From Candidatus Bathyarchaeota archaeon (lineage in GTDB: Archaea > Thermoproteota > Bathyarchaeia > Bathyarchaeales > Bathyarchaeaceae), in NCBI GenBank assembly GCA_050123155.1, contig JASFHP010000002.1, positions 3,990 to 67,989 on the forward strand: 64,000 nt of DNA, given 5' to 3'. Below, piece by piece: positions 1 to 64,000 of the stretch. The position numbers and the translations under genes were made by a program. The number at the start of each line of letters is the position of its first letter. Position 1 is the stretch's first letter. The notes under the pieces were generated by a model. It saw only the letters and a list, made by a program, of their open reading frames with translations. It searched no databases and had not been told where the DNA came from.

Positions 1-2
1 TG

Positions 3-635
3 GTGGGGCACATTTTCAGGTATAACTCTGCAGTGCAGAAAGTTAAGGAGTTAATAGAAAAGGGAGAACTTGGACAAATTTACTATATGTTCGGGCATTT
101 CGCTGGCCTGAAAAATCCACGAACAGATAGCGGTGCCATATATACTTACACTATCCATCATATAGATATTTACAACTATTTACTTGAAAAACTACCCGAA
201 GAAGTTACATGTTGCAGCGGTCACTTCTTAGAAAGAAAGGAACTCGAAGATGTAGCCATCCTTACATTGAAATATCCCACTGGTACACTGGGATTCATCG
301 AAGGCAGTTGGTTGCCCCCCGGTAAACAGAGAGATCTAACGGTTGTCGGCAGCAAAAAAAGTGTTACCTCAGACCTTCTCAAGCAAACACTATGCCTCTA
401 TGACTCTTATATCGAAAAACATGGTAACCAATTCAAGGCCATAGATCAAGGCTCAAAAGAGCTTAAAGTAGAATTCAAAGAGCCACTGAAGTTAGAACTC
501 TTAGAGTTTATGAAGAGCATTAAAACTGGACGAAAACCTTTGTCTGATGGGCAAGCTGCGTTAGCTTCAATTAACATAATAGAGAATGCATTAAAATCGG
601 CTAAACTCGGAAGAACCGTGAGGCTAAAACAATGA
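3..635 (+). CDS. Gfo/Idh/MocA-family sugar oxidoreductase, C-terminal part (5' end lies outside the window); WbpB-like by context
   Basis: The GHIFRYNSAVQKVKELIEKGELG segment parallels GYIERFNSAVSKLKELV in the complete paralog at 28635-29621. It overlaps the next gene by 4 nt. Confidence 0.8.
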   Translation: MGHIFRYNSAVQKVKELIEKGELGQIYYMFGHFAGLKNPRTDSGAIYTYTIHHIDIYNYLLEKLPEEVTCCSGHFLERKELEDVAILTLKYPTGTLGFIEGSWLPPGKQRDLTVVGSKKSVTSDLLKQTLCLYDSYIEKHGNQFKAIDQGSKELKVEFKEPLKLELLEFMKSIKTGRKPLSDGQAALASINIIENALKSAKLGRTVRLKQ

Positions 636-1315
636 TGAACAAAAATACTGTAATATACAATAATGTGAAGATTGGGAGAAAACCAATAATCGAAGACTTT
701 GTAATTCTGGGCAAGCCTTCACAACGAATCAAAATTGATCAATCAGAACTAGTCATAGGAGATTTTCCAGTATTCCGATCTGGAACTATAATATATTCAG
801 GAAACATAATCGGTGATAATTTTAGATCAGGAGATCACACACGAATAAGAGAGAACAACCGGATAGGTAATGATGTCAGCATCGGAACTTGTACCATTGT
901 TGAATGTGAATGTGAAATAAAAGACCGTGCTAGAATTCATTCTAATTGCTTCATACCTGAATACACATCAATAAGTGAAGACGCATGGATTGGTCCAGGA
1001 ACAACAATGACAAACGTTCTACACCCTCCATGTCCAGCATTCAAGAAATATGCTCCACTTAAAAAAGAAGAAAAATGCTGTTATGGGCCAATTATAAAGA
1101 AAAGAGCAGTGGTCGGTGCAGGGACAGTCATTCTGCCCGGAATAGTGATTGGCGAGGATGCACTTGTAGGAGCTGGGGCAGTTGTTACTTCTGATATTCC
1201 AAATGGATGTGTTGCAATAGGTAATCCCGCGAAAGTTGTCAAAAAAATTGAGGATCTGAATTGTCCAGCAGGATTTTACAAAACAGGAGAGGTTTATTCA
1301 TGGAGAAAAAAATGA
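632..1315 (+). CDS. Hexapeptide-repeat (left-handed beta-helix) acyl/acetyltransferase, WbpD/WbbJ-like
   Basis: Repeated [LIV]G-x4 hexapeptide pattern (IGDNFRSGDHTRI, IGNDVSIG, VGAGTVILPGIVIGEDALVGAGAVV). ATGA overlap with the upstream gene. Confidence 0.85.
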   Translation: MMNKNTVIYNNVKIGRKPIIEDFVILGKPSQRIKIDQSELVIGDFPVFRSGTIIYSGNIIGDNFRSGDHTRIRENNRIGNDVSIGTCTIVECECEIKDRARIHSNCFIPEYTSISEDAWIGPGTTMTNVLHPPCPAFKKYAPLKKEEKCCYGPIIKKRAVVGAGTVILPGIVIGEDALVGAGAVVTSDIPNGCVAIGNPAKVVKKIEDLNCPAGFYKTGEVYSWRKK

Positions 1316-2400
1316 ACGTTCCACTTTCCAAGGTCTATGTGGATGACGACATAAAAGAAGTCGTCTCAGAAGTTTTAGACAGCGAATGGTACATTCTAGG
1401 TGATAGAGTTAGAAAGTTTGAGCAGAACTTTGCTGATTTCTGTGATACCAATCATGCTATTTGTGCCAGTTCTGGAACTGCAGCAATTTTTCTCTCTTTA
1501 ATGGCTCTTGACATCGGTCCAGGAGACGAAGTAATAGCCCCCTCTTTTTCATTCTTTGCTACGGCTTCGCCGATCCTACAGAGAGGGGCAAAACCAGTGT
1601 TTCTTGACGTTGATCTGGACACTTACACTGTAGCCCCCTCTGAGATCAAGCGAAACTTGTCGAAGCGAACAAAAGCCATCATTCCAGTTCATTTGTATGG
1701 ACATCCAGCGGATATGGATCCGATTATGGAGCTTGCAGAAGAAAACAATTTGTTCGTGATTGAAGATGCTTGCCAGGCTCATGGAGCAGAGTATAAGAGA
1801 AGAAAAGCGGGTGGAATTGGTCACCTTGGGTGCTTCAGTTTTTATCCGTCAAAAAACATGACTGTTTGTGGTGACGGGGGTATTATCACAACAAATGATG
1901 AAGAACTGGCCGAAAAACTTAAGATGTTACGCAATCATGGGAGAACTGAAAAGTATGTCCACAATACTTTAGGTTATAACTTAAGATTCAATGAAATCCA
2001 AGCTGCAATTGGGATAAAACAATTAGAAAAATTGCCCAAGTGGAATTTAACTCGACGTAGATTTGCTAAAGAATACACCGAATCGCTCAAAGACTTTGTG
2101 ATTGTTCCAAAAGAAGCCTCTTGGGCAAAGTCTGTGTATCATATGTACGTGATTAGACTTCAAAAACGTGATGAATTGCGTGAATTCTTGAAAGATAATG
2201 GAATTTCAACCGGGATTCATTACCCTGTTCCCATACACAGGCAACCTGCTATTACAGAAGTTATCGGAGAACAACCTATCTTGAGAAATACTGAAATTGC
2301 AGCCGAAACAGTCCTTTCCTTACCTTTGCATCCACAAATAGCCACAGAAAGCGTTGAATACGTAACTGCTAAAATCCACCAATTTTTTCAAGAAAAATGA
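1300..2400 (+). CDS. DegT/DnrJ/EryC1/StrS-family PLP sugar aminotransferase (WbpE-like)
   Basis: Family-typical EDACQAHGA and FSFYPSKNMT (PLP lysine) motifs. AGGAGAGG RBS 8 nt before the ATG at 1300; an alternative ATG at 1312 forms an ATGA overlap. Confidence 0.9.
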   Translation: MEKKMNVPLSKVYVDDDIKEVVSEVLDSEWYILGDRVRKFEQNFADFCDTNHAICASSGTAAIFLSLMALDIGPGDEVIAPSFSFFATASPILQRGAKPVFLDVDLDTYTVAPSEIKRNLSKRTKAIIPVHLYGHPADMDPIMELAEENNLFVIEDACQAHGAEYKRRKAGGIGHLGCFSFYPSKNMTVCGDGGIITTNDEELAEKLKMLRNHGRTEKYVHNTLGYNLRFNEIQAAIGIKQLEKLPKWNLTRRRFAKEYTESLKDFVIVPKEASWAKSVYHMYVIRLQKRDELREFLKDNGISTGIHYPVPIHRQPAITEVIGEQPILRNTEIAAETVLSLPLHPQIATESVEYVTAKIHQFFQEK

Positions 2401-2413
2401 AAACTGAATTTTC

Positions 2414-2635
2414 ATGAGAAACTCGGTTAATTCAATTGGCCACGGAATTATATTCAATACGCGGCTTGGCACCAGATTATTACCCATAACAAAAGAACCT
2501 CCCAGCGAAGTGATGCATAGATTACGCGAGAATGGGAATAAATTGACCGAAGAATATTTTGTGACTATTTGCGAAAGCATGATACAATTCAGATATCCGT
2601 GCCAATCGTGCACTAAAGAGGATGAACTTAAATAA
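2414..2635 (+). pseudogene. Truncated, degenerate N-terminal relic of a sugar-phosphate nucleotidyltransferase (RmlA/GlmU-like fold)
   Basis: GIIFNTRLGTRLLPITKEPP resembles the G-x-G-T-R-L-x-P-[LI]-T-x-x-x-P-K signature, but the glycine loop is degraded. The ORF is only 73 aa against more than 220 aa expected. Confidence 0.45.
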
Positions 2636-2658
2636 TCTTATTGCTGATGGTGAATTAA

Positions 2659-5196
2659 ATGGAAGAATTGAGCATGAAAGGTAAATTCAAAACAGAGGGG
2701 ATCAAATCCTACGAATTTTTGATCCTATCATTGATTGTAGTTCTGGGTTTTGTTCTACGCCTTTACTTTCTTTCCTTCTATTTATCTGCCAATAGTACGG
2801 ACTCTGTGGGATATAGTTACGCTGCTCTATTGCATTCTCGCGGAGAGTGGTTATCACCAAATGCCACGCCAAAAGGCTTTCTTCTAGTTTCGATAATGGC
2901 TCAATTCTACCAAAGCCTTGGTCCCACACTTCTAGCTGGGCAGCTAGTGTCATTATTGTTTGGAGGACTTTTACCCATCATCACTTTTTTCTTGGGAAAA
3001 GAACTCTTCAATAAGAAAACTGGTCTTCTGAGCGCTTTTATTGTTTCTATAAATCCTCTGCTAATCTTATATTCCTGTCTTGTATTCAGAGAAATGCTTT
3101 TTTCTTTTACTTGGATGTGTTGTATCTACTTTGCTTTGCGTGGCTTCAAAGGTAACACTTTTTATTCTATATTGGCCGGATTTTTCTTCGCTCTCGCATC
3201 AATGACAGTAGAGATAGGTATATTTACAGGAATAGGATTTATCGTATACTTCGTTGTTCAAAAGACGTTGAAGAATAAGGGTAGACTGGGTGAATTAAAG
3301 AATCTAGACGTATTCTTTTGCAGTGCGTTTCTAACATTGCTTCCTTTGTTCATAAGAGATTATCTAGTGAATGCCGACTTCTTCTTCTCTTGGACAATAT
3401 TTGAATACTATAACACTCCCATTGTAATGTACATAAGTCTTATTGGTCTTAGTGTGCCTTACGTACTATTAACTAGAGTATTGTTTCATCAACCCAAATT
3501 TCCATCGTTTGATCGTTTTTCAAATGTTATCAAAATCTCTTTAGTTGGAGTATTTTCACTCGCCGCCGTACTTGTCGTGGGTTATTTCTCTGGTCTATTC
3601 TCGGGAACCTTGGAGCTTTTGTTTGCTCAATCGTTTACAGGTTTTGTGAAGTTTGTAGAGTATATGGCTTTTCCAGAAGCTCTGGGGCTGTTTCTGTCTC
3701 TTTTTTCTCTTGTAGCTATAGTGTACGGATTGAAATCGCGTGATATACGTGCCCTCACTATTTTCTGTTTGACCACATTCCTATTCTCTTATGCTGTTCG
3801 GGCTATCGTGCTTTCCACAAATTATAGTTTTTGGGGAAACTATGGCGTGATTGATCTGCTTACGTGGAGTGGAGGACTACAGCAGGTAACTTGGCCTTTT
3901 CAGGTTATCTTTAGGTATCCTCTTCCTTTCTATCCTCTGTTTTCAATTTTTGCGAGTTTCGGCATATTTTTCATTTGCGACAGGTTGCTAGGCAAATCTT
4001 GTGAAACTCCAACTAGCGAACCAACCACACAAAAGAATGAACGGCCAAGAAAGAACAAGATAGCCCAGAATCAATTGGTTAAAAAGGCACTAGTTTCTAT
4101 CATGGTTTTCATTATTATTTTCGCATATTCCTATGCTCAGGCTGATTTATTTGCTAGAGCCGATTCTCATGACTCTTACCAAAATCCTAGATTACCTGCA
4201 AATGTTGAACCACCGTGGTGGTATCGTGAGGGAGGGGAAAGTCTATCTCTCATTGATTGGCTTCATGACCAAGGGTCCCCCGTAGTTTATAGTTTTAATT
4301 CCATGTTCAAGAAACAATATGGAGAAGATAAAGTAATACTGCTGAACGGAAATGAAAGCCTCATAGACATCGTAAACCAAGCCCGTAAAGACAACGTGGA
4401 ATACATTATTTCAGATGCATGGGGTACATATTCTGATGCACAATATGAATTGTATCGAGCAGGCATTAACGATCGGGAACCGAGATTTGAAGCTCAACCT
4501 CTTGGGTACTATGAATTGGTAAGATCATACTCTCATTGGCACATGGCGCAGGTCTTCAAGATCTCTATACCAGAAAGGATGGCTCTTGTTGTTCAAGGCA
4601 CCGCAAGCACAGGTGCACCTTGGCTGAATTTTCTCTCAAATATGTCTTCTCCGTACATTGTTACAACTGTCGATGATGAGAAAGATCTGACAGACTTTCT
4701 CACTACTGATTACGACGTAATTGTCATAACTGAAATTCAACGGCATTTAGAAGATGATGAACTAGAAATATTGAGAGAAAGGGTGGAAAAAGGAACAGTG
4801 TTGATAATTAATGGTATCGCACCAGCATTCATGAATTTAAACGAAAATAGTTACTGGCTAGGCGCAGAGAGATTTTCAGAGGCTCCCACAGACGCGAAAA
4901 TGAACATAACATTCACAGAAAATGCCTTAACTGTTCTGCCTCAAATTAACTTAGACAGGAGCTACGTTCTATATTCTCAAAGTCTTTATTCTTCTCCCAC
5001 CGGCTGTACCGGCATTGAATCTGATGTTACAATATACGCAAACAGAGTTGAAGACGAAGCTACTACGATATTCGCCAAACCCTTTTTGGAAGGAACAGTG
5101 ATATTCTCCGGAGTTAGACACACTCATGCACAAGAATCTGACGATTATGGATTATATATGAACTTCTTGCAAAATTTGCTGAATGAAACTGGCTAA
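2659..5196 (+). CDS. Polytopic GT-C-type (PMT/ArnT-like) membrane glycosyltransferase with a large C-terminal soluble domain
   Basis: About 12 hydrophobic segments in the first ~480 aa, then a ~350-aa hydrophilic domain. No WWDYG motif, so it is not called AglB. Confidence 0.55.
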   Translation: MEELSMKGKFKTEGIKSYEFLILSLIVVLGFVLRLYFLSFYLSANSTDSVGYSYAALLHSRGEWLSPNATPKGFLLVSIMAQFYQSLGPTLLAGQLVSLLFGGLLPIITFFLGKELFNKKTGLLSAFIVSINPLLILYSCLVFREMLFSFTWMCCIYFALRGFKGNTFYSILAGFFFALASMTVEIGIFTGIGFIVYFVVQKTLKNKGRLGELKNLDVFFCSAFLTLLPLFIRDYLVNADFFFSWTIFEYYNTPIVMYISLIGLSVPYVLLTRVLFHQPKFPSFDRFSNVIKISLVGVFSLAAVLVVGYFSGLFSGTLELLFAQSFTGFVKFVEYMAFPEALGLFLSLFSLVAIVYGLKSRDIRALTIFCLTTFLFSYAVRAIVLSTNYSFWGNYGVIDLLTWSGGLQQVTWPFQVIFRYPLPFYPLFSIFASFGIFFICDRLLGKSCETPTSEPTTQKNERPRKNKIAQNQLVKKALVSIMVFIIIFAYSYAQADLFARADSHDSYQNPRLPANVEPPWWYREGGESLSLIDWLHDQGSPVVYSFNSMFKKQYGEDKVILLNGNESLIDIVNQARKDNVEYIISDAWGTYSDAQYELYRAGINDREPRFEAQPLGYYELVRSYSHWHMAQVFKISIPERMALVVQGTASTGAPWLNFLSNMSSPYIVTTVDDEKDLTDFLTTDYDVIVITEIQRHLEDDELEILRERVEKGTVLIINGIAPAFMNLNENSYWLGAERFSEAPTDAKMNITFTENALTVLPQINLDRSYVLYSQSLYSSPTGCTGIESDVTIYANRVEDEATTIFAKPFLEGTVIFSGVRHTHAQESDDYGLYMNFLQNLLNETG

Positions 5197-5495
5197 CAAA
5201 TCACTTATACGCATTAAAAAAACGGAGATTGTTGAGATTTCACATTCTGTTGTATACGCGCGCTTATTAAAAGCAACAAAACACTAAACCCTTCTCGAGC
5301 AGAAACACAACTTTACGCAAAGTCTCGTAATTCTTTTGAAGAAATAATGCTTAAATACGGTCATGAACTGGGGATAGATGAGTCTTCAATTAGAAGATAG
5401 ATGCATAATAGTTGCGTGAATTAAGGAGCCGGAAAAAAAGACACTTCACTTTTCTGTTTTTAATAATTATCCGAAAAATTTGAGGTAATGTCAAC

Positions 5496-6935
5496 TTGAA
5501 AGTTCTTGTTACAAACCCGCCATGGCCTGGACCAGGATACGGAGCCAGATCCGATGTCAGATGGCCACATCGACGAAGCGACAAATATCTTGAATATCCA
5601 GTATATTTGGCGTATACTGTTGCTGTACTTGAAGAAGCGGGAATAGAAACGCATTTTATAGACGGAGTTGCAGACGATCTTTCTATAGAAGCCTTCGTAG
5701 AAGAGACAAAGAAAATCAATCCGGATTTAGTCGTCATCGAATGTTCTACTCCTTCAATAATAAATGACCTACATATTGCTAAGAGATTGAAAGAAGAATT
5801 GAAGAACACCTTCATACTTTTGGTTGGTTCACATCCTACCTATTTCCATAAGGAGATTATCAAAGAAAACGAATTTGTTGGCGCAATTGCTAGAGGCGAG
5901 TTCGAGTTAACGATAAGAGATCTGGCTTTAGCCCTTCAGCATGGACAACAACTTCAAGACGTTGCAGGAATCACATACAGGAATGGCGAAAGCGTGCAAG
6001 TAAATGAGGATCGCCCGTTGATCCAAGACTTGGATGCTCTTCCTTTTCCAGCAAGGCACATAGTCAAATCCAGCAGTTACAGAGAAGCTGTTTTTACAGG
6101 TCAAAGATGCACAACAATTGTGAGTTCCAGAGGCTGCCCACACAAATGTATCTTCTGCATATGGCCCAAAACTATGTATGGGCACAAGTTCAGACAAAGA
6201 AGCCCCGGAAACGTTGTTGACGAGATTCAACACGTTGTGGATGAATATGGAGTTGATGAAATATACTTTGATGACGATTGTTTTACGTTGGATAGGAAAA
6301 GGCTACTAGAAATATGCAGTGAAATCGTCAAACGCGGTATAAATGTAAAGTGGATGTGCCAAGCCAGAGTCGACAATATGACTCAAGAGGTTCTTGAGGC
6401 GATGAAAAAAGCTGGCTGTCATTACATTAAATATGGTGTTGAGTCAGGCTCGCAAGAGCTTCTTAATCGTATGAAGAAAGGCATCACCTTAGAAGCGGTG
6501 AGAAAAGCTTTCAGGGCAACCAGAAAAGTGGGCATTAAGTCTCAAGCCTTTTTCTTATTTGGTTTACCCTGGGAAACCCCTGAAACAGTTGCGAAGACAA
6601 TTGAATTTGCGAAAGAACTCAAACCTGACAGCGCTCAATTTGCTATAGTTGTTCCCCATCCGGGAACAGAACTCTATGAGTTATGCCTTGAAAAAGGATG
6701 GCTGAAATACAAAACTTGGGAAGACTTTGACTGCCGCTCACCCCTCATCGAAACAGACACCCTTTCAATCAAAGATCCAATGGAATATCGTACGAGAGCC
6801 TACAGGAAATTCTACATTAGACCCAGCTTCATTTTGCGAACCTCCCTTAAATTGTGGAACCCAAAAGAGGCAAGAAGAATCATAAAAAGCGCCAAATCGG
6901 TTTTTCAGAGAATCTCATACTATGGAGATTCCTAA
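5496..6935 (+). CDS. B12-binding-domain radical SAM enzyme (class B)
   Basis: CPHKCIFCIWP provides the CX3CX2C cluster motif. The N-terminal KVLVTNPPW...LVVIECSTPS segment is typical of the B12-binding domain. TTG start with a GAGGTAA RBS. Confidence 0.9.
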   Translation: MKVLVTNPPWPGPGYGARSDVRWPHRRSDKYLEYPVYLAYTVAVLEEAGIETHFIDGVADDLSIEAFVEETKKINPDLVVIECSTPSIINDLHIAKRLKEELKNTFILLVGSHPTYFHKEIIKENEFVGAIARGEFELTIRDLALALQHGQQLQDVAGITYRNGESVQVNEDRPLIQDLDALPFPARHIVKSSSYREAVFTGQRCTTIVSSRGCPHKCIFCIWPKTMYGHKFRQRSPGNVVDEIQHVVDEYGVDEIYFDDDCFTLDRKRLLEICSEIVKRGINVKWMCQARVDNMTQEVLEAMKKAGCHYIKYGVESGSQELLNRMKKGITLEAVRKAFRATRKVGIKSQAFFLFGLPWETPETVAKTIEFAKELKPDSAQFAIVVPHPGTELYELCLEKGWLKYKTWEDFDCRSPLIETDTLSIKDPMEYRTRAYRKFYIRPSFILRTSLKLWNPKEARRIIKSAKSVFQRISYYGDS

Positions 6936-7114
6936 CATAACGTAGCTTTTCATAGAATACAAGTTGATAGATATTTCTCGAATGTTACGAATCTGGATCT
7001 ACGTGACACATTTTTCTACAGAGTACATTCGGGGTTACTGCACGCGTTTATAAGAGATGTTTAGACACAACTTTGCAAGAAAAATCTCAGTTAACTTATT
7101 GTGGAGGGGTTGAA

Positions 7115-8053
7115 ATGAAATCTGATTCCAGTGAACTAGTAGCCTTGGTTGACACGTCAAGATATGCTGACTTAACTGACGCAATAATAAAGGCATTAGA
7201 ATTGATCAATTTCAACTTTGGAAAAAAACCAAAGAAAGTAGCCATCAAAACAAATATGTGCTACTACTGGCAGAGCACAACCGGTGAAACAACAGACCCA
7301 AAAGTGATAGAAGCAATCATAGACGTCCTAAGAATAAAATTTAACCCTGATGAAATTCTCGTTGTAGAATCAGACGCAACAGCCATGAGAGCAAAGCACG
7401 CTTTCAAAACACTTGGGTACGAGAAACTGGCTGCAAAAAAGAAAGTAAAGCTCCTAAACCTATGTGAAGAGGAAACGCTTCCAGTACCAAATGAAACATC
7501 TTCCATTTCTAAAAAAATAAAGATCCCGAAAATACTAACCGAGGTGGACCTTTTCATAAGTGTGCCCAAACTAAAGCTTCATCGCCTCGTCGGAGTAACA
7601 TGTTCCCTAAAAAACCAATTTGGTTGCATCCCTGTCCAGAGAAAAGTCGGTTTCCACAACCAGTTAAAAGAAGCTATAGCATTGATTAACAAGCATGTTC
7701 CACCTGATTTGATTATTGTCGATGGAATAATTGCAGGAGGAAAAACTCCCAAAAAGCTTGACCTAATCATGGCAAGCTCTGACCCTGTGGCAGTAGACTC
7801 TGTTGCAGCGAAAATCGCTGGTTTCAACCCTAAACGAATCAAGCATATAGTAGAATCAGAAAAAACTGGTGTGGGGTCCACAAACTTTCAATGCGTAGGA
7901 GACGACATACAACATTTTATCAACAAGTTTCCTCGAAAAGGATTTGTCTCAAGTGTTGCAAGAAGCGTTCTTCTGAAAGTTTATACCTTTTATTTGCGAC
8001 ATTTCACGTTAGAAGGTAAACTTTTCAAAAAACAGCCATCGCTCGGAGGCTGA
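7115..8053 (+). CDS. DUF362-family protein
   Basis: Family-like segments (VAIKTNMCYY, LHRLVGVTCSLKNQFGCIP, IVDGIIAGG). GGAGGGG RBS upstream of the ATG at 7115. Confidence 0.65.
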   Translation: MKSDSSELVALVDTSRYADLTDAIIKALELINFNFGKKPKKVAIKTNMCYYWQSTTGETTDPKVIEAIIDVLRIKFNPDEILVVESDATAMRAKHAFKTLGYEKLAAKKKVKLLNLCEEETLPVPNETSSISKKIKIPKILTEVDLFISVPKLKLHRLVGVTCSLKNQFGCIPVQRKVGFHNQLKEAIALINKHVPPDLIIVDGIIAGGKTPKKLDLIMASSDPVAVDSVAAKIAGFNPKRIKHIVESEKTGVGSTNFQCVGDDIQHFINKFPRKGFVSSVARSVLLKVYTFYLRHFTLEGKLFKKQPSLGG

Positions 8054-8059
8054 CAAACA

Positions 8060-9109
8060 ATGGATTATCTGAAAATTGGAATCGCAGGTGCTGGTGGACA
8101 AGGAAGGAAGCACTTGCTAAATTGCTTGCGATTGAAGAATGCTAAAGTTATAGCAGTAGCTGACGCTTCAAAATATGTATTATCAAAAGTTTCTGAGCTG
8201 GGAATCAAAACTTACTCGGATTACAGAGAAATGATAGAAAAGAACGATCTGGACGCCGTTATAATCTCGCTACCCAACTTTCTTACTAAAGACTGCTGCG
8301 TGCTATCGTCAGAAAGAGGATTCAACATTCTAGTAGAGAAGCCTATGGGAAGAACCCTTGAAGAAGGACAACAAATTGCCGATCACATAAAAAGATCAGG
8401 AGTAAACCTGATGGTTGGTATGTGCCACCGATATATCCCAGGTTGCCGTGATCTCAAAGAAGCTATAGACGAGGGAACTTTCGGTCAAATAGACTTTGCT
8501 TCCGCACTTTTTTTCGCCGGTCCCTTCACCTCCGGGGATAGAAGAGTTCCTGAATGGATATTTGATCCAGAAAAAACTGGCGGTGGCGCCCTCTTGGATG
8601 TCGGCTGCCACCTAATCGATTTGCTCATCTGGTTCTTTGGGCAAGTCCGTTCTGTAACTGGATATGTCGAATCTAGATTTGGATTAGGTTATGAAGACTA
8701 TTCCGAGGTTTCGATGAGATTTAAAAATGATGTCAACGCGTTGGTTGTTGCAAGTTGGCACTCTCGTGTTCCTTGCTACCGAGTTGAGGTCGTGGGAGAA
8801 GTTGGTAGAAAAGTTGCATTTAGCAAAAAATTTGGGATATTTGATTTAGGTCTACGAAAGGGGTTAACATCTTTTGTGAAAGAACGCTTTCTGCAGAGGA
8901 TGAAGGGACGCCCCTTCCTACCTCTTGGCGATGACATATATTACGAAGAGTTAGATTATTTCGTAAAATCCATTTTAAATTCCGAAGAACCTAAACCAAA
9001 TGCAGATGATTGGCTGAAAACAGCGGAAATTATAGATTCTGTTTATTCCCAAAATAACATCCGTCTTCCTTCCCAATCTGCTGGCAATAAAGGGCATGAA
9101 CAGAATTGA
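8060..9109 (+). CDS. Gfo/Idh/MocA-family oxidoreductase
   Basis: GIAGAGGQGRKH Rossmann motif and the LVEKPM motif. Confidence 0.85.
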   Translation: MDYLKIGIAGAGGQGRKHLLNCLRLKNAKVIAVADASKYVLSKVSELGIKTYSDYREMIEKNDLDAVIISLPNFLTKDCCVLSSERGFNILVEKPMGRTLEEGQQIADHIKRSGVNLMVGMCHRYIPGCRDLKEAIDEGTFGQIDFASALFFAGPFTSGDRRVPEWIFDPEKTGGGALLDVGCHLIDLLIWFFGQVRSVTGYVESRFGLGYEDYSEVSMRFKNDVNALVVASWHSRVPCYRVEVVGEVGRKVAFSKKFGIFDLGLRKGLTSFVKERFLQRMKGRPFLPLGDDIYYEELDYFVKSILNSEEPKPNADDWLKTAEIIDSVYSQNNIRLPSQSAGNKGHEQN

Positions 9110-10344
9110 AAATCCTTCAAATCAACAAATACTACTATCTCAAGAGCGGCTCTGAAAGGTATATGTTCAATGTTTCTTCACTACTAGAAAGCCATGGACA
9201 CAAAATTGTGCCCTTCGCTATGAAACATGAAAAGAACATAAACAGCGACTACTCGAAATATTTTGTAGAGAACATTGACTACGACAAAGTGATTAAAGAG
9301 AAACTGCTAAAAAAAATGTTTGCTGGCGTCAAGAGCATATATTCTTTTGAAGCCAGAAATAAGCTTCTGGGACTCGTTGAAAAAGAAAAACCAGACGTAG
9401 CACACATTCACAAGATTAGCAATACTCTTACACCCTCAATTCTGTATGCATTAAAAAAGAAATCAATTCCAACAGTTTTGACATTACACGACTATCGAAT
9501 AATCTGCCCAAACTACAACCTGTATAATCCTAGCACTTTCAGAATTTGTGAGGCTTGCAAAAACCACAGATACCTCAACGCCCTAACGAAGAAGTGCCAG
9601 AAATCATCTTATTTGGTAGGTTTGAATATAACATTAGAGTCCTATCTTTACCGTGTTATGGCGACATATGCTAATGCAATAGATCTCTTCATTTCTCCAA
9701 GCAAATTTGTAATGAATAAGGTCGTCGAATTCGGAATTCCCAAAGAAAGAGTGGTCTTTATTCCCCATTTCGTAAGATGTGATCATTATGCCCCAAATTT
9801 TGTTGACTCTGACTACATCTTATATTTTGGCAGGATTGAAAAGCACAAAGGTGTGAAAACATTAATCCAAGCCATAAAAAAGATTGATGAAATTAAATTA
9901 TATATTGTGGGAGAAGGCAACTTTAGAGAAGAACTGGAAAACTACGTCAACAAGGAAGGCATTAAGAACGTCTTCTTCTTTGGATTTGTAGCTGAAGATA
10001 AACTGATAAATTTAATCAAAAATTGTCTGTTCACAGTAGTTCCATCTGAATGGTACGAGCCCTTTGGCTTCACAGTTCTTGAATCATTCGCTTTAGGTAA
10101 ACCTGTGATCGGGGCTAATATTGGTGGGATATCCGAATTGGTGGATCACGGCTCCACTGGACTATTGTTCGAGTCAGGAAATGTCGAAGATTTGGCTGAA
10201 AAAATCAGCCATCTTCTAGACAATACGAATTTAGCAGTAGAAATGGGCAAAAGTGCCCGAAAAAAGGTTGAAAAGATTTACAATGAAGAGATACATTACA
10301 AAAAGTTATTCAAAGCGTATGAGAAGGTAATTTTGAAAACCTAA
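9106..10344 (+). CDS. GT4 (group 1) glycosyltransferase
   Basis: C-terminal EPFGFTVLESFALGKPVIGANIGGISELV (E-x7-E region). TTG start overlaps the upstream stop codon (TTGA). Confidence 0.85.
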   Translation: MKILQINKYYYLKSGSERYMFNVSSLLESHGHKIVPFAMKHEKNINSDYSKYFVENIDYDKVIKEKLLKKMFAGVKSIYSFEARNKLLGLVEKEKPDVAHIHKISNTLTPSILYALKKKSIPTVLTLHDYRIICPNYNLYNPSTFRICEACKNHRYLNALTKKCQKSSYLVGLNITLESYLYRVMATYANAIDLFISPSKFVMNKVVEFGIPKERVVFIPHFVRCDHYAPNFVDSDYILYFGRIEKHKGVKTLIQAIKKIDEIKLYIVGEGNFREELENYVNKEGIKNVFFFGFVAEDKLINLIKNCLFTVVPSEWYEPFGFTVLESFALGKPVIGANIGGISELVDHGSTGLLFESGNVEDLAEKISHLLDNTNLAVEMGKSARKKVEKIYNEEIHYKKLFKAYEKVILKT

Positions 10345-10420
10345 ATTTCAATTATGTTGCTCTTTCAAGAGTAGAAAATTGAAGATATGTTAATAGATTT
10401 CTGGAGCATGGTTATGATTT

Positions 10421-11053
10421 ATGATGTTTCGTAATTTGCATTTGAATGACTTGAATCAGCTTACAAAATTGTTTAAGGATCATCTCTTTTACTTGGAACA
10501 AGACAAATCAGTTGACCGTTCTTCGCCAAAAAAGGTTGTAAAGCAACTATATTTTCATTACGTGCTTAGCACGCCGTTAGAGTTTTTTGGATTGAACATG
10601 CTCGTTAGTTTTGTTGCCCAAACAGATGATGGACAGATAGTTGGTATAATAACTGCAAGGAGATATCCATTAGCAAAAAGTTGGATTATTGGTCCCGTCG
10701 TCTGTCACAAAGATTTTAGAAATCGGGGGATAGCAACGAAGTTAATGAATTCGATTCTAGAACATCTTAGAACGAAGAAAGCTACATTCGCTCTTGTTTC
10801 AACTGAGAAAAGTAACAAACTGGGATTATTGTTTTTTGAAAAATTTGGATTCAAATACCTGAACGTTAATTCTTCAGACCACAAAGGAGCACGTTTGTAT
10901 ATGCGAAAACTTGCTATGAAATACGGCTATCTTCTAAAACTTCCTAGAAAAGTTCAACCGCTTCATTCAGTGAGCTCTGAACATGAACTACAACCAACCA
11001 AAGAGATCAAAATATGGCGCATCTTGTTAAAGACAATTGATAATACATCCTGA
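10421..11053 (+). CDS. GNAT-family N-acetyltransferase
   Basis: The HKDFRNRGIATKLMNSILEHL segment matches the acetyl-CoA-binding motif A ([RQ]-x-x-G-x-[AG]). Confidence 0.7.
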   Translation: MMFRNLHLNDLNQLTKLFKDHLFYLEQDKSVDRSSPKKVVKQLYFHYVLSTPLEFFGLNMLVSFVAQTDDGQIVGIITARRYPLAKSWIIGPVVCHKDFRNRGIATKLMNSILEHLRTKKATFALVSTEKSNKLGLLFFEKFGFKYLNVNSSDHKGARLYMRKLAMKYGYLLKLPRKVQPLHSVSSEHELQPTKEIKIWRILLKTIDNTS

Positions 11054-11198
11054 AAAAATTGGGGCCACAAAGAAACTTGAACATCATAACTTTTCTCTCA
11101 TTTGCTACCTTTGTTTTTCAATTGGTTAATATGGTCGATATCATACACTAATTGCTGCATCATTTTCTAGTACGACCCAACAATGGAGACTACTTTTC

Positions 11199-12257
11199 AT
11201 GACAGAACTGCAAACAAACCAAACCCCGTTTTCCCAAAAATTGGCTACATTTCAATATTTTCAGAATTATGTTTCCGAAAATATGCGACAAGATAAGGAT
11301 TCAACAGTGAAATTATGTGAAATTCAACGATTGGGCGATAGCGGAATTAAGTCACCCACGCAATCATACTTGCTTAAATTGAAAATAGAAAAAGCAGACA
11401 GGTCATGTGAGTTCGAAGAAATCGTTTTCAAATGCTCAAACCCAAAAATTTTACAATATGGTATTACTTTACTCCAGTCAAAAGATTTCTCAACTATCAA
11501 ATCAATTCAAATTCCAAGAATTATTCATGCGAATTATGATTTAGGATATGTGTTGAAACAATTCGCACCCGGAATGGAGATCACTTTCTTTCTCGGTCAG
11601 ATTTTTGAGCAAGGGTATATTAACAATCAGCAGAAGAAAGTTTTTAAGAAAATGGGTAAAGGGCTTGCAGAAATCCACACTAGACTAAAGATTGTACATA
11701 ATGACGCAACACTGGTTAATTGGATTTATTTCAAGGAAAAAGGTAACGTATCTTTGATCGATTGGGAATGGGGAGGGAGAGGTGATCCAGCATGGGATCT
11801 TTCACGGTTAATCTATGATCTGGGTCGGTTTGTATCTCAATTCACACACGGTTTAAGTTTGAAAAGAACAGATGAAATCTATGACATTTTCACTGGTATT
11901 ACTTCAGCTATCACTAATGGGTATGCGAATTCGTCCAAAAAAAAGAGAAAGATTGTTAGGAAATTGGCAAGTTATTGGATACATTATTCCTTCTCAGTAA
12001 AGCCGGAAATCCACGAAATAATATTTCAATGTTGCGACATTCCTCTACCACAAAAATTCATTGTTTTCAGAAGACTACTCCATGCTATCCATTTCTATAG
12101 ATTAAAGAAAGATCAAACTATTATGAGAAAGATTTTTGGAATATTTGCCCGATTCGTTAGTGTCACTATGTTGGTGAGTGGTAAAAGGAAACGAAGCGAA
12201 AAATTACATGAATTTACAAAACTAACAAAACTTTTCGCGCGAGAACTGAAAAAGTGA
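11199..12257 (+). CDS. Protein-kinase-like fold protein (aminoglycoside/choline kinase-like small-molecule kinase)
   Basis: HNDATLVNW catalytic-loop-like motif (H-x-D-x4-N), followed by LIDWEWGGRGDPAWDLSRL, which is typical of the APH/ChoK family. Confidence 0.55.
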   Translation: MTELQTNQTPFSQKLATFQYFQNYVSENMRQDKDSTVKLCEIQRLGDSGIKSPTQSYLLKLKIEKADRSCEFEEIVFKCSNPKILQYGITLLQSKDFSTIKSIQIPRIIHANYDLGYVLKQFAPGMEITFFLGQIFEQGYINNQQKKVFKKMGKGLAEIHTRLKIVHNDATLVNWIYFKEKGNVSLIDWEWGGRGDPAWDLSRLIYDLGRFVSQFTHGLSLKRTDEIYDIFTGITSAITNGYANSSKKKRKIVRKLASYWIHYSFSVKPEIHEIIFQCCDIPLPQKFIVFRRLLHAIHFYRLKKDQTIMRKIFGIFARFVSVTMLVSGKRKRSEKLHEFTKLTKLFARELKK

Positions 12258-12445
12258 TACTGCCCGATTGAATGTACTCCCTCTTCTTGCAGTCTGTTTT
12301 GTACCTGTTCCAAAAGAAATACCGCACGATACTAAAGAATAGATCAAGAAGCTCTGTCCCATCCCATAACCAGAGAAACTGGCCAATGTTAGTGAGAATG
12401 GGCAGGCATACAATGTTATTTATACCACTTTGTGAGAGAGAAAAA

Positions 12446-14872
12446 ATGTCTGCATCTTTAACTAAGAGATTGAGGGCAAGTTTCGTTATTTGCTTGATTG
12501 GTAGTTTGATGGTGGCATCCATTGCTGGAGGAGCCCTACAAGTTGTAGGCAGTCCGTTACAGACTCTTGAATCTGATGTTAGCCAATCAAAAGCGGGTTA
12601 TCAAGATAGACAAATAGCCCAGTTGAAAGCGTTCATAGATAGTTCCTTGCCCTCTTGGGCGATGCCCTCTTGGGCAGTTGCTGTATTGTATCTTAAAAAA
12701 TTAACCAATATAGATTATGGTGTTGCGGAGGCAAACAGCATTCTCCAAACTTTTGAATGTAGCGGTGGTGAAGACGCTAAAGTTTTTGTCCGCAGTTATT
12801 TTCTATTTAAAGATGAGCCTGTTAGTTTGATGTATCAGGCTACCAAGGATCATTTACGCGCCGAGTTGAAAAAGTTTACCTATAGTGGCCCTACCCAAAA
12901 AGATTTAGATTATATCTGGTATGCAACTTACCCCGACGGCAGTGGTAATGTATATCCTTCATACACAGAGAATCATAAAATGTTCAAAGCGCAACTGTAT
13001 CTTCTGGCAAACCAAGAATTCAAGAACGAATCATCTACGTATCAAGAGAATTATGAGCAATGGAAAACATGGTGGCACAAGTGGTTTGATGAACATGCAA
13101 AAAAGGGATGGTCAGAAATTGCCAATTCTTATTTGTATGGTTTTTCTTTAGTCTCAATCTGCAATGTGTGTGATTTTGTTGACGATTCAAAAATCAAATT
13201 GAACGCCGAGATGACGATCGATTGGTTGTTAGCTGACCACGTTATTGAACAGTTTGGAGGAATACGTGGCGGAGGCAAAGTTCGAACATATACCAGATAT
13301 TCATCACTAGAGTGGAATAGGGGATACTTAGATTATCTGTTTTTTGGTAGTCACGATGAGGTATATTGGAAAGAAGACGGAGAGATATTGAGTACAACTA
13401 GTTATCGGCCCCCAGATGTGTTGATAGACTTAGCTTTGGATGAAGATAAGGGTGTATATGAGATAAAAGAACGCAGACCTTACGGCATATCTGTTACTGA
13501 TCAAAGGTGGCAGGTTAGAAAATATACATATGTTACGCCATCTTATATTCTAGGTGGTTTCCAACGCGGAGACAGCATAAAAGGATACACGTCACACTCA
13601 AACGATCATTTGTTTGGATTAACCTTCAATACTGACGATGACGCATTCATCTTTCCTTGGGGTAAAAATTATGGGATTCCACAAGATCAGCAAGCGTGTT
13701 CTCGTGACCAGGTTTATCAATACAAGAATGTGATGATAGTGACTATGGGTGGTACAACTTCTTGGAAATATGCTAGTACAGAGGGTTACGGCGATCCAAA
13801 TGAAGCACCGGCACGTTGCTATTTTGCTAATTCTGTATTGGACGAAAAGATTGAAGAATCAGGATGGATTTTCATAAAAGAAGGAAACGCTTATGCTGCA
13901 TATAGACCTGTGTCGGGAGGGTACGAATGGAAAAATGAGGATTGGTGGTCAGACCACTTTGACAGCGGTATATATGCAGTGTCTGATGGACCTCTGATCC
14001 CCGCAATCCTTGAAGCCGCCCAAGCTTCAGATTACAGTTCTTTCGAAGCGTTCATAGATGACATTAAAAGTAGATATTTATCCTATAGTAACGACACAGT
14101 GACATATGAGGAATCAGATGGCAAAATGATAGAAGTAGCTTTTGAGGCTCTTTATGATGGTAACAATATCAAGATTGATGGTCAAACACAAGCAACAGAA
14201 CTTGAAAATTACAAGACATTTGAAAGTCCTTACATCAATTCTGATTGGAACTCTGGATATATTGTGATTAGTAAGGATGGAAGAACGTGCATATTAGACT
14301 TCAGAGACTCTGAGAACCCAATAAAAACATGTGAAACAAATGAAAATTCACCACTGATTTCTGTCAGTCCCTCAACTATTGAAGTGCCCAAAGTAGGTGT
14401 TAGTTTTTTGGTTAATATTACCATAACTAATGCAGTTGATGTTCGGGCGTGGAATATGAAAGTTACTTGGGACCATGAGATATTGGAATTCACATCCATT
14501 ACTGAAGGTGATTTCCTAAGCAATGTTGGATCAACCGTTTTTGCGGCAGATGCTCCGCTTCTTTTACCAAACTATAATGACCTTTACCCCGGCGAAATTC
14601 CAGGTCTTTCTTGTGAACTAACAAGTGCACAAAGTGCAACCGGTAGCGGCGTCTTAGTAACGTTGAAATTTACTTCTCAAAGCAATGGTACATGCACTAT
14701 ACTGTTGGAAGACACGGTGCTAAATGGAATTGATGGAGCGTTAGTCATCGAACATAATGTAAGCGATGGAGAAGTTGACGTTATTCCAGAATTTCAAACT
14801 TGGATCCTATTTCCAATTTTTGTAACACTGGCCATATTTTCGGTCTTAGCAAGAAAGCTTCGCGCTCGCTAG
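12446..14872 (+). CDS. Secreted protein: possible heparinase II/III-like polysaccharide-lyase region, cohesin-like module and PEF-CTERM-like anchor
   Basis: Signal peptide MSASLTKRLRASFVICLIGSLMVASIAGG. YTSHSNDHLFGLTF is a heparinase II/III-like motif (tentative). The cohesin-like pattern is VNITITNAVDVRAWNMKVTWDHEILEFTSITEGDFL. The tail is IPEF + TM + RKLRAR. Confidence 0.6.
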   Translation: MSASLTKRLRASFVICLIGSLMVASIAGGALQVVGSPLQTLESDVSQSKAGYQDRQIAQLKAFIDSSLPSWAMPSWAVAVLYLKKLTNIDYGVAEANSILQTFECSGGEDAKVFVRSYFLFKDEPVSLMYQATKDHLRAELKKFTYSGPTQKDLDYIWYATYPDGSGNVYPSYTENHKMFKAQLYLLANQEFKNESSTYQENYEQWKTWWHKWFDEHAKKGWSEIANSYLYGFSLVSICNVCDFVDDSKIKLNAEMTIDWLLADHVIEQFGGIRGGGKVRTYTRYSSLEWNRGYLDYLFFGSHDEVYWKEDGEILSTTSYRPPDVLIDLALDEDKGVYEIKERRPYGISVTDQRWQVRKYTYVTPSYILGGFQRGDSIKGYTSHSNDHLFGLTFNTDDDAFIFPWGKNYGIPQDQQACSRDQVYQYKNVMIVTMGGTTSWKYASTEGYGDPNEAPARCYFANSVLDEKIEESGWIFIKEGNAYAAYRPVSGGYEWKNEDWWSDHFDSGIYAVSDGPLIPAILEAAQASDYSSFEAFIDDIKSRYLSYSNDTVTYEESDGKMIEVAFEALYDGNNIKIDGQTQATELENYKTFESPYINSDWNSGYIVISKDGRTCILDFRDSENPIKTCETNENSPLISVSPSTIEVPKVGVSFLVNITITNAVDVRAWNMKVTWDHEILEFTSITEGDFLSNVGSTVFAADAPLLLPNYNDLYPGEIPGLSCELTSAQSATGSGVLVTLKFTSQSNGTCTILLEDTVLNGIDGALVIEHNVSDGEVDVIPEFQTWILFPIFVTLAIFSVLARKLRAR

Positions 14873-14938
14873 AGGGGGCGTTACATTACCTATTATTAAA
14901 GTAAGTTAACAGATTAGAATATTTAGAGGGTAGATTTA

Positions 14939-15889
14939 ATGAGCAAAAAAAACAGCACAGTATCGGTGGTAATTCCTGCATACAATGAAGAGGAATCCTT
15001 ACCCACATTGATAGAGCGTTTGGTTCAAACGTTTAAAGAGAATCGTCTTGTGGGTGAAATCATAATAGTTGATGATGGTAGCACAGATGGGACCAGAAAG
15101 ATTTCTGAGGAAATGCGCAAAAAGCATAGGCATGTTGAAGTTATTCGACACAAAAAAAGAATGAAGAAGACAGCAGCTCTTCATACAGGATTTGACAATG
15201 CTTCAGGAGACATTGTTGTAATAATTGATGCAGATATGCAATATGCTCCAGAGGATTTACCGAAACTTCTGGCAAAAATCGAACAAGGATATGACGCTGT
15301 CAACGGTTGGAGGAAACACCGACAAGACTCTATCCTCAGAAAGATTCCTTCTTCATTATACAATTTCATTTCACGTATTTCTTTTGGGTTGAAGCTGCAT
15401 GATTTCAACAGCGGGTTCAAAGCATTCAAACGGGATGTACTTAAAGATCTTACACTTAGAGAAGGTCAACACCGGTTCTTTCTCAACATCGCTCACTATA
15501 AGGGATATAGGGTGGGTGAAGTCGCAATCCAGCATTTCCCCCGAAAACAGGGAAAGACAAAATATGGATCTTCTAGAATGTTTTGGGGTTTCTTCGATCT
15601 ATTATCATTGAGACTGCAACTCGCCTTCACCGAACGCCCAATGGCTCTATTCGGTCTTTCAGGAATAATCCTTACCACATTAGGATTTATAGCTGGCGCC
15701 TATGTCCTTGCCCTCAGAATACTCTATAACGAGCCGTTCGACGAACATGTCGCACTGTTGCTCCTAACTGTTTTGCTTATAATTGCAGGGATTCAAAGTG
15801 TTCTGTTCGGTTTCATCGCCGACATGATAGCTAACTTAAGATTCGAACAACACCAAAAACGGCAAGAAGTAACCAACAATGCTGAATAA
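14939..15889 (+). CDS. GT2 glycosyltransferase (dolichyl-phosphate hexose synthase/GtrB-like) with two C-terminal TM helices
   Basis: VSVVIPAYNEEESL, VDDGSTDGT and the IDADMQY (DxD) motif. Confidence 0.9.
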   Translation: MSKKNSTVSVVIPAYNEEESLPTLIERLVQTFKENRLVGEIIIVDDGSTDGTRKISEEMRKKHRHVEVIRHKKRMKKTAALHTGFDNASGDIVVIIDADMQYAPEDLPKLLAKIEQGYDAVNGWRKHRQDSILRKIPSSLYNFISRISFGLKLHDFNSGFKAFKRDVLKDLTLREGQHRFFLNIAHYKGYRVGEVAIQHFPRKQGKTKYGSSRMFWGFFDLLSLRLQLAFTERPMALFGLSGIILTTLGFIAGAYVLALRILYNEPFDEHVALLLLTVLLIIAGIQSVLFGFIADMIANLRFEQHQKRQEVTNNAE

Positions 15890-15982
15890 AACGCATTTGA
15901 GCTACACAAAATCAAGAAATCTTAAGAGTCTATAATGTTAGTAGAATAAAACACAGATTGAGGGAAGCAAAAAATAATATTA

Positions 15983-17524
15983 ATGAGTAATATTTTGAAT
16001 CGGATTTGTGGCATTATGAAAAAACTGTTTTGCAGATTTGATGTTCACAAATTAGCAAGTTTAATAATCATTTTTTGGTTTCTAGCTAATGCTTCGATGG
16101 TTGTGGCTGCCAATAGCAATGAAATTAAAATTATGCCTTTGGGAGATTCCATAACTAACGGTGACAGTAATGGGTGCTATAGACAAAACTTATATCTGAA
16201 CCTGATAGATGCTGGTTTTGACGTAGATTTTGTTGGAAGCCAATCTTATCCTAGTTCACCGGACCCTCCATTTGATACCGATCATGAGGGTCATTCTGGA
16301 TGGTGTGCTTATGAGATACGAGACAATGTGTATGATTGGCTTGAGTTAAATCCAGCAGACTTTGTATTACTTCACATCGGAACAAATGATGTTGCCTTGG
16401 GAACTGAAGATGTTAATGAAATCGCGGAAATTCTAGATGAGATTGATCGATATGAAACAAACTATGCTAGAACTGTTAGAGTCTTTCTGGCTCGCATAAT
16501 ATTAAGATCCGATGATTCTGCACTAAACGAAACAACCAAAGATTTTAACAATGCCGTCGATGGTATGGCCCAAGCACGAATTAGTAACGGAGACGACATC
16601 ACTATCGTAGATATGGAAAATGCTCTAATCTATCCGGACGATATGCGACCTGCTGATGGGGAACATCCCAACGGGGTCGGATATGAAAAAATGGCAGATG
16701 TTTGGTATACCGCTGTATACAACGAACTAATCACTAACAGACCTGTTGCTAACTTTTATGCTTCTCATGTTTCTGGGTTTGAGCAATTGACTGTAAGTTT
16801 CAGTGATGCTTCAACCTCTAATGCTGGTGTTATTTCTTGGTTGTGGGATTTTGGGGATGGAGAAACCAGCAGTGACCCGAATCCAGCACATGTTTATGGT
16901 GAGGGTACATACACGGTTTCGTTGACTGTGGAAGAAGCGGATGGAGACAGTGATACTGAAACCAAGACAGACTATATCACTGTAAAACCTCCAAATTCTC
17001 CTCCAATAGCTAATTTCAACATTCAATCCTCAGCCAAACCAGCAATCAACGAAGAAATCTCTTTCATAGATCAATCCTCTGACACGGACGGCACCGTTAC
17101 TTCATGGTCGTGGATTTTTGGAGACGGAACCACATCATCAACACAAAATGCCACTCACAAATACCAATCTATCGGCAACTATACAGTCTCCCTCACAATC
17201 GAAGATGATGCTGGAGCTACTAGCACACAAACAAAACAGATAACAATCTATGAAATAGATGTTACCAACCCCGATTCTGATGGAGATGGAATACCCGATG
17301 AATGGGAATTACTTCATGGGTTAGATCCGTTGAATCCCTCGGATGCTTCTAGCGACCGTGATGGTGACGGAATCAGCAATCTCGAAGAGTACCAAATGGA
17401 AAATGGCATTGAAGTTCATGATTTTCCAGATTTAACCTTGTCCATCGTACTGGTGATAGCTGTATTTTTCTTGCTCATTTTTGTAGTGTTTTACACTCGA
17501 AAGTTGCGGAAGAGAAAAAACTAA
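15983..17524 (+). CDS. Secreted SGNH/GDSL hydrolase with 2 PKD domains, a Ca-binding D-x-D-G-D-G repeat pair and a C-terminal TM anchor
   Basis: IMPLGDSITNG (SGNH block I). Two PKD-like WDFGDG/WIFGDG units. DSDGDGIPDEWE and DRDGDGISNLEEY repeats. The tail is FPDL + TM + RKLRKRKN. Confidence 0.8.
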   Translation: MSNILNRICGIMKKLFCRFDVHKLASLIIIFWFLANASMVVAANSNEIKIMPLGDSITNGDSNGCYRQNLYLNLIDAGFDVDFVGSQSYPSSPDPPFDTDHEGHSGWCAYEIRDNVYDWLELNPADFVLLHIGTNDVALGTEDVNEIAEILDEIDRYETNYARTVRVFLARIILRSDDSALNETTKDFNNAVDGMAQARISNGDDITIVDMENALIYPDDMRPADGEHPNGVGYEKMADVWYTAVYNELITNRPVANFYASHVSGFEQLTVSFSDASTSNAGVISWLWDFGDGETSSDPNPAHVYGEGTYTVSLTVEEADGDSDTETKTDYITVKPPNSPPIANFNIQSSAKPAINEEISFIDQSSDTDGTVTSWSWIFGDGTTSSTQNATHKYQSIGNYTVSLTIEDDAGATSTQTKQITIYEIDVTNPDSDGDGIPDEWELLHGLDPLNPSDASSDRDGDGISNLEEYQMENGIEVHDFPDLTLSIVLVIAVFFLLIFVVFYTRKLRKRKN

Positions 17525-17535
17525 AAGTAATTATT

Positions 17536-17661
17536 ACAACCCCATCTTGACCCTGACCCAGTTACATGGCCAGATCCGACATCAGGTGGCATCACTGCCA
17601 AAACGACAAATCTTTTGAATATCCCCGTATGCTTTTTCAACTCATTCATTGCAACAGATAA
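17536..17661 (+). pseudogene. Decayed 5' relic of a B12-radical SAM paralog of the gene at 5496-6935
   Basis: An ungapped hand alignment of 17536-17624 with 5511-5599 gives about 70% identity. The relic reads TTPS*P*PSYMARSDIRWHHCQNDKSFEYP against TNPPWPGPGYGARSDVRWPHRRSDKYLEYP, with two in-frame TGA codons. Confidence 0.6.
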
Positions 17662-17724
17662 TTCAGGTGAAAACACAAACAGGGTGTAGATCTTCAAGTG
17701 AGAAGATTTATTAGGTTTTTATCT

Positions 17725-17760
17725 GCCTTATGTCGAATATCGAAATATGATTTATCTATA
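17725..17760 (+). promoter_or_regulatory. Promoter-like motif with core ATATCGAAATAT plus a TATA-like TTTATCTATA, upstream of the epimerase gene
   Basis: It is repeated at 18984-19020 upstream of the archaeosortase, with a similar distance to the start codon. Confidence 0.45.
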
Positions 17761-17816
17761 GTTCATAAGAGTCATGATGCAATTAATCGAAAGCTGATTG
17801 TTGAAGGGAAAAGAAT

Positions 17817-18965
17817 ATGAAGGACCCAAGTTTAGAGAAAATTCTAGTGACAGGTGGAGCTGGTTTTATCGGTTCCCACACTGCAGATCTTCTAATAAAC
17901 AATGGATATGACGTAACCGTAGTAGACAACTTGGAACCCCAAGTTCATGGAAAACTTCAAGCTAAACCAGATTACATAAACAAAGACGCAACCTTCATCC
18001 AACATGACCTTCAAGACCAGAATTTTCTAAAAAAAATGCTTTCAGAAGTTGACGCTGTAATCCATCTTGCCGCCCTTGTTGGTGTGGGTCAATCAATGTA
18101 CCAAATTGAACGCTACATCAACGGAAACACCGGTGCCACCGCTACCTTACTCGATATACTAGCAAAAGAAGAACATAACATAAAAAAACTTGTAGTAGCC
18201 TCCTCCATGAGCGTCTACGGAGAAGGAAAGTACTACTGCGAAGAATGTGCCACCGAAGTCTACCCCAACTTACGGACTCACCAACAACTGAAAAACCAGC
18301 AATGGAATCAATTGTGTCCGAGCTGTGGTTCAATCGTTAAGCCGTTACCAACTGACGAAAATAAGCCTCTGATGGCAACATCCATCTACGCCCAATCCAA
18401 ACGTCATCAAGAGGAAATGTGCCTGCTAGTCGGAGAAACCTATGGTATACCGGCAGTGGCTCTCAGATACTTCAATGTTTATGGTTCCCGCCAATCGTTA
18501 TCGAATCCATACACAGGGGCATGCGCTATCTTCACAAGTCGTATACTAAATGACAAATCACCCTATATATTCGAGGATGGCAACCAAAAGAGAGACCTTA
18601 TTCATGTGACAGACATAGCGCAAGCAAACTTGAAAGCACTCGAAAACAGCAACGCAAACTACGAAGCCATAAACATTGGAACAGGAAAAGCAATCTCAAT
18701 CGTCGAACTGGCGGAAACCTTGATAGAACTCTACAACAAACCTAACCTCAAACCACACGTATCCAACGAATACCGCAAAGGCGACATTAGACATTGCTAC
18801 GCCGACACAACAAAAGCTCAAAAGCTCCTCAATTTCAAGCCCGCAACAACTCTACAGGAAGGGCTAACCGAGCTAGCTGGATGGGCCAAAACCCACGGAT
18901 GGGACGCAGTAGACCTCTTCGAAAAAGCGTTGCAAGAACTTAAGGCAAAACGTCTTGCAACCTAA
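17817..18965 (+). CDS. NAD-dependent sugar epimerase/dehydratase (extended SDR) with an inserted CxxC...CxxC zinc-ribbon
   Basis: VTGGAGFIGSH and YAQSKRHQE (YxxxK). The insert is CEECATEV-x19-CPSCGS. Confidence 0.85.
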   Translation: MKDPSLEKILVTGGAGFIGSHTADLLINNGYDVTVVDNLEPQVHGKLQAKPDYINKDATFIQHDLQDQNFLKKMLSEVDAVIHLAALVGVGQSMYQIERYINGNTGATATLLDILAKEEHNIKKLVVASSMSVYGEGKYYCEECATEVYPNLRTHQQLKNQQWNQLCPSCGSIVKPLPTDENKPLMATSIYAQSKRHQEEMCLLVGETYGIPAVALRYFNVYGSRQSLSNPYTGACAIFTSRILNDKSPYIFEDGNQKRDLIHVTDIAQANLKALENSNANYEAINIGTGKAISIVELAETLIELYNKPNLKPHVSNEYRKGDIRHCYADTTKAQKLLNFKPATTLQEGLTELAGWAKTHGWDAVDLFEKALQELKAKRLAT

Positions 18966-18983
18966 TCTCATCTTTTGTTCTGT

Positions 18984-19020
18984 GCCCTTAGTATCGGATA
19001 TCGAAATATTGCTTATATAA
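18984..19020 (+). promoter_or_regulatory. Second copy of the ATATCGAAATAT + TATA-like (GCTTATATAA) promoter motif
   Basis: It aligns with 17725-17760. Its position argues that the archaeosortase starts at the ATG at 19083 (or 19044) rather than the TTG at 18975. Confidence 0.45.
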
Positions 19021-19082
19021 CATTTTTTGTCTTTCATGCTGTTATGGATTCATACGTAAAGGTCAATCGGGAAGAAAAGAAC

Positions 19083-21140
19083 ATGGAAAAAGTCGGAATG
19101 AAACTGAAGCCATTTTCTTCCTTGAATCAAGAGACTGTAGTGATATCCATCAAATTTTTCGTGTTAATATTTACAATAGGAGCCGTTTTTTTTCAAGATT
19201 TAGCCCTAATATTTAAAGACGCTTTACAAACTGAAACAACAAGTTACATTCTAGCTCTCCCCTTCTTAATTGCCTATCTTGTTTACCGAAAAAGAAAAAT
19301 GATAAGGGCAGTAATCACAGTTGACGATCCAGACCAACCGAAAAAGATTAAACACCTACCAACAATCATCGGCATCCTAATCTCAATAACTGCGATGTTC
19401 GCCTACGGATATGGCTCATACACCTTCGCATCTCTGGAATGCCACATTCTCGCTCTGCCCATTTTCGCATCTGGGCTAATACTTATCCTTTTCAATAAAC
19501 AAACACTCAGACAATTAGCTTTCCCCATAGCCTTCCTCGTACTATTAACCCCACCACCAGCAGAAATCCTTTACACCTTAGGTTCAACATTATCACTAAT
19601 AGGTTCAGAAGTCTCCTACAACATCGTAAGACTAGTCAGTATACCTGCCACCCTAATAAGCGAATACGGCAGTCCAGTAATACAGATTACAAGATCAGCC
19701 GGCACAACAATAAACTTTGCCGTAGACATCGCATGTTCAGGCATCTACAGCCTAATCGGTTTCTTAATATTCGCGGTGTTCATTGCTTATATAATGCGGG
19801 ACAAAACATGGAAAAAACTCACATTATTTGTAATCGGATTCCCCGTAATCTACATACTTAACATAATAAGAATAACTACAATTCTCCTAATAGGTTACCA
19901 CTACGGCGAAGAAATTGCACTACAGCTTTTCCACCTGTTAGGCGGATGGGCTCTCATATTTCTAGGGACATTCTTGCTACTGATAATTACAGAAAAACTC
20001 TTACGTGCACAAATCTTCACCAAACAACCACAAAAATGTCCAGGATGCAATCCAAAACCTAATCTAAACTATAATTCTTGCCTCACATGCGGAAGGATAT
20101 TAAAGCCTGCCTCCTTCCGATTACCAAAAACAAACATAATCAAAATGGCTACAATAATTATCAGCGCAATCCTACTAATATCCATTCAAGCACCAGTTTT
20201 TGCTCTAGTAGAGGGCCCTGCGCAAATAATGACTCAGACATCAGAAGGCGAACAAGGCAATATCCAGCTACTGCCACAAATCGAAGGATACACTCTAGAT
20301 TTTGTATACCGTGACACAAACTTCGAGGAAGCTGCGGGGCAAGACGCGTCACTCCTCTATATCTATCAACCCATAGATAGAACAAAGGAAATTGTATGGG
20401 TGACGATTGAAATTGGACCACGTTCATCTCTTCACAGCTGGGAATCGTGCATCATTAGTCACCAACTAAGAATCGGGCGAACTCCAGAAGGAACGCAACT
20501 CGACAATAAAGAGATTCAAATCCAAGAAAACCCGCCTATAATTGCACGGTATTTTGCATTCCAATGGGTAGAAACAAACGAAACCCAAGTAGTTCTGTAC
20601 TGGTTCGGAACCTCATACTTCAAAACAAATGAAACAACATATGAACAAAACCATCTAAAAATAAGCCTGATCACTTATCCTGACACACCCCAAGAAATAA
20701 CAGATGTAGAAACCCTGATACCCTTTGCAGCGGCAATAGCAAGTCACTGGCAACCAATCAAAACTTTGTCGGCAATAACTGTATTCTTATCCCAAAATGG
20801 CGTACACTTTGCCGCGATAACCAGCGCGTCAGCAATTGGCATAATAATCATTTACTACTTGGAGACAAGAAAACAAAGAAAATTAAACACTAATACATAC
20901 CAAAAGCTATCAACACCATGTAAACAGATTATAGACGCAGTTTTGGAAACGCAAAAATCCACAGCAGCCACGCTACACGCTATTGCCGGCACATACAAAA
21001 ACAAAACAGGGAAAAACATAGAAAAGGAAGAGTTATTTCAGAGAATCTCGGAAGTAGAAAGAATAGGCGTAATAAAAAGCTATGTGACAAGCAACCAAGA
21101 TGAGCCAATTCAGATATGGAAAGCGGAGATTTTTTCCTAA
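19083..21140 (+). CDS. Archaeosortase/exosortase-family protein fused to a Zn-ribbon, an EpsI-like extracytoplasmic domain and a C-terminal winged-helix-like tail
   Basis: Polytopic core with DIACSGIYSL (Cys), LNIIRITT (Arg) and LFHLLGGW (His). Then CPGC-x13-CLTCG, a TM helix, a ~200-aa domain containing SSLHSWESC, another TM helix and an ~85-aa helical tail. Confidence 0.8.
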   Translation: MEKVGMKLKPFSSLNQETVVISIKFFVLIFTIGAVFFQDLALIFKDALQTETTSYILALPFLIAYLVYRKRKMIRAVITVDDPDQPKKIKHLPTIIGILISITAMFAYGYGSYTFASLECHILALPIFASGLILILFNKQTLRQLAFPIAFLVLLTPPPAEILYTLGSTLSLIGSEVSYNIVRLVSIPATLISEYGSPVIQITRSAGTTINFAVDIACSGIYSLIGFLIFAVFIAYIMRDKTWKKLTLFVIGFPVIYILNIIRITTILLIGYHYGEEIALQLFHLLGGWALIFLGTFLLLIITEKLLRAQIFTKQPQKCPGCNPKPNLNYNSCLTCGRILKPASFRLPKTNIIKMATIIISAILLISIQAPVFALVEGPAQIMTQTSEGEQGNIQLLPQIEGYTLDFVYRDTNFEEAAGQDASLLYIYQPIDRTKEIVWVTIEIGPRSSLHSWESCIISHQLRIGRTPEGTQLDNKEIQIQENPPIIARYFAFQWVETNETQVVLYWFGTSYFKTNETTYEQNHLKISLITYPDTPQEITDVETLIPFAAAIASHWQPIKTLSAITVFLSQNGVHFAAITSASAIGIIIIYYLETRKQRKLNTNTYQKLSTPCKQIIDAVLETQKSTAATLHAIAGTYKNKTGKNIEKEELFQRISEVERIGVIKSYVTSNQDEPIQIWKAEIFS

Positions 21141-21156
21141 AAAGGGTGAATGTTAT

Positions 21157-22353
21157 ATGCAAGAACTTCGAATCTTCAATAATGAAAGAAACCTTGAAGC
21201 TAGAAAGATGTATGAAACAAGTTTAACGAAAGTTATAACCTTCATATTTCTTGTCATGGGTGCGATTGCCCTATTCGTTTCTATTGTTTACGCTTCTTCA
21301 ATATTGGCTTTTATAGGCCTAGGTCTAGTCTTCTGGGGTGCATTCCTCGCATACATCCAACCCGAACAATACACAAAAAAGGTTATCCTAGACGCAACAG
21401 TAATTCCTTCAATAGATACCTTGAATCAAATAATACAAGAACTGAACTACAAAGGCAAAGCAATATACCTGCCGCCAGAATACCTCAAAAATCCAGAAGC
21501 AAGCAAAGTCTACATATCTAAGCAAAAAGAAGGAGAACTTCCAGAACCTGAACTAACCATAAAACATGAAAACAAACTCTTCGTTGGAAACCCAAATGGC
21601 ATTCTGTTGACACCACCCGGCGCCCAATTATCAAGACTCTTCGAAAAACTACTAGATACGAACTTCACAAAAACTGACCTAAACTACATCACCCACAACA
21701 TGCCAAAAATCCTAATAGAAAACCTCGAAATCGCAGAAAACGTAAAAATAGAAACAGAAAACAACAAAATCAAAATAAAAATAACCAACTCTACCTTCAA
21801 AGAAACACACAAAGGAACTGACAAGCTTTCACATACGTACCCTTACTTCAGCTGCCCACTCTCAAGTGCCGTCGCCTGTGCATTCACAAAAGCCACAGGA
21901 AAACCAATAGCCATCGAAAATGTGCAAGTATCCGAAGATGGAAATGTTGTCGAAACAACCTACCACATTCTGGGAAATATTGAAACTGAAACGGGTTCAC
22001 CAGAGACAGGAAAAATTGAAATTGAAACTGAAACATATTCACCAGCAATAAAATCTGAAGGACTTCTAACAGAATCCAGCCAACTATTAACAAGAAAGCA
22101 TCTTTTGTCGAATCTAGCCAGCTTATTCCTAACTTCTTTTGGGTTAATTATTCTAGTTTGGGTCGGCTGGTTAACATGGTATGATATGACTGTTTGGAGT
22201 AAGAACATTGTCACTATATTCCTTGGGTCTAGAGTAGGCGAAGCTATCAGCCTAGGGATAGGCATGAAACTGATTTACTATCTTCTAATAGGTCTAGCAT
22301 CCTTTCTTTCAGGACTAGTTACATACATACGTTCGAATATGAGGAAGGTGTAA
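21157..22353 (+). CDS. Uncharacterised membrane protein (2 N-terminal and ~3 C-terminal TM helices around a soluble domain)
   Basis: GGGTGA RBS 8 nt upstream of the ATG, which lies 16 nt after the archaeosortase stop. The central domain has YFSCPLSSAVACAFTKATGKPIAIENV, which is faintly V4R-like (very tentative). Confidence 0.6.
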   Translation: MQELRIFNNERNLEARKMYETSLTKVITFIFLVMGAIALFVSIVYASSILAFIGLGLVFWGAFLAYIQPEQYTKKVILDATVIPSIDTLNQIIQELNYKGKAIYLPPEYLKNPEASKVYISKQKEGELPEPELTIKHENKLFVGNPNGILLTPPGAQLSRLFEKLLDTNFTKTDLNYITHNMPKILIENLEIAENVKIETENNKIKIKITNSTFKETHKGTDKLSHTYPYFSCPLSSAVACAFTKATGKPIAIENVQVSEDGNVVETTYHILGNIETETGSPETGKIEIETETYSPAIKSEGLLTESSQLLTRKHLLSNLASLFLTSFGLIILVWVGWLTWYDMTVWSKNIVTIFLGSRVGEAISLGIGMKLIYYLLIGLASFLSGLVTYIRSNMRKV

Positions 22354-22355
22354 AA

Positions 22356-22568
22356 ATGAGGATCCCATTATCTTTCTGGGACATAAGCCTGTGGCTAGCA
22401 GTCACAGCCATAATCCTGCTTATAACTTCAGAACTCATATCACCATATTACAGAAAAAGCAAAATCTATGTCAACAAACAGAGACTAAGAAATACGGCAT
22501 TCATCGTTGGAACACTATTTCTTATGACAGTAATTATGCGCATGTATGAAATTATAATGTTCGCATAA
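22356..22568 (+). CDS. Small two-TM membrane protein
   Basis: It starts 2 nt after the upstream stop codon and has two clear hydrophobic helices. I recognise no family. Confidence 0.5.
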   Translation: MRIPLSFWDISLWLAVTAIILLITSELISPYYRKSKIYVNKQRLRNTAFIVGTLFLMTVIMRMYEIIMFA

Positions 22569-22678
22569 TATAATATGTGCATGCATTTAACAAACAAAAT
22601 TCTATAACATCCATCCATACGATTTTAAATAGAGGATTAATGAGATTAATCACAAGTAAATTTAGGAAGAACAACAAC

Positions 22679-23356
22679 ATGAAACTGAAGAATTATGTAA
22701 TGTTATTTATGGTTCTGTCTCTGATTTCGATTCCTTGTGTGATGGCAAACGGAGCAGGTCTTTTAAGAATAGATCCCTATTGGCCCACGACGGTTGGTAG
22801 TCCTGCTGAATTCGAAGTATGGTGTAATTCTGGTAATTCATATGACGTGAAGATCCATTTGGCTGTAACTAAAGATTGTTATGATTCAATGGCTGCTACA
22901 GATGCAGTTGTGGTCGAATATGGCGGTTCTGTGATAGCCTCTTTTGATAAGGGGGATTTCACAGGTGTTACTGCTAATGGTGAAAAAGTTCCTGCCGTTA
23001 TAGGATACACGGTTGCGAGTCTGAAAGACCACATAGATGAAGGCCTAAGCACTCCGCTTGGAGCAAGCGACACAATTTATTGGGCTTGGAAACCTCTCGC
23101 TAACGCAGCTTTTGACCCCCTCGGTGAAGACCATGAAGAAATCACGGTAACCGTAAATGCAGGAAACATAAGAATGCTGGTCCACCTGTTTGGAAACAGT
23201 GTAGACAATAGCGGAGAGTTCGATATGAGAGTGCCTACAACACCATCAGGGTTCGTTATTCCGGAAGTTGCAGTTGGATCTGTAATGGCCGTTGCAGCTA
23301 TGTTCACTGCTCTGGGACTATTCGCCTACAAGAAAAAACACAAACCAACAAAATAG
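22679..23356 (+). CDS. Secreted protein with a PEF-CTERM-like anchor
   Basis: Signal peptide MKLKNYVMLFMVLSLISIPCVMANG. The tail is VIPEV + TM + KKKHKPTK. AGGAAG RBS. Confidence 0.65.
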   Translation: MKLKNYVMLFMVLSLISIPCVMANGAGLLRIDPYWPTTVGSPAEFEVWCNSGNSYDVKIHLAVTKDCYDSMAATDAVVVEYGGSVIASFDKGDFTGVTANGEKVPAVIGYTVASLKDHIDEGLSTPLGASDTIYWAWKPLANAAFDPLGEDHEEITVTVNAGNIRMLVHLFGNSVDNSGEFDMRVPTTPSGFVIPEVAVGSVMAVAAMFTALGLFAYKKKHKPTK

Positions 23357-23383
23357 CCGCTACAAACCTTAACACCCTTTAGT

Positions 23384-23399
23384 TTATTTTTTATTTTTT
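23384..23399 (+). terminator. Oligo-T tract (archaeal-type terminator candidate)
   Basis: TTATTTTTTATTTTTT lies 28 nt after the stop codon at 23356. Confidence 0.4.
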
Positions 23400-23519
23400 G
23401 TAATTTTAGTTCCAATCCCTTTTCTTTTATCGAGAATCTAAAATCTAAACAGCCTTTCGACTAGAAGATCAAATATTATTAAGCTGTTGCCCCAACATCT
23501 CCCCAAAGAAGTGAAGACA

Positions 23520-24113
23520 ATGAACCAAAAAAACAAAGACACGCTTGATAAAACACTGATAAAACTAGTGCAAGAAAAAAAACCAGCAAACGTACAACAA
23601 CTGGTTGATCTAACGAAATCAGAGATTTCCTTTATCCCAGAACAGAAAATTCTCCAACATATCCTCCGACTTGAAAGCCAAGGCAAAATAACGCTAGAAC
23701 CTTTAACACAAACTCCACCAAAATTAAGCACATATCTAAAGACGCCAGAGGCTACATGGTACTGGATAACCATTTTTCTGGCAACGACGACAGCATTAAT
23801 CATATTCATTATCCCAGAGAACTCCCCACTAATATATTTAAGACAGGTTCTTGGAGCCATCTTTGTTGTATTCCTGCCAGGCTACAGCCTCATCAAAGCA
23901 TTATTTCCAGAGAAAAACTTGGATACCATAGAACGCATCGTCCTAAGCCTAGGAATGAGCTTAGCCCTAGTTCCCGTCACAGGACTAATGCTCAACTACA
24001 CACCATGGGGCATAAGAACCATCCCAATCACCCTAAGCCTTCTAACCCTTACAATCATCTTTGCCACTGTAGCCATCATAAGAGAACACCAAACCAAAAA
24101 ACAAAGCCAATGA
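23520..24113 (+). CDS. DUF1616-like membrane protein with an N-terminal winged-helix-like module
   Basis: VLGAIFVVFLPGYSLIKALFP...SLGMSLALVPVTGLMLNYTPWGI resembles the DUF1616 N-terminal membrane region. The N-terminus (LIKLVQEKKPANVQQLVDL...ILRLESQGKITLEP) is wHTH-like. Confidence 0.6.
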   Translation: MNQKNKDTLDKTLIKLVQEKKPANVQQLVDLTKSEISFIPEQKILQHILRLESQGKITLEPLTQTPPKLSTYLKTPEATWYWITIFLATTTALIIFIIPENSPLIYLRQVLGAIFVVFLPGYSLIKALFPEKNLDTIERIVLSLGMSLALVPVTGLMLNYTPWGIRTIPITLSLLTLTIIFATVAIIREHQTKKQSQ

Positions 24114-24181
24114 CAAACTAAGGCGCATTCAGAATAACACTCAACTTCCAATCATACCCGAAAGGATCAGAGGCAGCTAAC

Positions 24182-25705
24182 ATGGAAACTGGCAACATAG
24201 CTGGAGGAACTCTCAGGATAACACTTGCCAACGCCTCCCAATACGTAATTATTGCAGTATTCTACATGGTTGTCACAAAAACAAATGCCCTATCTCAAAC
24301 AGACATCGGCACTCTATCAATCCTTAGCTTTCTCGCTTCCACCTTCTCATTGCTGACCATGCTGGCACTACCTACGGCCCTAACAAAATTCACTTCTGAA
24401 AACATGGGAAAAAACCAAAAAGAGAAGGCAACAGCAACACAAAAAGCAATAACAAAAATTGTAATCGCATTATCGATATCAGGACTCTTAGTAGCTGCCC
24501 TCTTTTCACCACTAATTTCTCAATATTTATTGGGCAATCCTGAATACGCAATCATTCTCATCCTAAATTTTGTCTATGCTTCTCTATCCAACATAACAGC
24601 TTTATGTAGATCTACTCTACAAGCACTCTACCTTTTCGGAAAAATGGCTACCATCACCCTAACATTCTACCTGACAAGTCGATTAACAGCCCTCCTCTTA
24701 GCATTGTTTCAGATGGGCGCCACAGGAGTAATAATAGGCTATATAGTCGGATCAGTAATAGCCATAGTCCTTGCCCTGAGCCTTCTTCATAAAAAACTGC
24801 CGAGAACAACAGAAAAAATTTCACTGAAACCGTTGCTGCACTTCAGTTTTCCCCTGTTTTTAAGCTCCGTAACAGAACTTGTACTATCATGGGCAGACGT
24901 CGTAATTTTAACTTCACTAACAGGCGACTTATCTTTAACCGGAATCTACCATATTGTGGTCAATAGCGTAGGCGCCCTCGGAATCTTATACATATCCGTA
25001 AACACCACAATATTCCCAGCCCTATCAGCACACCACGGTCTCGAAAAACCCCAAAACATCAGCAAGACCCTAAAAACCACAAGCCGATACCTTATCTATA
25101 TACTCCTCCCTAGCTGCATAGGATTAGCAATCATAGCACCAACAGCTCTCACCTTCTTCTACGGTCCCAGCTATGTAAAAGGAGCCTTACCACTTGCAAT
25201 CCTATCAATAACAACAATAATCATGGCGCTATTATCACTATGTAAAACAACATTTCAAGCCATAGGAAAAACAGGTCAAATACTAAAAATTAACATAATT
25301 GCAGCTATATCATCAGTTCTAATGTTGCTTTCACTCGTCCCTCTTTTCGAAACAACGGGAGCAGCGTTCGCTCGCATAACCACACAAGCAATAGTCCTCG
25401 TCGTAGCAGTTTACATTCTAAGAAGGGAAATCAAAATACAAATAGACAAAGAAGCGATATGGAAAGCTACAGTCTCTACATTGGCAACTGTCCCCTTCTT
25501 ACTCGCCATCGAACTAATCTTAAGCAAAAACTTTTCCACAACCCAAACCCTCGCCCTAGAACTACTAACCGCAACAGGAATCTATGCAGTCTCCATTTAT
25601 GCTCTAAAGGCACTGAAAAAACAGGACTTCCAACTGCTAAGACAAGCTTTCCCCAAACCTCTCACAAAATACATCAACATACTAGAGCGCATAATCGTCA
25701 GATAA
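24182..25705 (+). CDS. MOP/Wzx-type polysaccharide (oligosaccharide-lipid) flippase
   Basis: About 14 TM segments, 507 aa, with the typical size and hydrophobicity pattern, in glycan-locus context. Confidence 0.75.
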   Translation: METGNIAGGTLRITLANASQYVIIAVFYMVVTKTNALSQTDIGTLSILSFLASTFSLLTMLALPTALTKFTSENMGKNQKEKATATQKAITKIVIALSISGLLVAALFSPLISQYLLGNPEYAIILILNFVYASLSNITALCRSTLQALYLFGKMATITLTFYLTSRLTALLLALFQMGATGVIIGYIVGSVIAIVLALSLLHKKLPRTTEKISLKPLLHFSFPLFLSSVTELVLSWADVVILTSLTGDLSLTGIYHIVVNSVGALGILYISVNTTIFPALSAHHGLEKPQNISKTLKTTSRYLIYILLPSCIGLAIIAPTALTFFYGPSYVKGALPLAILSITTIIMALLSLCKTTFQAIGKTGQILKINIIAAISSVLMLLSLVPLFETTGAAFARITTQAIVLVVAVYILRREIKIQIDKEAIWKATVSTLATVPFLLAIELILSKNFSTTQTLALELLTATGIYAVSIYALKALKKQDFQLLRQAFPKPLTKYINILERIIVR

Positions 25706-25780
25706 AGAAATGATTTTCTAGAATAGAATTCCATACTATCTTAAATATAAGAAAATATTTAACACCTGTCATCAGTTAGG

Positions 25781-26374
25781 ATGAGACATAAAATGAAAGG
25801 AAAAATATTAACAATAGGGTTTTTAACAGTTATCGCATCCCTTCTATTGTGCAGTGCAGTCCATGCCTCATGGTCAACCCTAGAAACGGGTTACGCCGTA
25901 ACTTCAGATTGGAAAGGAATGCAAACAGAAGATGGTACACCTGTAACCATAACAGCAGGTACACTTGATCCCACCGTAACATCAGTGACCTTCGGATGGT
26001 TATCAATCCCAGACGGAGGCGGCAATTATGTATTAGAAGAAACCGTGCCAGTCTATACAAATGGCACCATTGGACAGTGGAAGGACGGCACGCCAGCTGA
26101 AATAAGGTATGCCAGTAGTACTTATGTAGTAGTCCCTGAAGGCTTTTGGGCAGTCCAAGTATTCTTTAACTCTGAAGAAGGCGATCCTGTCATTAACTCT
26201 GAAGGAGAAGGCAATGTTGTAAACCAACAGTTCTCTTGGATAGGTACAATGCAGTCCGATAACAGCACGGTCTTTCCTACTCCAGAAATACCATTAGGAA
26301 CAATTGGAGCATCAGTCGCTATGGTAGCCGCTTTAGGACTATTCATGATAAAGAAGAAAAGACGCCAAGAATAG
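25781..26374 (+). CDS. Secreted protein with a PEF-CTERM-like anchor
   Basis: Signal peptide ...LLLCSAVHAS. The tail is TPEIPLGT + TM + KKKRRQE. Confidence 0.65.
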   Translation: MRHKMKGKILTIGFLTVIASLLLCSAVHASWSTLETGYAVTSDWKGMQTEDGTPVTITAGTLDPTVTSVTFGWLSIPDGGGNYVLEETVPVYTNGTIGQWKDGTPAEIRYASSTYVVVPEGFWAVQVFFNSEEGDPVINSEGEGNVVNQQFSWIGTMQSDNSTVFPTPEIPLGTIGASVAMVAALGLFMIKKKRRQE

Positions 26375-26500
26375 CGCCAAAAACCCAGATAGTTAAACGA
26401 GGATAGCAACAAAATCAGAGTTAATAATCTGCCAACTTCCCTAACCTCTTTTCAATTTTTTCATACAACAACTAAAAAAAGCGTTTGTCAGATTATTTGC

Positions 26501-26522
26501 ATGTTTCTTTGAGACGAAACAT
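26501..26522. terminator. Hairpin ATGTTTC-N8-GAAACAT between convergent genes
   Basis: Perfect 7-bp stem read directly from the sequence, in the convergent intergenic region 26375-26640. Confidence 0.3.
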
Positions 26523-26640
26523 CAAAATAACCATTCGCTAAATCAACATTCCCGTTTTTACCTAATCAATAACTAGCACATCATTTTCTATCGGTAAAAA
26601 AGAGAAGCGATAACCAGCAACACCAACTGGAAGATCTATG

Positions 26641-27108
26641 TTAGCTGGTTCCAACTATGTTGATGTCAAAGCTGAAGTTTGTTACTCCTTCAATGCTTCC
26701 ATCTACGGATAGAGTGAATGTAACTTGAACTACTGCATATCCATTGATGGGATTTCCATTATAGTTCCAGCTGAGACTAAGATAATCTGCGGCTTCTGGT
26801 GGGGCCCAACCTGAGGGGTACATAGATAGGGTCAATGCTGAACTGCCTTCGTTCCTGATGTAGCAAACTTTGGCTTGGCTTTCTCCTGGTTGAAGTGTTC
26901 CCCATGCTAAAGAAGTTAGTGGAGTGGCACATCCGACATCGTGATAAACGCCGATGTTGGCAGTAGTTTGTATCTGTATTGATCCTGTACTGGATAATGT
27001 TTCGGTTGCCTGAGTTGCAGGGTATGCTTGACTTATCAGTGATAGACCTAATGTGTAGGTTATGAGTATGATTATGGCGCCTGTGATTATGGACTCTTTG
27101 CTTGCCAT
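26641..27108 (-). CDS. Secreted or membrane-anchored beta-rich protein of unknown function
   Basis: N-terminal hydrophobic segment IITGAIIILITYTLGLSLIS, then a Ser/Thr/Gly-rich beta-type sequence. I recognise no family. Confidence 0.5.
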   Translation of the reverse strand: MASKESIITGAIIILITYTLGLSLISQAYPATQATETLSSTGSIQIQTTANIGVYHDVGCATPLTSLAWGTLQPGESQAKVCYIRNEGSSALTLSMYPSGWAPPEAADYLSLSWNYNGNPINGYAVVQVTFTLSVDGSIEGVTNFSFDINIVGTS

Positions 27109-27273
27109 TGACTACACCATCATTATATTGTGTATTAAGACTTAATAAATATTTTTGTTTAAACGCACTACACATATACAAATATTCACAAAAAGCCAAA
27201 AAACAAAATTTCTACTCAGAAAAGCAGTTACAGAGAGAAAATTCAACTTAAAAACATCAACTAATCTTATCCG

Positions 27274-27594
27274 TTACATTTGGGTAAGCTGATATTTGAT
27301 CTCCTCACTTTCACTATAGCAATCCATGATTCTGTAACAACCCAAACACCTTTCCGAAACAGAGCCGTCATCATTAATCTCTTTTATGTTTCCGAATCCA
27401 CGTGGACATTCTGTGTAGTCGTTTTGAGAATATGATATGAATTTTTCTGGGCTTGTATTGTTTGTTAATATTCCTCGGAAAATTTGTTGATCAGGAATGT
27501 TCGCTAACTTTGTCCAATAGAGCACAACGAGAACTAAAACTGCCATAACCAAAATAATGTCAATTGCGGTCAGTTCGAAAGATATCATGTTCAT
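27274..27594 (-). CDS. Membrane-anchored Cys-rich small protein
   Basis: One N-terminal TM helix. Cysteines at ECPRGFG and CLGCYRIMDC. Confidence 0.4.
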   Translation of the reverse strand: MNMISFELTAIDIILVMAVLVLVVLYWTKLANIPDQQIFRGILTNNTSPEKFISYSQNDYTECPRGFGNIKEINDDGSVSERCLGCYRIMDCYSESEEIKYQLTQM

Positions 27595-27733
27595 CCAGTT
27601 TCCCCCTTTCTTATTCTATGTATATAGATTTGATGAATTTGACGTATTAATTTGCGGTGTGAAGCTACAAATAGTATTGTTAAGATTTATCAGCAAGAAT
27701 GAGTGAGCGTTAAGATGTTTGAGGGAACAGTTC

Positions 27734-28339
27734 ATGTATGCTGTTGGACACTTTGCTTTAGGATACTTGACCGGAAAGCTGACAGCTGAATCGCTGGACG
27801 TTAACGTTAATCTCCCCTTACTGTTTTTAGCATCAGTTTTTCCTGACATCGATATATTGATACCTGGTTTGGTGCATAGGGGACCTCTACATTCGGTGGT
27901 ATTTTTCTGTCTCCTCTTTTTGCCCATATTTGCAATTTATAAAAAAAGGGCTGTGCCGTATTTTGTTGCGTTAATCCAGCACATCATAATTGGCGATTAC
28001 CTGATAGGTGGAGATCTGCAACTACTATGGCCATTGACCCTTAATACATACGGTCTTTACATTGAAATGGGAAGTTTAATTCATGTTGCCCTTGAATGGG
28101 GGCTTTTCATTATCTCGATGGCGTTTATGATCAAAATGAAGGACGTATTTTTTATATTCAAACCTCACCCATCAAATATGATTTTTGCCATACCGGTCAT
28201 AACTGTTCTCTTGCCTACACTCATAAGTTTCCCCTTGTATGTTCCTTTGGCGTTGCTTATTCCCCACATTGTCTATCTGATTCTTTTCACTATCCCCCTC
28301 ATGATAGATTTGAAGATGATGCTTACAAAGAAAGTATAA
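27734..28339 (+). CDS. YdjM/DUF457-family membrane-bound metal-dependent hydrolase
   Basis: HFALGYL...FPDIDILIPGLVHRGPLHS matches the family His/Asp pattern. Polytopic. Confidence 0.7.
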   Translation: MYAVGHFALGYLTGKLTAESLDVNVNLPLLFLASVFPDIDILIPGLVHRGPLHSVVFFCLLFLPIFAIYKKRAVPYFVALIQHIIIGDYLIGGDLQLLWPLTLNTYGLYIEMGSLIHVALEWGLFIISMAFMIKMKDVFFIFKPHPSNMIFAIPVITVLLPTLISFPLYVPLALLIPHIVYLILFTIPLMIDLKMMLTKKV

Positions 28340-28634
28340 CTGGTCTTTGAAAACAATTGTAGCAAGTTGGCTGATTGTAAGTATTCTTCTGACGTTTTCA
28401 ACCGGCTGATTTGGTGACTACAACTCTTCAGGGCAACTTTCTGTTTTCTGCCAAGTTTCCAGTATCTTCGGGATACTCTGCCGTAAAAGAAGACGGCGAC
28501 CGATGATACTCCAGTGTAAACTTTGACTTTCTTATGAAAGATGTGCAAGCATGTTGATTGGATTTTGCTAACGCTTATTAGCGCTGTCAGTCAAAATTAG
28601 CGCTTGGTTGCCTAGCCATTCAGGTGAGTTTAAA

Positions 28635-29621
28635 ATGAAAGTGAAAGTTGGCGTCGTTGGTCTTGGGTTCATGGGCTCTGCTCATGCTAGGGTTTACAGC
28701 AAACTTGAGGAATGTGAATTAGTCGGCATTTGCGATAGCAATCCAGAAAGGAAGCATCTAGCCAAAACGTGTAATTGCAAATTTTTCGAGGATTCTGAAG
28801 AGTTTCTGAGGGAGAATTTGGATGCGGTGAGTGTATGTACCCCCACTTCCATGCACAGGGACGTTGTAATGGAGGCTTTGGAAAAAGGCAAGCATGTTTT
28901 AGTTGAGAAGCCTTTCGCTGACACCATGAGAAATGGTGAAGAAATGATGAAGAAAGCGGCGAGAATGGACAGGCTGTTGGCTGTGGGTTACATCGAGAGA
29001 TTCAATTCTGCAGTTAGCAAATTAAAGGAACTCGTGGATTTTTCTCAAATTTATTCCACGGTTTCTATGCGTTTTGGTCCGTTTCCGCCAAGAACAAAAT
29101 ACAGTGGCGTGTTTTTAGATTTAGCATCCCATGAAATCGACATACTGAATTATCTCGCTAAAACCAAGCCAGAAGTGCTTTACACCCATTTTTCCAACAG
29201 GTCAAACGACAGCTTTGAGGATTATGCGTACATTTCGTTGAAGTATGGTCACACGCACAGTCACATTGAGGCAAGTTGGCTGCCGAACTATAAACTGCGT
29301 CTCATCCACCTATACGGGAACGAAAGTTTTTACAGCTTAAATTATGCGCAACAAAAACTTAAAGCTTATAGAGCCCCGCCCAAAGCAAAAATTGAGCATG
29401 GAAGCTGGGATGATATTCTGTGGTTGTCTAGGCATGTGGAGGAGGAGATGCCTGTATCGTCGAGTGAGCCTTTGGTGATGGAATTGCAGTGCTTTGTTGA
29501 ATCTGTTAAAAGAAACGAGGTTTTAGATCCGCTTTGTGACACTCAGGAGGCGCTTCAGGTATTGGAAGTTGCAGAAAGTGCATTCAGCAAAGTTGGAATG
29601 AAAAACAAGAGTGACATCTAG
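28635..29621 (+). CDS. Gfo/Idh/MocA-family oxidoreductase
   Basis: VGVVGLGFMGSAH and LVEKPF motifs. AGGTGA RBS at 28622-28627. Confidence 0.85.
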   Translation: MKVKVGVVGLGFMGSAHARVYSKLEECELVGICDSNPERKHLAKTCNCKFFEDSEEFLRENLDAVSVCTPTSMHRDVVMEALEKGKHVLVEKPFADTMRNGEEMMKKAARMDRLLAVGYIERFNSAVSKLKELVDFSQIYSTVSMRFGPFPPRTKYSGVFLDLASHEIDILNYLAKTKPEVLYTHFSNRSNDSFEDYAYISLKYGHTHSHIEASWLPNYKLRLIHLYGNESFYSLNYAQQKLKAYRAPPKAKIEHGSWDDILWLSRHVEEEMPVSSSEPLVMELQCFVESVKRNEVLDPLCDTQEALQVLEVAESAFSKVGMKNKSDI

Positions 29622-30574
29622 TGCTTTTGTTTTGGATAAGATTTGATGAGGTCGCTTAGTCCCTTCTCAAGCTGGACTTTCGGCTCGTACCCCAAGTTTC
29701 TTCTGGCTTTAGTGATGTCGCCGTAACTGTGCTTTATGTCTCCGGGTCTAGGTTCGGCGTGAACTGGTTTAAGAGCTGTCTTGTCCATAATCTTCTGAAG
29801 TGTTTCTGTGAGCTTGTTTACGGTGATGGGTTCGCCTGTGCTGATGTTGAAAACCTCTCCTGTAGCCTCCCGTTTTGTTAAAGCTAGCATATTAGCTTCT
29901 ACCGCGTCTTTGACGTTGACGAAGTCCCGTGTCTGCTCTCCACTTCCATAAATTGTTGGTGGTTTATCTTCTAAGAGGCAGTTTATGAATATGGAGATTA
30001 CGCCGCTGTAAGGACCATATTTTTGTCTGGGACCATAAACATTGAAGTAGCGTAAACTGACTGTTTCAAGACCATACACATTGTGAAAAACCTTCGCATA
30101 GTTTTCGGCAGCCAACTTGTCAACGGCGTAAGGTGAAAGGGGTTTAGGCGCCAATTTCTCGTGGTTGGGCAGCGTTTCGGTGTCTCCGTATACTGCACAA
30201 GAGGAAGCGAGAACAAATCGTTTTATGTTTGCGTCTACGCTAGCTTTAAGCAGTGTCAGTGTTCCTGTGACGTTTATTTCGTTTGACAGTAAAGGATCTT
30301 CTACTGAACGGGTGACGCTTACCAAGGCTGCTTCGTGAATAACAGCGTCGACGCCTCTAACTGCCTTATTTACCAACTCCAAGTTTCTGATGTCGCCTTC
30401 TATGAACTGAAAATCTTTTTTATTCTGGTGTTGAGCCAGATTCTTTTTTTCTCCCATAGAAAGATTATCAAGAACCCTGACTTTGATCCCTTCATCCAGC
30501 AGCCGATCCACGATGTGGCTGCCTATGAACCCTGCGCCTCCGGTTACAAGAATCTCTGAGAAGTCAAGCGGCAT
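29618..30574 (-). CDS. NAD-dependent sugar epimerase (UDP-hexose 4-epimerase/WbpP-like SDR)
   Basis: VTGGAGFIGSH and YAVDKLAAE (YxxxK). Confidence 0.9.
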   Translation of the reverse strand: MPLDFSEILVTGGAGFIGSHIVDRLLDEGIKVRVLDNLSMGEKKNLAQHQNKKDFQFIEGDIRNLELVNKAVRGVDAVIHEAALVSVTRSVEDPLLSNEINVTGTLTLLKASVDANIKRFVLASSCAVYGDTETLPNHEKLAPKPLSPYAVDKLAAENYAKVFHNVYGLETVSLRYFNVYGPRQKYGPYSGVISIFINCLLEDKPPTIYGSGEQTRDFVNVKDAVEANMLALTKREATGEVFNISTGEPITVNKLTETLQKIMDKTALKPVHAEPRPGDIKHSYGDITKARRNLGYEPKVQLEKGLSDLIKSYPKQKH

Positions 30575-30679
30575 TGTCTTTATCGCTCTTTGTTATCACA
30601 AACGCTTTTTCGGTCTTTAAGGGTAGTGGTCGTCAACCGAAGCTGCTTTCTTATCTCCTCAAAAATTTGGATTATGTTT

Positions 30680-31843
30680 CTATTGTTTCCACCCTTTTCT
30701 GAAGGGCGAAATCTCTCTTAGTCGTTCAACGGCTTTTGACACTACCTTCAGAACGTAATCCACGTCTTCGTTTGTAGTGTATTTTCCTAAAGACAGTCGT
30801 AGGGACCCGTGAGCTTCTTGGGGCTTCAGTCCGATAGCCAACAAGACATGGCTTGCTTCTAGGGAAGCAGAAGAGCATGCTGAGCCAGTGGAGGCGGATA
30901 CGCCGTTCATGTCTAGTTGCAGGAGCAGGGATTCTCCTTCGATGTAAGCGAACCAGAAGCTGGCGTTGTTGGGCAGCCTTTTTGTTGGGTGCCCTGTGAG
31001 TTGTGCATCTTCTATTTTCAGAAGTTCGTTTATCAGCTTGTCTCTGAGGCCAATCTGTTTTTCGGCGTCGGAAGCCATTTCTTGTTTTTGGATTCTGGCT
31101 GCTTCGGCGAAGCCGACAATTCCGGCAACGTTTACTGTTGATGAACGTTTTCGGAATTCGTGTCCTCCTCCGTGCAGGAGCGGCTCAATTTTTATGCCTT
31201 TTCTTATGTATAGTCCGCCGACTCCTTTGGGTCCGTACATTTTGTGGGAGCTGATGGATAACAAGTCTATGTTCATTTTTTTTACGTCGACAGGAATTTT
31301 GCCGAAGCTTTGGGCTGCGTCGGAGTGAAAGTAGACGCCTTTCTCTTCGCAGATTTTTCCTATTGTTTCGATGTCTTGGATGGTGCCTATCTCGTTGTTG
31401 GCGTGCATTATGGAGACTAAGATTGTGTCTTTTCTTATCGCCTTTTCTAATTGGTTTGTGTCGACTGATCCGAATTTGTCTACTGGGAGGCGGGTGATTT
31501 TGAATCCTTGTTTTTCTAGCCATCTGGCAGGTTCGAGCACGCAGTGATGTTCTATCTTGGATGTCACTATGTGTTTTCCTTTTTTTCTGTTGGCGAAGGC
31601 TATTCCCTTCAGTGCCATGTTGGTGGATTCGGTGGCGCTACTCATGAATATTAGTTCGTTGGGTTTGGCGTTCATCATTGCCGCGATTGTTTTTCTGGAT
31701 TGTTCTGCTGCCTCTTTTGCTTCTCTGCCCTGTTTGTGTAGGGAGACGCTGTTTCCATATTTTTCGCTGAAGTAGGGCTTCATGGCTTTGAGTACTCTGG
31801 GGTCAACGGGTGTGGTTGCGGCGTAGTCCATGTAAACTTTCAT
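30680..31843 (-). CDS. Cysteine desulfurase (NifS/IscS class V aminotransferase)
   Basis: SSHKMYGPKG (PLP lysine) and STGSACSS (catalytic Cys loop). Confidence 0.9.
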   Translation of the reverse strand: MKVYMDYAATTPVDPRVLKAMKPYFSEKYGNSVSLHKQGREAKEAAEQSRKTIAAMMNAKPNELIFMSSATESTNMALKGIAFANRKKGKHIVTSKIEHHCVLEPARWLEKQGFKITRLPVDKFGSVDTNQLEKAIRKDTILVSIMHANNEIGTIQDIETIGKICEEKGVYFHSDAAQSFGKIPVDVKKMNIDLLSISSHKMYGPKGVGGLYIRKGIKIEPLLHGGGHEFRKRSSTVNVAGIVGFAEAARIQKQEMASDAEKQIGLRDKLINELLKIEDAQLTGHPTKRLPNNASFWFAYIEGESLLLQLDMNGVSASTGSACSSASLEASHVLLAIGLKPQEAHGSLRLSLGKYTTNEDVDYVLKVVSKAVERLREISPFRKGWKQ

Positions 31844-32031
31844 GCTGTGACACTCAGGAACATAACCCCGTTATACGCTATTTAAAGTTAACTTTGAAGC
31901 GAGCATCAAACCTTAAAATTTTCTGTGATGTTGCATCCGGCTGTAATTCTGTCAAACAGTGACTTGGCTATCAGCGGATACCTAGTGGATACTGTCCTGA
32001 ATTTTCTGCAGCTGTTGTTCTCGTTAGGTTT

Positions 32032-32559
32032 ATGGTCACTGTTAAATTCCATGTCGTTGCTAGTAGTGTTTGGTTGTCGGTTTTGAGGTTCATAACTGAT
32101 GGCATGCTGGGCAAATTAACCCGTTGGCTTCGCATGCTGGGGCACGACGTCACCTATTTCCGGTCGGCTGATGATGAAAAGCTTGTTGAATTGGCGAAAT
32201 CTGAGAAGCGGGTTCTGCTTACCCGCGACCATGAACTGTATCAGCAGGCTGTGGCTCGTGGATTGGATGTGGTTTTGGTTGAGGCAACGGATGAAGCTGG
32301 GAAACTTGCTGATTTGGCTGGGCGGTTCGGTTTTATGTTGGAGGTTGATTTGAGTGTTTCTCGTTGTTCCAAATGTAATGCTAGGATTGAGGCTGTGCCT
32401 AAGGGGGTGGTGGTTGATGAGATTCCTGAGGCAACGTCGATGTATTATGATGATTTTTGGAAGTGTCCGGGGTGCGGTCAGGTGTATTGGCGGGGGGCGC
32501 ACTGGAAGAGGATAGAAAAAACTTTGGAAGAAGCAAAGAGCAAGTTAGGGTTGGTGTAG
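32032..32559 (+). CDS. Mut7-C (DUF82) PIN-like RNase domain protein with a C-terminal Zn-ribbon
   Basis: FITDGMLGKLTRWLRMLGHDV is the family N-terminal signature. CSKC...CPGC Zn ribbon. The true start is probably the TTG at 32083. Confidence 0.75.
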   Translation: MVTVKFHVVASSVWLSVLRFITDGMLGKLTRWLRMLGHDVTYFRSADDEKLVELAKSEKRVLLTRDHELYQQAVARGLDVVLVEATDEAGKLADLAGRFGFMLEVDLSVSRCSKCNARIEAVPKGVVVDEIPEATSMYYDDFWKCPGCGQVYWRGAHWKRIEKTLEEAKSKLGLV

Positions 32560-32652
32560 GTTTTTCTGCGTAACGCTTATCTGAATCTTTTATGTGCTTT
32601 CTCGAAGACATTGGATGGTGAAGTACAAAGGATGGGGAGGTGAAAATGTTTG

Positions 32653-32721
32653 ATGGAGGAAGAAGACTGGGAAGAAGATGAAGATGTTGATGAAGACGAG
32701 GATGAAGACGAGGAATGGTGA
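32653..32721 (+). CDS. Candidate 22-aa hyper-acidic micro-ORF (MEEEDWEEDEDVDEDEDEDEEW)
   Basis: GGAGGTGA at 32636-32643 lies 9 nt upstream of the ATG. It is below the ORF-track length cutoff, and there is no homology evidence. Confidence 0.25.
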   Translation: MEEEDWEEDEDVDEDEDEDEEW

Positions 32722-32826
32722 AACAGACCACAAAACAAAGGCAACTTTTTACTTTTTATGATTTAACTCCCTTCTGAACACAACATCGTCTAAAAAAACG
32801 ATTTCAACAAGATGGTTACGGTTTTT

Positions 32827-32882
32827 CAGAAAAAAAGACTGTTTTCAACAATGTACCTTTATTAGGCTCCTAATATGTGCCG
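32827..32882 (+). repeat. Intergenic motif copy A: GAAAAAAAGACTGTTTTCAACAAT...TATTAGG-ct-CCTAATATGTGCCG
   Basis: It aligns by eye with 60465-60517 (copy B), and its 3' half aligns with 63851-63885 (copy C). A partial tandem unit lies at 32790-32814. Confidence 0.6.
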
Positions 32883-33050
32883 TTTTCCGGATGTTCGGTT
32901 CAGTTGTGTTTGTAATGAATATGTCTATTTGGTTGTGTTTTTTGTTCAAGTTTGCGGCGATTTTTCATCTTTGATTTTTGATGCGATTGCTGGTTAAATT
33001 TGGTTGCATAACTTATTTCGGTCGATTTTTCGTCGTTTTCGATAGCTAAA

Positions 33051-33064
33051 TGAATGTTCATTCA
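33051..33064. promoter_or_regulatory. Inverted repeat TGAATG-tt-CATTCA upstream of the KaiC-like/amt promoter
   Basis: Perfect 6-bp arms. It shares its half-site with the palindromes at glnA (50028-50041) and lrp (50153-50168). Confidence 0.45.
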
Positions 33065-33108
33065 TCCATAATATCTATTATGGAAATATATTCAGTAAAA
33101 AGGAAATG

Positions 33109-33152
33109 TTTATATACAAACAGTCAATATTCTCCAGAATAATTGAATGAAG
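33109..33152 (+). promoter_or_regulatory. Core promoter/leader module TTTATATACAAACA-N21-TGAATGAAG of the KaiC-like/amt operon
   Basis: The same 14-mer, the same 21-nt spacing and the same TGAATGAA box occur on the minus strand upstream of glnA (50023-50068). Confidence 0.6.
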
Positions 33153-33163
33153 TGTGATTCAGT

Positions 33164-33907
33164 ATGGCAATGCAGAAAAAATCAAACATCGAATGGATCG
33201 ACATAGGAGTGGCTGGGCTGAACGAATTCATTCCCGGACTACCAAAAGGTGACGCGATTCTGGTGCGAGGTGAACCAGGTACTGGCAAAACTATCTGTTG
33301 TTTGCAGTTCCTTTACAAGGGCGCAAAGAGCGGCGAAAAGTGCTTGTACATCACTACAGAAGAAACTCCTGAATCGGTAATGCGAACTGGAGGGGAACTT
33401 TGGTCCGATTTTCCAGACCTGATCAGAGCCGGAACAATAAAGGTCATCAACATGTCCATAAGCGCAGAATACGCCAGCGAATACGGCATACTTAACAAGG
33501 CAGAAGCAATGAGCATTGCCGAAAAGGGATTTGCTGCGCAACCCAAAGCATCAAGAATCGTAATTGACTCACTGTCTTCACTGGAGAAGCGCCTGTCTAA
33601 CTTTGACGAGTTCCGAGAAGTCTTCATGAGGCTACTGCTGGAAACCAAACACAAAGGAGCAACCTTACTACTCACCGCCGAAGGCATCCCCCTGACTCCA
33701 GACATCACCGAATACCTTGTAGACCACCTGATATACCTTGACTACCGGAAACAAGACACACAGTGGACACGTGTTTTCATTTTTCGAAAGTCACGAAGCG
33801 TACCCCTAAAGCCGCAGATACTTAAACTGAACATCGAGCCAGGCGGACTGTCAGTAGAAGAAACACCATTCGCACTAAATCCTGTGTGGTTCCAAAGCAA
33901 AATCTAA
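33164..33907 (+). CDS. Single-domain KaiC/RecA-superfamily ATPase (paralog 1)
   Basis: Walker A GEPGTGKT and Walker B-like RIVIDSLSS. The 247-aa size is typical of archaeal KaiC-like proteins. Confidence 0.85.
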   Translation: MAMQKKSNIEWIDIGVAGLNEFIPGLPKGDAILVRGEPGTGKTICCLQFLYKGAKSGEKCLYITTEETPESVMRTGGELWSDFPDLIRAGTIKVINMSISAEYASEYGILNKAEAMSIAEKGFAAQPKASRIVIDSLSSLEKRLSNFDEFREVFMRLLLETKHKGATLLLTAEGIPLTPDITEYLVDHLIYLDYRKQDTQWTRVFIFRKSRSVPLKPQILKLNIEPGGLSVEETPFALNPVWFQSKI

Positions 33908-33929
33908 ACAAAATAATGAGTGATTTGAA

Positions 33930-34670
33930 ATGATGATGAAACAACCAAGCAATATTGAATGGATTGACATCGGGTTGGATGGTCTGGAAAAGTTTATTCC
34001 CGGCATTCCAAGAGGTGACGCGATTCTGGTGCGAGGTGAACCAGGTACTGGCAAAACTATCTGTTGTTTGCAGTTCCTTTACAAGGGCGCAAAACAGGGC
34101 GAAAAGTGCTTGTACATCACTACAGAAGAAACCCCAGAAACAGTAATGCGAACTGGAGGAGAACTCTGGTCTGACTTCCCCAGCCTGATTAGAAATGGAA
34201 CAATAAGGGTCGTCAACTTATCTATCACTGCAAGCTACGCCAGCGAATACTGTCTGATTGACAAAGCAGAAGCTATGGGTATTGTTGCAAAAGGGTTAGC
34301 TGCGCAACCTGGAGCAAGCAGAATCGTGATTGATTCACTGTCTTCACTGGCAAGGCGGTTGTCCAATTCTGATGAATTCCGTCAAGTCTTCATGAAGCTA
34401 CTAATGGAAACCAAAGGCCAAGGGGCAACCGTACTATTTAGTGCCGAAGGCATTCCCGCATCTCCGGGCATCACTGAATACCTTGTAGACCACTTGATAT
34501 ACCTTGACTACCGGAAACACGATGTTGTGTGGACGCGCGTTTTCCTTCTCCGAAAGTCGCGAAGCGTACCTCTGAAGCCGCAGATACTTAAACTGAACAT
34601 CAAAGCAGGCGGACTGTCAGTGGAAGAGATACCATTCTCGCTGAAGCCTGTTTGGTTCGGCGGCAGTTAA
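33930..34670 (+). CDS. Single-domain KaiC/RecA-superfamily ATPase (paralog 2)
   Basis: Same motifs as paralog 1. It is collinear with paralog 1 at a constant 766-nt offset. Confidence 0.85.
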   Translation: MMMKQPSNIEWIDIGLDGLEKFIPGIPRGDAILVRGEPGTGKTICCLQFLYKGAKQGEKCLYITTEETPETVMRTGGELWSDFPSLIRNGTIRVVNLSITASYASEYCLIDKAEAMGIVAKGLAAQPGASRIVIDSLSSLARRLSNSDEFRQVFMKLLMETKGQGATVLFSAEGIPASPGITEYLVDHLIYLDYRKHDVVWTRVFLLRKSRSVPLKPQILKLNIKAGGLSVEEIPFSLKPVWFGGS

Positions 34671-34684
34671 TCGGGTGATGAATA

Positions 34685-36004
34685 ATGACTTTAGATCAAG
34701 CAACTGAAGCATGGGCAGCGTTCCAGCAGAACTTCTTCGTAGGATGGGCACCCGTAGCCATTTTCATCATGGCAACTGCAGGTTTCGCCCTGTTCTATGC
34801 AGGAATGGTCCGCAAAAAGAACGTCACCCACACGATACTTCAAATCAACGTAGGCTGGACACTAGCGTTCGTTATATACTTCCTCGTAGGCTTTCCGTTG
34901 GCATACTACGTGGCTCAACCCGTGTTCGGGTTACCACAATTCGTTCCAACCATCGCTAACCCGCTGCCACCGTTATTGTCTGAAACAGGTGCTTATGGCA
35001 TAGCCGCAAGCCCCTCTGGACTTGGCGACCTTGCAACATGGTTCAAAATGGCGATGTTCGCTATCACCGTCGTAGGCATCGTCCCCGGAGGCATGGCAGA
35101 ACGTGACAAGTTCTGGGGCTGGATCATAGCCGCTGTAGGCGTAGCAGGCTTCATCTACCCTGTTGTTGAGCACTGGGTTTGGGGTGGAGGCTGGCTAAGT
35201 GAAATTGGTTTCATCGATTACGCAGGTTCAGGTGTAGTTCACCTAGTCGGAGGTACACTTGCACTAACTGGAGCATACGTGATTGGTCCAAGGATAGGAA
35301 AATTCGTAGGCAAAAACAAAATGCCACGGACATTCTTTGGGCACAGCATTCCGCTGTCTGTAATTGGTGCATGGCTACTGGCTTTCGGCTGGTTCGGCTT
35401 CAATGTCGGCTCAAGCGTAGCAGCAGACCCAATGACAATCAACGTCGAACTCGCATGGGTCTCACTGACCACGGCAATGTGTATGGCAGGAGGCATGTTC
35501 GGTGCAGCTATCACCTCAAGGGGTCACGTGTTAACAAGCATGGTTGGCTTGCTTGCGGGAGCTGTCACAATATGTTCCGGAGCCGCAATTGTTCATCCTC
35601 TAGCAGGGTTCGTGATTGGCGTAGTCGCGGGAGTAATCACAACATTCACCATTGGACTCCTAGAACACAAGCTTCACATCGACGACGCATGTGGATGTTT
35701 CCCAGTTCACGCAGCATGTGGAGTCTGGGGGCTACTCGCAACAGGGATATTCGGTGGAACCGCTCTTGGAGCACACCCACTCTACGGATTCGCAGACACG
35801 GCAACATGGATCAACCAAATTGGAATACAGGCAATCGGTGCAGCCGCAATAGCACTATGGGCTGGAGCAATGGGACTGATAATGTTCACTGTCTTGAAGA
35901 AACTGAAAATACTACGCGTCACAAGAGATGAAGAACTCTACGGACTCGACATTGCACTGCACAAGACACTAGCATATCCTGAAGACATGATGGAAGAAAA
36001 GTAA
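34685..36004 (+). CDS. amt: Ammonium transporter (Amt/MEP family)
   Basis: DYAGSGVVHLVGG and other Amt signature segments, with ~11 TM helices. It starts 14 nt after the stop of KaiC-like paralog 2. Confidence 0.92.
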   Translation: MTLDQATEAWAAFQQNFFVGWAPVAIFIMATAGFALFYAGMVRKKNVTHTILQINVGWTLAFVIYFLVGFPLAYYVAQPVFGLPQFVPTIANPLPPLLSETGAYGIAASPSGLGDLATWFKMAMFAITVVGIVPGGMAERDKFWGWIIAAVGVAGFIYPVVEHWVWGGGWLSEIGFIDYAGSGVVHLVGGTLALTGAYVIGPRIGKFVGKNKMPRTFFGHSIPLSVIGAWLLAFGWFGFNVGSSVAADPMTINVELAWVSLTTAMCMAGGMFGAAITSRGHVLTSMVGLLAGAVTICSGAAIVHPLAGFVIGVVAGVITTFTIGLLEHKLHIDDACGCFPVHAACGVWGLLATGIFGGTALGAHPLYGFADTATWINQIGIQAIGAAAIALWAGAMGLIMFTVLKKLKILRVTRDEELYGLDIALHKTLAYPEDMMEEK

Positions 36005-36065
36005 GAACAAGCAACCACAGAAAACCCGAAACCTATGTTAACGCCCTTCAAAGGCGCAACCCTTT

Positions 36066-36082
36066 CCCCTTTTTTAAAAAAA
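36066..36082 (+). terminator. Pyrimidine-rich/oligo-T tract after amt
   Basis: CCCCTTTTTTAAAAAAA begins about 60 nt after the amt stop codon. Confidence 0.35.
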
Positions 36083-36231
36083 CTTAATTTGTGATTGTTT
36101 TCACCACAACTATAGCTCGCATGATCAATAAGTGAATCAGCCGCTTTTTTGCCAACGCGTTAAAACCACGTTTCGAAGACCTTAAATATTGAGGCACTGA
36201 TGAACTTTTCAACATCATGGATGGATAACAG

Positions 36232-39099
36232 TTGGTTTCTCGCTCAACTAGAAGCAAACTGAAAGTGGCTTTTTTTGCTAACTTGATTGTTTTAGCTGTT
36301 GCAGTTCCAAGTTACTTGTATGTCGAGTCGCTGATTCCCAAACCCGCCGAATTTCAAGTAGCTGACTTGGTTTTTGACCAAAGCTGGGTTCAAGTTGGAA
36401 CTCCCGTGGAAATCTCGGTTAACGTAACCAACATTGGAGACTTGAGCGGTAACTGTTCGGTAACCCTGACAATAGATGATGCTCCGATAACAACGAAAAC
36501 GGTTCAGCTTTCAGCGGCAGAAACTGCAACATTATCCTTCACTGCCCCAGATTTAGCGGTGGGAAACCACACAGTCGCCATAGGCGATTTAACTGGATCA
36601 GTTAGAGTTACGGTGGAAGCGCCAATCCGACCAGCCGAACTACAGATAACAAATCTGGCGATTAGCCGAAAAGAAGCTGGAATCGGAGAAACTGTAACCG
36701 TTTCAGCTACGGCGACCAACATTGGGGATGTGGCTGGCGAGTTTTCGCTGAATCTTTTTGTGAATGACGAAAAGCGGGAAACCAAGGTTGTCCAGTTGGA
36801 TAGCGGCGAAACCGCAACTGTAGAATTTGAAGTTGTTGAAGATGTTGAGGGCGACTACGCGGTCAGGTTAGGCGCTTTAACTGACTCCTTTAGTGTTACT
36901 TCTGATCCTCCAGAGGTTGAGCCTGCAGAGTTTCAGGTAACCGAGTTAACGGTTAATCCTTCTTCTGTTGTGGCTGATGAAGTTGTGGAAATTTCTGTTA
37001 GGGTAACCAATGTTGGAGAAGCCAGCGGCAGTTATACTGTGGACCTCAAAATCGATGATACCGTAAGAGAAACAAAGAATGTTGCCTTGTCTGGCGGCGC
37101 AACTGTGGTTGTAACCTGTGAAGTAACTGAGACATATCCGGGCGTGCACAGTGTTGAGATAGGCGACCTGTCAGGGTCATTCACTGTTGAAGGCTTGGTT
37201 CCTGCATCAGAGCACATAGACCTGCATAATGTCAGGGTAAGCCCCTATGAAGTTGTGGATGGCGATACAGTAACCATCAAAGCTAAAGCCGATAATCTGG
37301 CGAATGAAGAGGGTACACTTCAGGTAAGGGTTTTGCTGGATGAAGTGGTTGAGACAACTGAAATGTTCCAGTTGGCTGCGGCTGCAAAAGATGTGCCAAT
37401 CGAAATCACAGTTACAGCAGAATACACGGGGGATGGAACAGAATCAGATGGATACAACGTTAAGTTACTGAATCTCGGAAATCAAAGCGATACTCATTCA
37501 GGATACTTCTTGGTTGTTCCTGATGGATTCCACACTCTCAGTATTTCAGCGAACGCTATCGGCATGGAGTTTACCCTAAACGGCGAAACTTATTCTGCAC
37601 CATATAGTGCACTCTTGCCTGAGGGAACTTACACCATAACAGTGCCTGACGGTTTCAAAGGCGGAGGAACATTCTGGAATTGGACCAGCTGGAGTGATGG
37701 ACCGACAGACCTCACCAGAGTTATAGAGCTAAACCAGCGTACGTCTCTTATTGCCACCTATTTGAACTGTAAATCTTGTCCTTCCCTGTACGTTTGGAAT
37801 GGAGAGGAATACTTGTACACTGGCGAAATATCTGATGGCACAGGCTACTTGGGAATTTTTGACTACTTCCGAGAAGACGGAAGCCTATCCTTCCTTTACA
37901 GCGTTCCATGGGACTACCTCAAATTGAATGCGAGCCGACTTGAAGCAAACGACGGCTACTACGACATGGTCATCACCCAAAAATGGGACGAAATCGCCTA
38001 TGTGGATTCTGCCACATTAATGATTGTTGAACACTCAGCCGATGTGGATGTGTATTCAACCAAAGCCACGTACCTGTATGAGCCTGAGGGGCAAGGCACA
38101 ATTTACTCTGTCAGCAAAGACCCTCGTTCCCCAGTTTCCTGCGTCACAGGAGATGGAGAAGACGTATTGTCTTTAGTCTTGGAACGTGACGGAGTGACCA
38201 CCGATGGCAACGAATTCACATGGGACACCTTGGAGTTAGACTTAGGCGACCTCTCTGATGCAGAAGAAATTAAGCTCATAGTCGCCGGAACAATAATTTA
38301 CTCTACGGGTGAAGAGCAGGGGGAATGGGCTGCGCAGTTCTATAATCAGCCTGGTGAGCAGCCGTTTCCGCCTCCTTATATGGAGGTTAAAGACGCTGAA
38401 GGCAACTGGGTTCGTGTTGCGGATAACAGGCAGTTCCCGTTGCTTGATGTTACGCCCGACTGCTTTGTGGTAAACTTGACTGGCGTCTTCCTGACGGATG
38501 ATTACTCCATTAGGATACACACTTTCTTCAACACCGAATTCGATTATATCGGAGTGGACACAACATCACAGCAGGATGTGACTGTTCGGGAGGTAACTGT
38601 TTCATCTGCCACTTTGTACCAAGCTTTCACAACTAATTCCACTTCAACAGGAAATTTCACGCGATACGGCGACGTAACCGAGCTTATGGAATACGCAGAC
38701 GACATGTATGTGATAACGCGACAAGGAGACGAAATACACCTGCTGTTCCCCGCTGAGACGGATCCAGTTGCAGAAGGTATGGAGTGTGATTACTTCGTGT
38801 TTGCTAGTGTATGGTTCAAAGTTGATGGGCTGTTTTACGTAGACTTCAATGTGGAGCCTTTACCGTTCCATAACATGACTTGCTTCCCGTATGATACAGA
38901 AACAGAAAGCTATCCCTACGATGCAGAACATCTAGAGTATCTGGAGGAATACAACACCCGAGTGATAGAAGCTACGCAACAAGAAACGGGTTCCCAACAA
39001 GAAACTGCAGCAAATCTGATTTCTTTCATGCTCTTTTTGATAGTGCCTTTAATGTTCCAGAGACGCCCACAACATGCACTGCCACGGTTTTCCCGTTAA
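36232..39099 (+). CDS. Large surface protein: N-terminal TM anchor, 4 CARDB-like repeats, ~500-aa C-terminal domain and a C-terminal hydrophobic segment
   Basis: The repeats share the pattern PAEFQV..L.....V..G..V.ISV.VTN[IV]G..[SA]G. TTG start. Confidence 0.75.
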   Translation: MVSRSTRSKLKVAFFANLIVLAVAVPSYLYVESLIPKPAEFQVADLVFDQSWVQVGTPVEISVNVTNIGDLSGNCSVTLTIDDAPITTKTVQLSAAETATLSFTAPDLAVGNHTVAIGDLTGSVRVTVEAPIRPAELQITNLAISRKEAGIGETVTVSATATNIGDVAGEFSLNLFVNDEKRETKVVQLDSGETATVEFEVVEDVEGDYAVRLGALTDSFSVTSDPPEVEPAEFQVTELTVNPSSVVADEVVEISVRVTNVGEASGSYTVDLKIDDTVRETKNVALSGGATVVVTCEVTETYPGVHSVEIGDLSGSFTVEGLVPASEHIDLHNVRVSPYEVVDGDTVTIKAKADNLANEEGTLQVRVLLDEVVETTEMFQLAAAAKDVPIEITVTAEYTGDGTESDGYNVKLLNLGNQSDTHSGYFLVVPDGFHTLSISANAIGMEFTLNGETYSAPYSALLPEGTYTITVPDGFKGGGTFWNWTSWSDGPTDLTRVIELNQRTSLIATYLNCKSCPSLYVWNGEEYLYTGEISDGTGYLGIFDYFREDGSLSFLYSVPWDYLKLNASRLEANDGYYDMVITQKWDEIAYVDSATLMIVEHSADVDVYSTKATYLYEPEGQGTIYSVSKDPRSPVSCVTGDGEDVLSLVLERDGVTTDGNEFTWDTLELDLGDLSDAEEIKLIVAGTIIYSTGEEQGEWAAQFYNQPGEQPFPPPYMEVKDAEGNWVRVADNRQFPLLDVTPDCFVVNLTGVFLTDDYSIRIHTFFNTEFDYIGVDTTSQQDVTVREVTVSSATLYQAFTTNSTSTGNFTRYGDVTELMEYADDMYVITRQGDEIHLLFPAETDPVAEGMECDYFVFASVWFKVDGLFYVDFNVEPLPFHNMTCFPYDTETESYPYDAEHLEYLEEYNTRVIEATQQETGSQQETAANLISFMLFLIVPLMFQRRPQHALPRFSR
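36343..37477 (+). repeat. Four tandem CARDB-like coding repeats (~90-95 aa each)
   Basis: Read from the translation: the units begin PAEFQVADL, RPAELQITNL, EPAEFQVTEL and EHIDLHNVRV. Confidence 0.7.
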
Positions 39100-39340
39100 G
39101 CTCCATAATTGATGCGATGGCTGCTCTGACTTTCTCCAGCATCCTGTGGGAACAGCAAATCACAACTTGATGCTTCTCCGGAATATACTTTATCAATTTG
39201 AGGTTTGCTTTGCTGGCGCCGTATTCACCGAAGAGCCTGATGACCGAAGCCTGAACCGCATCCAATACTGCCCTTTCATCGACAGGCTGGTCACCCACAA
39301 CTTCTAGAGCCAAATAGCGTCTCTTCTCTCGTTTAATCAT
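39026..39340 (-). CDS. rnp2: RNase P protein component 2 (Pop5)
   Basis: KRRYLALEV... N-terminus and ~105-aa size. ATGA overlap with the upstream Rpp30 gene. Conserved superoperon context. Confidence 0.8.
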   Translation of the reverse strand: MIKREKRRYLALEVVGDQPVDERAVLDAVQASVIRLFGEYGASKANLKLIKYIPEKHQVVICCSHRMLEKVRAAIASIMELNGKTVAVHVVGVSGTLKALSKRA

Positions 39341-40065
39341 CTGGCTTTCCTTCCTACAACACGTATTCCCGGAGCCACATAATCTGAACTCAACTTTTCC
39401 CTGTTTCGCGCAACCGTAACCCAAGGATTCTCCGACAGAGCCCTCAAGGCAGAGGACATGGACATGTCAAAGAGGGTTGTCAAGGCGGCGTAGTCGTGTG
39501 GTCCCCTCATGAGCTGCTCCTCTGTTGCACCGCTGGAAAGTGTGATTGGCACCCTAAGCCTTTCCGCTGTCTCCACTTCCCTTCGTAGACGAGATAAGAG
39601 GCGGATTCGAGAAAAGCTTGTTAACTGTAGTATGGGAGCCAGTTCGATTTCAAGGGATGAGAATGCCTGTGAGGCAAGCTCAGCTTCTGCTTGGTCAAAG
39701 AATCTTTTGCGGATGTTTGTGACCGAAAATTGGAGCAGGTCCACTCTTCTGTCCTTGGCTGCCTGTCTGGCAACGTCTTTTGTGTGGCATCTCACGGCTA
39801 CGATCTCAAATTTTCTTCTATAACGACGCAGACTCTGGAGAAGCTCATTGGAGTTTCTGGGAGAAAAATTCACTCTTGTGGCAAAGTCTACTTTTGCGTC
39901 GTTACAGATTTGTTCAAGTTGGCTGATCTGCTTTCTGCTGGTTTGGGGTGAAAATGGTATCCCAACTAGATTGTAGCCTAGCCCAGAGGCTTTCCTGATC
40001 ATGCTTTCTGCCTTAGCTTGGTCGTCGAGGGGTACGCGGAGGTGCAGGTCAGTGAATCGCTTCAT
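39337..40065 (-). CDS. rnp3: RNase P protein component 3 (Rpp30, PHP-like fold)
   Basis: MKRFTDLHLRV N-terminus. ATGA overlaps with both flanking genes. Context L15e-DUF54-Rpp30-Pop5. Confidence 0.8.
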   Translation of the reverse strand: MKRFTDLHLRVPLDDQAKAESMIRKASGLGYNLVGIPFSPQTSRKQISQLEQICNDAKVDFATRVNFSPRNSNELLQSLRRYRRKFEIVAVRCHTKDVARQAAKDRRVDLLQFSVTNIRKRFFDQAEAELASQAFSSLEIELAPILQLTSFSRIRLLSRLRREVETAERLRVPITLSSGATEEQLMRGPHDYAALTTLFDMSMSSALRALSENPWVTVARNREKLSSDYVAPGIRVVGRKAR

Positions 40066-40505
40066 TTTATCATCCCGATTTCTCTGCAAATCTGGATTAC
40101 GTCTTCGGTTTTATTTTTTCTGAATCTGACGCGTATGCGGATGGGGTCGGATGTGGCGAATTTCATTTTGCCTCTGAGAGCAGCCTGTTTGTCTAGCCTG
40201 ATGAAAAGGCTTCCCTTCTCAACGCAGCGGTTTATTGTTCTGTCTAACTCTTCTTTGTCCAAGGAACTGAGGTTGGCTGAAAGATTCTCCACCAAGGCTC
40301 TAACTGCTTTTTTGCTTTTTATTCGTGTGTCAAAAAGGGCTATGGGGTTGCCGTAATGACCCTCCACGTTGTTTCTCTTGAAGGTTATATCTTCTATGTG
40401 GTCGCTTGGCAAAACATTCTGAACAGCATCCATAACCTTGTCCAAGTCCTCTGTGGCGTGGGCGCAGAATCGAACATCAACGTAGGCTACAGGCAACTGA
40501 GACAA
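40062..40505 (-). CDS. DUF54 (COG1325) RNA-binding protein, predicted exosome-associated subunit
   Basis: VDVRFCAHATEDLDKVMDAVQNVLP resembles the family N-terminus. It sits in the canonical position between L15e and Rpp30. Confidence 0.65.
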   Translation of the reverse strand: MSQLPVAYVDVRFCAHATEDLDKVMDAVQNVLPSDHIEDITFKRNNVEGHYGNPIALFDTRIKSKKAVRALVENLSANLSSLDKEELDRTINRCVEKGSLFIRLDKQAALRGKMKFATSDPIRIRVRFRKNKTEDVIQICREIGMIK

Positions 40506-40631
40506 AACCTATCTCACCCTCACAATAAATTCTATTACATGCTACTTGATATAAATATGTCAACGGAGTTGCAACGGAAGCATTCAATCAAAGGAAGGGA
40601 GTTGCTGTGTGTCCCTTGGAAAAGCCGCGGC

Positions 40632-41195
40632 TCATTTTTTGTGTCTTCGTCTGATTACCGCTTTTTTGCTTGGTCTTGCCTTCTCTGCTCCTAACCCTCT
40701 GTGGTGTAGTCCACGCACTTGTTTGCCTGCGCTGGTTAAGCCACGGAACGCTCGTCCTGTCTGATTTGCTATGGGATGATCCGGCAGAATAGCAGGATCA
40801 ACCATGATTATTTCGTACCATTTGAAGCGTCCATCCTCCCAGACCCAGTAGGAATTCAATACTTCCAGGTTTGGGAAACGTTTAGCCGCCCGCTCCTCGG
40901 CAATCAGTCTCATGTTCTTGGCGACCTTGAATTTGTTTACACCCAGCCGTTTTTGTCTGCGTCCGCCAGTTGGACGGGTTTTTCTGAAGCCTGAACGTCT
41001 AACCCGAACCCGAGCCAAAACAATGCCCTGCTTAGCCTTGTATCCAAGATTTCTTGCACGGTCCAGTCGGGTTGGTCTTTCGATTCTTATGATGGCGTTC
41101 TGTTTGCGCCATTTTATGGCTCTCTGCCACATTAACTCCTTAACAAAGGATTCTTTCGGCTTTTTCCAAGCCTCTGCAATATATTTGTAGGCCAT
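40632..41195 (-). CDS. rpl15e: 50S ribosomal protein L15e
   Basis: [13 protein letters not shown]... and an Arg/Lys-rich body typical of L15e. Confidence 0.92.
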
Positions 41196-41334
41196 TCCTC
41201 ATTCCTCAAGTTTTTGCGGTTCAACCCTGTCGGGTCACATCCCATCGGAACTTGTAGCTAACAACAAAAGAACAGTTAATAAACCTTTTTCAGTCTTCAA
41301 GTGTGTCGTCGCAAAACAGGTGCTGGCGGATGAT

Positions 41335-42093
41335 TCATTTTTCTCCAGCGATAATAGCCGTGGTTCCTAGAAACAGGGGCAGTTTCAGCGCCCGTGGGAC
41401 AAACTCTTCATCGCATGTTCTGATAAACTCCACTTTGTCTATTCCCCAGCTTTTGATGGCGTCTACTAGGTCGTCTGGGTTTCCGTAAATCTGTTTGACT
41501 AGAAACTCGTCCTGAAAAGCAAACTTTCCGCCCTTCTTAACTACACGCAACGCTTCGCGGATAACCTCCCGCTTATCTTTGGCGTCGCTGACCTCATGGA
41601 ACACAAAATTGCTCACCGCAGCATCAAAATACTCATCATCAAAAGGCAACGAGGCAGCACTGGCTTTCTGGAACGTCATCCGCTCACTTACTCCCTCAAT
41701 CTCTGCATTTCTTTCACAAGCTTTTTTGGAGTACTCCCAGCCTTTTCCCCAGTAATCAATGCCGATGGCATACGCCTTTGGGTACTTCTGAGCGATTTTA
41801 ATGGCGAGTGCACCGTTTCCACATCCTATATCCAAGGATTTCCCTTCACCATTCCAATCCAAGTGTGATAACACTAACTGCCAGACAGAGTTCTGAATGT
41901 TTCCTCCACCAGAAGAGAATTCGTAGCGGGCATACACAAAAAATGCGGCAACAAAAAAGAACAATACTGCAGGAATCAGCAAGAAAATAGACCAGAGAGC
42001 CGACACCAAAAACAGTAAACCGATTATAACCGCTCCATAGATGAATCTCATTGGAACCCAATTGCCATAATCCGGCTTCGACACCCCTAGCAC
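41335..42093 (-). CDS. Class I SAM-dependent methyltransferase with two N-terminal TM helices
   Basis: Motif I LDIGCGNG and the post-I acidic residue pattern. Confidence 0.8.
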   Translation of the reverse strand: MLGVSKPDYGNWVPMRFIYGAVIIGLLFLVSALWSIFLLIPAVLFFFVAAFFVYARYEFSSGGGNIQNSVWQLVLSHLDWNGEGKSLDIGCGNGALAIKIAQKYPKAYAIGIDYWGKGWEYSKKACERNAEIEGVSERMTFQKASAASLPFDDEYFDAAVSNFVFHEVSDAKDKREVIREALRVVKKGGKFAFQDEFLVKQIYGNPDDLVDAIKSWGIDKVEFIRTCDEEFVPRALKLPLFLGTTAIIAGEK

Positions 42094-42189
42094 CCCCTCT
42101 TCCTGTTAAGAAACCACTATCCATCAAACTAGAATATAATTTTATTCCACAAAAACGAATTACAGTATAATTATTCGAAAAACTTTTGT

Positions 42190-42864
42190 TTACTCTTTGT
42201 CTACAAGTTTTGCTTCTTTTACCACAAGAACGCCGCTGCCGTTTTCGTAGTTTGTTTCAGCCTCCACTATTTCGATGCGCTTCTTGTATATCGGGGCGTC
42301 CAGAACTAGGGATTCGTATTCGCCGCCTTCACCAACCAAACTAATCTGATATTTCTTATGCAATTCCACAAGCTTCTCTAACGTCGCAGAGTCGATTTCT
42401 CTTCCCAGCCAACTTTGGTCCAAACCGTAAGCATACACCCCCACGATAATAACCTTGAATTTGAGGTCAATCAGCTCATTCATAATGTCCAGAGGCTCTT
42501 CGTGCCACAGCGGAGCAACAGACTTGAGTCCCAGCTCATCGCATATTCGGTCGATTCTTTCCTTCTGATACGAGGACAGCACAGCCCCAGTTACAATACC
42601 GTCCACGTCAAGAGACGCAAGCAGCCTCTTGAGGTCCTCAAGTTCCTTCTCTTTTATCCCAGATGTTTCGGCGGTAACCAACGGAATTTCAACCGCCCTA
42701 GAAAGAAGCCCTGTCAAACGAATGTTGGGAAAATGGAACATATAACTGTCCTCTCTCTTGGGGATCATGGTGGCTAAAACTGTGACGGTGTGACCCATCT
42801 GTTGTGCTCGGTAAAGGGCTAAAACTGAATCTTTTCCACCGGTAACTAACGCAGCCACACGCAT
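42190..42864 (-). CDS. Dph6-like diphthine-ammonia ligase / MJ0570-family N-type ATP pyrophosphatase
   Basis: MRVAALVTGGKDS PP-loop-like N-terminus and EGGEYESLV near the C-terminus. Confidence 0.8.
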   Translation of the reverse strand: MRVAALVTGGKDSVLALYRAQQMGHTVTVLATMIPKREDSYMFHFPNIRLTGLLSRAVEIPLVTAETSGIKEKELEDLKRLLASLDVDGIVTGAVLSSYQKERIDRICDELGLKSVAPLWHEEPLDIMNELIDLKFKVIIVGVYAYGLDQSWLGREIDSATLEKLVELHKKYQISLVGEGGEYESLVLDAPIYKKRIEIVEAETNYENGSGVLVVKEAKLVDKE

Positions 42865-42901
42865 ACTTCAAGCACCCGACTGTAGATTTTGTTAAATTCG
42901 C

Positions 42902-44254
42902 TTACAGGTTCTTTGCTTTATCAACCAAAGCCTGAATCTTCTGTTCCCACTCCCTCAGCCCCTCAGGAGAAGAAGGATAGTTCCGATACAAAGTCTTAAT
43001 CTGCTTCATGAGCTTGGCAGTGGAATTCAGTTTTTTGAGAAGGGACAGGCTTCCAAGCCCCTTGAACAGCCTAGTAGTCTTTTCTGTTATGTTAAGCTTC
43101 AAATCTTCGCCCATGCTGGCTTTAAGCAAATCCTCGTCCGTTATTAGATGGTGCCGCATGCCATAATTCATTTCATTGTTGCTCAACCGCTGAAGAAGCA
43201 TGCGGAATATGTCCAGCCCCGCCTGTTTAGCTCCATACTCTTTCATGAATATGCCAGTGTATGGCCAGAGCGATTCTCGGCTCACATCCCCCTTTTCCAA
43301 CGCCTCTATGATTACTTCAGCAGCTTTTGCTCCGCCCATCATCGAAGGACCAATTCCGCCTCCATGAATGGGGTTAACTTGGCAAGCCGCGTCGCCGATA
43401 ATGATTATCCCGTTTCCTACCATGTTACTTATGGGTCTCCGTGTTGGAACAAGTCCTCCTCCGCCAGTCAAAGCCCTTGAATCCTTGAAGAACGGCATAG
43501 ACAAAACCTGTTCAATATACAAATCCTTGGGGTTAGGAAAACCCTTTTTCATGGCTACGCCCAAACCCACGTTAACCGTGTTTGAGCTTTTGGGGAAAAT
43601 CCAGCAGTATCCTCCCGGAAAACGCTGCAGGTCAAGATAAATTTTGCAAAATTCAGGTTCATCAATCGGTTCTTTTATTTCACGAATTTCGCGGTAGCAA
43701 ATCTCCACATCCTCATCGTTGACTTCGGTTTTGATTCCCATCTCTGGAGGAAGCTTCTTTCGCAGAACCGCTGAATGCCCACTTGCGTCTACCACAACTT
43801 GGGCGAATATTTCGCTGTTTTCTTCTGTCTTGGGGTCTTTAGTTGAGACGCCGACGACGTATCCGTCCTTTATGATTGGTTCCGTGACTATAGTTGAGTC
43901 GATCAGTGTCGCTCCAGCGTCTTTAGCCTCTTTCAGTAGTCTCTGACCGAAAAGTAGCCTGTTAATCAGGTATCCGTGGACGCCTTCACCCTGAACGTTA
44001 ACCACTGTATTCATGTCTGGGGAGTAAACTTTGATTCCCTCCATTGTCTGGTTAAGTTCCTCTCCTGAGGGATGCGCTATGCCTATGTTGTCGAAGTGGT
44101 GTTTCCCTATGGCGTCCCCGCAGACCTTCTCTCCTATCTTCTGTTCTGCTTTGCGGTCTATCATACAAACTTTGAGTCCAGCCTCAGCAACAGTCTTGGC
44201 GGCCAAGCATCCCCCTGTTCCGGCGCCAACAACTATAACATCAAACTTCTTCAA
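42902..44254 (-). CDS. Geranylgeranyl reductase-family FAD-dependent oxidoreductase
   Basis: FDVIVVGAGTGGCLAAK dinucleotide-binding motif and the IIIGDAA motif. Confidence 0.85.
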   Translation of the reverse strand: MKKFDVIVVGAGTGGCLAAKTVAEAGLKVCMIDRKAEQKIGEKVCGDAIGKHHFDNIGIAHPSGEELNQTMEGIKVYSPDMNTVVNVQGEGVHGYLINRLLFGQRLLKEAKDAGATLIDSTIVTEPIIKDGYVVGVSTKDPKTEENSEIFAQVVVDASGHSAVLRKKLPPEMGIKTEVNDEDVEICYREIREIKEPIDEPEFCKIYLDLQRFPGGYCWIFPKSSNTVNVGLGVAMKKGFPNPKDLYIEQVLSMPFFKDSRALTGGGGLVPTRRPISNMVGNGIIIIGDAACQVNPIHGGGIGPSMMGGAKAAEVIIEALEKGDVSRESLWPYTGIFMKEYGAKQAGLDIFRMLLQRLSNNEMNYGMRHHLITDEDLLKASMGEDLKLNITEKTTRLFKGLGSLSLLKKLNSTAKLMKQIKTLYRNYPSSPEGLREWEQKIQALVDKAKNL

Positions 44255-44409
44255 TGAATTCTATCTCCAATCTGCCTTCTTATTTTGCCCAAGAACAGCT
44301 TCATAACCTTTACGATATTCCCAGAACAGGCAAAAGAGCCAATTAAGGATAACCGATGTCAAAGAAGCAAGAAACTGGAGTAGCCCACAGGGAAAAGCCT
44401 CGGGCGATG

Positions 44410-44889
44410 CTACAGTAGTTCGTTGTAGTTCTGTGCTTCCCACACTTTGGTGACTTCAATGTGCACTTCTTTCGTGTAATCGTCTGGGTTATAGAGGTTG
44501 AGGTACCACACCATGTCCACATTTTCCGGGTCCACGCTCCATTTGACCATTCCGTTGTCTGTTTCGCACACCCACCTCTGAATCGTCCCTGACAATACTC
44601 CATCTACTTTACGTGGGAACCACCCAAGAGTGTCTTCGAACATAACCGCAGAGTGGGGAGTCCACTTTATGGTTCCTTCCGAAACTGTTAGTTTCACCTC
44701 AAACAGCACTGCAGGCGCAGACAGATAGAATGCCCTGAACTTCACCTCTTTCCCCTCGATAGTAATGGTGTTACTGTAAATTACCTCCCGTTTTTCCGTG
44801 TAGGCTAAAGTGTACATTACGCTGGCAATGCTTGAGAGAACAAGCAGCAAAGCGAGTGCGCCTATCTTAATGGTGTTTTTCTTTTGCAT
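44410..44889 (-). CDS. Membrane-anchored protein of unknown function
   Basis: A single N-terminal TM helix (IGALALLLVLSSIASVMYTLA). I recognise no family. Confidence 0.45.
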   Translation of the reverse strand: MQKKNTIKIGALALLLVLSSIASVMYTLAYTEKREVIYSNTITIEGKEVKFRAFYLSAPAVLFEVKLTVSEGTIKWTPHSAVMFEDTLGWFPRKVDGVLSGTIQRWVCETDNGMVKWSVDPENVDMVWYLNLYNPDDYTKEVHIEVTKVWEAQNYNELL

Positions 44890-45045
44890 TTTCCATCGCG
44901 CGTAGTTATAGTTGATAGAAATATTACTTCTTGTGATATGATAGATGCGACAGACAAGTAATTAAATGCATGTTTATTACTGTAAACACCGAAAAAGTGG
45001 CTGCACAACTGCGAAATGCGTGTATTCAGCTGAAAAACAGGGAAA

Positions 45046-45996
45046 CTAACAGTTCTCGCTGCATTTTTCTGCCTTGAATTTGTCCCAGCAGTGCACTATG
45101 TCCCGCATCAGTTCTGGTTGTAGGTCATAGAAGTCGTTTATTCTTCCTTCTGGAAAGTACATTCTGATGTTGACTTCGCGCCCAAGCCTGTCCATGTTCA
45201 GCATGCTTGCTTCAGGCTTCCTCGGAAGGATGTCCTTGTGTTTTTTGTAGAATTTTTCGATGGTTGGCTTGATGCAGTCTTCAATCATCTGTTTGTTTGT
45301 TCTGTTTTCGAGGTGTGGAAAGCCCATTTTGAAGGTGTAATCGATTATGTCTTTTCTTCCAGAATAGTTGAGGATTATGCTGTCCAAGACTTTTCTGTTC
45401 GGTATCTCGGTTATGTTGTAGGTGGGCGTGTAGATTTTGGTGTAGTTGATGGTTATCTCTTTGACTTCGCCTTCAACGTCTCCGATCTTCACGTAGTCTC
45501 TCACCATGAACGGTCGGGAAATCATAATGTAGAAACCCGCCAAGAAGTTACCTATTGTCTGAGTTGACGCGAAACCTATGGCTGTTCCTGTCAAAGCTCC
45601 GCCTGCAAGAAACAAATCTGTGGGCACCTTGAAGAGGATCATAAGAGCAATCACACCACCTGCAGCAACAAGTATTCTGACAACTAACTTCAAAATGTTG
45701 ACCGCATGAGGCTCCATGTTCAACCTTTTTCCATATCGAGCTATTGACCTGCGGATCACCTTGTCGAGAACAAAAGCGACAACGACGATAACTAGAGCTA
45801 AACCAGCGAGAATAAGGTTTTCAGTGGATAGGAAAGCCGGAAACATGACCTCACCATATAACAGGCAATGTTTGACTGGGCGGTCAGAAAAAAACCTTTC
45901 TGTAATCTCTGAAAAACGAAAATGATTCATGATTGACTGATTTACACTAGACGCTAGCCTTCGGCGCTTCTTGTCGTGTAGCAAGTAAGAAGCCAT
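45046..45996 (-). CDS. MscS-family mechanosensitive channel (start codon uncertain)
   Basis: GFASTQTIGNFLAGFYIMISRPFMVRDYVKIGDVEGEVKEITINYTKI is the MscS pore-helix/beta-domain signature. Confidence 0.75.
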   Translation of the reverse strand: MASYLLHDKKRRRLASSVNQSIMNHFRFSEITERFFSDRPVKHCLLYGEVMFPAFLSTENLILAGLALVIVVVAFVLDKVIRRSIARYGKRLNMEPHAVNILKLVVRILVAAGGVIALMILFKVPTDLFLAGGALTGTAIGFASTQTIGNFLAGFYIMISRPFMVRDYVKIGDVEGEVKEITINYTKIYTPTYNITEIPNRKVLDSIILNYSGRKDIIDYTFKMGFPHLENRTNKQMIEDCIKPTIEKFYKKHKDILPRKPEASMLNMDRLGREVNIRMYFPEGRINDFYDLQPELMRDIVHCWDKFKAEKCSENC

Positions 45997-46072
45997 ATAT
46001 GGCTAAATCCCTTTCATCAGATGAGAACATGCAGGCAAGCATGTTTGGTCAGGTCTAAGGGGCGCTTCCAAA

Positions 46073-47497
46073 ATGAGAAAAGTCTTTGCTCTTCTTGTGA
46101 TTATCCTGATACTTGTGTCTGCCACAGCGTTTGTTGTTCATTATAGCTTGTTTGACGAAAACAGAGAAACGAAGCCGTTCTATGTGGGAGTTACATACTG
46201 CGGAAACTCAACCGAAGAAGCAAAAGCGCTCATTGATAGAGTAAAAACTTACACTAACCTTTTCGTTTTACAGTCTGGTCCGTTACAAAGAAATCCGGAG
46301 GACATAAACGACATAGGAAATTACGCTGTTTCTTCCGACATGCATTTTGTTATTTATTTTGGAAGCGACAGCTATTGGTTAGTGAAAAATTGGCTAGACA
46401 CTTATGACAGTCAGTGGGGCGATTATTTTCTCGGGGTATATTTAGGTGATGAGTTAGCCGGAAAAATGATAGACTATGAGGCTTGGTTGTGGGACAGTGC
46501 CACCAATAGTTCATGGTTAAAATATCGCGATGGCTTAATTCAGCGAAGTATAGATGAAAATACAACCATTGGATATCGGCAGAACGGAAGAATTGAGTTA
46601 TGGATAGTCGAAACTTCGGGCTCTCCATACAACAATGAGGGGCTTCCTGACCCTTCTTTTCTCAATCATACCTATATAATGATTGATTATTATCCTAATG
46701 GCACAATTATAACAAAAATTTCTGATGATGCTAATCCTCTTCCTAAAATTGTGGAAGACTACAACCTTCCTTACACGTATGAAGAGCTTTTGGACATGTG
46801 TCCCTTCCGAACTTATGATGAAGTTGCAGAGGGATTCATTGAAGGTCTACATCAAGACTTGTTACGAATACCAATAAACGAAAAAATTTCTACTTTTACC
46901 GCTGATTATGCTCTTTACTGGTTTGACTATAAGGCGAGCTACGATGTTGTACTTGCCAGTTTAGGCTGGAACCACACCATAGAACAGGACATCGCCCTAG
47001 TGAGGGGAGCCGCAGAACTGCAAAACAAAACATGGGGAGCAATTATAACGTGGAAATACAATCATCCACCATACTTGGATAGCGGCGATGCAATCTTTGA
47101 TCAGATGCGCATGGCGTATGAGGCTGGAGCAGAGTACATTGTGGTTTTCAATTATGCTGAAGACATGGAAGGACCATACGGAACATTGCAGGACGAACAT
47201 TTTGATGCTTTGGAGCGCTTCTGGAACGAGGTTGTGCAGTCTTCTGCAGTAAAACATGGTTCAGTTAAAGCTGAAGCAGTTCTGGTTTTGCCTGAAAATT
47301 ATGGATGGGGCATGCGAAATCCCGAAGATAAAATCTGGAGCTTATGGGGACCTGACGACAAATCACAGCAAATATGGGAACTGTCACGCAGTCTTCTTGA
47401 CCAGTATGGGCTAGGCTTGGATATAGTCTACTACGACCCGGAGTTTCCGGTCGCAGAGAAGTATACACAAATTTACTACTGGAACCACACAGGCTGA
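46073..47497 (+). CDS. Secreted or anchored protein of unknown function
   Basis: N-terminal hydrophobic segment and a long uninterrupted ORF. I recognise no family. Confidence 0.5.
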   Translation: MRKVFALLVIILILVSATAFVVHYSLFDENRETKPFYVGVTYCGNSTEEAKALIDRVKTYTNLFVLQSGPLQRNPEDINDIGNYAVSSDMHFVIYFGSDSYWLVKNWLDTYDSQWGDYFLGVYLGDELAGKMIDYEAWLWDSATNSSWLKYRDGLIQRSIDENTTIGYRQNGRIELWIVETSGSPYNNEGLPDPSFLNHTYIMIDYYPNGTIITKISDDANPLPKIVEDYNLPYTYEELLDMCPFRTYDEVAEGFIEGLHQDLLRIPINEKISTFTADYALYWFDYKASYDVVLASLGWNHTIEQDIALVRGAAELQNKTWGAIITWKYNHPPYLDSGDAIFDQMRMAYEAGAEYIVVFNYAEDMEGPYGTLQDEHFDALERFWNEVVQSSAVKHGSVKAEAVLVLPENYGWGMRNPEDKIWSLWGPDDKSQQIWELSRSLLDQYGLGLDIVYYDPEFPVAEKYTQIYYWNHTG

Positions 47498-47568
47498 CCA
47501 GCTATAGCCTAACAAGTCAAAAAGTTTAACACTACCCTAAACTGTTCTTCTTTCTGAGACACAAAAAG

Positions 47569-47895
47569 TTGAGCGAACAAAAGACTATTCGCGTTAAAAG
47601 CTGGAAAGAGTTTAAGGAGTTAGCGCTCGAAAAGAAGCCCAAGAGTATCGTTTACGTTATCGCCCGGAGCGTCCCCGCCAGAAACCATACTGGACTAAAA
47701 CTCATCTTTCCCGTTGTGGGCGCCCAGTATATCTTTGTTGACTCGGCTGAAGGCGACAAGCTGAGAAGAACAGGAATCCCAGTTCGCACCGACAATAAGG
47801 GAAACCGCTTCCTCACAGACGAGGACGTGAAACGTTTCCTCAGAGCACAACTGGAGATAAGTGGTCTGCAAATCTTTTCATACTGGACAGCCTAA
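47569..47895 (+). CDS. Hypothetical protein
   Basis: TTG-initiated ORF with no competing ORF. No motif recognised. Confidence 0.35.
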   Translation: MSEQKTIRVKSWKEFKELALEKKPKSIVYVIARSVPARNHTGLKLIFPVVGAQYIFVDSAEGDKLRRTGIPVRTDNKGNRFLTDEDVKRFLRAQLEISGLQIFSYWTA

Positions 47896-48013
47896 ACAGA
47901 ACTCAAAAGAAAAAAATGAAAACAAAAAAAGGATGGGGTTGCCGGGTCGGATTTAAGACCCGACGCTGCACCTGACTGTTCTATGTTTTTCGGTTTTTGG
48001 GTTGGAATCAAGG

Positions 48014-48274
48014 TTACGGCGTGAACATTGACAGCATGGTTTCGGTGTGAACCACACTGGGGTGCTGCTCAATCATTTCGTAGATAATCTTTGTCAGCTC
48101 CTCGGAACTGTTTGCCTCTATCACTGCAATGGCGTCGAATCTTCCCAGAACCGAGTTAGCCATCGTCACGCCCTTTATCTTCCTTGACTGCACGATCTCC
48201 TCTGACGTTCCAGGTCTCATAGTCAAGAGTACGAAGGCTCTTATCTTTTTGCTACGGAGATCCTTTGAAGACAA
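48014..48274 (-). CDS. Stand-alone Lrp/AsnC-type RAM (ligand-binding) domain protein
   Basis: The beta-alpha-beta-beta-alpha-beta pattern (AFVLLTMRPGTSEEIV...GRFDAIAVIEANSSEEL...VVHTETML) parallels the C-terminal half of the Lrp at 50182-50652. Confidence 0.7.
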   Translation of the reverse strand: MSSKDLRSKKIRAFVLLTMRPGTSEEIVQSRKIKGVTMANSVLGRFDAIAVIEANSSEELTKIIYEMIEQHPSVVHTETMLSMFTP

Positions 48275-48292
48275 CGTTTTTCTCTCCCTCTT

Positions 48293-48523
48293 TTAGAACA
48301 GCGTGATCGCCGTCTCGGTGTGGACGATGTTTGGGTCTTTCTCGATTACTTTGTATACGAATTCGTTGAGTGTTTCTAGGTCTGGAGCTTCCAAGACAAC
48401 TATGACGTCGTGCCGTCCGTAAACGGAGTCAGCATGTAGAACATTTTGGAACCGCATTTTGATGGCTTTGACTACGTCTTCGGATGTTCCAGGTCGGGTT
48501 TCAATTAGTAGATATGCTTTCAT
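48293..48523 (-). CDS. Stand-alone Lrp/AsnC-type RAM domain protein
   Basis: KAYLLIETRPGTSEDVV...GRHDVIVVLEAPDLETL...IVHTETAI. It lies 33 nt downstream of glnA on the same strand. Confidence 0.75.
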   Translation of the reverse strand: MKAYLLIETRPGTSEDVVKAIKMRFQNVLHADSVYGRHDVIVVLEAPDLETLNEFVYKVIEKDPNIVHTETAITLF

Positions 48524-48556
48524 GCTTATTCACCTCTCTCTCCATTACTTTATTTT

Positions 48557-50014
48557 CTAATAGTCCAAGTATTTCATTATTTCCCACGGAGTGACATAGA
48601 GGCAGTACTGGTTCCAGTCGTTGGTCTTGTATTCTATGAAGGCATCGAATATGTGGCTTCCAAGAGCCTTATGGACTACCTCGTCGCTCTTCATCGCTTC
48701 CAAAGCATCCTTCAGTGTTGTCGGCAACTCTTTAATGCCAAGAGCGCGTCTCCGTTCAGGGCTCAGCTCATAAACGTCCTCGTCTACTGGGTCGCCGGGG
48801 TCAATCTTCTTCTTTATGCCGTCAAGTCCAGCCATCAGTATACACGACAAGGCTAGGTATGAGTTGCATGATGGATCAGCGGCACGTAATTCAGCGCGTT
48901 TGGCTGCAGCGTGCGCGGGGCCTTTGAAGTATACCGGAACACGTACCATAGCTGACCTGTTGCGTCGTGACCACATTATGTAAATGGGAGCCTCGAAACC
49001 TGGCACAAGTCGCTTGTAAGAGTTTACTGTTGGGCAATTCACGGCGGTTATGGCTCTGGCGTGCTCTAGTAAGCCTCCGATGAAGTATCTGCCTGTTTGG
49101 CTGAGCTCAGCGTACTTGTCTTTTTCGTCATACATCACGTTCTTTTTGCCCTTCCACAGAGATGCGTGAACGTGCATGCCACTGGCGTTGTCAAGGTAAA
49201 CTGGTTTAGGCATGAAAGTGGCGATTAACCCATGCTTCTTTGCCACGTTTTTGGCGACAAACTTGTAGAACATTGTCCTGTCAGCGGTTTTCACCAGCTC
49301 TCCATACTTGAAGTCTATCTCTATCTGTCCTGCCGTGGCAACCTCGTGGTGGTGCATCTCGATTTCTGTGTCAAAGTTTTCTTCCAACAGTGAGGCAACC
49401 TCGTTTCGATACTCAACGGTTGTGTCCTCTGGCGGGGGTCTGAAGTATGCCTCTTTTGGTCTTAGTGTGTGGCTTCCCGGGGTGGTTTCTGGGGATTTAG
49501 GTACAACTCTTGGTGCGCCCCACGAGTCTCCGGCGCCGCCTTTTGGGCTGACCCACATGTCCCAGACAAGGTTTGTGGGGTCTATGGAACTGAAGACGAA
49601 GTATTCCAGTTCTGGACCGAAGAAGCCAGTGTAGCCCATGTCTTTCGCTGCTTGGACTGCCTTTCTGGCTACGTATCCTCTTGGGTCTACGTTTGATGGT
49701 TCTGTGCCTCCGAATGCTTCGTAGATGTCGCCTAGGATTATGGCGCTCTTCTGTTGCTCGTCGGTTGTCCATGGGATGATGGCTAATGTTTCTGGGTCGG
49801 GTTTGAGAATCATGTCGGATTCGTGTATGGTTTTGAAGCCTCGTACAGATGAGCCGTCGAAGCCGATGCCTGCGGTTAGGGCTTGTCCCTCCGTGTAGTG
49901 TTTTGCGGGTATCACTACGTCCTGCATTAGACCTCGCATGTCTACGAAGGCTGTGTGTACCCATCGGATTTTGTTTTTCTTTAATGTTTCTTTGGCTGTG
50001 TTAATGGCCTCCAT
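48557..50014 (-). CDS. glnA: Glutamine synthetase type I
   Basis: FMPKPVYLDNASGMHVHASLW and other GS signature blocks. I prefer the start at 50014 (GGTGA RBS; matches the KaiC-like leader geometry). An alternative ATG lies at 50026. Confidence 0.93.
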   Translation of the reverse strand: MEAINTAKETLKKNKIRWVHTAFVDMRGLMQDVVIPAKHYTEGQALTAGIGFDGSSVRGFKTIHESDMILKPDPETLAIIPWTTDEQQKSAIILGDIYEAFGGTEPSNVDPRGYVARKAVQAAKDMGYTGFFGPELEYFVFSSIDPTNLVWDMWVSPKGGAGDSWGAPRVVPKSPETTPGSHTLRPKEAYFRPPPEDTTVEYRNEVASLLEENFDTEIEMHHHEVATAGQIEIDFKYGELVKTADRTMFYKFVAKNVAKKHGLIATFMPKPVYLDNASGMHVHASLWKGKKNVMYDEKDKYAELSQTGRYFIGGLLEHARAITAVNCPTVNSYKRLVPGFEAPIYIMWSRRNRSAMVRVPVYFKGPAHAAAKRAELRAADPSCNSYLALSCILMAGLDGIKKKIDPGDPVDEDVYELSPERRRALGIKELPTTLKDALEAMKSDEVVHKALGSHIFDAFIEYKTNDWNQYCLYVTPWEIMKYLDY

Positions 50015-50022
50015 GTTATTCA

Positions 50023-50068
50023 CCATTCATTCAGCTGAATGTGAAATTATTACATGTTTGTATATAAA
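50023..50068 (-). promoter_or_regulatory. glnA core promoter/leader module TTTATATACAAACA-N21-TGAATGAATGG, overlapping the palindrome CATTCAGCTGAATG (50028-50041)
   Basis: Read on the minus strand. It has the same architecture as 33109-33152. Confidence 0.6.
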
Positions 50069-50099
50069 TGTTTCTGATAAACTGAAGGAAAACTTATAT

Positions 50100-50122
50100 A
50101 CTTGTTCCGTTAATGAACAAGT
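50100..50122. promoter_or_regulatory. Inverted repeat ACTTGTTC-N7-GAACAAGT in the glnA-lrp divergent region
   Basis: Perfect 8-bp arms, adjacent to the TATA-like CTTATATA at 50093-50100. Confidence 0.35.
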
Positions 50123-50152
50123 GTTCACGGCAAAACGAAAAACAAATTTGTC

Positions 50153-50168
50153 GAATGATTAATCATTC
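50153..50168. promoter_or_regulatory. Perfect 16-nt palindrome GAATGATTAATCATTC, 14 nt upstream of the lrp start codon
   Basis: Read directly from the sequence. It shares the GAATG half-site with the glnA and KaiC-like/amt elements. Confidence 0.5.
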
Positions 50169-50181
50169 AATCAAGGAGGAA

Positions 50182-50652
50182 ATGAAACTGAGTAATGGCT
50201 CATCTCATAAAGTTGATGACGTTGACCGAAAAATCATCCGTTTACTGCAAGAGGATGCCAGAAAAAGCTTCAACAAGATAGCTGAAAGTCTCGGTATAGC
50301 TGTTGGAACAGCCTACAACCGAGTGAAGAATCTGGAGGATAACGGCATCCTGAAAGGCTACACGATAATGTTGGATTCGGCTAAGCTCGGTTATGGCTTG
50401 ACGGCTCTCATACTTATTGAGGCGGAGGGGCGGTATCTGCCCGAGGTGGAGAAGGAACTTGCCAAGCTGGACGAGGTTATATGCATCTATGACATCACCG
50501 GAGACTATGACATAGCGGTGGTTGCTCGATTCAAAAACAGGAGTACACTAAACAACTTCATCAAATCGACACTGAAGATGCCCCACGTAAGCAGAACAGT
50601 CACAAACGTTGTACTCAACGTCGTCAAAGAAGACTTCAGAGTAAAAGTATAA
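50182..50652 (+). CDS. lrp: Lrp/AsnC-family transcriptional regulator (HTH + RAM domain)
   Basis: DDVDRKIIRLLQEDARKSFNKIAESLGIAVGTAYNRVKNLEDNGIL HTH region followed by a RAM domain. AGGAGG just upstream of the ATG at 50182. Confidence 0.85.
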   Translation: MKLSNGSSHKVDDVDRKIIRLLQEDARKSFNKIAESLGIAVGTAYNRVKNLEDNGILKGYTIMLDSAKLGYGLTALILIEAEGRYLPEVEKELAKLDEVICIYDITGDYDIAVVARFKNRSTLNNFIKSTLKMPHVSRTVTNVVLNVVKEDFRVKV

Positions 50653-51033
50653 ACCACAAAGGCTCAAGCAATCTCAAGACCTAACTCGATTGTTCCCAAC
50701 ATTCTTCTTACCTAACTACATTTTTCCATTCTTCATCCAAAAGGTTGGGTTAGCTCGAATTAGGGTTAAAATTTGACCTTTCTCTCTCGTTCTCTTCTCT
50801 ACTGTTCTGTGTGCTCTCTACACTCCACTCTCCCAGATTGGGAGGTAAGTTAATTTTTTAACTCCAAATCCAACAGTTAACTAATAGAATAACTTTAAAA
50901 ACAAAATGGGGGTATAGCTCTTTGCTATGAGTTTGTGGGGTCTCTGGCAACTAGCTCATGCATGCGAGTGCTGACCGATCAGTTGTCAAAGGCAACCAAG
51001 ACTCAACAAAAAAAATAAGAAGGAAATGAAAAA

Positions 51034-53679
51034 ATGAAGAATAAACTATCTATTGCAATTACGATGTTGATTACGCTTTTACTGGCAAGTTCAACTTTTG
51101 TGTCTATTGCCTTCTGTCCTTATCCACCATCAGGAACCGAAATCCCAACATACAGCAACATCACTGTTGGCCCTAACCCTGTTGGCATCAACCAGGAAGT
51201 TACCATCAACTTATTCAATGCCGTACCCACAATCACCAGCGAACCCTACTATGGTCTAACAGTTGAAGTAACCGATCCTAGCGGACACACCACCACACTG
51301 GGACCCTTTGACAGCGACACCACCGGAGGTACTTTCACTACCTTTACTCCTGACCAAGTTGGTATTTGGGAATTCCAAATGTTCTCTCCAGGTCAAACAC
51401 TATCTAGGGGTTACATCCAATTACCTGGCGAAAGCAAGGTTTTTGAACTAAAAGTACAGGAAGACCCAGTAGGACGAGAAAGCTATCCATCTCCCCCGGG
51501 TCCAGAACACTATTGGGAGACTCCAGTTAATGCAATGAATGCTGAAAAATGGTATGACCACATGGGAGAATGGTGGGGTCTTAGCGGCATAACCTTTGAA
51601 CAAACTGGCTCAAACTATAATAACGGAAACTATAATCCATACACTGACTCGGTTTATTCTGGTCACGTTCTCTGGACAAAACCATGGGGTGCAGGCGGTG
51701 TAGCTGGTGGCGAATCAGGTATTGATCAAGTTACAGGACACTTCTGGACCACTAGGCAGTACCAACCACAATACGCACCGATAATACTGGAGGGCGTAAT
51801 GTATTCAGTTCTGTGGACAACATCACAGAGTAGTGCAGCACATAACGGCATTATCGCAACAGACCTGTTCAGTGGAGAAACGCTCTGGACAATAGAAGAC
51901 ACCCAAGAAACGTTGAGAGTAGGCTGGTCGCCTACTTGGCACAACCTTAACGAATACGGAACATTAGGTCCCTACCTCATAACCACAGGTTCACACCCAG
52001 GAGTTACATCTAGTGGAACAACATACAACATTTACGACGCCACCACTGGCAAATACATGGCAAGCATCGTTAACGGAGAGAGCATGACCCTCATTATAGA
52101 CGATGACCGAGACTTGGTTGGCTTCTATCAAGAAGTCAGTGGTAGTGACCGCTATCTGATCCGTTGGGACATGACCGAATGTGTCGGAATGACAACGAAT
52201 GGCGAACCTGGTTTCGGATGGGGTCTGAACCAGGACGCAACATACCAGTTCGACAACGGAATAGTGTTCTCTGAACCAATGATGGCTTTCGCCGATATGG
52301 ATGGAGTAACCGATCCTTCACAACTTTCAGGAGGCGGCTTCATGGGACAGTCATTCAGAATCAGTGGAGTAACTAACGATGAAGTAGTGTTCACAGGCGG
52401 TTACACTTTGGGACAAGGAGTCGGCGGAGAAACAAACGGATGGCTAACTGTAGCAACCATGGACAAAAACACTGGAGCTCAGTTGTGGGGTAAAAACCTC
52501 ACATACGCAGAATCTCCAACGTTCTTGCCATTCACAAGAACTGAAATGGGCATGCAAGACGGACTGTGGATTAACGCCAACATGGAGAACTTTATAGTTG
52601 AAGCTTGGGATACAAGAACAGGAGAAAAAGCATGGACATCAGAACTAACAGGTGATAACGGTGCCGAGCCACATTACTTCGACGCATTTAACCTCCGCTG
52701 GTCGCCTGGACCCGAAGGTGCATCATTCTTCAGAGGCTATGGGGGCGACATATGGTGCATCGAACATGCGGACGGAAACGTACGATGGTATACTAACACA
52801 ACTAAACTCGTTGGCCCACCAGGAGCTGACAGCCCCTACAATGTTTGGCTACTATGGGTTTTCGAGTGTGACTGTATAACCAACAACGTAGCATACTTCC
52901 CCATCGGTCACGAATATAACCCACCACTGTTCCCTGGAGCACAAATGTGTGCAGTAAACATCACTGATGGCTCTCTAGTGTGGTCCGAATTGGGAATGTA
53001 CATTAGATCCACATCGTGTGCATACGACATTCTGTTATCGCTGAATGCGTACGACAACCAGATATACGCTTGGGGCAAAGGCCCAAGTGCAACTTCAGTC
53101 GCAGCATCACCAAAAGTTACAGTACACGGAAACAGCGTAATAATTGAAGGCTCAGTCACTGACATTTCTGCAGGCACAAACCGGGACGATGTTGCAGCAA
53201 ACTTCCCGAATGGTGTTCCATGCGTTTCTGATGAGAGTATGAGCGATTGGATGGAATACGTCTATATGCAGCAGGCAAAGCCTGAAGATGTTGAAGGCGT
53301 CAAAGTATTCGTGAAAATACAAGATCCTAATGGCGACTGGTACTCAGCCACTGTCACAACGGATGAAAATGGTGTGTTCAGTCACATGTGGGCTCCCGCC
53401 ATTGTCGGCGAGTACAAGGTTACTGCGATGTTCGAAGGCTCCAACTCCTATTGGCCTTCAGAGGCATCAACCGCTTTCGGTGTAGACGAAGCGCCAGCAG
53501 CAGAAGACGTTCCCAGTGCAGCAGAGATTGCTGAGACAACAGTAAACCAGATGCCAGCGTACCCAACAATTCCAGAAATACCCGCATACCTGACAATAGA
53601 CCTAGTCATACTGATAATCGCTGTCGTCGTTTTGGTCATCGGCTTACTGGCTTACATGGCACTCAGAAAACAGAAATAA
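51034..53679 (+). CDS. Secreted PQQ-like beta-propeller repeat protein with an Ig/CarboxypepD_reg-like domain and a PEF-CTERM-like anchor
   Basis: Signal peptide. Repeated G-x-x-x-W motifs (GETLWT, GAQLWG, GEKAWT, GNVRWY, GSLVWS). The tail is TIPEIPAYL + TM + LRKQK. Confidence 0.75.
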   Translation: MKNKLSIAITMLITLLLASSTFVSIAFCPYPPSGTEIPTYSNITVGPNPVGINQEVTINLFNAVPTITSEPYYGLTVEVTDPSGHTTTLGPFDSDTTGGTFTTFTPDQVGIWEFQMFSPGQTLSRGYIQLPGESKVFELKVQEDPVGRESYPSPPGPEHYWETPVNAMNAEKWYDHMGEWWGLSGITFEQTGSNYNNGNYNPYTDSVYSGHVLWTKPWGAGGVAGGESGIDQVTGHFWTTRQYQPQYAPIILEGVMYSVLWTTSQSSAAHNGIIATDLFSGETLWTIEDTQETLRVGWSPTWHNLNEYGTLGPYLITTGSHPGVTSSGTTYNIYDATTGKYMASIVNGESMTLIIDDDRDLVGFYQEVSGSDRYLIRWDMTECVGMTTNGEPGFGWGLNQDATYQFDNGIVFSEPMMAFADMDGVTDPSQLSGGGFMGQSFRISGVTNDEVVFTGGYTLGQGVGGETNGWLTVATMDKNTGAQLWGKNLTYAESPTFLPFTRTEMGMQDGLWINANMENFIVEAWDTRTGEKAWTSELTGDNGAEPHYFDAFNLRWSPGPEGASFFRGYGGDIWCIEHADGNVRWYTNTTKLVGPPGADSPYNVWLLWVFECDCITNNVAYFPIGHEYNPPLFPGAQMCAVNITDGSLVWSELGMYIRSTSCAYDILLSLNAYDNQIYAWGKGPSATSVAASPKVTVHGNSVIIEGSVTDISAGTNRDDVAANFPNGVPCVSDESMSDWMEYVYMQQAKPEDVEGVKVFVKIQDPNGDWYSATVTTDENGVFSHMWAPAIVGEYKVTAMFEGSNSYWPSEASTAFGVDEAPAAEDVPSAAEIAETTVNQMPAYPTIPEIPAYLTIDLVILIIAVVVLVIGLLAYMALRKQK

Positions 53680-53684
53680 CCCAA

Positions 53685-53705
53685 TTTTTTTCCTTCCCCT
53701 TTTTT
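53685..53705 (+). terminator. Oligo-T/pyrimidine tract terminator candidate
   Basis: TTTTTTTCCTTCCCCTTTTTT immediately follows the stop codon at 53679. Confidence 0.4.
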
Positions 53706-53951
53706 ATTGTGGGAGTAAAGCATCAGAAGAAAATGGGGCTGAAAAGACTCAGACACGTGACAGAGTTGAAGCAATAGTAATAGATTAGGAGCTAAATTTT
53801 AACTCAACCAACAAATTGCTAAGCTGACGCTGTGAAAAAAGAATTCAATACCTAACAAAGCGCTGCACCCAACCAATATGCCGCGCAATCTTGGAAACTC
53901 ATAAAAATTTTTATGCATATCAGGTCATAGGCTCCTGACAGTGAATGCATT

Positions 53952-54566
53952 ATGAATCCAGTAGTTGAAGCAATAAACAGCAGACGGTCCACCCGAGCTT
54001 ATGAGCAAAAACCAATTCCGGAGGACATCCTCAACGCAATCATTGAGGCCGGCAATCAGGCGCCTTTCACGTCGATGACCCATGCTCAGCCTTGGCGGTT
54101 TGTTGTTGTCCAAGACACAGAATTCAAGAAAAAGCTCCTTCAAACTGCATTTCCGTTCTGGAAGAACGCCATCAATGACCTGAAAGAAAAAGCCCCTCCA
54201 TTGTATGAACTGGCTATGAGCCTCTACAATGTGTTGGATGAACCCAAAGACGTAGTTTACTATGAGGCGCCTGCAATCGTTTTTGTTATAGGTCCCAAAA
54301 CTGGGGGTGCGGTAAGTTGTGCGCTTGCATGCGAAAACATGATGATTGCCGCGCAGTCTTTTGGTCTTGGAAGCTGCTATGTAGGTTTCGGTGCACTGGT
54401 CAGAGGCAACCCCGAAGTCGTACAAGCCCTTGAACTAAAAGATGACGAAGCAATATACGGACCCATATTGCTAGGATACCCACTAGCCAACCCCAGTGAA
54501 GACTTAGCTAAAGCATTAGCCACTCTCTTACCGAACAAAAAAGAACCTGTGACCAAATGGATCTAG
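53952..54566 (+). CDS. Nitroreductase-family FMN oxidoreductase
   Basis: The INSRRSTRAY N-terminal motif and a ~200-aa size. Confidence 0.8.
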   Translation: MNPVVEAINSRRSTRAYEQKPIPEDILNAIIEAGNQAPFTSMTHAQPWRFVVVQDTEFKKKLLQTAFPFWKNAINDLKEKAPPLYELAMSLYNVLDEPKDVVYYEAPAIVFVIGPKTGGAVSCALACENMMIAAQSFGLGSCYVGFGALVRGNPEVVQALELKDDEAIYGPILLGYPLANPSEDLAKALATLLPNKKEPVTKWI

Positions 54567-54856
54567 AAGTCAACTAACTTGCAGACGGATAGAGTCGCTA
54601 TCCGCTGGAGCATATTTAGAGGATATAGTCGAAACAGGACAACCTTGAGGGTATCAAAATTAATCGAGTGGTGAATGAGTGTGGTTTGTACCCATTGTGC
54701 TGATTGCAGTTGGAGCTCCTAGAAAACAGTTCTTTAATACCTTCATCATCACATCTAGTGTATTGTCGTTTATTTTTTTCCTTGTCTATAATTTCTGCCA
54801 GTTTGTTTCTCAAATCTTTAGTACAACTTGTAGTCAATTAGACTCTAGTTAAAGAG

Positions 54857-55009
54857 ATGGAAAATATGGGTAGAACAGAACGATGCCCTCGATGTGGAAG
54901 TAAGAAGATCAAGATAACAGCAAATCAAAAGGAATGTAAAGTTTGCAAAAATACTTGGGCAGGAAAATTTGGAGGGAAAACATCTAAGAAAGAGAAAGTT
55001 CGATTTTGA
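54857..55009 (+). CDS. Small zinc-ribbon protein (50 aa; below the ORF-track cutoff)
   Basis: CPRCGS-x14-CKVC with a Lys-rich tail. My own translation of 54857-55009. Confidence 0.4.
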   Translation: MENMGRTERCPRCGSKKIKITANQKECKVCKNTWAGKFGGKTSKKEKVRF

Positions 55010-55092
55010 AGAGAGCTGAAACTACACCCATTACCGCATACTTTTTGTGTGCGCTCGAGAAAATCAAAAAAGGGGTTTTTGGAGGCTAATTT

Positions 55093-55329
55093 TTAACAAC
55101 ACTTGACGCAAATTGCTGTCTGTGTTAGGGCAACTCCGTCTACACCATCTATGCCTCTCGCAACCATCTCGCCAACTTCATTAACGTCTTTCACTTCAAA
55201 TGTTGCTACTATATCAAAAGTGCCTGTAATTACACAAGCCGTTTTGATGCCCTTTATCTTGCATACTTTTGTAACAACATCCAAAGTTCTACCCTTCTCA
55301 GTGTTTATGAACACATATCCAGAAATCAA
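55093..55329 (-). CDS. Stand-alone RAM/ACT-like domain protein (third copy in the window)
   Basis: GYVFINTEKGRTLDVV...TGTFDIVATFEVKDVNEV...ALTQTAI follows the same pattern as 48293-48523. Confidence 0.6.
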   Translation of the reverse strand: MISGYVFINTEKGRTLDVVTKVCKIKGIKTACVITGTFDIVATFEVKDVNEVGEMVARGIDGVDGVALTQTAICVKCC

Positions 55330-55653
55330 TTCATAACCCCCACACTCAGGTTCGTCACGACGTTAATATACCCTCTGCTTTCTTTGACTTTACGAACATG
55401 TAAAAAGATAATAAGGCTGCCCCTGTAACAAGAACCAGCAGTCAGGTTTTCATTGAAAGGGCAGAACAGTAACAGACTATTTTACCATTTCAATAGTTAT
55501 TCTGGCTGAAACACCGCATCTGCCATAATTAACTTGAGTTGGATAATTCATGAAAAAGAAGCTAAAGTCCAAAAGCGAGACAAACGATTATGCAAGTCCG
55601 AACATCTGCTAATTTGTTGTTGAATACTATCTGAAAAACAAGTAACCCGATAG

Positions 55654-55911
55654 TTATTGAATATTGTTATAATATCTGCAAATGGGGCAATGAATGACCA
55701 TGTTTCGGATTTGCCCTTTATTGATTCCTTCAACCAGAACAGCCCCACAGTTCCCACATAAGAGATTCAGATTTCCATTACCTTTGATAACTGGCAAGAT
55801 CTCTCCAACTTTTGGTTCAAGAACAGCTCTCGTTTGAGGTTTTGGTTCAGGTATTATTCTGAGCCTAACATCCAAATCACATTTCCTCCAATTCCCGTCT
55901 TTTTCAAGCAC
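55654..55911 (-). CDS. Small Cys4 zinc-binding protein
   Basis: CGNCG ... CPIC pairs. Confidence 0.4.
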   Translation of the reverse strand: MLEKDGNWRKCDLDVRLRIIPEPKPQTRAVLEPKVGEILPVIKGNGNLNLLCGNCGAVLVEGINKGQIRNMVIHCPICRYYNNIQ

Positions 55912-56123
55912 AACCTAATGCTGCCCTAATAACTAACACTATTAATGAGTTAACATCACTAAAGTTTATGTGCGGAGAAAACGGTTAACATTTAGTCCTT
56001 CCCATACTCTAATATGCAACCAAGTGTATACACTAAAGCGTAGGATTCTCTTAGTGAAGATGGGCAAAAGACTTCTAATTCTTTTTTGCCGTTTATTTTG
56101 ACCATTCTACTGAAAAATATAAA

Positions 56124-56300
56124 GTGGAAAATGTGAAATTAGCAAATAATCAGTTTAACAAGTCAGTGTCAGAAGAAGTAAGAACGTTTGAAACAGAAAT
56201 ACTTTACCTTAATGGTAAAAAGCGAGAAGAAGCAATGAACGCTTATCATAAACTTTTGTTATCTTCAGCAGACCAACTGATTTACTTCACAAGAACGTAG
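56124..56300 (+). CDS. Possible 58-aa helical protein (GTG start; below the ORF-track cutoff)
   Basis: My own translation of an otherwise ORF-free stretch. No homology evidence. Confidence 0.2.
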   Translation: MENVKLANNQFNKSVSEEVRTFETEILYLNGKKREEAMNAYHKLLLSSADQLIYFTRT

Positions 56301-56353
56301 TATGAGGGATCAAAGTCTCTTAAGGAAAATTTGAAAGGAGGGAACATGAGGAT

Positions 56354-56554
56354 TTGGCTATGTCTGGGATTCAATACAAAATGCATCAAAAAATTATTCG
56401 TAAATTTAGGAAAGCAGGAGCCATTTCATGGGAGAAAGCTGTAACATTTGATGAGGCTGACCTTGATTTGCAGGAGCAGTATTGGTTAAGCTATTTTGCT
56501 GGAACTTTTCTTGGCAGAATAAAAAAAACTAAAGATCATCTATATTACATCTAG
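56354..56554 (+). CDS. Hypothetical small protein
   Basis: ORF only. No motif recognised. Confidence 0.3.
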   Translation: MAMSGIQYKMHQKIIRKFRKAGAISWEKAVTFDEADLDLQEQYWLSYFAGTFLGRIKKTKDHLYYI

Positions 56555-56579
56555 GAGTGCACACGCGGTACGAAATACT

Positions 56580-56792
56580 TCAAGTTATGACTTTCCGTTT
56601 AAGATATGCAACAGTAAACAACATGCCCGTCTCTAGGCGAATATTTTGAACACCCACCAATTCCCAGCCCTCTTCCCCCAAATCGTTCAATTCGTTTTGC
56701 ACATTTTGTATAATAGGATTCTTTTCTCGCTCATGTCGATTAATATGAACCTTGGTCTTCAACGCAAGCACAATATACTCCCATTTCACCAA
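56580..56792 (-). CDS. DUF4177-like small protein
   Basis: WEYIVL...LNDLGEEGWELVGV is the characteristic pattern. Confidence 0.55.
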   Translation of the reverse strand: MVKWEYIVLALKTKVHINRHEREKNPIIQNVQNELNDLGEEGWELVGVQNIRLETGMLFTVAYLKRKVIT

Positions 56793-57045
56793 TTACTAAC
56801 ACCTCAAACACTACTAATGTTAAATCAAGCAGTAAATATCTTTGTTTGAAATGTTTCCAACTACCGCTGACGCTAACCATTTTTTGGTTGTAACACTCTA
56901 GACACCTATACGAAAGTTAATTAGGAGGACTGGTGTAACATAAGCCAAGCAGTTAAGTACTTTCTAAAGAAGGTAGGACAGTAATAAGCGGTTTTACTCT
57001 TTTTTCAAGGCACTTCTAGCTTATAAAAGCAAACGAGGTGATAGA

Positions 57046-57258
57046 ATGTCATATTCATACAGTAACATAGAGAAACCAGTTGCAGTTGACAAAGAATACG
57101 AAGCCGAAATCGAGGACATAAGCAGAAAAGGCGACGGCATCGCAAAGATTCAGGGCTTCATCATATTTGTGCCAAACACTAAGCAAGGAGAACACGTGAA
57201 ATTCAAGGTAACTAGGGTTGGAAACAGGTTCGCGATTGGCGAGTTAGTGCAAGCCTAA
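57046..57258 (+). CDS. Stand-alone TRAM-domain RNA-binding protein
   Basis: EYEAEIEDISRKGDGIAKIQGFIIFVPNTKQGEHVKFKVTRV is the TRAM OB-like pattern. Confidence 0.8.
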   Translation: MSYSYSNIEKPVAVDKEYEAEIEDISRKGDGIAKIQGFIIFVPNTKQGEHVKFKVTRVGNRFAIGELVQA

Positions 57259-57327
57259 TCGGAATAATGTCTGAAACTAGATTCAATGTAGCTATCGAGA
57301 AACTCTAAACATAGGGAGGTGTATTGC

Positions 57328-57609
57328 ATGTCAAAAGACCCAAACATAGTATATATTGGAAGGAAACCGGTCATGAGCTACGTGTTAGCAGTGATAACAA
57401 GTTTCAACTCGTCTGATACCAAAGAAGTAACGGTGAAGGCAAGGGGACGATCTATGACAACGGCTGTAGATGTCGCTGAAGTTGTTAAGCGCCGATTCAT
57501 GAAAGATCTGAAGGCAAGTAAGATAACGATTGGAACTGAAGAACTACAGCAAGAAGAAGGCGGAACAAGAAACGTTTCAACGATGGAAATAATGCTAGCG
57601 AGAGACTGA
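57328..57609 (+). CDS. albA: Alba (Sac10b-family) DNA/RNA-binding protein
   Basis: NIVYIGRKPVMSYVLAVIT...VKARGRSMTTAVDVAEVVKRRF. GGGAGGTG RBS 8 nt upstream of the ATG at 57328. Confidence 0.85.
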   Translation: MSKDPNIVYIGRKPVMSYVLAVITSFNSSDTKEVTVKARGRSMTTAVDVAEVVKRRFMKDLKASKITIGTEELQQEEGGTRNVSTMEIMLARD

Positions 57610-57728
57610 TAAAACGGCAGATGCAGCCTTCTTTCAACAATCTCTTGTTTCTGCAACCTTTTCCCCATTTCTTGCACTAATTTTGCAGTGCACAAAGTTA
57701 TTTCAAAGATTGAATTATATTTAAAGAG

Positions 57729-57950
57729 GTGATTATCTTGTCTAGGAAACTGACGGAGTTTGAGAAAAAAGTTTATGACTTTATCAAAGAACACGATGAA
57801 ATGATTGTTTCAAATGTACCGGAGGACATGAGCGGCGCAATACCTAATCTCAAAAGCGCTGGACTCCTTGAAACCTTCAGAAAACCTGCAAATCCTTGGG
57901 CCTCAAAGAAAAAGACTTTCGTGAAAGTCATAATCAGAAATCATCCTTAA
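57729..57950 (+). CDS. Small winged-helix-like protein (hypothetical)
   Basis: The LTEFEKKVYDFIKEHDEMIVSNV pattern resembles MarR/TrmB-type wHTH N-termini. Weak call. Confidence 0.35.
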   Translation: MIILSRKLTEFEKKVYDFIKEHDEMIVSNVPEDMSGAIPNLKSAGLLETFRKPANPWASKKKTFVKVIIRNHP

Positions 57951-58211
57951 ACTCGTCCTATGCGCACGCAGACTTAGGTTAATTATTCACTCCAATCACT
58001 TAGTATCTCTGAGATTATGAACCCACAACCAATGGAGATATTTATCCATCCACTTCCCGCAACTCCCACCTTTTTTCAATTTTAAGGGTTAAAATTTACC
58101 CAAACCTAAAATGTTCCTTCTTTTTGGGAATTATAGTATCTCCAAATTTTTAAAAACTAAAACAAAGATTCTATTCCAGACAAGAAACTTGGTGAAGGAG
58201 TCAAACAGCCC

Positions 58212-59315
58212 GTGAACAAGCTGCTCATCATCGGATCTGCACCACACAAGAAAGTGGACAGCATCAAATGGACACAACCTTTTCGGTACATGGAAAAATA
58301 TGACTCCCTCATAATCGACCTCACCTCATTTCCAAAAAATTATCCCCCAACACTCTTCAACAATATAGGTTTGCTGAAGAGAACAGCCCGCATCTTCATC
58401 CGAGATAACAAAGAAATCTTCTGCATAATGGAAAAAGCCCTAAGAATCCCATTTAAACAAATCCCCTTAAACTACTCGTGGATTCCCTTCCCACAAAAGC
58501 TGACAGTGAACCCAATGATACTGGGAAGAACAATAGTCCTCAAGGATGAAAGATTCTCAGAATACATGGAAAACGTCGAAAAATGGGAGAACGAACTATT
58601 CTGGGAAAACACAGCCAACTGCAGTTTTGATCCCATAGCAATCAACAAATCCCAGAACCCAGTAGCCGCTACCCTCACAATAAACAATAGAGGAAAAATC
58701 CATTTCTTGCCAAAAACAACAAAAATCAGCCGCTCTAAGGCAATAAAGCTTCTGATGGGTTTAGCCTCTGGAGAAGAGCCAGAAGAGTATCCGTGGTTAG
58801 ACTCGATAGAAATTCCGGAACTCAACCAAACTGACGACCCATGGAACAACAGTATAGCTCCCGAAGAATACCGCAACCTGTTCTCGATAGACCATAAGAA
58901 AGTCGTGAAAGCGGTTCAATTAATTCTGGAAGATTTGGGTATACAGACTCTTCCAAATGCCGAGTTTGACCTGATAGGCTTGAAGAGCAGCATTGTGGTT
59001 AAAACTGCTTCAGCAAAAAGAAAAGTTGAAGCTCAAAACGCCAAAATCAGCCAACTGGCAAAATTCATTGAAAACCAGAGAAGAAACGAGAAGATTATCT
59101 TCATAGCTAACACGTACACAGACTTGCCTATTAACGAACGAGCAGACAAGGAGCATCTCGATGTTTCAGTGAAGCTGTTTCTTGAAACAAACAACACGAT
59201 ATTCTTGACAACTTTGAGTCTGTATCATCTCTGGAAAAAAGTCGTCACAGACCAAATCAGCGCCCAAGAAGCCTCCTTCCTGCTCCACAACGAAACCGGC
59301 GAAATAACAATATAA
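58212..59315 (+). CDS. Uncharacterised 367-aa two-domain protein (orphan)
   Basis: Long GTG-initiated ORF. The C-terminal part has an alpha-beta-beta-alpha-beta pattern (VVKAVQLILEDLG / FDLIG / SIVVKTAS / IIFIAN) reminiscent of nuclease-like folds, but without a clear acidic triad. Confidence 0.55.
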   Translation: MNKLLIIGSAPHKKVDSIKWTQPFRYMEKYDSLIIDLTSFPKNYPPTLFNNIGLLKRTARIFIRDNKEIFCIMEKALRIPFKQIPLNYSWIPFPQKLTVNPMILGRTIVLKDERFSEYMENVEKWENELFWENTANCSFDPIAINKSQNPVAATLTINNRGKIHFLPKTTKISRSKAIKLLMGLASGEEPEEYPWLDSIEIPELNQTDDPWNNSIAPEEYRNLFSIDHKKVVKAVQLILEDLGIQTLPNAEFDLIGLKSSIVVKTASAKRKVEAQNAKISQLAKFIENQRRNEKIIFIANTYTDLPINERADKEHLDVSVKLFLETNNTIFLTTLSLYHLWKKVVTDQISAQEASFLLHNETGEITI

Positions 59316-59536
59316 CACACAATCACCAATGCATCGCCAATTTTTGGTTGCCGAATTTTAGGCGACTTCCAATTTTGCTCGTCTATACGTATGTTTACGT
59401 ATTTTTTCGAATTCTCGCTGGTTTGTACTTTTTCTTATTGCTTCTTACTTGTCTATACCTTCCTGTGTGAAAACCACATGCGAACGCACAAATTTTAAAT
59501 ATGATTTAGATGTAGCAACCATACTGAGGAAGATTT

Positions 59537-60139
59537 ATGGACAAAAAAATCCTAATTGTGGTAATAATTGTAGCTATTTTGGCAGTATCATCAATTGCAG
59601 CATATGTAGTGCTGAGTGGAGATGGCGGAAGTAATGGTAGCGCAGAGAATGGCGGCACAACCGAGAATGGAAGCACAGACAACGGAAGCACAGAGAATGG
59701 AGCAACTGATAATGGCAACGGAGAAAATGGCGGAGGCACAGAAGTGGATGTCGGAGGCGCAAGCAGTATGCAATTCAAAGTAAGTGTTGACCCCGCAGAT
59801 GAAGAAAGTGTAACCTACGAGTATATGATCAAAAATGCGGGAACCTCCAGTCTCATGATGCGAATCGAAATGGAATCGGCAGACGAAGAATTCATTTACA
59901 TAATAAATGGAGCTCAAGAGAAGGTGTGGATATGCTCTGATGGCGAATGGATGGAAATTTCTGAGTTATATCAAACTTATTGGGAAACATGGAATACAGC
60001 ATGGCAAGGATACCAAACAAGCCTTCTAGATTGGACTGGTTTCGGAGACTGGTCATACACTACTGCAAATGGAGACTCTGTCAGAATCTATGACATAAAC
60101 GTGAATCCATCGCTTTCAGACTCACTATTCCAACATTAG
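59537..60139 (+). CDS. Membrane-anchored protein with an [ED]-N-G-[STA]-T low-complexity linker and a globular C-terminal domain
   Basis: The N-terminal TM helix is ILIVVIIVAILAVSSIAAYVV. The repeat tract is SAENGGTTENGSTDNGSTENGATDNGNGENGG. Confidence 0.6.
   Translation: MDKKILIVVIIVAILAVSSIAAYVVLSGDGGSNGSAENGGTTENGSTDNGSTENGATDNGNGENGGGTEVDVGGASSMQFKVSVDPADEESVTYEYMIKNAGTSSLMMRIEMESADEEFIYIINGAQEKVWICSDGEWMEISELYQTYWETWNTAWQGYQTSLLDWTGFGDWSYTTANGDSVRIYDINVNPSLSDSLFQH
59621..59740 (+). repeat. Degenerate ~15-nt coding tandem repeats (ENG-S/T units)
   Basis: Read from the DNA and the translation. They lie inside the CDS at 59537-60139. Confidence 0.6.
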
Positions 60140-60309
60140 GTAAACTCTTGATGCACAAAGCCCAGTTCACAAACAATCCACAAACACCAAAACCTCTCTC
60201 CCTTTTTTTTGGTAAACCCCAACCCATTCCCAGGTTCCTCTTTTCCGTTTCCACTCTCTCATACACACCCTTTCTCCACAACAACACCAAACCACGCACT
60301 GAAGGCTAA

Positions 60310-60400
60310 CTTCAGTCAATTCTTTTCGTTTCTCAGAAACTTAACCAGCAAAGACGCCTCTTTCCTGATCCACAACGAAGCAGACGAAATACAAATGTGG
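60310..60400 (+). pseudogene. Relic of the 3' end of a paralog of the gene at 58212-59315
   Basis: After a 3-nt gap, the first 40 nt of the 3' portion of 60347-60395 match the gene's 3' end (within 59258-59309) at 33 positions by hand count. Translation FSQFFSFLRNLTSKDASFLIHNEADEI against LSLYHLWKKVVTDQISAQEASFLLHNETGEI. Confidence 0.5.
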
Positions 60401-60464
60401 CCCATAATTAGAGCGACTATTCGTGTGAACTCTGGTCTGTAACCTCTTGTTGTGCGAGAAAATT

Positions 60465-60517
60465 TCTGAAAAAAGATTGTTTTCAACAATCAACTACTAT
60501 TAGGGGTCTAATATGCG
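60465..60517 (+). repeat. Intergenic motif copy B (GAAAAAAGATTGTTTTCAACAAT...TATTAGGGGTCTAATATGCG)
   Basis: It aligns with copy A at 32827-32882. Confidence 0.6.
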
Positions 60518-60540
60518 TAAAGTTCGTGTGAATCTTCTCG

Positions 60541-61359
60541 CTATTCTAGTCTTTTGTAGGTTGCTGTGAATAGGAAGATTGCTACTGCGGTGAACACTAT
60601 GACTCCGCTTGTTGCTACACTGTAGATTGCTGAGAGCAGTATACCCGTGGTCATGCTGACTACTCCGAATACTATGGCAGCCAACGTTGTTCCCTTAAAC
60701 GAAAGATTCAGCTGAAGAGCAGAGAGCCCAGGCAACACTAGGAGGGCAACTACAAGAATTACTCCTATCACCTTTATCGAAAGCACAATGGTGACTGCCA
60801 CCAGCAGGTTGAAGGCTAACGACAGCGGACGGACAGGGATGCCCATCAGCCGGGCGCCTTCCTCGTCAAAGGTGATGGAGAGAAGCTCCTTGTGGAATAT
60901 TCCCAGAACCAGTATCGTTGACACTCCAAGAATCGACACTATAATGAGGTCACTTTGATCGATGGTGAGGACTGAGCCGAACAGAAAACTGAACAACTCA
61001 ACGTTGAATCCGCCAGCCAAACTTATTATTATCAAACCTGCAGAAAACCCCACCGCCAACATCACAGCTATGGCAGAGTCGGACTGAGCCAAACCTTTCC
61101 GTCTCATGTAAGATATGCCCAAAACCGCTAAAACTGAAACCAGCAACGAAGACAAAATCGGATTAATCCCCAGAAACAGCCCCAACGCAATCCCCCCAAA
61201 AGCTGTGTGCGCAATCCCATCGCCTAACATAGCCTCCTTCCGTAATATCAGAAAAAGACCAACCCATGCACAAGCCAAAGCCGCTACAGTTCCGCCCAGC
61301 AATGCATGCTGAAAGAACTGGAATTCCAGAAGCCTGAAAATCTCAATCAGTTCATTCAT
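60541..61359 (-). CDS. Metal ABC transporter permease (ZnuB/TroC-like)
   Basis: 8-9 TM helices and a family-typical sequence. I prefer the start at 61359, 4 nt after the ATPase gene stop codon. Confidence 0.85.
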   Translation of the reverse strand: MNELIEIFRLLEFQFFQHALLGGTVAALACAWVGLFLILRKEAMLGDGIAHTAFGGIALGLFLGINPILSSLLVSVLAVLGISYMRRKGLAQSDSAIAVMLAVGFSAGLIIISLAGGFNVELFSFLFGSVLTIDQSDLIIVSILGVSTILVLGIFHKELLSITFDEEGARLMGIPVRPLSLAFNLLVAVTIVLSIKVIGVILVVALLVLPGLSALQLNLSFKGTTLAAIVFGVVSMTTGILLSAIYSVATSGVIVFTAVAIFLFTATYKRLE

Positions 61360-62161
61360 CTTCGAAAACCCGTTTGCATTCATGCTTGTGGAAGACGAAG
61401 TGGAAGTGCTCGCCGTAGGCTTTCCTCAGAACCTCTTCGGGTTCCAATGCCTCGGTTATGTCAGTCACGTTAACCCGTTTATTAATGCACATAATCTTGG
61501 ACATTCTGCAGAAAACCGCTGTCAAATCATGGGTCACTATCAGAATGGTGATGCCCTTCTTAACGTTAAGGTCGCTAAGTTTCTTGTAGAACTTCTCTTG
61601 AGTCTCCGCATCCACGCCAACCACAGGCTCATCCAACAAAATTATCTCAGGATTCCTCACCAACGCCTTAGCCACGAAAACCCGCTGCTTCTGTCCCCCC
61701 GAAAGCTGCCCAATCCTCTTGTTCGCAATCTCAGATATTCCCATGAACTCGAGAACCTCGTCCACAGACTCCCAATCCTTCCGCTTCAATGTTCTTCCCA
61801 TATTTCCTCTGTTCACCCTGCCAAGAGACACAAGCTCTCTTACTGTCAACGGAAAATTTGGGTCAAAATTAACTGCGTGCTGCGGCACGTAGGCAATTTT
61901 CTCCCATTTGGAGAATGATCCTATGTTCTGTCCGAAGAGGCGGATGCTTCCCTTTGTTCTGGGCAGAATGTTCAGGAGCGCCAGAATGAGAGTGGTTTTG
62001 CCTCCCCCATTTGGACCCACTATGCCAACGTAGTCTCCTCTGTGGATTGTGAAATCGGCGTGCTCGATAACCGACGAGTTTGACCTGCTCACGTAGAGGT
62101 TTGAAACCTCTAGTATGGATGTTTCTTCTTTCATGGCATTCGATTGACTATTGTCTGCCAT
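61352..62161 (-). CDS. Metal ABC transporter ATPase (ZnuC/TroB-like)
   Basis: Walker A GPNGGGKTT, signature LSGGQKQR and Walker B ILLDEP. Confidence 0.9.
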   Translation of the reverse strand: MADNSQSNAMKEETSILEVSNLYVSRSNSSVIEHADFTIHRGDYVGIVGPNGGGKTTLILALLNILPRTKGSIRLFGQNIGSFSKWEKIAYVPQHAVNFDPNFPLTVRELVSLGRVNRGNMGRTLKRKDWESVDEVLEFMGISEIANKRIGQLSGGQKQRVFVAKALVRNPEIILLDEPVVGVDAETQEKFYKKLSDLNVKKGITILIVTHDLTAVFCRMSKIMCINKRVNVTDITEALEPEEVLRKAYGEHFHFVFHKHECKRVFEDE

Positions 62162-62184
62162 TCAATTTCAACTTTGCCTTGTTA

Positions 62185-63138
62185 CTATGAAGCTTCCAGT
62201 CCTATCTTTAGGTTTTCCAAGTTTTTTTCTTGTTGCTCAAAGTAATCTAAACCGTCTATGGAACCGAGCATGAAGTAGATCTTCAGAATCTGCACTTCAT
62301 TGTCTGTGCGGGTCTCTAAATCGTTCTTGAGTGTTTGCGCGTACTCGTCTGCGTAGACTGGATCAACATACACCACGTATGTTTCATGATCTATCATCAT
62401 GTCGACTAGGTCGACGTAAACTTGGGCGCTGGGTTGCTCGTCCGCGGAGATGCCTATGACACTGTGCTGGTTGAATCCATACCTGTCCGCGAGATATCCG
62501 AAGGCAGAATGAGCAACAAAAATATCCTCCTTACTTTTGGTTGAGAGTCCAGTCATGTAGTTGTTGTCCAGTTCTTCGAATCGTGTCTTCATGTTTTGCC
62601 AGCGTTCACTGTAGTAGCCCTCATGATTTGGGTCTTTCTGGATCAGAGCCTCGTATATGTTTTGGGCCTGCTGTTTTGCAATGAATGGGCTTATCCATGT
62701 GTGGGGGTCATAGTTCCCCTCGTGTTCATGTTCGTGTTCCTCGGTTTCGCCTCTAGTTTCAAGGAGCTGTGTTCCCGTAGTGGTTTCTACGATTATTTTG
62801 TTGCTTGAATCAATCACGGACAATATGTCGTCCTTGAACCAGTGGTCAAGTGATGCACCATTGTAGACTATAACGTCAGCCTCATCTACGGCTAAAATGT
62901 CGGCAGATGATGGCTGCCAAGTGTGCACCTCCGTGTTGTCGGGTATGAGCTGCGTGACGCCTACTTCTTCTCCGCCTATCTCTTGAGCGAAGAAGGCGAG
63001 GGGATAGAATGTGGCTACAACCTTTAGTTTATCATCATTTTCTGTTTCGTTTTGCTGCGCGTAGAAAGCAGTGGCAAACACCGCCACTATAACGATTATA
63101 ACTGTTGCGGCTACGAGAAGTTTCTGACGTTTATTCAT
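62185..63138 (-). CDS. Cluster A-I (TroA/ZnuA-like) metal-binding protein with a His/Glu-rich loop
   Basis: N-terminal anchor. GETEEHEHEHEGNYDPHTW loop, typical of Zn-type binding proteins. Confidence 0.85.
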   Translation of the reverse strand: MNKRQKLLVAATVIIVIVAVFATAFYAQQNETENDDKLKVVATFYPLAFFAQEIGGEEVGVTQLIPDNTEVHTWQPSSADILAVDEADVIVYNGASLDHWFKDDILSVIDSSNKIIVETTTGTQLLETRGETEEHEHEHEGNYDPHTWISPFIAKQQAQNIYEALIQKDPNHEGYYSERWQNMKTRFEELDNNYMTGLSTKSKEDIFVAHSAFGYLADRYGFNQHSVIGISADEQPSAQVYVDLVDMMIDHETYVVYVDPVYADEYAQTLKNDLETRTDNEVQILKIYFMLGSIDGLDYFEQQEKNLENLKIGLEAS

Positions 63139-63180
63139 TTGGCTTTGCCTCTCTGTTGTTTAGTGTGTGTAACATAGAAG

Positions 63181-63210
63181 TTTATTAACTTTTCTCAGTT
63201 TTTTAATAAA
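63181..63210. promoter_or_regulatory. Inverted repeat TTTATTAA-N14-TTAATAAA in the divergent transporter/nikR intergenic region
   Basis: Perfect 8-bp arms. It is A+T-rich, so it may simply be two divergent TATA boxes. Confidence 0.3.
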
Positions 63211-63255
63211 ACATATTTAAATATGGGTATAAATCTTAATAATGTGGTGCGTAGC

Positions 63256-63663
63256 ATGCCGATCATCAGCGTTTCGGTTCCAGAAAAACTCCTAGAGCGA
63301 GTGGAGGAATCCATCAAGGAGCAAGGATTCGCTAACCGATCAGAGATTGTCAGGCAGGCTTTAAGGGCATTCATTACGGAAACCAGAAGCCTCAGGGAGC
63401 TTGAGGGAGAAATCTCGGCGTCCATAACAATCATATACAAAAGAGGCGCAAATGGGCAGATATCTGAAATCCAGCACAGCTTCGGAAACATAATCTCAAC
63501 CTTTCTTCATGCTCACGTAGAAGAGGACTACTGCATCGAAGTAATCGTGGTGAAGGGAAAAGCAGACAACATCAGGAAACTGGTGGAGGCATTCCGAACC
63601 AACGAGCAAATCAACCAAATCAGAGTCTCTATACTAAAAACACCCAAAAGACCGACGGCATAA
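63256..63663 (+). CDS. nikR: NikR-family ribbon-helix-helix nickel-responsive regulator
   Basis: RHH N-terminus (ISVSVPEKLLERVEE...RSEIVRQALR). The C-terminal H-x10-H-x-H-x5-C (IQH...LHAHVEEDYC) has the same spacing as the E. coli NikR high-affinity site H76/H87/H89/C95. Confidence 0.8.
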   Translation: MPIISVSVPEKLLERVEESIKEQGFANRSEIVRQALRAFITETRSLRELEGEISASITIIYKRGANGQISEIQHSFGNIISTFLHAHVEEDYCIEVIVVKGKADNIRKLVEAFRTNEQINQIRVSILKTPKRPTA

Positions 63664-63850
63664 AAAAAGCCACAAGTTAGTGAGTCTAAAGGAATTTAGT
63701 GGTTTCAAAGTTTTGTGTTGTATTCTGTCGTTTTTCCTGTCAGTGTTCACTGGTTGTGTTAATGCGGGCGGCGTTTTATAATGTAGTCAAATATTTGGTC
63801 TATGTTGTATTGTTGGGTTTTAAATATTGATTATAACTATTAATTCGGAA

Positions 63851-63885
63851 TATTTATTAAGTATTAAGTCTTAATATATGCCGTG
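63851..63885 (+). repeat. Intergenic motif copy C (TATTAAG-t-CTTAATATATGCCGTG)
   Basis: It resembles the 3' half of copy A (TATTAGG-ct-CCTAATATGTGCCGTT). It lies 58-92 nt upstream of the ATG at 63943. Confidence 0.45.
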
Positions 63886-63942
63886 TCTTTGCGGGGCACA
63901 CGTGCCACGTCATAAGACAAATTGAAGGAAGGAAAGAGAGAA

Positions 63943-64000
63943 TGAAAGCAGGCAAAAGTATCGCAGATAAGGACGAGCCATTTTTCTACATGGCTTTCGT
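63943..64000 (+). CDS. Start of an unidentified CDS (runs out of the window)
   Basis: The ATG is preceded by GAAGGAAGGAAAGAGAGA. Only 19 codons are visible. Confidence 0.3.

Follow-up and report, generated by a model that had tools for sequence, protein, structure and literature searches.

Few uncultured archaea in sediments and soils are as abundant as the Bathyarchaeia, and to our knowledge almost nothing has been established about how they build their cell surface. In the bathyarchaeal DNA analyzed here, a stretch of 64,000 nucleotides that we call the window, one reading frame appears to join an enzyme of the exosortase/archaeosortase type to further modules on both sides of the membrane. 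This raises the question of whether it encodes a single protein, to which kind of sorting system that protein belongs, and what its additional modules do. A literature search for exosortases of Bathyarchaeia found no paper. In our view the product of this gene is likely the sorting enzyme of a Bathyarchaeia-specific, PEP-CTERM-like exosortase system, equipped with lineage-specific cytoplasmic add-ons. It is a conserved, undescribed variant of a known exosortase system, not a new kind of system.

A single gene with an exosortase core

The gene (19083..21140, + strand), delimited by the ORF listing and by conserved full-length homologues, encodes 685 residues from its ATG; in the same listing the frame remains open upstream to a TTG at 18975. 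Its modules follow one another in the order catalytic core, Zn ribbon, transmembrane (TM) helix TM9, EpsI-like ectodomain, TM10 and winged-helix tail. Every motif quoted in an initial annotation of this DNA could be located in the translation: DIACSGIYSL begins at residue 215, LNIIRITT at 259, LFHLLGGW at 282, CPGC at 319, CLTCG at 333, SSLHSWESC at 448, CKQIIDAV at 613 and ISEVERIGVIKSY at 655.

Hydropathy assigns about eight TM segments to the core. TM9 (residues ~355-376; 20145..20210, +; hydropathy peak 2.54) leads outward, and TM10 (residues ~573-593; 20799..20861, +) returns to the cytoplasm, where RKQRK comes next. The loops assigned to the inside carry 3, 7, 2, 4, 10 and 15 Lys/Arg residues and those assigned to the outside 1, 0, 2 and 0, with 11 Lys/Arg against 25 Asp/Glu in the ectodomain. 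Together with the hydropathy profile, these counts fit the positive-inside rule and agree with the in-out-in topology that had been proposed for the added modules. The protein as a whole is predicted, by hydropathy and the positive-inside rule only, to have an inner N-terminus, an eight-TM core, TM9 and TM10.

The protein is more than twice as long as a stand-alone archaeosortase, and the initial annotation had raised the concern that a mis-assembly or frameshift might have joined two or three genes. Beyond this length, nothing favors an artefact. At 33-77% identity, the full architecture recurs in more than 100 of the proteins listed and in 61 complete copies from genomes. A database homologue search matched the fusion to more than 1000 metagenomic proteins; of those listed, more than 100, all 664-739 aa long, share its uninterrupted architecture. 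The fusion is present at full length in at least 61 species-level genomes, nearly all labelled Bathyarchaeia, and the 61 copies from these independent genomes, at 33-61% identity, are likewise uninterrupted. In the homologue alignment, all junctions between modules lie within conserved sequence. Because the architecture is conserved across genomes, we exclude mis-assembly and regard the chance of any such artefact as negligible.

The core (residues ~19-303; 19137..19991, +) is matched by PF09721 over residues 31-302 (E 8.4e-41; 140.5 bits against a cutoff of 25.7) and by the TIGR04178 signature (72.2 bits; cutoff 23). Cys218, the predicted catalytic nucleophile (DIACSG; codon 19734..19736, +), lies at the outer end of TM6 and aligns with ACSG of XrtD and XrtA. 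Arg263 (NIIR; codon 19869..19871, +), near the outer end of TM7, aligns with N..R of the same enzymes, and His284 (FHLLGGW; codon 19932..19934, +), at the outer start of TM8, aligns with their H...GW. All three residues are invariant in the 62 family members aligned (62/62), and the N-in core, deduced from hydropathy and the positive-inside rule only, would place them on the outer face of the membrane. With two models above their cutoffs and the triad aligned, well beyond what chance would give, the polytopic Cys/Arg/His core first read from the motifs is confirmed.

The label "archaeosortase" fared less well. It holds insofar as the superfamily models are passed, but the core is nearer to bacterial XrtD, XrtA and XrtW (E 1e-26 to 1e-28) than to ArtA-F (ArtC E 2e-9; ArtA E 3e-4). 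No curated Xrt model is passed, with scores and cutoffs of 98.5/400 bits for XrtD, 95.2/208 for XrtA and 90.6/425 for XrtW. The enzyme might nonetheless fall within an archaeosortase class already described, such as ArtC with its PEF-CTERM signal: ArtC is the top-scoring archaeosortase model, a neighboring protein at one related locus (L010) ends in a PPIPEF... tail with a weak PEF-CTERM match (15.4 bits), and a VIPEF tail occurs in the window. However, the curated Art models all fall short of their cutoffs (ArtC 37.5/100 bits, ArtF 32.1/150, ArtA 20.3/75, ArtE 15.7/95), and the bacterial models score much higher on the core. The PEF-CTERM cutoff of 23 is unmet, and those neighboring tails that pass any model pass PEP-CTERM. 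We consider membership in a described archaeosortase class very unlikely.

The ectodomain and its possible relation to EpsI

Between TM9 and TM10 lies a predicted extracellular alpha/beta domain of 196 aa (residues 377-572; 20211..20798, +), modeled by AF2 with a pLDDT of 85. It carries a conserved H451-x-W-E-x-C456 motif, whose H451, W453, E454 and C456 are kept in 59-62 of 62 copies, and two N-x-T sequons for N-glycosylation. The initial annotation had likened the domain to EpsI, and we treat it as a remote EpsI/DUF3485-like candidate.

Direct searches gave little. EpsI models (Pfam PF11984 and NCBIfam) did not match the 685-aa protein itself even at E<=10, and neither residues 316-574 nor the tail had a usable match in Pfam/NCBIfam scans (UFC1, DUF7173 and EAP30 came up at E 0.06-0.2). 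An ectodomain profile searched against 1.84 billion representatives retrieved 269 proteins; the best 150 of the 269 all belonged to its own family, and no bridge to EpsI was found. Many short matches resembled stand-alone proteins consisting of a TM helix, ectodomain, second TM helix and tail. These start inside TM9 or bear an adaptor-derived MYKRQ start, so we treated them as contig-end fragments. Sequence searches of the PDB found no EpsI structure, and no relative of our protein was found there with the single protein or with profiles of the whole protein, the ectodomain or the tail. Foldseek comparison of the ectodomain with the PDB gave weak matches only, at TM-scores of 0.3-0.37 (SciW, DcrB, LpqN and Apa, with PYR/PYL also listed), on which we base no fold assignment.

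Profile comparisons were more suggestive. Against an alignment of XrtD-type EpsI, itself of low diversity, hhalign gave E-values of 4e-4 to 7e-4 with a probability of 26-35% over about 100 collinear columns, placing H451...C456 on HSPEVC. The paired motifs are LHxWExCL with VHSPEVCLP, VLYWYE with LVYYWFEQ, and KISLITYP with LVRLITPI. Only 14 columns aligned when a single XrtD sequence was used. The DUF3485 model weakly matched 8 of 66 relatives directly (best E 6.9e-4). An EpsI HMM matched 65 of the 66 family members, the best matches listed all falling inside the ectodomain; its median score on the family exceeded about 99% of shuffled decoys, and the reverse test behaved likewise. The domain also occupies the position of DUF3485 in Ruegeria XrtD, after the core and one TM helix.

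These results bear on an alternative in which the ectodomain is lineage-specific and unrelated to EpsI, its H-x-x-E-x-C likeness being convergent or due to chance. The silence of the EpsI models on the protein, the confinement of the best profile matches to the family, the low hhalign probability and the nature of the nearest PDB folds all speak for this alternative. They must be set against three or four motifs in the same order across 100 columns, the behavior of the EpsI HMM on family and decoys, the direct DUF3485 matches in relatives, and the XrtD-like placement. On balance we think an unrelated origin rather unlikely, though it deserves to be taken seriously. The link between the ectodomain and EpsI appears weak but consistent. 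As first described, then, the ~200-aa EpsI-like domain stands in its collinear motifs, its hhalign E-value of ~5e-4 and its position; it does not extend to a match of the protein by EpsI models.

A predicted zinc ribbon and winged-helix tail in the cytoplasm

The linker between core and TM9 contains four cysteines (C319, C322, C333 and C336) in the arrangement CPGC-x10-CLTC (20037..20090, +), within a Lys/Arg-rich loop (10 Lys/Arg against 1 Asp/Glu). The initial annotation had recognized this element but gave its spacer as 13 residues rather than 10. The cysteines are kept in 59-61 of 62 copies, and Pfam DZR or Zn_ribbon weakly matched 45 of 66 relatives (best E 0.0045). Sequence comparison found no ribbon in the XrtD and XrtA linkers. 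The assignment as a putative zinc ribbon is supported by these patterns. A Zn ribbon inserted in the upstream epimerase was considered as a conserved partner feature, but it was found only in the window and at one other locus (L059), so the idea was dropped.

The cytoplasmic tail of 92 aa (20862..21137, +) begins with a basic juxtamembrane helix. The remainder is predicted with confidence to be a winged helix, comprising three helices and a β-hairpin wing. The AF2 model (pLDDT 87, pTM 0.74) places helices at tail positions 16-31, 36-47 and 53-66 and strands at 69-76 and 79-86. The best 50 Foldseek matches in the PDB are all winged helices (probability 1.0, TMq 0.53-0.74) and include Orc1/Cdc6, Nur/Fur, PadR/LmrR and KAT6A. 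Both the modeled three-helix bundle with its wing and these matches agree with the fold originally suspected. Pfam Cdc6_C weakly matched 4 of 66 relatives, and no HTH family model was significant in scans of the tail itself and of the 66 relatives. P675 and W679 are kept in 61 of 62 copies. Within the tail, conservation is strongest at N602, Y606 and K608, which belong to the juxtamembrane helix, and at D673-E674-P675, an acidic stretch that forms the wing tip. The median net charge of the recognition helix is -1; the core of the winged helix is close to neutral.

Nucleic-acid, ligand and partner binding had all been offered as roles for the tail. The sequence features appear to favor nucleic-acid binding least, and the cytoplasmic add-ons seem more likely to serve in docking or regulation than to bind DNA in the classical way. 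A neutral surface does not prevent a winged helix from binding nucleic acid, however. The tail could make the protein a membrane-tethered transcription regulator: the winged helix, perhaps jointly with the Zn ribbon, would bind DNA and link surface-protein sorting or the state of the envelope to expression of the locus, either while still attached or once released by proteolysis. In favor of this reading, the predicted fold has DNA-binding winged helices among its matches (the Orc1/Cdc6 winged helix on DNA, Nur/Fur, PadR/LmrR and the KAT6A winged helix), the tail pattern LS..K.II..V.E....T...IA......G..I....L...L.E.E..G.I is one that we take to resemble MarR/TrmB-type HTH proteins, and a neighboring DUF1616 protein bears a similar cytoplasmic segment. 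Regulators with a membrane-anchored winged helix are also known, ToxR and CadC among them. However, wings that contact DNA are mostly basic, whereas the wing tip here is acidic, a conserved D-E-P, and the recognition helix also carries a net acidic charge. The silence of the HTH family models also argues against a regulator, as does the fact that in every copy the tail ends a 10-TM enzyme, with no free-standing form seen. We judge a DNA-binding regulator unlikely; the cytoplasmic module is probably not a sequence-specific DNA binder.

Less probable still is a reading in which the Zn ribbon and the winged helix jointly act as a signaling output, making the protein a bifunctional sortase and membrane-tethered regulator, or in which they read the sorting signal from the cytoplasm. 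If the former were true, the load of substrates or glycan outside the cell would be signaled to transcription or else to an assembly machine in the cytoplasm. If the latter were true, a module reading the basic cytoplasmic end of the sorting signal would be an undescribed cytoplasmic substrate-recognition site for exosortases.

Candidate substrates, gene cassette and known systems

Secreted proteins with a common C-terminal signature lie close to the enzyme gene. We counted co-occurrence of the signal at 82 exosortase loci and in the window: [VILTM][VILP]PE followed by a TM helix and Lys/Arg ends 62 neighboring ORFs at 42 of 82 loci, and four ORFs in the window. In a stricter count, 49 of 56 signal-bearing ORFs lie within 3 kb of the enzyme gene (<=3 kb), and their median length is 220 aa. 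A C-terminal scan identified the likely dedicated candidate substrate of the window, a secreted protein of 238 aa (22640..23356, +) ending in PSGFVIPEV, a TM helix and KKKHK; its syntenic counterparts at seven loci (L001, L016, L017, L020, L023, L033 and L059) end in PGF[VIM][VI]PE. The second candidate is a secreted protein of 197 aa (25781..26374, +; 15 loci) that ends in FPTPEIPLGT, a TM helix and KKKRRQE. Farther away are a large protein with a cohesin domain (12272..14872, +; DVIPEF, TM helix, RKLRAR) and a secreted protein of 881 aa (51034..53679, +; PTIPEIP, TM helix, RKQK).

The flavor of the signal tracks the enzyme clade, from PEP or PE[IVL][AG]T to PEY and then N-V-[VI]-PE-x-P. When C-terminal peptides were scanned alone, five VPEP tails, from neighbors at loci L001, L004, L012, L016 and L031, scored 17-29 bits with the PEP-CTERM model TIGR02595 (cutoff 16); those at L001 and L016 belong to counterparts of the 238-aa protein. 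Isolated peptides of the PExP and PEY flavors stayed below that cutoff, and the window's own tails (VIPEV, VIPEF, TPEIP and TIPEIP) passed no NCBIfam C-terminal sorting model. When the candidate substrates were scanned at full length, NCBIfam gave no sorting domain; matches came from isolated C-terminal peptides only. Judging by their tails, these neighboring secreted proteins are probably exosortase substrates.

The first of these candidates belongs to a cassette downstream of the enzyme, which is itself embedded in a glycosyltransferase/epimerase locus. Directly downstream, a polytopic membrane protein (21100..22353, +) is found on the same strand in 54 of 75 loci; its counterpart at L001 is recorded with PF25939 (DUF7982). 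It is followed by a 70-aa protein with two TM segments (22356..22568, +), in the same relative position in 48 of 75 loci, and by the ~220-aa secreted [VI][VI]PE-tailed protein. Next come a DUF1616 membrane protein (23520..24113, +; PF07760, E 6.6e-32; 24 loci) with an N-terminal winged-helix-like segment, which hhalign aligned with the exosortase tail at E 1.6e-3, and a Wzx/MurJ-type polysaccharide flippase (24182..25705, +; Pfam Polysacc_synt and MurJ; 26 loci). In two proteins (P0123 and P0135) a flippase is fused to the same exosortase architecture. Pfam scans of the products of 21100-22353, 22356-22568, 25781-26374 and 26641-27108 (- strand) gave nothing significant.

By analogy with XrtA and ArtA, substrates would be held in the membrane by their C-terminal helix after Sec export, the enzyme, forming a Cys-acyl intermediate, would cut them at the VPE motif or close to it, and the new C-terminus would be handed to another anchor, lipid or glycan. 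The fused EpsI-like domain may act beside the active site, as in fused XrtD. With lower confidence, we propose that in the cytoplasm the Zn ribbon and winged helix make up a lineage-specific module for docking a partner or for regulating the enzyme. Candidate partners are the basic cytoplasmic ends of substrates, the similar segment at the N-terminus of the DUF1616 protein, or proteins of glycan assembly. The locus offers a testable surface system, with a sorting enzyme, a [VI][VI]PE signal, a small conserved cassette and a glycan-assembly neighborhood. With it, exosortase systems of the PEP-CTERM type, which have been regarded as bacterial so far, would reach into an archaeal class, and a new curated subfamily model would be justified, together with one for the sorting signal. 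A Zn ribbon and a winged helix, both uncommon among exosortases, provide an entry to regulation or substrate recognition, while a divergent fused version of EpsI would constrain which EpsI residues matter (the His, Glu and Cys of the common motif).

With ToxR/CadC-type regulators and the DUF1616 neighbor, the enzyme shares a predicted cytoplasmic winged helix tethered to a TM helix, with an ectodomain on the other side. Several features set it apart from ToxR and CadC: its winged helix follows a 10-TM enzyme at the C-terminus, acidic residues mark helix 3 and the wing tip, the tail passes no HTH family model, and its binding to DNA is hypothetical. ArtA-ArtF (PGF-CTERM, VPXXXP-CTERM, PEF-CTERM and others) belong to the same superfamily, have TIGR04178 in common with it and are also archaeal, and Haloferax ArtA provides the analogy for the expected outcome, removal of the C-terminal helix and re-anchoring. 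On the bathyarchaeal core, however, every Art model stays far under its cutoff and is outscored by the bacterial Xrt models. The described Art enzymes, from halophiles and methanogens, are core-only, lacking EpsI-like, Zn-ribbon and winged-helix modules.

PEP-CTERM/exosortase systems are generally linked to EPS loci (bioRxiv 10.1101/2023.06.07.544157). The XrtA/EpsH system with EpsI and PEP-CTERM shares the catalytic motifs and, like the bathyarchaeal system, is embedded among genes for glycosyltransferases, a flippase and enzymes that modify sugars; VPEP-type tails in related loci pass TIGR02595. The core nevertheless reaches only 95 bits against the XrtA cutoff of 208, and none of the window's own signals reaches the cutoff for PEP-CTERM. 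Substrates at the loci examined are few and encoded beside the enzyme, whereas those of XrtA number dozens and are scattered genome-wide, and the cytoplasmic modules are extra in the bathyarchaeal enzyme.

The closest likeness is to bacterial exosortases with EpsI fused at the C-terminus, including XrtD (VPLPA-CTERM, TIGR04152), which is the best NCBIfam match (E 4.8e-28), although the alignment covers only profile positions 3-250 of 486 and scores 98 bits against a cutoff of 400. XrtD and the bathyarchaeal enzyme both have the eight-TM Cys/Arg/His core, one TM helix and an extracytoplasmic domain of ~200 aa (DUF3485 in XrtD), and both occur in a polysaccharide-biosynthesis neighborhood. The bathyarchaeal host, in contrast, is an archaeon without an outer membrane, its ectodomain is only remotely EpsI-like, and the sorting motif is [VI][VI]PE rather than VPLPA. 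The initial annotation had regarded the four-module architecture as uncharacterized. This is true in part: exosortase-EpsI fusion is already known from bacterial XrtD, whereas the Zn ribbon in the linker, the second TM helix and the cytoplasmic winged-helix tail, all lacking in XrtD, are new in the bathyarchaeal enzyme.

Architecture and conservation of the fused exosortase

The gene at 19083-21140 (+) is one ORF encoding 685 residues from its ATG, and all the motifs quoted in the initial annotation occur in it in the order and position described. The spacer between CPGC and CLTCG, given there as 13 residues, is really 10 (C319-P-G-C322 ... C333-L-T-C336). A Kyte-Doolittle profile reveals the hydrophobic segments of the core and further peaks at approximately 355-376 (strong) and 573-593, corresponding to the two transmembrane (TM) helices proposed beyond it.

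Membership in the exosortase/archaeosortase family was borne out by profile searches: residues 31-302 match PF09721 (Exosortase_EpsH; E = 8.4e-41), and the TIGR04178 signature domain (NCBIfam) scores 72 bits (cutoff 23). The top NCBIfam subfamily models for the core are all bacterial (XrtD, 4.8e-28; XrtA, 4.2e-27; XrtW, 6.9e-26), and archaeosortase models are far weaker (ArtC, 2.4e-9; ArtF, 1e-7; ArtA, 3e-4); the enzyme reaches the curated cutoff of none of these subfamilies. For comparison, the core was aligned to the annotated XrtD of a Ruegeria plasmid and the annotated XrtA of a Vibrio plasmid, both located by tblastn. As anticipated from the sequence, the Cys/Arg/His residues fall on catalytic positions, with C218 on ACSG, R263 on N..R, and H284 on H...GW of XrtD/XrtA. 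This triad is the inferred catalytic set of the exosortase family (bioRxiv 10.1101/2023.06.07.544157).

Searching 5.8 billion proteins gave over 1000 matches, the best 120 of which are 632-739 aa long and share 53-77% identity at 92-100% query coverage; one of those listed carries the NCBI name Candidatus Bathyarchaeota. Scanning one genome per GTDB species identified 80 loci with homologues, which match residues 1-683 or so at 33-61% identity. The titles of 77 of these 80 read Bathyarchaeia, Bathyarchaeota or Bathyarchaeales. Partial matches to the exosortase core also lie at contig ends in metagenome-assembled genomes labelled Desulfobacterales (locus L080, 48% identity) and Baldrarchaeota (L082, 39%), which may reflect mis-binning or a rare presence beyond Bathyarchaeia. 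Several genomes contain two paralogous enzymes (for example, the locus pairs L003/L070, L021/L031, and L022/L066).

An ORF of this length could have arisen by mis-assembly or a frameshift joining separate genes, a concern raised initially. The same architecture is present at full length in 61 other genomic copies, however, so both explanations are excluded. Across these copies and the window enzyme (n = 62), C218, R263, and H284 do not vary. The four ribbon cysteines are retained in 59-61 copies, H451/W453/E454/C456 of the ectodomain in 59-62, and P675/W679 of the tail in 61.

Ectodomain and predicted cytoplasmic modules

Alternate loops predicted to lie inside carry 3, 7, 2, 4, 10, and 15 Lys and Arg residues, compared to 1, 0, 2, and 0 in the short loops predicted to lie outside. 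The 196-residue domain bounded by TM9 and TM10 has an acidic composition (11 K/R versus 25 D/E) and contains two N-x-T sequons. Judged by the rule-based reading of these counts, the cytoplasm would hold the N-terminus, the loop bearing the Zn ribbon (304-354), and the C-terminal tail (594-685), with the 377-572 domain and the catalytic residues facing outward, in agreement with the in-out-in topology proposed earlier.

The ectodomain had been likened to EpsI. No EpsI model in Pfam or NCBIfam matches the window protein even at E ≤ 10, and PF11984 (DUF3485) matches 8 of 66 relatives weakly (best E = 6.9e-4); by every curated threshold, the domain is outside the EpsI family. We built an alignment of XrtD-type EpsI domains from the Ruegeria XrtD DUF3485 domain (PF11984, E = 2.5e-51, residues 330-533) and its relatives. 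When compared with it by hhalign, the ectodomain profile gave E = 7e-4 (probability 26%), and a profile of the 62 genomic sequences gave E = 4e-4 (35%), both collinear over about 100 columns. These alignments place LH-x-WE-x-CL on VHSPEVCLP, VLYWYE on LVYYWFEQ, and KISLITYP on LVRLITPI, and also pair the final helix. The EpsI HMM matches 65/66 family members, with all best matches listed falling within the ectodomain; its median score on the family, 1.9 bits, exceeds all but 2 of the 726 decoys, which were shuffled or reversed sequences. In the reverse test, the ectodomain HMM matched 46/46 EpsI sequences, with the median at about the 99th percentile of decoys. An exhaustive ectodomain profile search of 1.84 billion representatives returned just 269 proteins, and the 150 listed all belong to the fused-exosortase family itself. 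The AF2 model of the domain (pLDDT 85) has only low-TM matches in the PDB. The earlier reading draws some support from collinear motifs, hhalign values, and the decoy comparisons but not from the curated EpsI models, and we lean toward regarding the ectodomain as a very divergent EpsI homologue.

The proposed Zn ribbon is consistent with the four conserved cysteines and with matches to Pfam DZR in 45 of 66 relatives and to Zn_ribbon_15, Zn_Ribbon_1, Zn_ribbon_3, and DZR_2 in 8-10 each, all of them weak (E = 0.004-0.04). Because the corresponding XrtD and XrtA linkers contain no Cys, the predicted ribbon is specific to the Bathyarchaeia exosortase lineage. Directly upstream, an NAD-dependent epimerase (17817-18965, +) has an inserted CxxC-x27-CxxC ribbon (CEEC...CPSCGSIVKP) whose end resembles that of the exosortase ribbon (CLTCGRILKP). 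Of the related loci, L059 alone shares this insertion, and we therefore rejected it as a conserved feature of the system.

The suggestion of a winged-helix tail held up well. Its AF2 model (43 sequences; pLDDT 87, pTM 0.74) consists of a juxtamembrane helix, three more helices, and a β-hairpin, and the top 50 Foldseek matches in the PDB are all winged-helix domains (probability 1.0, TMq 0.53-0.74, E about 2e-3), among them those of archaeal Orc1/Cdc6, yeast Cdc6, Nur/Fur, PadR/LmrR, and KAT6A. As a prediction, the winged-helix fold is therefore on firm ground. The median net charge is -1 for helix 3 and close to zero for the winged-helix core, and the best-conserved residues are located in the juxtamembrane region (N602, Y606, K608, L609) and the acidic wing tip (D673, E674, P675), followed by W679. 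Based on this charge and placement, the surface appears better suited to docking than to DNA binding.

A DUF1616 membrane protein of the conserved cassette (23520-24113, +; 24/75 loci) begins with a cytoplasmic segment of about 60 residues that has a winged-helix-like pattern and weak Pfam TBPIP/HTH_24 matches. Since this segment aligns with the exosortase tail (hhalign E = 1.6e-3, 48 columns, probability 16%), the two membrane proteins may have a cytoplasmic module in common.

Candidate substrates and the glycan locus

Four ORFs in the window combine a signal peptide with a C-terminal short motif, TM helix, and basic cluster: 12272-14872 (DVIPEF...), 22640-23356 (GFVIPEV...), 25781-26374 (PTPEIPLGT...), and 51034-53679 (PTIPEIP...). 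Among 161 ORFs with any C-terminal TM and K/R in the related loci, 62 ORFs from 42/82 loci have [VILTM][VILP]PE followed by a TM and K/R. By a stricter count, the exosortase gene is no more than 3 kb away for 49 of 56 ORFs, and the median length is 220 aa. Five VPEP-type tails clear the 16-bit threshold of the PEP-CTERM model, with scores of 17-29. None of the sorting-signal models is passed by the tails encoded in the window or by the non-VPEP flavours; a single PEF-like tail scores 15.4 bits with the PEF-CTERM model, whose threshold is 23. ORF 22640-23356 has syntenic counterparts that encode proteins of roughly 220 aa with a PGF[VI][VI]PE ending, and this protein is the best candidate for a dedicated substrate. 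The secreted protein at 15983-17524 (+), with GDSL-lipase, two PKD, and TSP3-repeat domains, ends differently (HDFPDL, a very hydrophobic TM, and RKLRKRKN); this could be a simple TM anchor or a further flavour of signal.

Enzyme clade and C-terminal signal flavour go together across the related loci. Enzymes at least 48% identical to the window enzyme accompany PEP or PE[IVL][AG]T, those at 40-48% mostly PEY, and those below 40% N-V-[VI]-P-E-x-P. This pairing, along with the paralogue pairs of several genomes, suggests parallel sorting systems in one cell.

The first 30 kb of the window form a glycan and surface locus. It encodes a PMT_2-type GT-C enzyme, a radical-SAM/B12 enzyme, DUF362, GFO/IDH/MocA oxidoreductases, GT4 and GT2 glycosyltransferases, a GNAT acetyltransferase, a kinase-like protein, two epimerases, an aminotransferase, and a Wzx/MurJ-type flippase, the last found at 26/75 loci. 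G+C is 0.36-0.42 across positions 1-30000 compared to 0.43-0.50 in 30001-64000, a difference in keeping with a variable envelope island, as commonly seen at loci of this kind. In the 75 loci compared, genes directly 3' of the exosortase are kept on the same strand, those for the DUF1616 protein and the flippase among them. The enzyme's most conserved partners are a 417-aa polytopic protein (21100-22353, +; 54/75 loci; PF25939 DUF7982 recorded for the counterpart at L001) and a 70-aa two-TM protein (22356-22568, +; 48/75), neither with an assignable function. If it starts at 21100, the gene for the 417-aa protein may share 41 nt with the end of the exosortase gene. A 155-aa ORF without family assignment (26641-27108, -) has an N-terminal hydrophobic segment and homologues in 37 related loci, where it mostly lies some 4 kb 3' of the exosortase gene in divergent orientation. 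Finally, two database proteins from the ectodomain search, P0123 (1209 aa) and P0135 (957 aa), have a Wzx-like polysaccharide flippase N-terminal to the full exosortase/ribbon/ectodomain/tail. Whether true gene fusions or read-through, they tie the enzyme to glycan export.

Proposed function and relation to known systems

What our computations show is the anatomy, the topology rule, the conservation, the gene neighbourhood, and the match between signal flavour and enzyme clade. If the enzyme works as XrtA does on PEP-CTERM proteins and ArtA on PGF-CTERM proteins, it would cut off the substrate's C-terminal helix at the VPE motif or close to it, and the protein would be re-anchored, with the EpsI-like domain presumably aiding from outside. 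More speculatively, the ribbon and winged helix could form a cytoplasmic docking or regulatory module, with the DUF1616 neighbour's similar N-terminal segment and the substrates' basic ends as candidate partners.

Homologues are labelled just 'exosortase' or 'exosortase/archaeosortase family protein' in databases, and our literature search found no paper on a Bathyarchaeia fused exosortase, consistent with the initial impression that the architecture had not been characterized. We consider the fused exosortase solid and useful to archaeal-envelope specialists and protein-family curation, with a modest chance that the cytoplasmic module will show something new about mechanism.

The exosortase-EpsI fusion itself is not new, as XrtD already provides one in a bacterial system. 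Similarly, the glycan locus has precedent in bacterial PEP-CTERM/exosortase systems within EPS loci (bioRxiv 10.1101/2023.06.07.544157). Described archaeosortases come from halophiles and methanogens. What is new is an exosortase clade that is confined to Bathyarchaeia and passes no curated subfamily model, with a family of signal flavours peculiar to it, an EpsI-like domain that has diverged far, and the predicted Zn ribbon, second TM, and winged-helix tail.

Follow-up and report, generated by a model that had tools for sequence, protein, structure and literature searches.

The 64,000-nucleotide stretch of Candidatus Bathyarchaeota DNA analyzed here (the window) raises the question of why two separate operons, one for an ammonium transporter with KaiC-like proteins and the other for glutamine synthetase, carry the same promoter sequence, and whether this reflects control by one regulator. 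The first operon, on the plus strand (33164-36004), consists of kaiC-like 1 (33164-33907), kaiC-like 2 (33930-34670) and amt (34685-36004), and encodes two PF06745 domains and one PF00909 domain. The second, on the minus strand (48014-50014), consists of glnA (48557-50014; PF00120/PF03951), RAM gene 1 (48293-48523) and RAM gene 2 (48014-48274), the last two each with PF01037. The original prediction was that an identical 14-mer, equal spacing and a common TGAATGAA box lie upstream of kaiC-like 1 and glnA, and this proved to be base-exact on both strands. The 14-mer TTTATATACAAACA is present at 33109-33122 (plus strand) and 50055-50068 (minus strand), and the window contains exactly these two copies. 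Each is followed by 21 nt and then by TGAATGAA (33144-33151, plus strand; 50026-50033, minus strand), and 3' of this box are an SD-like GTGAT on the kaiC side or GGTGA on the glnA side and the start codon (ATG 33164 or ATG 50014). When the composite TTTATATACAAACA-N21-TGAATGAA was searched with up to 3 mismatches, the two promoters (33109-33151, plus strand, and 50026-50068, minus strand) were the only matches in the window, and none of 100 dinucleotide-preserving shuffles yielded a match. TGAATGAA alone was not enriched as a word in the 64-kb window (6 found vs 4.9 expected), indicating that the signal is carried by position, context and arrangement and not by the 8-mer.

The resemblance of the two promoters was found to continue for approximately another 60 bp in the upstream direction, as far as a TGAA-N6-TTCA palindrome at matching offset, and TTCAG is located 18 nt before the TATA box in both. 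The raw count of TGAA-N6-TTCA in the whole window was not significant (6 vs 3.35), its placement being the only informative part. In the downstream box, TTGAAT[G/A]A forms the conserved core. With respect to the extent of the module, therefore, the predicted 14-mer and box stood, but the upstream palindrome, the TTCAG element and the core of the box had been missed: TTTATATACAAACA and the TGAATGAA box make up the core of a promoter/operator cassette of ~125 bp.

In the kaiC-like/amt promoter, the palindrome TGAATGTTCATTCA (TGAA-N6-TTCA; 33051-33064) begins 58 bp 5' of the TATA start and is followed on the plus strand by an ATTCAG half-site (33090-33095) that abuts the BRE and has its counterpart, CTTCAG, at equal offset in glnA. 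The purine-rich BRE AAGGAAATG directly adjoins the 8-bp A/T box TTTATATA (33109-33116; BRE and TATA box together 33100-33116), and with the subsequent CAAACA this element, which contains the 14-mer, extends over 33100-33122. The spacer that leads from the TATA box to the predicted transcription start site (TSS) contains a conserved element, GTCAATATTC (33123-33132), the glnA counterpart of which is GTAATAAT, and further downstream the start-site box TTGAATGAA (33143-33151) contains TGAATGAA. A second TGAA-N6-TTCA, TGAAGTGTGATTCA (33148-33161), overlaps the SD-like GTGAT (33154-33158) just before ATG 33164. Archaeal transcription begins ~22-27 bp 3' of the TATA box, and from TATA geometry alone the kaiC TSS is predicted at ~33139-33142.

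To assess conservation, we collected 130 loci around glnA and kaiC and scanned 1.55 Mb of related DNA. The window belongs to a Bathyarchaeum-like archaeon. Its GlnA protein is 88-94% identical to those of Candidatus Bathyarchaeum genomes, and the homologues of both GlnA and the KaiC-like proteins come from Bathyarchaeia MAGs. The 45 distinct kaiC1/kaiC2 promoters gave a gap-free alignment over the stretch between TATA box and ATG, and every one (45/45) carries an exact TGAA-N6-TTCA upstream, vs a background of 0.13 per kb. Ungapped promoter identity (0.60-0.70) was just marginally higher overall than identity at four-fold degenerate sites (0.51-0.66); because upstream indels break the register, a per-column information profile was used instead. 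Numbered from the TATA start as 0, the conserved blocks of the kaiC profile are TGAA (-58 to -55) and TTC(A) (-47 to -45), the left and right arms of the palindrome; TTC of ATTCAG (-17 to -15), which belongs to the half-site at 33090-33095; the BRE (-11 to -3); TTTATATAcAA (0 to +10); TCAAT (+16 to +20), in the element GTCAATATTC; TTAATTGAATA (+30 to +40), which corresponds to the start-site box; and GGTG of the SD (+44 to +47). The TTAATTGAATA columns form the strongest block after the TATA box in these promoters, and the predicted box is thus conserved as TTGAAT[G/A]A at +30 to +40 in the 45 distinct kaiC1/kaiC2 promoters. In most kaiC orthologues the arms of the second dyad read TGAAT-N8-ATTCA around GGTGA. 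kaiC1 and kaiC2 each have their own promoter in most genomes; kaiC2 of the window follows kaiC1 after 23 bp.

The glnA promoter of the window matches the kaiC offsets, with the palindrome at -59, CTTCAG at -18, the TATA box with CAAACA, and the CTGAATGAA box. Its palindrome, TGAACAAGTGTTCA (50114-50127), is located 59 bp 5' of the glnA TATA box, and the CTTCAG half-site (50082-50087, minus strand) 18 nt 5' of it. BRE and TATA box, CAGAAACA-TTTATATA, occupy 50061-50076 on the minus strand, in columns that are conserved among orthologues, and the TATA box TTTATATA itself (50061-50068) with CAAACA constitutes the second 14-mer copy. At the glnA TSS, predicted from TATA geometry alone at ~50038-50040, a palindrome ATTCAGCTGAAT (50029-50040) and the CTGAATGAA box (50026-50034), a variant of TTGAAT[AG]A, together cover 50026-50040 of the minus strand, and the SD GGTGA follows at 50020-50024.

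Divergent from glnA lies a gene for an Lrp/AsnC (FFRP) regulator (50182-50652, plus strand), the candidate trans-acting factor. The lrp TATA box, CTTATATA (50093-50100, plus strand), has the BRE GAAGGAAAA upstream and is kept in close orthologues, as TATATAAGCTTTCC on the glnA-sense strand. The palindrome TGAACAAGTGTTCA sits 21-34 nt after this TATA box, so that it falls on the start site predicted for lrp, a classic position for autoregulation. A further palindrome, GAATGATTAATCATTC (50153-50170), is found in the lrp leader, where TTGAATGA (50163-50170, minus strand) immediately precedes the SD of lrp, and ATTGAAT(G/A)ATT in this leader is kept in close orthologues. TTGAAT[AG]A occurs five times in the 64-kb window, and two of the five copies are in the kaiC and lrp control regions.

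Conservation was also evident on the glnA side. The palindrome TGAACAAGTGTTCA is nearly invariant in 19 close orthologues, and the whole cassette layout is kept in the glnA promoters of close relatives. At 75-83% GlnA identity the box, as yTGAAyr, lies 29-32 nt after the TATA start, and the palindrome is usually ~120 nt before the ATG; the TATA box with CAAA and the yTGAAyr box persist to ~75% identity. Among the 54 loci in which lrp is linked to and divergent from glnA, 49 have yTGAAyr no more than 60 nt from the glnA ATG and 40 have the palindrome at -100 to -145 from it. Furthermore, the identities shared by the kaiC and glnA promoters of the window cluster in columns that the kaiC orthologues conserve (34/44 vs 10/24, p=0.007), and with the BRE/TATA columns left out this clustering is a trend (p=0.07).

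A matrix built from kaiC promoters alone (-20 to +41) was used to scan both strands of all loci with a cut-off of at least 20 bits. In the 1.55 Mb, which had been chosen around glnA and kaiC so that the neighbours of these genes served as the negative set, only kaiC (61 sites) and glnA (14 sites; 21-38 bits) reached this score. Likewise, 118 of 146 intergenic TGAA-N6-TTCA palindromes are within 200 bp of the start of glnA, lrp, kaiC or amt. Two surveys showed that the 14-mer is not the generic promoter consensus of this genome. TATA-like boxes before ORFs in the window are mostly (T/C)TTAAATA with unrelated downstream sequence; besides two further places, TTTATATA or CTTATATA was found at kaiC, glnA and lrp. 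When the 1.55 Mb of related DNA was searched for near-matches to the 14-mer, almost every one proved to be a promoter of kaiC or glnA, or such a promoter read in reverse. A generic promoter identity was therefore rejected. The other matches to TTGAATRA or the palindrome in the window (10313, 10442, 51218, 35200, 52380 and 57272) were also set aside, being in coding sequence or lacking a TATA box.

Additional candidate targets were found in relatives. The promoters of amt2, a second, distant amt paralogue, in loci L002 and L089 carry two to three palindromes, one of them directly 3' of the TATA box, together with a TTGAAyA box, and in L013 and L114 a gene with an Asn_synthase domain is transcribed divergently from a second lrp paralogue, the layout being again the same. 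On the best reading, the predicted regulon comprises glnA-RAM-RAM, lrp and kaiC-kaiC-amt and, in relatives, amt2 and the asparagine synthase-like gene. We are highly confident that the cassette is a real, selected co-regulation module. The proposal that both operons belong to one regulon is supported, as far as module conservation and gene specificity can indicate. Moreover, we judge it somewhat probable that the cassette marks a nitrogen-assimilation regulon in Bathyarchaeum-like archaea, most likely under an Lrp-type regulator.

Which protein would bind these sites? Their dyad symmetry leads us to expect a dimeric DNA-binding protein, and the Lrp encoded next to glnA is the best candidate, to which we give an even chance of being the regulator. 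First, the TSS predicted for lrp coincides with a palindrome, and the lrp leader holds a further dyad, with TTGAATGA. Second, among the 72 glnA loci, those with a divergent lrp tend also to have the box (Fisher p=4.5e-6) and the palindrome (Fisher p=1.7e-4), in tests that ignore kinship; lrp is linked to glnA in 54 of these 72 loci. Third, an orthologous lrp is independently linked to kaiC-amt in a more distant clade. Fourth, the recognition segment of the protein, GI(A/S)VGTAYNR, is conserved across Bathyarchaeia wherever the motif occurs. Finally, the nearest solved structure, FL11, has a site with TGAA/TTCA arms.

The protein has the domains of the Lrp/AsnC family, an N-terminal AsnC-type wHTH (PF13404/PF13412; HTH_AsnC in Pfam) and a C-terminal RAM domain (PF01037; AsnC_trans_reg), and aligns over its full length with FL11, ST1022 and LrpA. 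FL11/PH1519 is the closest solved structure (E 8e-29), and ST1022 is among the closest solved relatives (E 1e-20). FFRP targets are clusters of several imperfect sites (PMC2995911), and four or five TGAA/TTCA blocks are present per promoter here. The promoter of the regulator itself is typically a target as well, and that of lrp has a palindrome at the predicted TSS and another dyad in the leader. However, the characterized archaeal FFRP sites are all odd, 13 or 15 bp in length, with the form abcdeWWWedcba and an A/T center (PMC2715240), whereas the conserved site yTGAAy-N4-rTTCAr is even and of 14-16 bp. When the FFRP contact code was applied to the Lrp (F24, A34, V35, G36, T37, Y39), it yielded T for position a and A for position d, but gave no clear prediction of G for b or of Y for e. 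Since the code is only partly predictive of TGAAy, it neither confirms nor excludes Lrp. A search for covariation between recognition residues and operator variants was not informative, since the residues vary too little.

Among the relatives, the feast/famine regulator FL11 (PH1519 of Pyrococcus OT3; PDB 2E1C) has the natural site TGAAA-WWW-TTTCA, autoregulates, and binds as a dimer on single sites vs an octamer over a long stretch (PMC2715240, PMC2995911). The FL11 and Bathyarchaeal sites share TGAA/TTCA arms, but the former is odd (13 bp) and the latter even (14 bp), and the recognition residues are L, A, E, S, T and H in FL11 vs F, A, V, G, T and Y in the window Lrp; the effector of FL11 is lysine. 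The Sulfolobus acidocaldarius Sa-Lrp is glutamine-responsive and binds the glnA, gltB and gdhA promoters (PMC3584215). Sa-Lrp and Grp/ST1022 resemble the present case in Lrp family membership, in belonging to Thermoproteota, in their role in central nitrogen metabolism and in glutamine as effector, here a candidate one. Sa-Lrp is described by the title of its paper as a versatile, architectural regulator (PMC3584215), whereas the Bathyarchaeal sites are sharply conserved palindromes. In many haloarchaea lrp adjoins glnA, and the Lrp of Halobacterium (Hbt. salinarum) activates this adjacent gene (PMC8229911, PMC2995911). The haloarchaeal pair and the window share an Lrp/AsnC gene beside glnA in opposite orientation, which implies Lrp-type control of glutamine synthetase. 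For the haloarchaeal system, no defined operator or module shared with amt is reported in these papers (PMC8229911, PMC2995911), whereas the window has a back-to-back divergent promoter, a precise palindrome and two RAM-only genes after glnA.

We propose the following mechanism, in which TSS positions, Lrp binding, the effector and the sign of regulation are all inferred. The cassette, numbered from the TATA start, consists of the 14-bp palindrome yTGAAy-N4-rTTCAr at -58, TTCAG at -18 abutting the BRE, the BRE with TTTATATA and CAAA, and TTGAATRA at +30 to +40 over the predicted TSS, followed by a short leader of probably ~23 nt with the putative SD GGTGA. Its TGAA/TTCA sites would be bound by one dimeric or oligomeric winged-helix regulator, most likely of the Lrp/AsnC family, and the effector may be an amino-acid nitrogen signal, for which glutamine is the obvious candidate. 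At lrp, a factor bound to the palindrome over the TSS would block recruitment of RNA polymerase and cause autorepression, and the palindrome directly 3' of the amt2 TATA box may repress amt2 by the same block to recruitment. At glnA and kaiC-amt, in turn, the upstream palindrome and the BRE-proximal half-site would suit activation or anchoring, and the start-site box may impose repression once an oligomer fills the whole cassette, in a switch that would resemble the dimer-versus-octamer switch of FL11. Two RAM genes are located 3' of glnA in most of the 72 loci, and the two stand-alone RAM-domain proteins possibly modulate Lrp. As these genes are co-transcribed with glnA, they would themselves be under the module, and their products could feed back via mixed assemblies with Lrp.

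Alternatively, the operator set may be real and its binder another winged-helix factor, NrpR-like or of ArsR/SmtB type, with lrp merely a target; we consider this unlikely but deserving of serious weight. The NrpR operator GGAA-N6-TTCC, which lies upstream of nif, glnA and glnK-amtB in methanogens and controls them (PMC2723118), has the same 4-6-4 geometry as the palindrome, and the palindrome departs from the odd 13-bp form of FFRP sites (PMC2715240). As in the NrpR regulon, a single operator with 4-bp arms and a 6-bp spacer serves glutamine synthetase and ammonium transporter promoters, and some Bathyarchaeal copies are at or just after the TATA box or TSS (lrp and amt2). Together with this geometry, a TGAA-N6-TTCA site, TGAACAAATATTCA, upstream of an ArsC-like gene in L097 means that another factor could own the motif. 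The palindrome also resembles the core of ArsR/SmtB operators, TGAACAxxTGTTCA. On the other hand, Pfam searches revealed no NrpR-like or ArsR/SmtB-type gene adjoining these operons in the window, and no nrpR gene was seen in the window. NrpR is described as a euryarchaeal regulator that occurs in certain Bacteria as well (PMC2723118), whereas the present lineage is Thermoproteota/Bathyarchaeia. The Bathyarchaeal arms are TGAA/TTCA and not the GGAA/TTCC of the NrpR operator, with T/A vs G/C as outer bases; the glnA and kaiC palindromes are ~50 bp 5' of the TATA box; and the transporter operon contains genes for KaiC-like ATPases instead of glnK. Furthermore, the linkage of lrp to glnA and, in a separate clade, to kaiC-amt, and the overlap of the glnA palindrome with the start site predicted for lrp, where autoregulatory sites of the Lrp family usually lie, argue for Lrp itself.

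It is improbable that the module is simply a special core-promoter class, i.e., TTTATATA with CAAA and an initiator, that reflects an alternative TFB/TBP or promoter strength without a dedicated regulator. The nitrogen-module promoters do use TTTATATA or CTTATATA while most other promoters of the window use (T/C)TTAAATA, and the BRE/TATA and start-site regions are among the most conserved blocks. However, this explanation does not account for the invariant palindrome ~50 bp 5' of the TATA box (45/45), for the palindromes at the lrp TSS and after the amt2 TATA box or for the TTCAG half-site, and the dyad symmetry suggests a dimeric DNA-binding protein.

Action of TGAATGAA in RNA, either as a 5'-leader hairpin at the SD or as an sRNA or protein target that controls translation, appears very improbable. 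The box is predicted to be transcribed (+5 to +13 of the mRNA), the SD of kaiC leaders is flanked by TGAAT and ATTCA, and in the L097 orthologue both leader arms have changed together. However, the leaders folded no better than shuffled sequences (z = -0.45, 0.0 and -0.37), the glnA leader lacks the second arm, and TGAA/TTCA words also occur 5' of TATA boxes, where RNA is not expected. An Rfam scan of the window gave zero matches at the gathering score, and with no such match and folding like that of shuffles, a structured leader RNA such as a glutamine riboswitch was rejected. Finally, we find it scarcely credible that the similarity is only historical (recent promoter copying) or due to chance, without shared regulation: kaiC-amt shares a cluster with glnA and lrp in other clades, so that an origin from the glnA/lrp control region is conceivable for the kaiC promoter of the window's clade, and the kaiC1 and kaiC2 promoters are clearly duplicates, but the composite-pattern shuffles (0/100) exclude chance, both promoters have diverged at unconstrained positions while agreeing at orthologue-conserved columns, and the cassette is kept across genomes whose four-fold degenerate sites are just 51-66% identical.

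Shared-operator nitrogen regulons as a kind of system and the Lrp-glnA linkage are already known. What is new is the lineage, the operator sequence, a geometry that is atypical for Lrp, a 125-bp cassette with sharp conservation, a glnA operon with a RAM-RAM pair, and KaiC-like/Amt as a target. Bathyarchaeia are among the most abundant sediment archaea and barely cultured, and our literature searches on Bathyarchaeum nitrogen regulation found no account of the transcriptional control of nitrogen genes. The module provides a precise cis-element, a candidate regulator with two RAM partners and a first predicted regulon, and the cassette could be used as a marker of nitrogen-regulated genes in Bathyarchaeal MAGs.

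The association of KaiC-like proteins with nitrogen metabolism, which had been predicted from the shared promoter, was borne out by kaiC-amt synteny, by clusters of the type glnA<>lrp-rhh-kaiC-amt and by the finding of glnA with the kaiC-only matrix. In other clades the gene order is lrp-rhh-kaiC-amt, and in L035 and L039 a single cluster, glnA<>lrp-rhh-kaiC-amt, is present; in the window kaiC-kaiC-amt is 16 kb from glnA/lrp and without rhh. Judged by gene order, the window arrangement looks like a split of this cluster, after which kaiC-amt would have kept or acquired the same cassette. A tRNA scan of the 64-kb window found none.

The KaiC-like paralogues share 79% identity and an intact Walker A motif, and each has a KaiC ATPase domain (PF06745, E 1e-42; GEPGTGKT and a hydrophobic-D motif). 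At 247 and 246 aa, both are single-domain proteins without the CI+CII duplication (about 500 aa), and their neighbours are amt and a gene for a CARDB-domain protein, not kaiB or kaiA. On both grounds a circadian clock KaiC identity was rejected, and we refer to the proteins as KaiC-like. Literature searches on KaiC and ammonium transporters in archaea returned nothing relevant. As in amtB-glnK under PII control, the amt gene is co-transcribed with genes for small cytoplasmic proteins under nitrogen control, here a predicted one. Unlike that system, amt in the window's clade has no PII gene, none being found beside amt in the loci of this clade, and two single-domain KaiC-like ATPases precede it. 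It is a possibility, suggested by this gene order, that the KaiC-like ATPases act on Amt in place of GlnK. The module ties a family of KaiC-like ATPases of unassigned role to ammonium transport in genomes where amt lacks an adjacent glnK. More speculatively, and in our view doubtfully, Bathyarchaeia may possess a self-contained circuit in which a factor of Lrp type, acting at an atypical operator of 14 bp and tuned by two RAM-only proteins, controls glnA, lrp and the Amt transporters, and paired KaiC-like ATPases (ancestrally with RHH) serve Amt as partner or gatekeeper instead of PII/GlnK; such a circuit, if true, is undescribed in any archaeon. The kaiC-amt pairing is conserved across Bathyarchaeia at 68% to 97% Amt identity, and glnK follows amt in two distant-clade loci only (L120 and L123).

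In more distant clades of the Bathyarchaeia (loci L117-L128), we found the genes encoding the Lrp/AsnC regulator, an RHH protein, the KaiC-like protein and the ammonium transporter in a single cluster with the order lrp-rhh-kaiC-amt (e.g. L119, 2760-6074), which is followed by glnK in L120 and L123. Two other loci of such clades, L035 and L039 (6530-11452), carry glnA divergently from lrp-rhh-kaiC-amt, all as one cluster. The rhh product is a CopG/RHH_1 protein of 179 aa with an uncharacterised C-terminal domain, and no rhh gene was present in the 64-kb window.

The TGAA-N6-TTCA palindrome of the nitrogen promoters was also observed at paralogues of these genes. A distant second Amt paralogue (28-30% identity; L002/L003, 5278-6650; L089/L090, ~5000-6430) has two or three such palindromes crowded together in its promoter, one of them right behind the TATA box. 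In L089/L090 this amt gene lies between kaiC1 and kaiC2; its neighbor in L002/L003 (4375-5248) encodes a CAP12-PCTIR_TIR domain, which is of the defense-system type. Likewise, a second paralogue of lrp diverges from a gene for a 337-aa protein (L013, 16080-17719; L114, ~470-1600), in which Pfam recognised an Asn_synthase domain but no glutaminase domain. The control region of this pair holds a CTGAACAAA box along with the palindrome and TATA boxes arranged back to back. Furthermore, an ArsC/LMW-phosphatase-like gene with a CTHNSTRS motif, sited just upstream of kaiC1 (L097, ~1209-1690), is preceded at a distance of 35 bp by the palindrome TGAACAAATATTCA. Thus, the 4-6-4 pattern by itself is not confined to genes of nitrogen metabolism.

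In one other Bathyarchaeia clade (L028, ~9930-9960; L032; L040), glnA has no divergent lrp. The TGAAT box is missing ahead of glnA in this clade, and instead a long palindrome, GGTTTCCAT-N5-ATGGAAACC, follows the TATA box and precedes the start codon. Palindromes of this type also accompany second glnA paralogues (L028, ~12414; L040, ~4847), and a weaker version of the arrangement was found in L062 and L069. This palindrome appears to be a distinct operator serving the same gene, glnA.

Upstream of the window kaiC promoter lies an unusually long non-coding stretch, a gap of ~600 bp (32560-33163), containing a tiny, extremely acidic ORF, MEEEDWEEDEDVDEDEDEDEEW (32653-32721, plus strand), preceded by GGAGGTGA. 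An inverted repeat, CCATAAT-ATCT-ATTATGG (33066-33083), which has the upstream palindrome on one side and the ATTCAG half-site on the other, is not kept in orthologous promoters and is window-specific.

The window nitrogen genes are located within a block of higher G+C content (44-47% in 28000-56000 versus ~39-40% in 1-28000 and 56000-60000), with a step up into the block and a step back down after it. Finally, a gene for a large CARDB-domain protein (916-955 aa) follows amt in every Bathyarchaeum-clade locus (window, 36232-39099; L001, 13412-16198; L002, 13638-16388), and the window copy has its own TATA box at 36181.

Follow-up and report, generated by a model that had tools for sequence, protein, structure and literature searches.

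What is the function of a pair of KaiC-type ATPase genes placed directly ahead of an ammonium transporter, at a locus without the usual PII regulator? To address this question, we examined a 64,000-nt stretch of DNA (hereafter, the window) from a Bathyarchaeia archaeon (Candidatus Bathyarchaeota archaeon, GCA_050123155.1 JASFHP010000002.1:3990-67989). An initial annotation made from the sequence alone had described two tandem KaiC-like ATPases packed upstream of an Amt gene, with no PII (glnK) gene in the window and with a promoter module shared with glnA, and proposed that a KaiC-like hexamer regulates ammonium uptake in an ATP/ADP- or phosphorylation-dependent manner, replacing or supplementing GlnK. 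All of the observed features were confirmed. The first ORF (33164-33907, + strand; 247 aa) and the second (33930-34670, + strand; 246 aa) are separated by 22 nt, share 79% identity without gaps, and carry the Walker A motif GEPGTGKT. The Amt (34685-36004, + strand; 439 aa; PF00909, E 9e-95) follows after a further 14 nt. A tblastn search of the window with E. coli GlnK and GlnB gave nothing better than E=1.8, whereas the same probe recovered PII genes of 105-113 aa at 38-51% identity in related loci, one of which was confirmed as PF00543, making the negative result meaningful. No tRNA and no Rfam match was detected in the window.

We next asked whether the three genes could constitute a single, nitrogen-regulated transcription unit. 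The archaeal promoter core, consisting of a TATA box TTTATATA followed by ACAAACA, lies at 33109-33122 (+), about 42 nt before the ATG of the first ORF and within a 44-nt inverted match to the glnA promoter. The sequence TTTATATACAAACA occurs only here and at 50055-50068 (-) in the window, against 0.06 occurrences expected by chance. A palindromic operator-like element, TGAATGTTCATTCA, is found at 33051-33064; its pattern, TGAAYRNNYRTTCA, recurs only at 50114-50127, against 0.19 expected, and the palindrome and TATA box are spaced by about 51-52 nt at both sites. The module at 50055-50127 (-) is the mirror of 33051-33122 and precedes glnA (glutamine synthetase; 48557-50026, - strand; PF00120 and PF03951), which is predicted to be co-regulated with the operon. 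In relatives, the module is conserved upstream of both ATPase paralogs and of glnA. An Lrp/AsnC-family regulator (50113-50652, + strand; PF01037 and PF13412) is divergent from glnA and is a candidate binder of the palindrome by inference only; Lrp homologs lie next to glnA or the KaiC-like/amt genes in many relatives. A hairpin-terminator scan, part of a sigma-70 scan that does not suit an archaeon and was used for this purpose only, found no hairpin terminator inside the operon. A separate search found no run of five or more T in either intergenic spacer; the first T6 (36070-36075, +), a candidate archaeal terminator, lies 66 nt after the amt stop codon.

Both ATPases matched the Pfam KaiC profile PF06745 over its full length (E 9e-43 and 1e-41; 146.7 and 142.9 bits against a cut-off of 26.6; profile positions 2-228 of 231). 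The Walker A (G36-E-P-G-T-G-K42-T), catalytic glutamate pair (T64-T-E66-E67), Walker B (V133-I-D135-S), and K-x-R-G/S arginine (R208-K-S-R211-S) all align to the KaiC motifs. An AF2 monomer model was only moderate (mean pLDDT 63), with the conserved C-terminal third below 50, rendering it adequate for fold assignment but not for surface analysis; its core (residues 30-175) has pLDDT of about 75-94, and the top Foldseek matches were KaiC, PH0186, and FlaH (probability 1.00, TM about 0.6-0.7), in agreement with a RecA-like alpha/beta fold. The best profile match was to KaiC itself (E 1.8e-43 to 8zn5; about 5e-33 to S. elongatus KaiC), specifically the CI ATPase domain. However, these proteins possess a single domain rather than CI plus CII (247 aa against about 519), score far below the circadian KaiC cut-offs (NF006799/TIGR02655; 92.7 bits against 408 and 53.5 against 546), and have E183 and Y184 at the positions aligned to the S431/T432 phosphosites; none of the neighboring ORFs scanned is KaiB-like, and nothing recovered points to KaiA or KaiB partners or to a clock function.

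The next closest sequence and fold matches are the single-domain archaeal KaiC-like ATPases PH0186 (2zts), PH0284 (2dr3), SSO2452 (2w0m), and ArlH/FlaH (4yds), which share the size (about 230-250 aa) and the above motifs, and which, like KaiC CI/CII, form rings. ArlH also provides a precedent for a KaiC-like protein serving as an accessory subunit of a membrane-associated machine. Identity to these proteins is, however, only about 20-28%, none of them is known to be linked to an ammonium transporter, and scores fell below the cut-offs of the defined archaeal families, including KaiC_arch_3/4 and thermo_KaiC (TIGR03880/03881/03877/03878; 85.1 bits against 247.8, 78.7 against 249.5, 60.1 against 307, and 24.3 against 232), and of ArlH (NF052589; 42.3 against 215). 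Weak RadA, RadB, and DnaB profile hits were likewise far below their cut-offs, and a defense-system reading was rejected, as PADLOC gave only a weak, partial P-loop match to mad8 (E 4.5e-06).

Comparisons on a larger scale showed that the subfamily is sharply isolated. Its members are at least 62% identical to each other; in 1.84 billion representatives clustered at 50% identity it corresponds to one full-length cluster (72% identity, 402 bits), and the next full-length hits are double-domain KaiCs at about 35% identity or less and about 151 bits or less. Purifying selection is extreme: across 114 unique sequences, 95 of 247 positions are at least 99% conserved, including Walker A G36-K42, E66/E67, D135, R211 (which aligns to the KaiC K-M/L-R-G arginine), and the C-terminal P240-V-W-F243. 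The invariant motifs EGIP, EYLVDHLIYLDY, and the PVWF tail are the subfamily's own. Both window paralogs retain all 105 positions that are at least 97% conserved. The second ORF (paralog B) is the ancestral-type copy, carrying the single-copy residue at most of the 18 fixed differences and abutting amt in all two-copy loci, whereas the first (paralog A) is a derived copy specific to the Bathyarchaeum-like lineage. A recent tandem duplication was considered and rejected, as each paralog forms a monophyletic clade retained across at least 20 species-level genomes.

Is the association with Amt then peculiar to this contig, the condition that had been set beforehand as refuting a functional link? 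It clearly is not. Anchoring on the ATPase, all 64 genome loci that extend far enough downstream have the Amt directly downstream on the same strand. Anchoring on the transporter, 110 of 125 clade Amts have at least 800 nt of upstream sequence, and all 110 have the KaiC-like gene directly upstream (median gap 13 nt, range 3-181). The pair occurs in Bathyarchaeia, Asgard archaea (Promethearchaeota, Sigynarchaeum, Hermodarchaeota), and at least 12 Anaerolineae/Chloroflexota MAGs, one of these bacterial loci having a bacterial-type gene context, and it has moved together across the archaea/bacteria boundary. The two proteins also diverge in step (pairwise-distance r = 0.90 over 103 loci; mean divergence 23% for the ATPase and 26% for the Amt). 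Together with the promoter shared with glnA, these results effectively refute the view that a RadA/RadB-like repair paralog merely happens to sit next to amt. The full-text literature searches, which did not extend to the key comparative study of archaeal KaiC-like ATPases (Makarova et al. 2017), found no prior description linking KaiC-like genes to amt.

With respect to PII, the interpretation offered in the initial annotation was only partly supported: the functional tie between ATPase and transporter is strongly supported by comparative genomics, but replacement of GlnK is not supported as a general statement. In 31 of 107 loci (29%), the same pair is directly followed by a canonical glnK, often with a gap of only 3-23 nt, indicating that the ATPase coexists with PII and is ancestrally its companion rather than its substitute; it is also equally conserved whether glnK is present or absent. 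Supplementation of GlnK remains viable. In the window's own lineage, by contrast, none of about 35 loci of the two-copy (Bathyarchaeum-like) clade has glnK near amt, even where a second Amt is present, and in that same clade the ATPase is duplicated; local compensation is therefore possible but unproven. A homology search with a Bathyarchaeia GlnK returned 7,546 hits and was uninformative as to a PII gene elsewhere in this genome; the description of the related complete genome of Ca. Bathyarchaeum tardum (CP122380.1; PMC10477458) lists one amt and mentions no PII, which is also not decisive. We regard strict non-homologous displacement of PII at the transporter as improbable.

We then examined whether the Amt is a transporter or a sensor, as its best solved-structure sequence match is the sensor Ks-Amt5 (6eu6; 167.6 bits against 157 for AmtB), with the sensor Sd-Amt1 (8qj3/8qpf) also ranking high. 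The protein matches PF00909 over its full length (318 bits against a cut-off of 23.2), as its only domain, and TIGR00836 at 338 bits, just under the cut-off of 343.3. Alignment to AmtB recovers the twin-His (H186/H342), Phe gate (F125/F239), S243, D178, and the C-terminal G420-L-D...H426...A430-Y431 region, all invariant in the clade; the E. coli W148 position aligns to Val, such that this feature is absent or the alignment uncertain there. Sensor Amts coupled to cytoplasmic transducers are established (PMC5764959, PMC11152129), including the Ks-Amt5 histidine kinase and Sd-Amt1 diguanylate cyclase, and suggest an alternative in which the Amt is an ammonium "transceptor" and the ATPase its transducer, a signaling hub in the sense proposed for archaeal KaiC-like ATPases that relays ammonium availability to regulators (Lrp/AsnC, the RHH protein) or glutamine synthetase rather than gating the transporter. 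The neighborhoods lend this some support: Lrp/AsnC genes occur next to the pair in many loci, a CopG-type RHH protein in 41 loci, and glnA is adjacent in Anaerolineae and several archaea. However, these regulators are lineage-specific, and only the Amt is invariant. Moreover, the N1/N2 receptor signature (Q-X6-E-X15-N-X2-D-[FT]-X54-60-T-X2-[ST]; PMC11152129) matched 0 of 103 clade Amts but did match the Ks-Amt5 control. The aligned positions here are A30, Y38, I54, G57, and W58; Tyr38, at the Af-Amt1 Tyr27 position, is the invariant transporter-type residue, and the exit-funnel position is Gly rather than a blocking Asn. The Amt ends in the canonical C-terminal region without the fused transducer of the sensor proteins, any transducer here being a separate polypeptide. 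We accordingly downgraded this reading and consider it unlikely.

The explanation that we favor, with moderate confidence, is that the ATPases represent a previously undescribed subfamily that is an obligate, nitrogen-regulated cytoplasmic partner of this Amt clade. In this model, the ATPase would assemble into a KaiC-like hexameric ring, here possibly mixed from paralogs A and B, as the conserved trans-acting arginine and catalytic glutamates imply an active, oligomeric enzyme. The ring would dock on the cytoplasmic face of the three-fold-symmetric Amt trimer and couple gating to cellular nucleotide or phosphorylation state, in parallel with the 2-oxoglutarate/ATP/ADP-sensing GlnK where that is present and without it in lineages lacking an adjacent glnK. 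Our analysis directly establishes the gene content, the strict two-way co-occurrence, the transfer of the pair across domains, the conservation of catalytic residues, the transporter-type features of the Amt, and the promoter module shared with glnA; co-transcription (from the short spacers and absence of an internal terminator), ATPase activity, oligomeric state, contact with Amt, and the direction and effect of regulation are inferences from sequence. Certain observations also sit less easily with the model. No clade-specific cytoplasmic insertion in the Amt marks a docking site, its C-terminal region being canonical apart from an H-K-T-x-A-Y-P-E motif; GlnK docks on the same face, such that a ring and a PII trimer would have to alternate or stack, which is unexplained; and in most two-copy relatives paralog A is a separate transcription unit with its own promoter, so a mixed ring is not required.

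Conserved adjacency alone also cannot separate regulation of Amt from signaling by Amt or from its assembly. One-to-one co-inheritance and translational-coupling-like spacing would equally fit a dedicated assembly, insertion, or quality-control factor using ATP for trimer formation or turnover, and GvpD, a related KaiC-family P-loop protein whose Pfam P-loop profile was also hit here, controls the level of a partner protein. Nevertheless, other Amts, including the second Amt in the same loci, need no such factor, the Amt has no unusual domains, and the ATPase surface is conserved far more strongly than a generic chaperone would need, leaving this reading doubtful. Still less likely is that the ATPase energizes uptake, converting the Amt into an ATP-dependent pump in energy-limited anaerobes: catalytic residues are strictly conserved and all hosts are, judging from record titles, anaerobic sediment or digester lineages, but no precedent is known to us for a RecA-fold ring driving a channel-type transporter, the Amt keeps every feature of a self-sufficient electrogenic transporter, and GlnK, an inhibitor of uptake, is present in many loci.

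The functional analogy behind the favored model is the AmtB-GlnK complex (PMC10433425), in which a small cytoplasmic nucleotide-binding oligomer of three-fold-compatible symmetry is encoded in tight linkage with amt and co-regulated with nitrogen assimilation genes. The folds are nevertheless unrelated (RecA/KaiC P-loop against the PII ferredoxin-like trimer), and the ATPase gene lies upstream rather than downstream of amt. KtrAB/TrkAH potassium uptake systems offer a further analogy, without implied homology, as a separately encoded, ATP/ADP-binding cytoplasmic ring gates an adjacently encoded channel-type transporter; the ring there has an RCK fold, and the transporter family and substrate differ. 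A more far-reaching possibility, which we hold only tentatively, is that the ATPase is a new class of ammonium-transporter partner, a hexameric ATP-hydrolyzing (possibly autophosphorylating) ring that docks on the Amt trimer and gates or reports ammonium flux as a second, PII-independent regulatory layer, moves between archaea and bacteria as a two-gene module, and in Bathyarchaeum-like archaea has taken over from GlnK altogether.

For about 25 years, control of prokaryotic ammonium uptake has been explained almost entirely by the AmtB-GlnK paradigm, to which sensor Amts fused to kinases or cyclases were added only recently. A second, unrelated, separately encoded nucleotide-binding partner, if as tightly linked to its Amt as glnK is to amtB and present in Bathyarchaeia, Asgard archaea, and Anaerolineae, would change how nitrogen uptake is modeled in several abundant anaerobic sediment lineages. 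The module is small, highly conserved, and should be expressible in a heterologous host, and the shared palindrome and TATA module offers an entry point to the unknown nitrogen regulon of Bathyarchaeia. It would also provide a concrete, testable client for one of the many orphan archaeal KaiC-like ATPases, whose roles are mostly unknown.

Three co-directional genes were recovered on the + strand of the window: ORF1 (paralog A; 33164-33907, 247 aa), ORF2 (paralog B; 33930-34670, 246 aa), and amt (34685-36004, 439 aa). The intervening spacers are 22 nt (ACAAAATAATGAGTGATTTGAA) and 14 nt (TCGGGTGATGAATA), with the second containing a GGTGAT Shine-Dalgarno-like motif. Both shorter ORFs matched the Pfam KaiC profile (PF06745) end to end (E 9e-43 and 1e-41), whereas the third matched Ammonium_transp (PF00909, E 9e-95). 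ORF1 and ORF2 are 79% identical without gaps. A tblastn search with E. coli GlnK and GlnB recovered no PII gene in the 64 kb (best E 1.8); as the same probe detected PII genes of 105-113 aa in related loci, one of which was confirmed as PF00543, this negative result is meaningful. The window likewise holds no second Amt and no further KaiC-like gene. Neither spacer contains a hairpin terminator or an oligo-T run, and the first T6 lies 66 nt after the amt stop codon. The initial annotation, which described tandem KaiC-like ATPases packed upstream of an ammonium transporter without a PII gene, was therefore confirmed in full.

The closest homologs are named Candidatus Bathyarchaeota or Bathyarchaeum. 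A Mut7-C RNase-domain gene (32032-32559) lies upstream of the operon and a 955-aa CARDB-repeat surface protein (36232-39099) lies downstream, neither of which is related to nitrogen metabolism. The CARDB protein is syntenic throughout the clade with two ATPase copies (48-90% identity), but is separated from amt by an oligo-T run and about 230 nt, with no evident link to the operon. In the 600-nt intergenic region between the Mut7-C gene and the operon promoter, we also observed a GA-rich direct repeat at 32664-32709 (GAAGATGAAGATGTTGATGAAGAC...), which would encode an acidic stretch if translated. Further along the window, glnA is encoded at 48557-50026 (-), divergent from an Lrp/AsnC regulator at 50113-50652.

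The initial annotation had also proposed that the operon shares its promoter module with glnA, and this proved to be real. A 44-nt inverted match joins 33091-33134 to 50043-50086, and two elements each occur exactly twice in the window, only at these two promoters: the core TTTATATACAAACA, an archaeal TATA box plus flank (0.06 expected), and the palindrome TGAAYRNNYRTTCA (0.19 expected). The palindrome lies about 51-52 nt upstream of the identical TATA core at both sites (33051-33122 and 50055-50127), and relatives carry the same architecture upstream of paralog A, upstream of paralog B, and upstream of glnA. This places the operon in the same predicted regulon as glutamine synthetase, with the palindrome probably representing the operator of an undescribed Bathyarchaeia nitrogen regulon. 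The neighboring Lrp/AsnC protein, whose annotated ORF start (50113) overlaps the palindrome, is a candidate binder by inference only. A possible additional regulator, absent from the window, is a conserved 179-aa protein with an N-terminal CopG-type ribbon-helix-helix domain (PF01402), found at 7293-7832 of L030 (one of the related loci recovered in our searches, numbered with the prefix L) and in 40 other loci. It sits between the Lrp/AsnC gene and the KaiC-like gene, occurring in single-copy Bathyarchaeia loci and, in other orientations, in some Asgard loci.

To examine whether the adjacency is conserved, we first anchored our searches on the ATPase. A scan of one genome per species with an alignment of the family returned 64 loci at 65-93% identity, and every locus extending far enough downstream has an Amt, 66-95% identical to that of the window, directly after the KaiC-like gene on the same strand. 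Conversely, a metagenome scan with an alignment of these Amts returned 80 more loci, all at least 65% identical. Pooling both sets gave 125 clade Amts, of which 110 have at least 800 nt of upstream sequence; all 110 have a KaiC-like gene directly upstream, with a median gap of 13 nt (range 3-181). Uniqueness to this contig, which had been set beforehand as a condition that would refute the proposed link, is thus excluded, and we regard chance adjacency as a remote possibility. The hosts are Bathyarchaeia, Asgard archaea (Promethearchaeota, Sigynarchaeum, Hermodarchaeota), and at least 12 Anaerolineae/Chloroflexota MAGs. One bacterial locus, on a 286-kb contig, has a type I GlnA and a CdaR-type regulator beside the pair, which fits a bacterial genome. 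More generally, the copies of the module from Anaerolineae/Chloroflexota (L017-L027, L029, L033, L088-L093) are usually preceded by a bacterial type I glnA, in the order glnA, kaiC-like, amt, implying transfer of the two-gene unit between domains followed by integration into a bacterial nitrogen locus. Contigs labeled Clostridiaceae or Clostridiales (L056, L060, L061) also carry the module, at 64-87% identity to the archaeal proteins, although L060 and L061 are only 1.2-1.4 kb and are probably mis-binned. Pairwise divergences of ATPase and Amt correlate at r = 0.90 over 103 loci, with similar rates of 23% and 26% mean divergence, respectively. The two genes are inherited, and transferred across domains, as a unit.

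The ATPase scores below the cut-offs of all curated KaiC, KaiC_arch, thermo_KaiC, and ArlH families. A search of 1.84 billion cluster representatives recovered one full-length representative (72% identity, 402 bits) plus fragments, followed only by double-domain KaiCs at about 35% identity or less and about 151 bits or less; the subfamily is therefore an isolated island. Within it, 95 of 247 positions are at least 99% conserved across 114 unique sequences from both domains. These include Walker A (G36...K42), the catalytic pair E66/E67, Walker B D135, R211, which aligns to the arginine of the K-M/L-R-G motif of KaiC, and the family-specific motifs EGIP, EYLVDHLIYLDY, and a C-terminal P-V-W-F tail. 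The positions aligning to the S431/T432 phosphosites of KaiC are E183/Y184, so a KaiC-type phospho-switch is not evident. An AF2 model, with a good core but a poor C-terminal third (mean pLDDT 63), identified KaiC, PH0186, and FlaH as its nearest folds.

Paralogs A and B each form a monophyletic clade, and together they nest within one Bathyarchaeia lineage, with mean identities of 85% (A-A), 90.5% (B-B), and 74% (A-B). Paralog B carries the ancestral residue at most of the 18 fixed differences and is always the copy next to amt, while both window copies retain all 105 positions conserved at 97% or more. In most two-copy relatives, B plus amt has its own copy of the promoter and operator, 420-1270 nt after A, whereas in the window and in L006, another two-copy locus, that spacer has been lost, such that one promoter is inferred to serve all three genes. 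The A-B spacer is a variable region of 22-1270 nt, and in one relative (L001, 4771-5517) a 248-aa ORF with a signal-anchor-like N-terminus is inserted between the two paralogs. Close relatives also carry a second, divergent Amt (28-31% identical) next to paralog A or after Amt1 (L002, 2881-4077; L066/L067, 2686-3882; L012-L014 and L058, upstream of paralog A; L064, 1952-3148), and even this one has no glnK.

None of the two-copy loci has glnK near amt. Across the broader dataset, however, glnK follows amt directly in 31 of the 107 loci with enough downstream sequence, often with a gap of 3-23 nt, as exemplified by the canonical 112-aa PII in L063, a three-gene locus; in other Bathyarchaeia the order is KaiC-like, Amt1, GlnK, Amt2. 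The ATPase therefore coexists with GlnK and cannot be a general replacement for it. The interpretation in the initial annotation, that a KaiC-like ATPase regulates ammonium uptake by functionally replacing or supplementing GlnK, is thus only partly supported. In the clade of the window, loss of the linked glnK coincides with duplication of the ATPase, which allows local compensation but, with absence of PII established at the locus only, does not prove it. We consider strict replacement of GlnK improbable.

The best solved-structure match of the Amt is the sensor protein Ks-Amt5 (6eu6), which prompted us to test the criteria of Pflueger et al. 2024 (PMC11152129). The N1/N2 receptor signature matched 0 of 103 clade Amts, while it matched a Ks-Amt5 control. 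The transporter-type Tyr is invariant (Y38), the exit-funnel position is Gly rather than a blocking Asn, and the twin-His, the Phe gate, Ser, and Asp are all present. The Amt thus looks like a working transporter. One oddity is that the position aligning to E. coli AmtB W148, the Trp of the periplasmic ammonium-recruitment site, is Val (about V153), with a nearly invariant Trp (W146) seven residues earlier, although this rests on a pairwise HMM alignment only. Signaling in the opposite direction, from Amt through the ATPase to regulators or GS, remains possible but appears unlikely, and ATP-driven uptake seems very improbable.

Collectively, the analysis establishes an obligate, co-inherited gene pair, predicted to be nitrogen-co-regulated through the promoter module shared with glnA, made of a KaiC-type ATPase with intact catalytic residues and a transporter-type Amt. 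Beyond this we can only infer, holding the reading about as likely as not, that the ATPase is active and forms a KaiC-like ring that docks on the cytoplasmic face of the Amt trimer, since six-fold symmetry is compatible with three-fold. In this view, the ring would couple gating to nucleotide state, acting in parallel with GlnK where GlnK is present, and alone here. A role as an assembly factor for the Amt is a further, improbable alternative.

Literature searches for a prior description found nothing linking KaiC-like genes with amt, and the 2023 review of prokaryotic Amts contains no mention of KaiC, although a prior mention cannot be fully excluded. Whereas KaiC-like ATPases as such are known, the proteins described here constitute a new, partner-specific subfamily of them, and, if the inferred mechanism holds, this subfamily would be a new class of Amt regulator.
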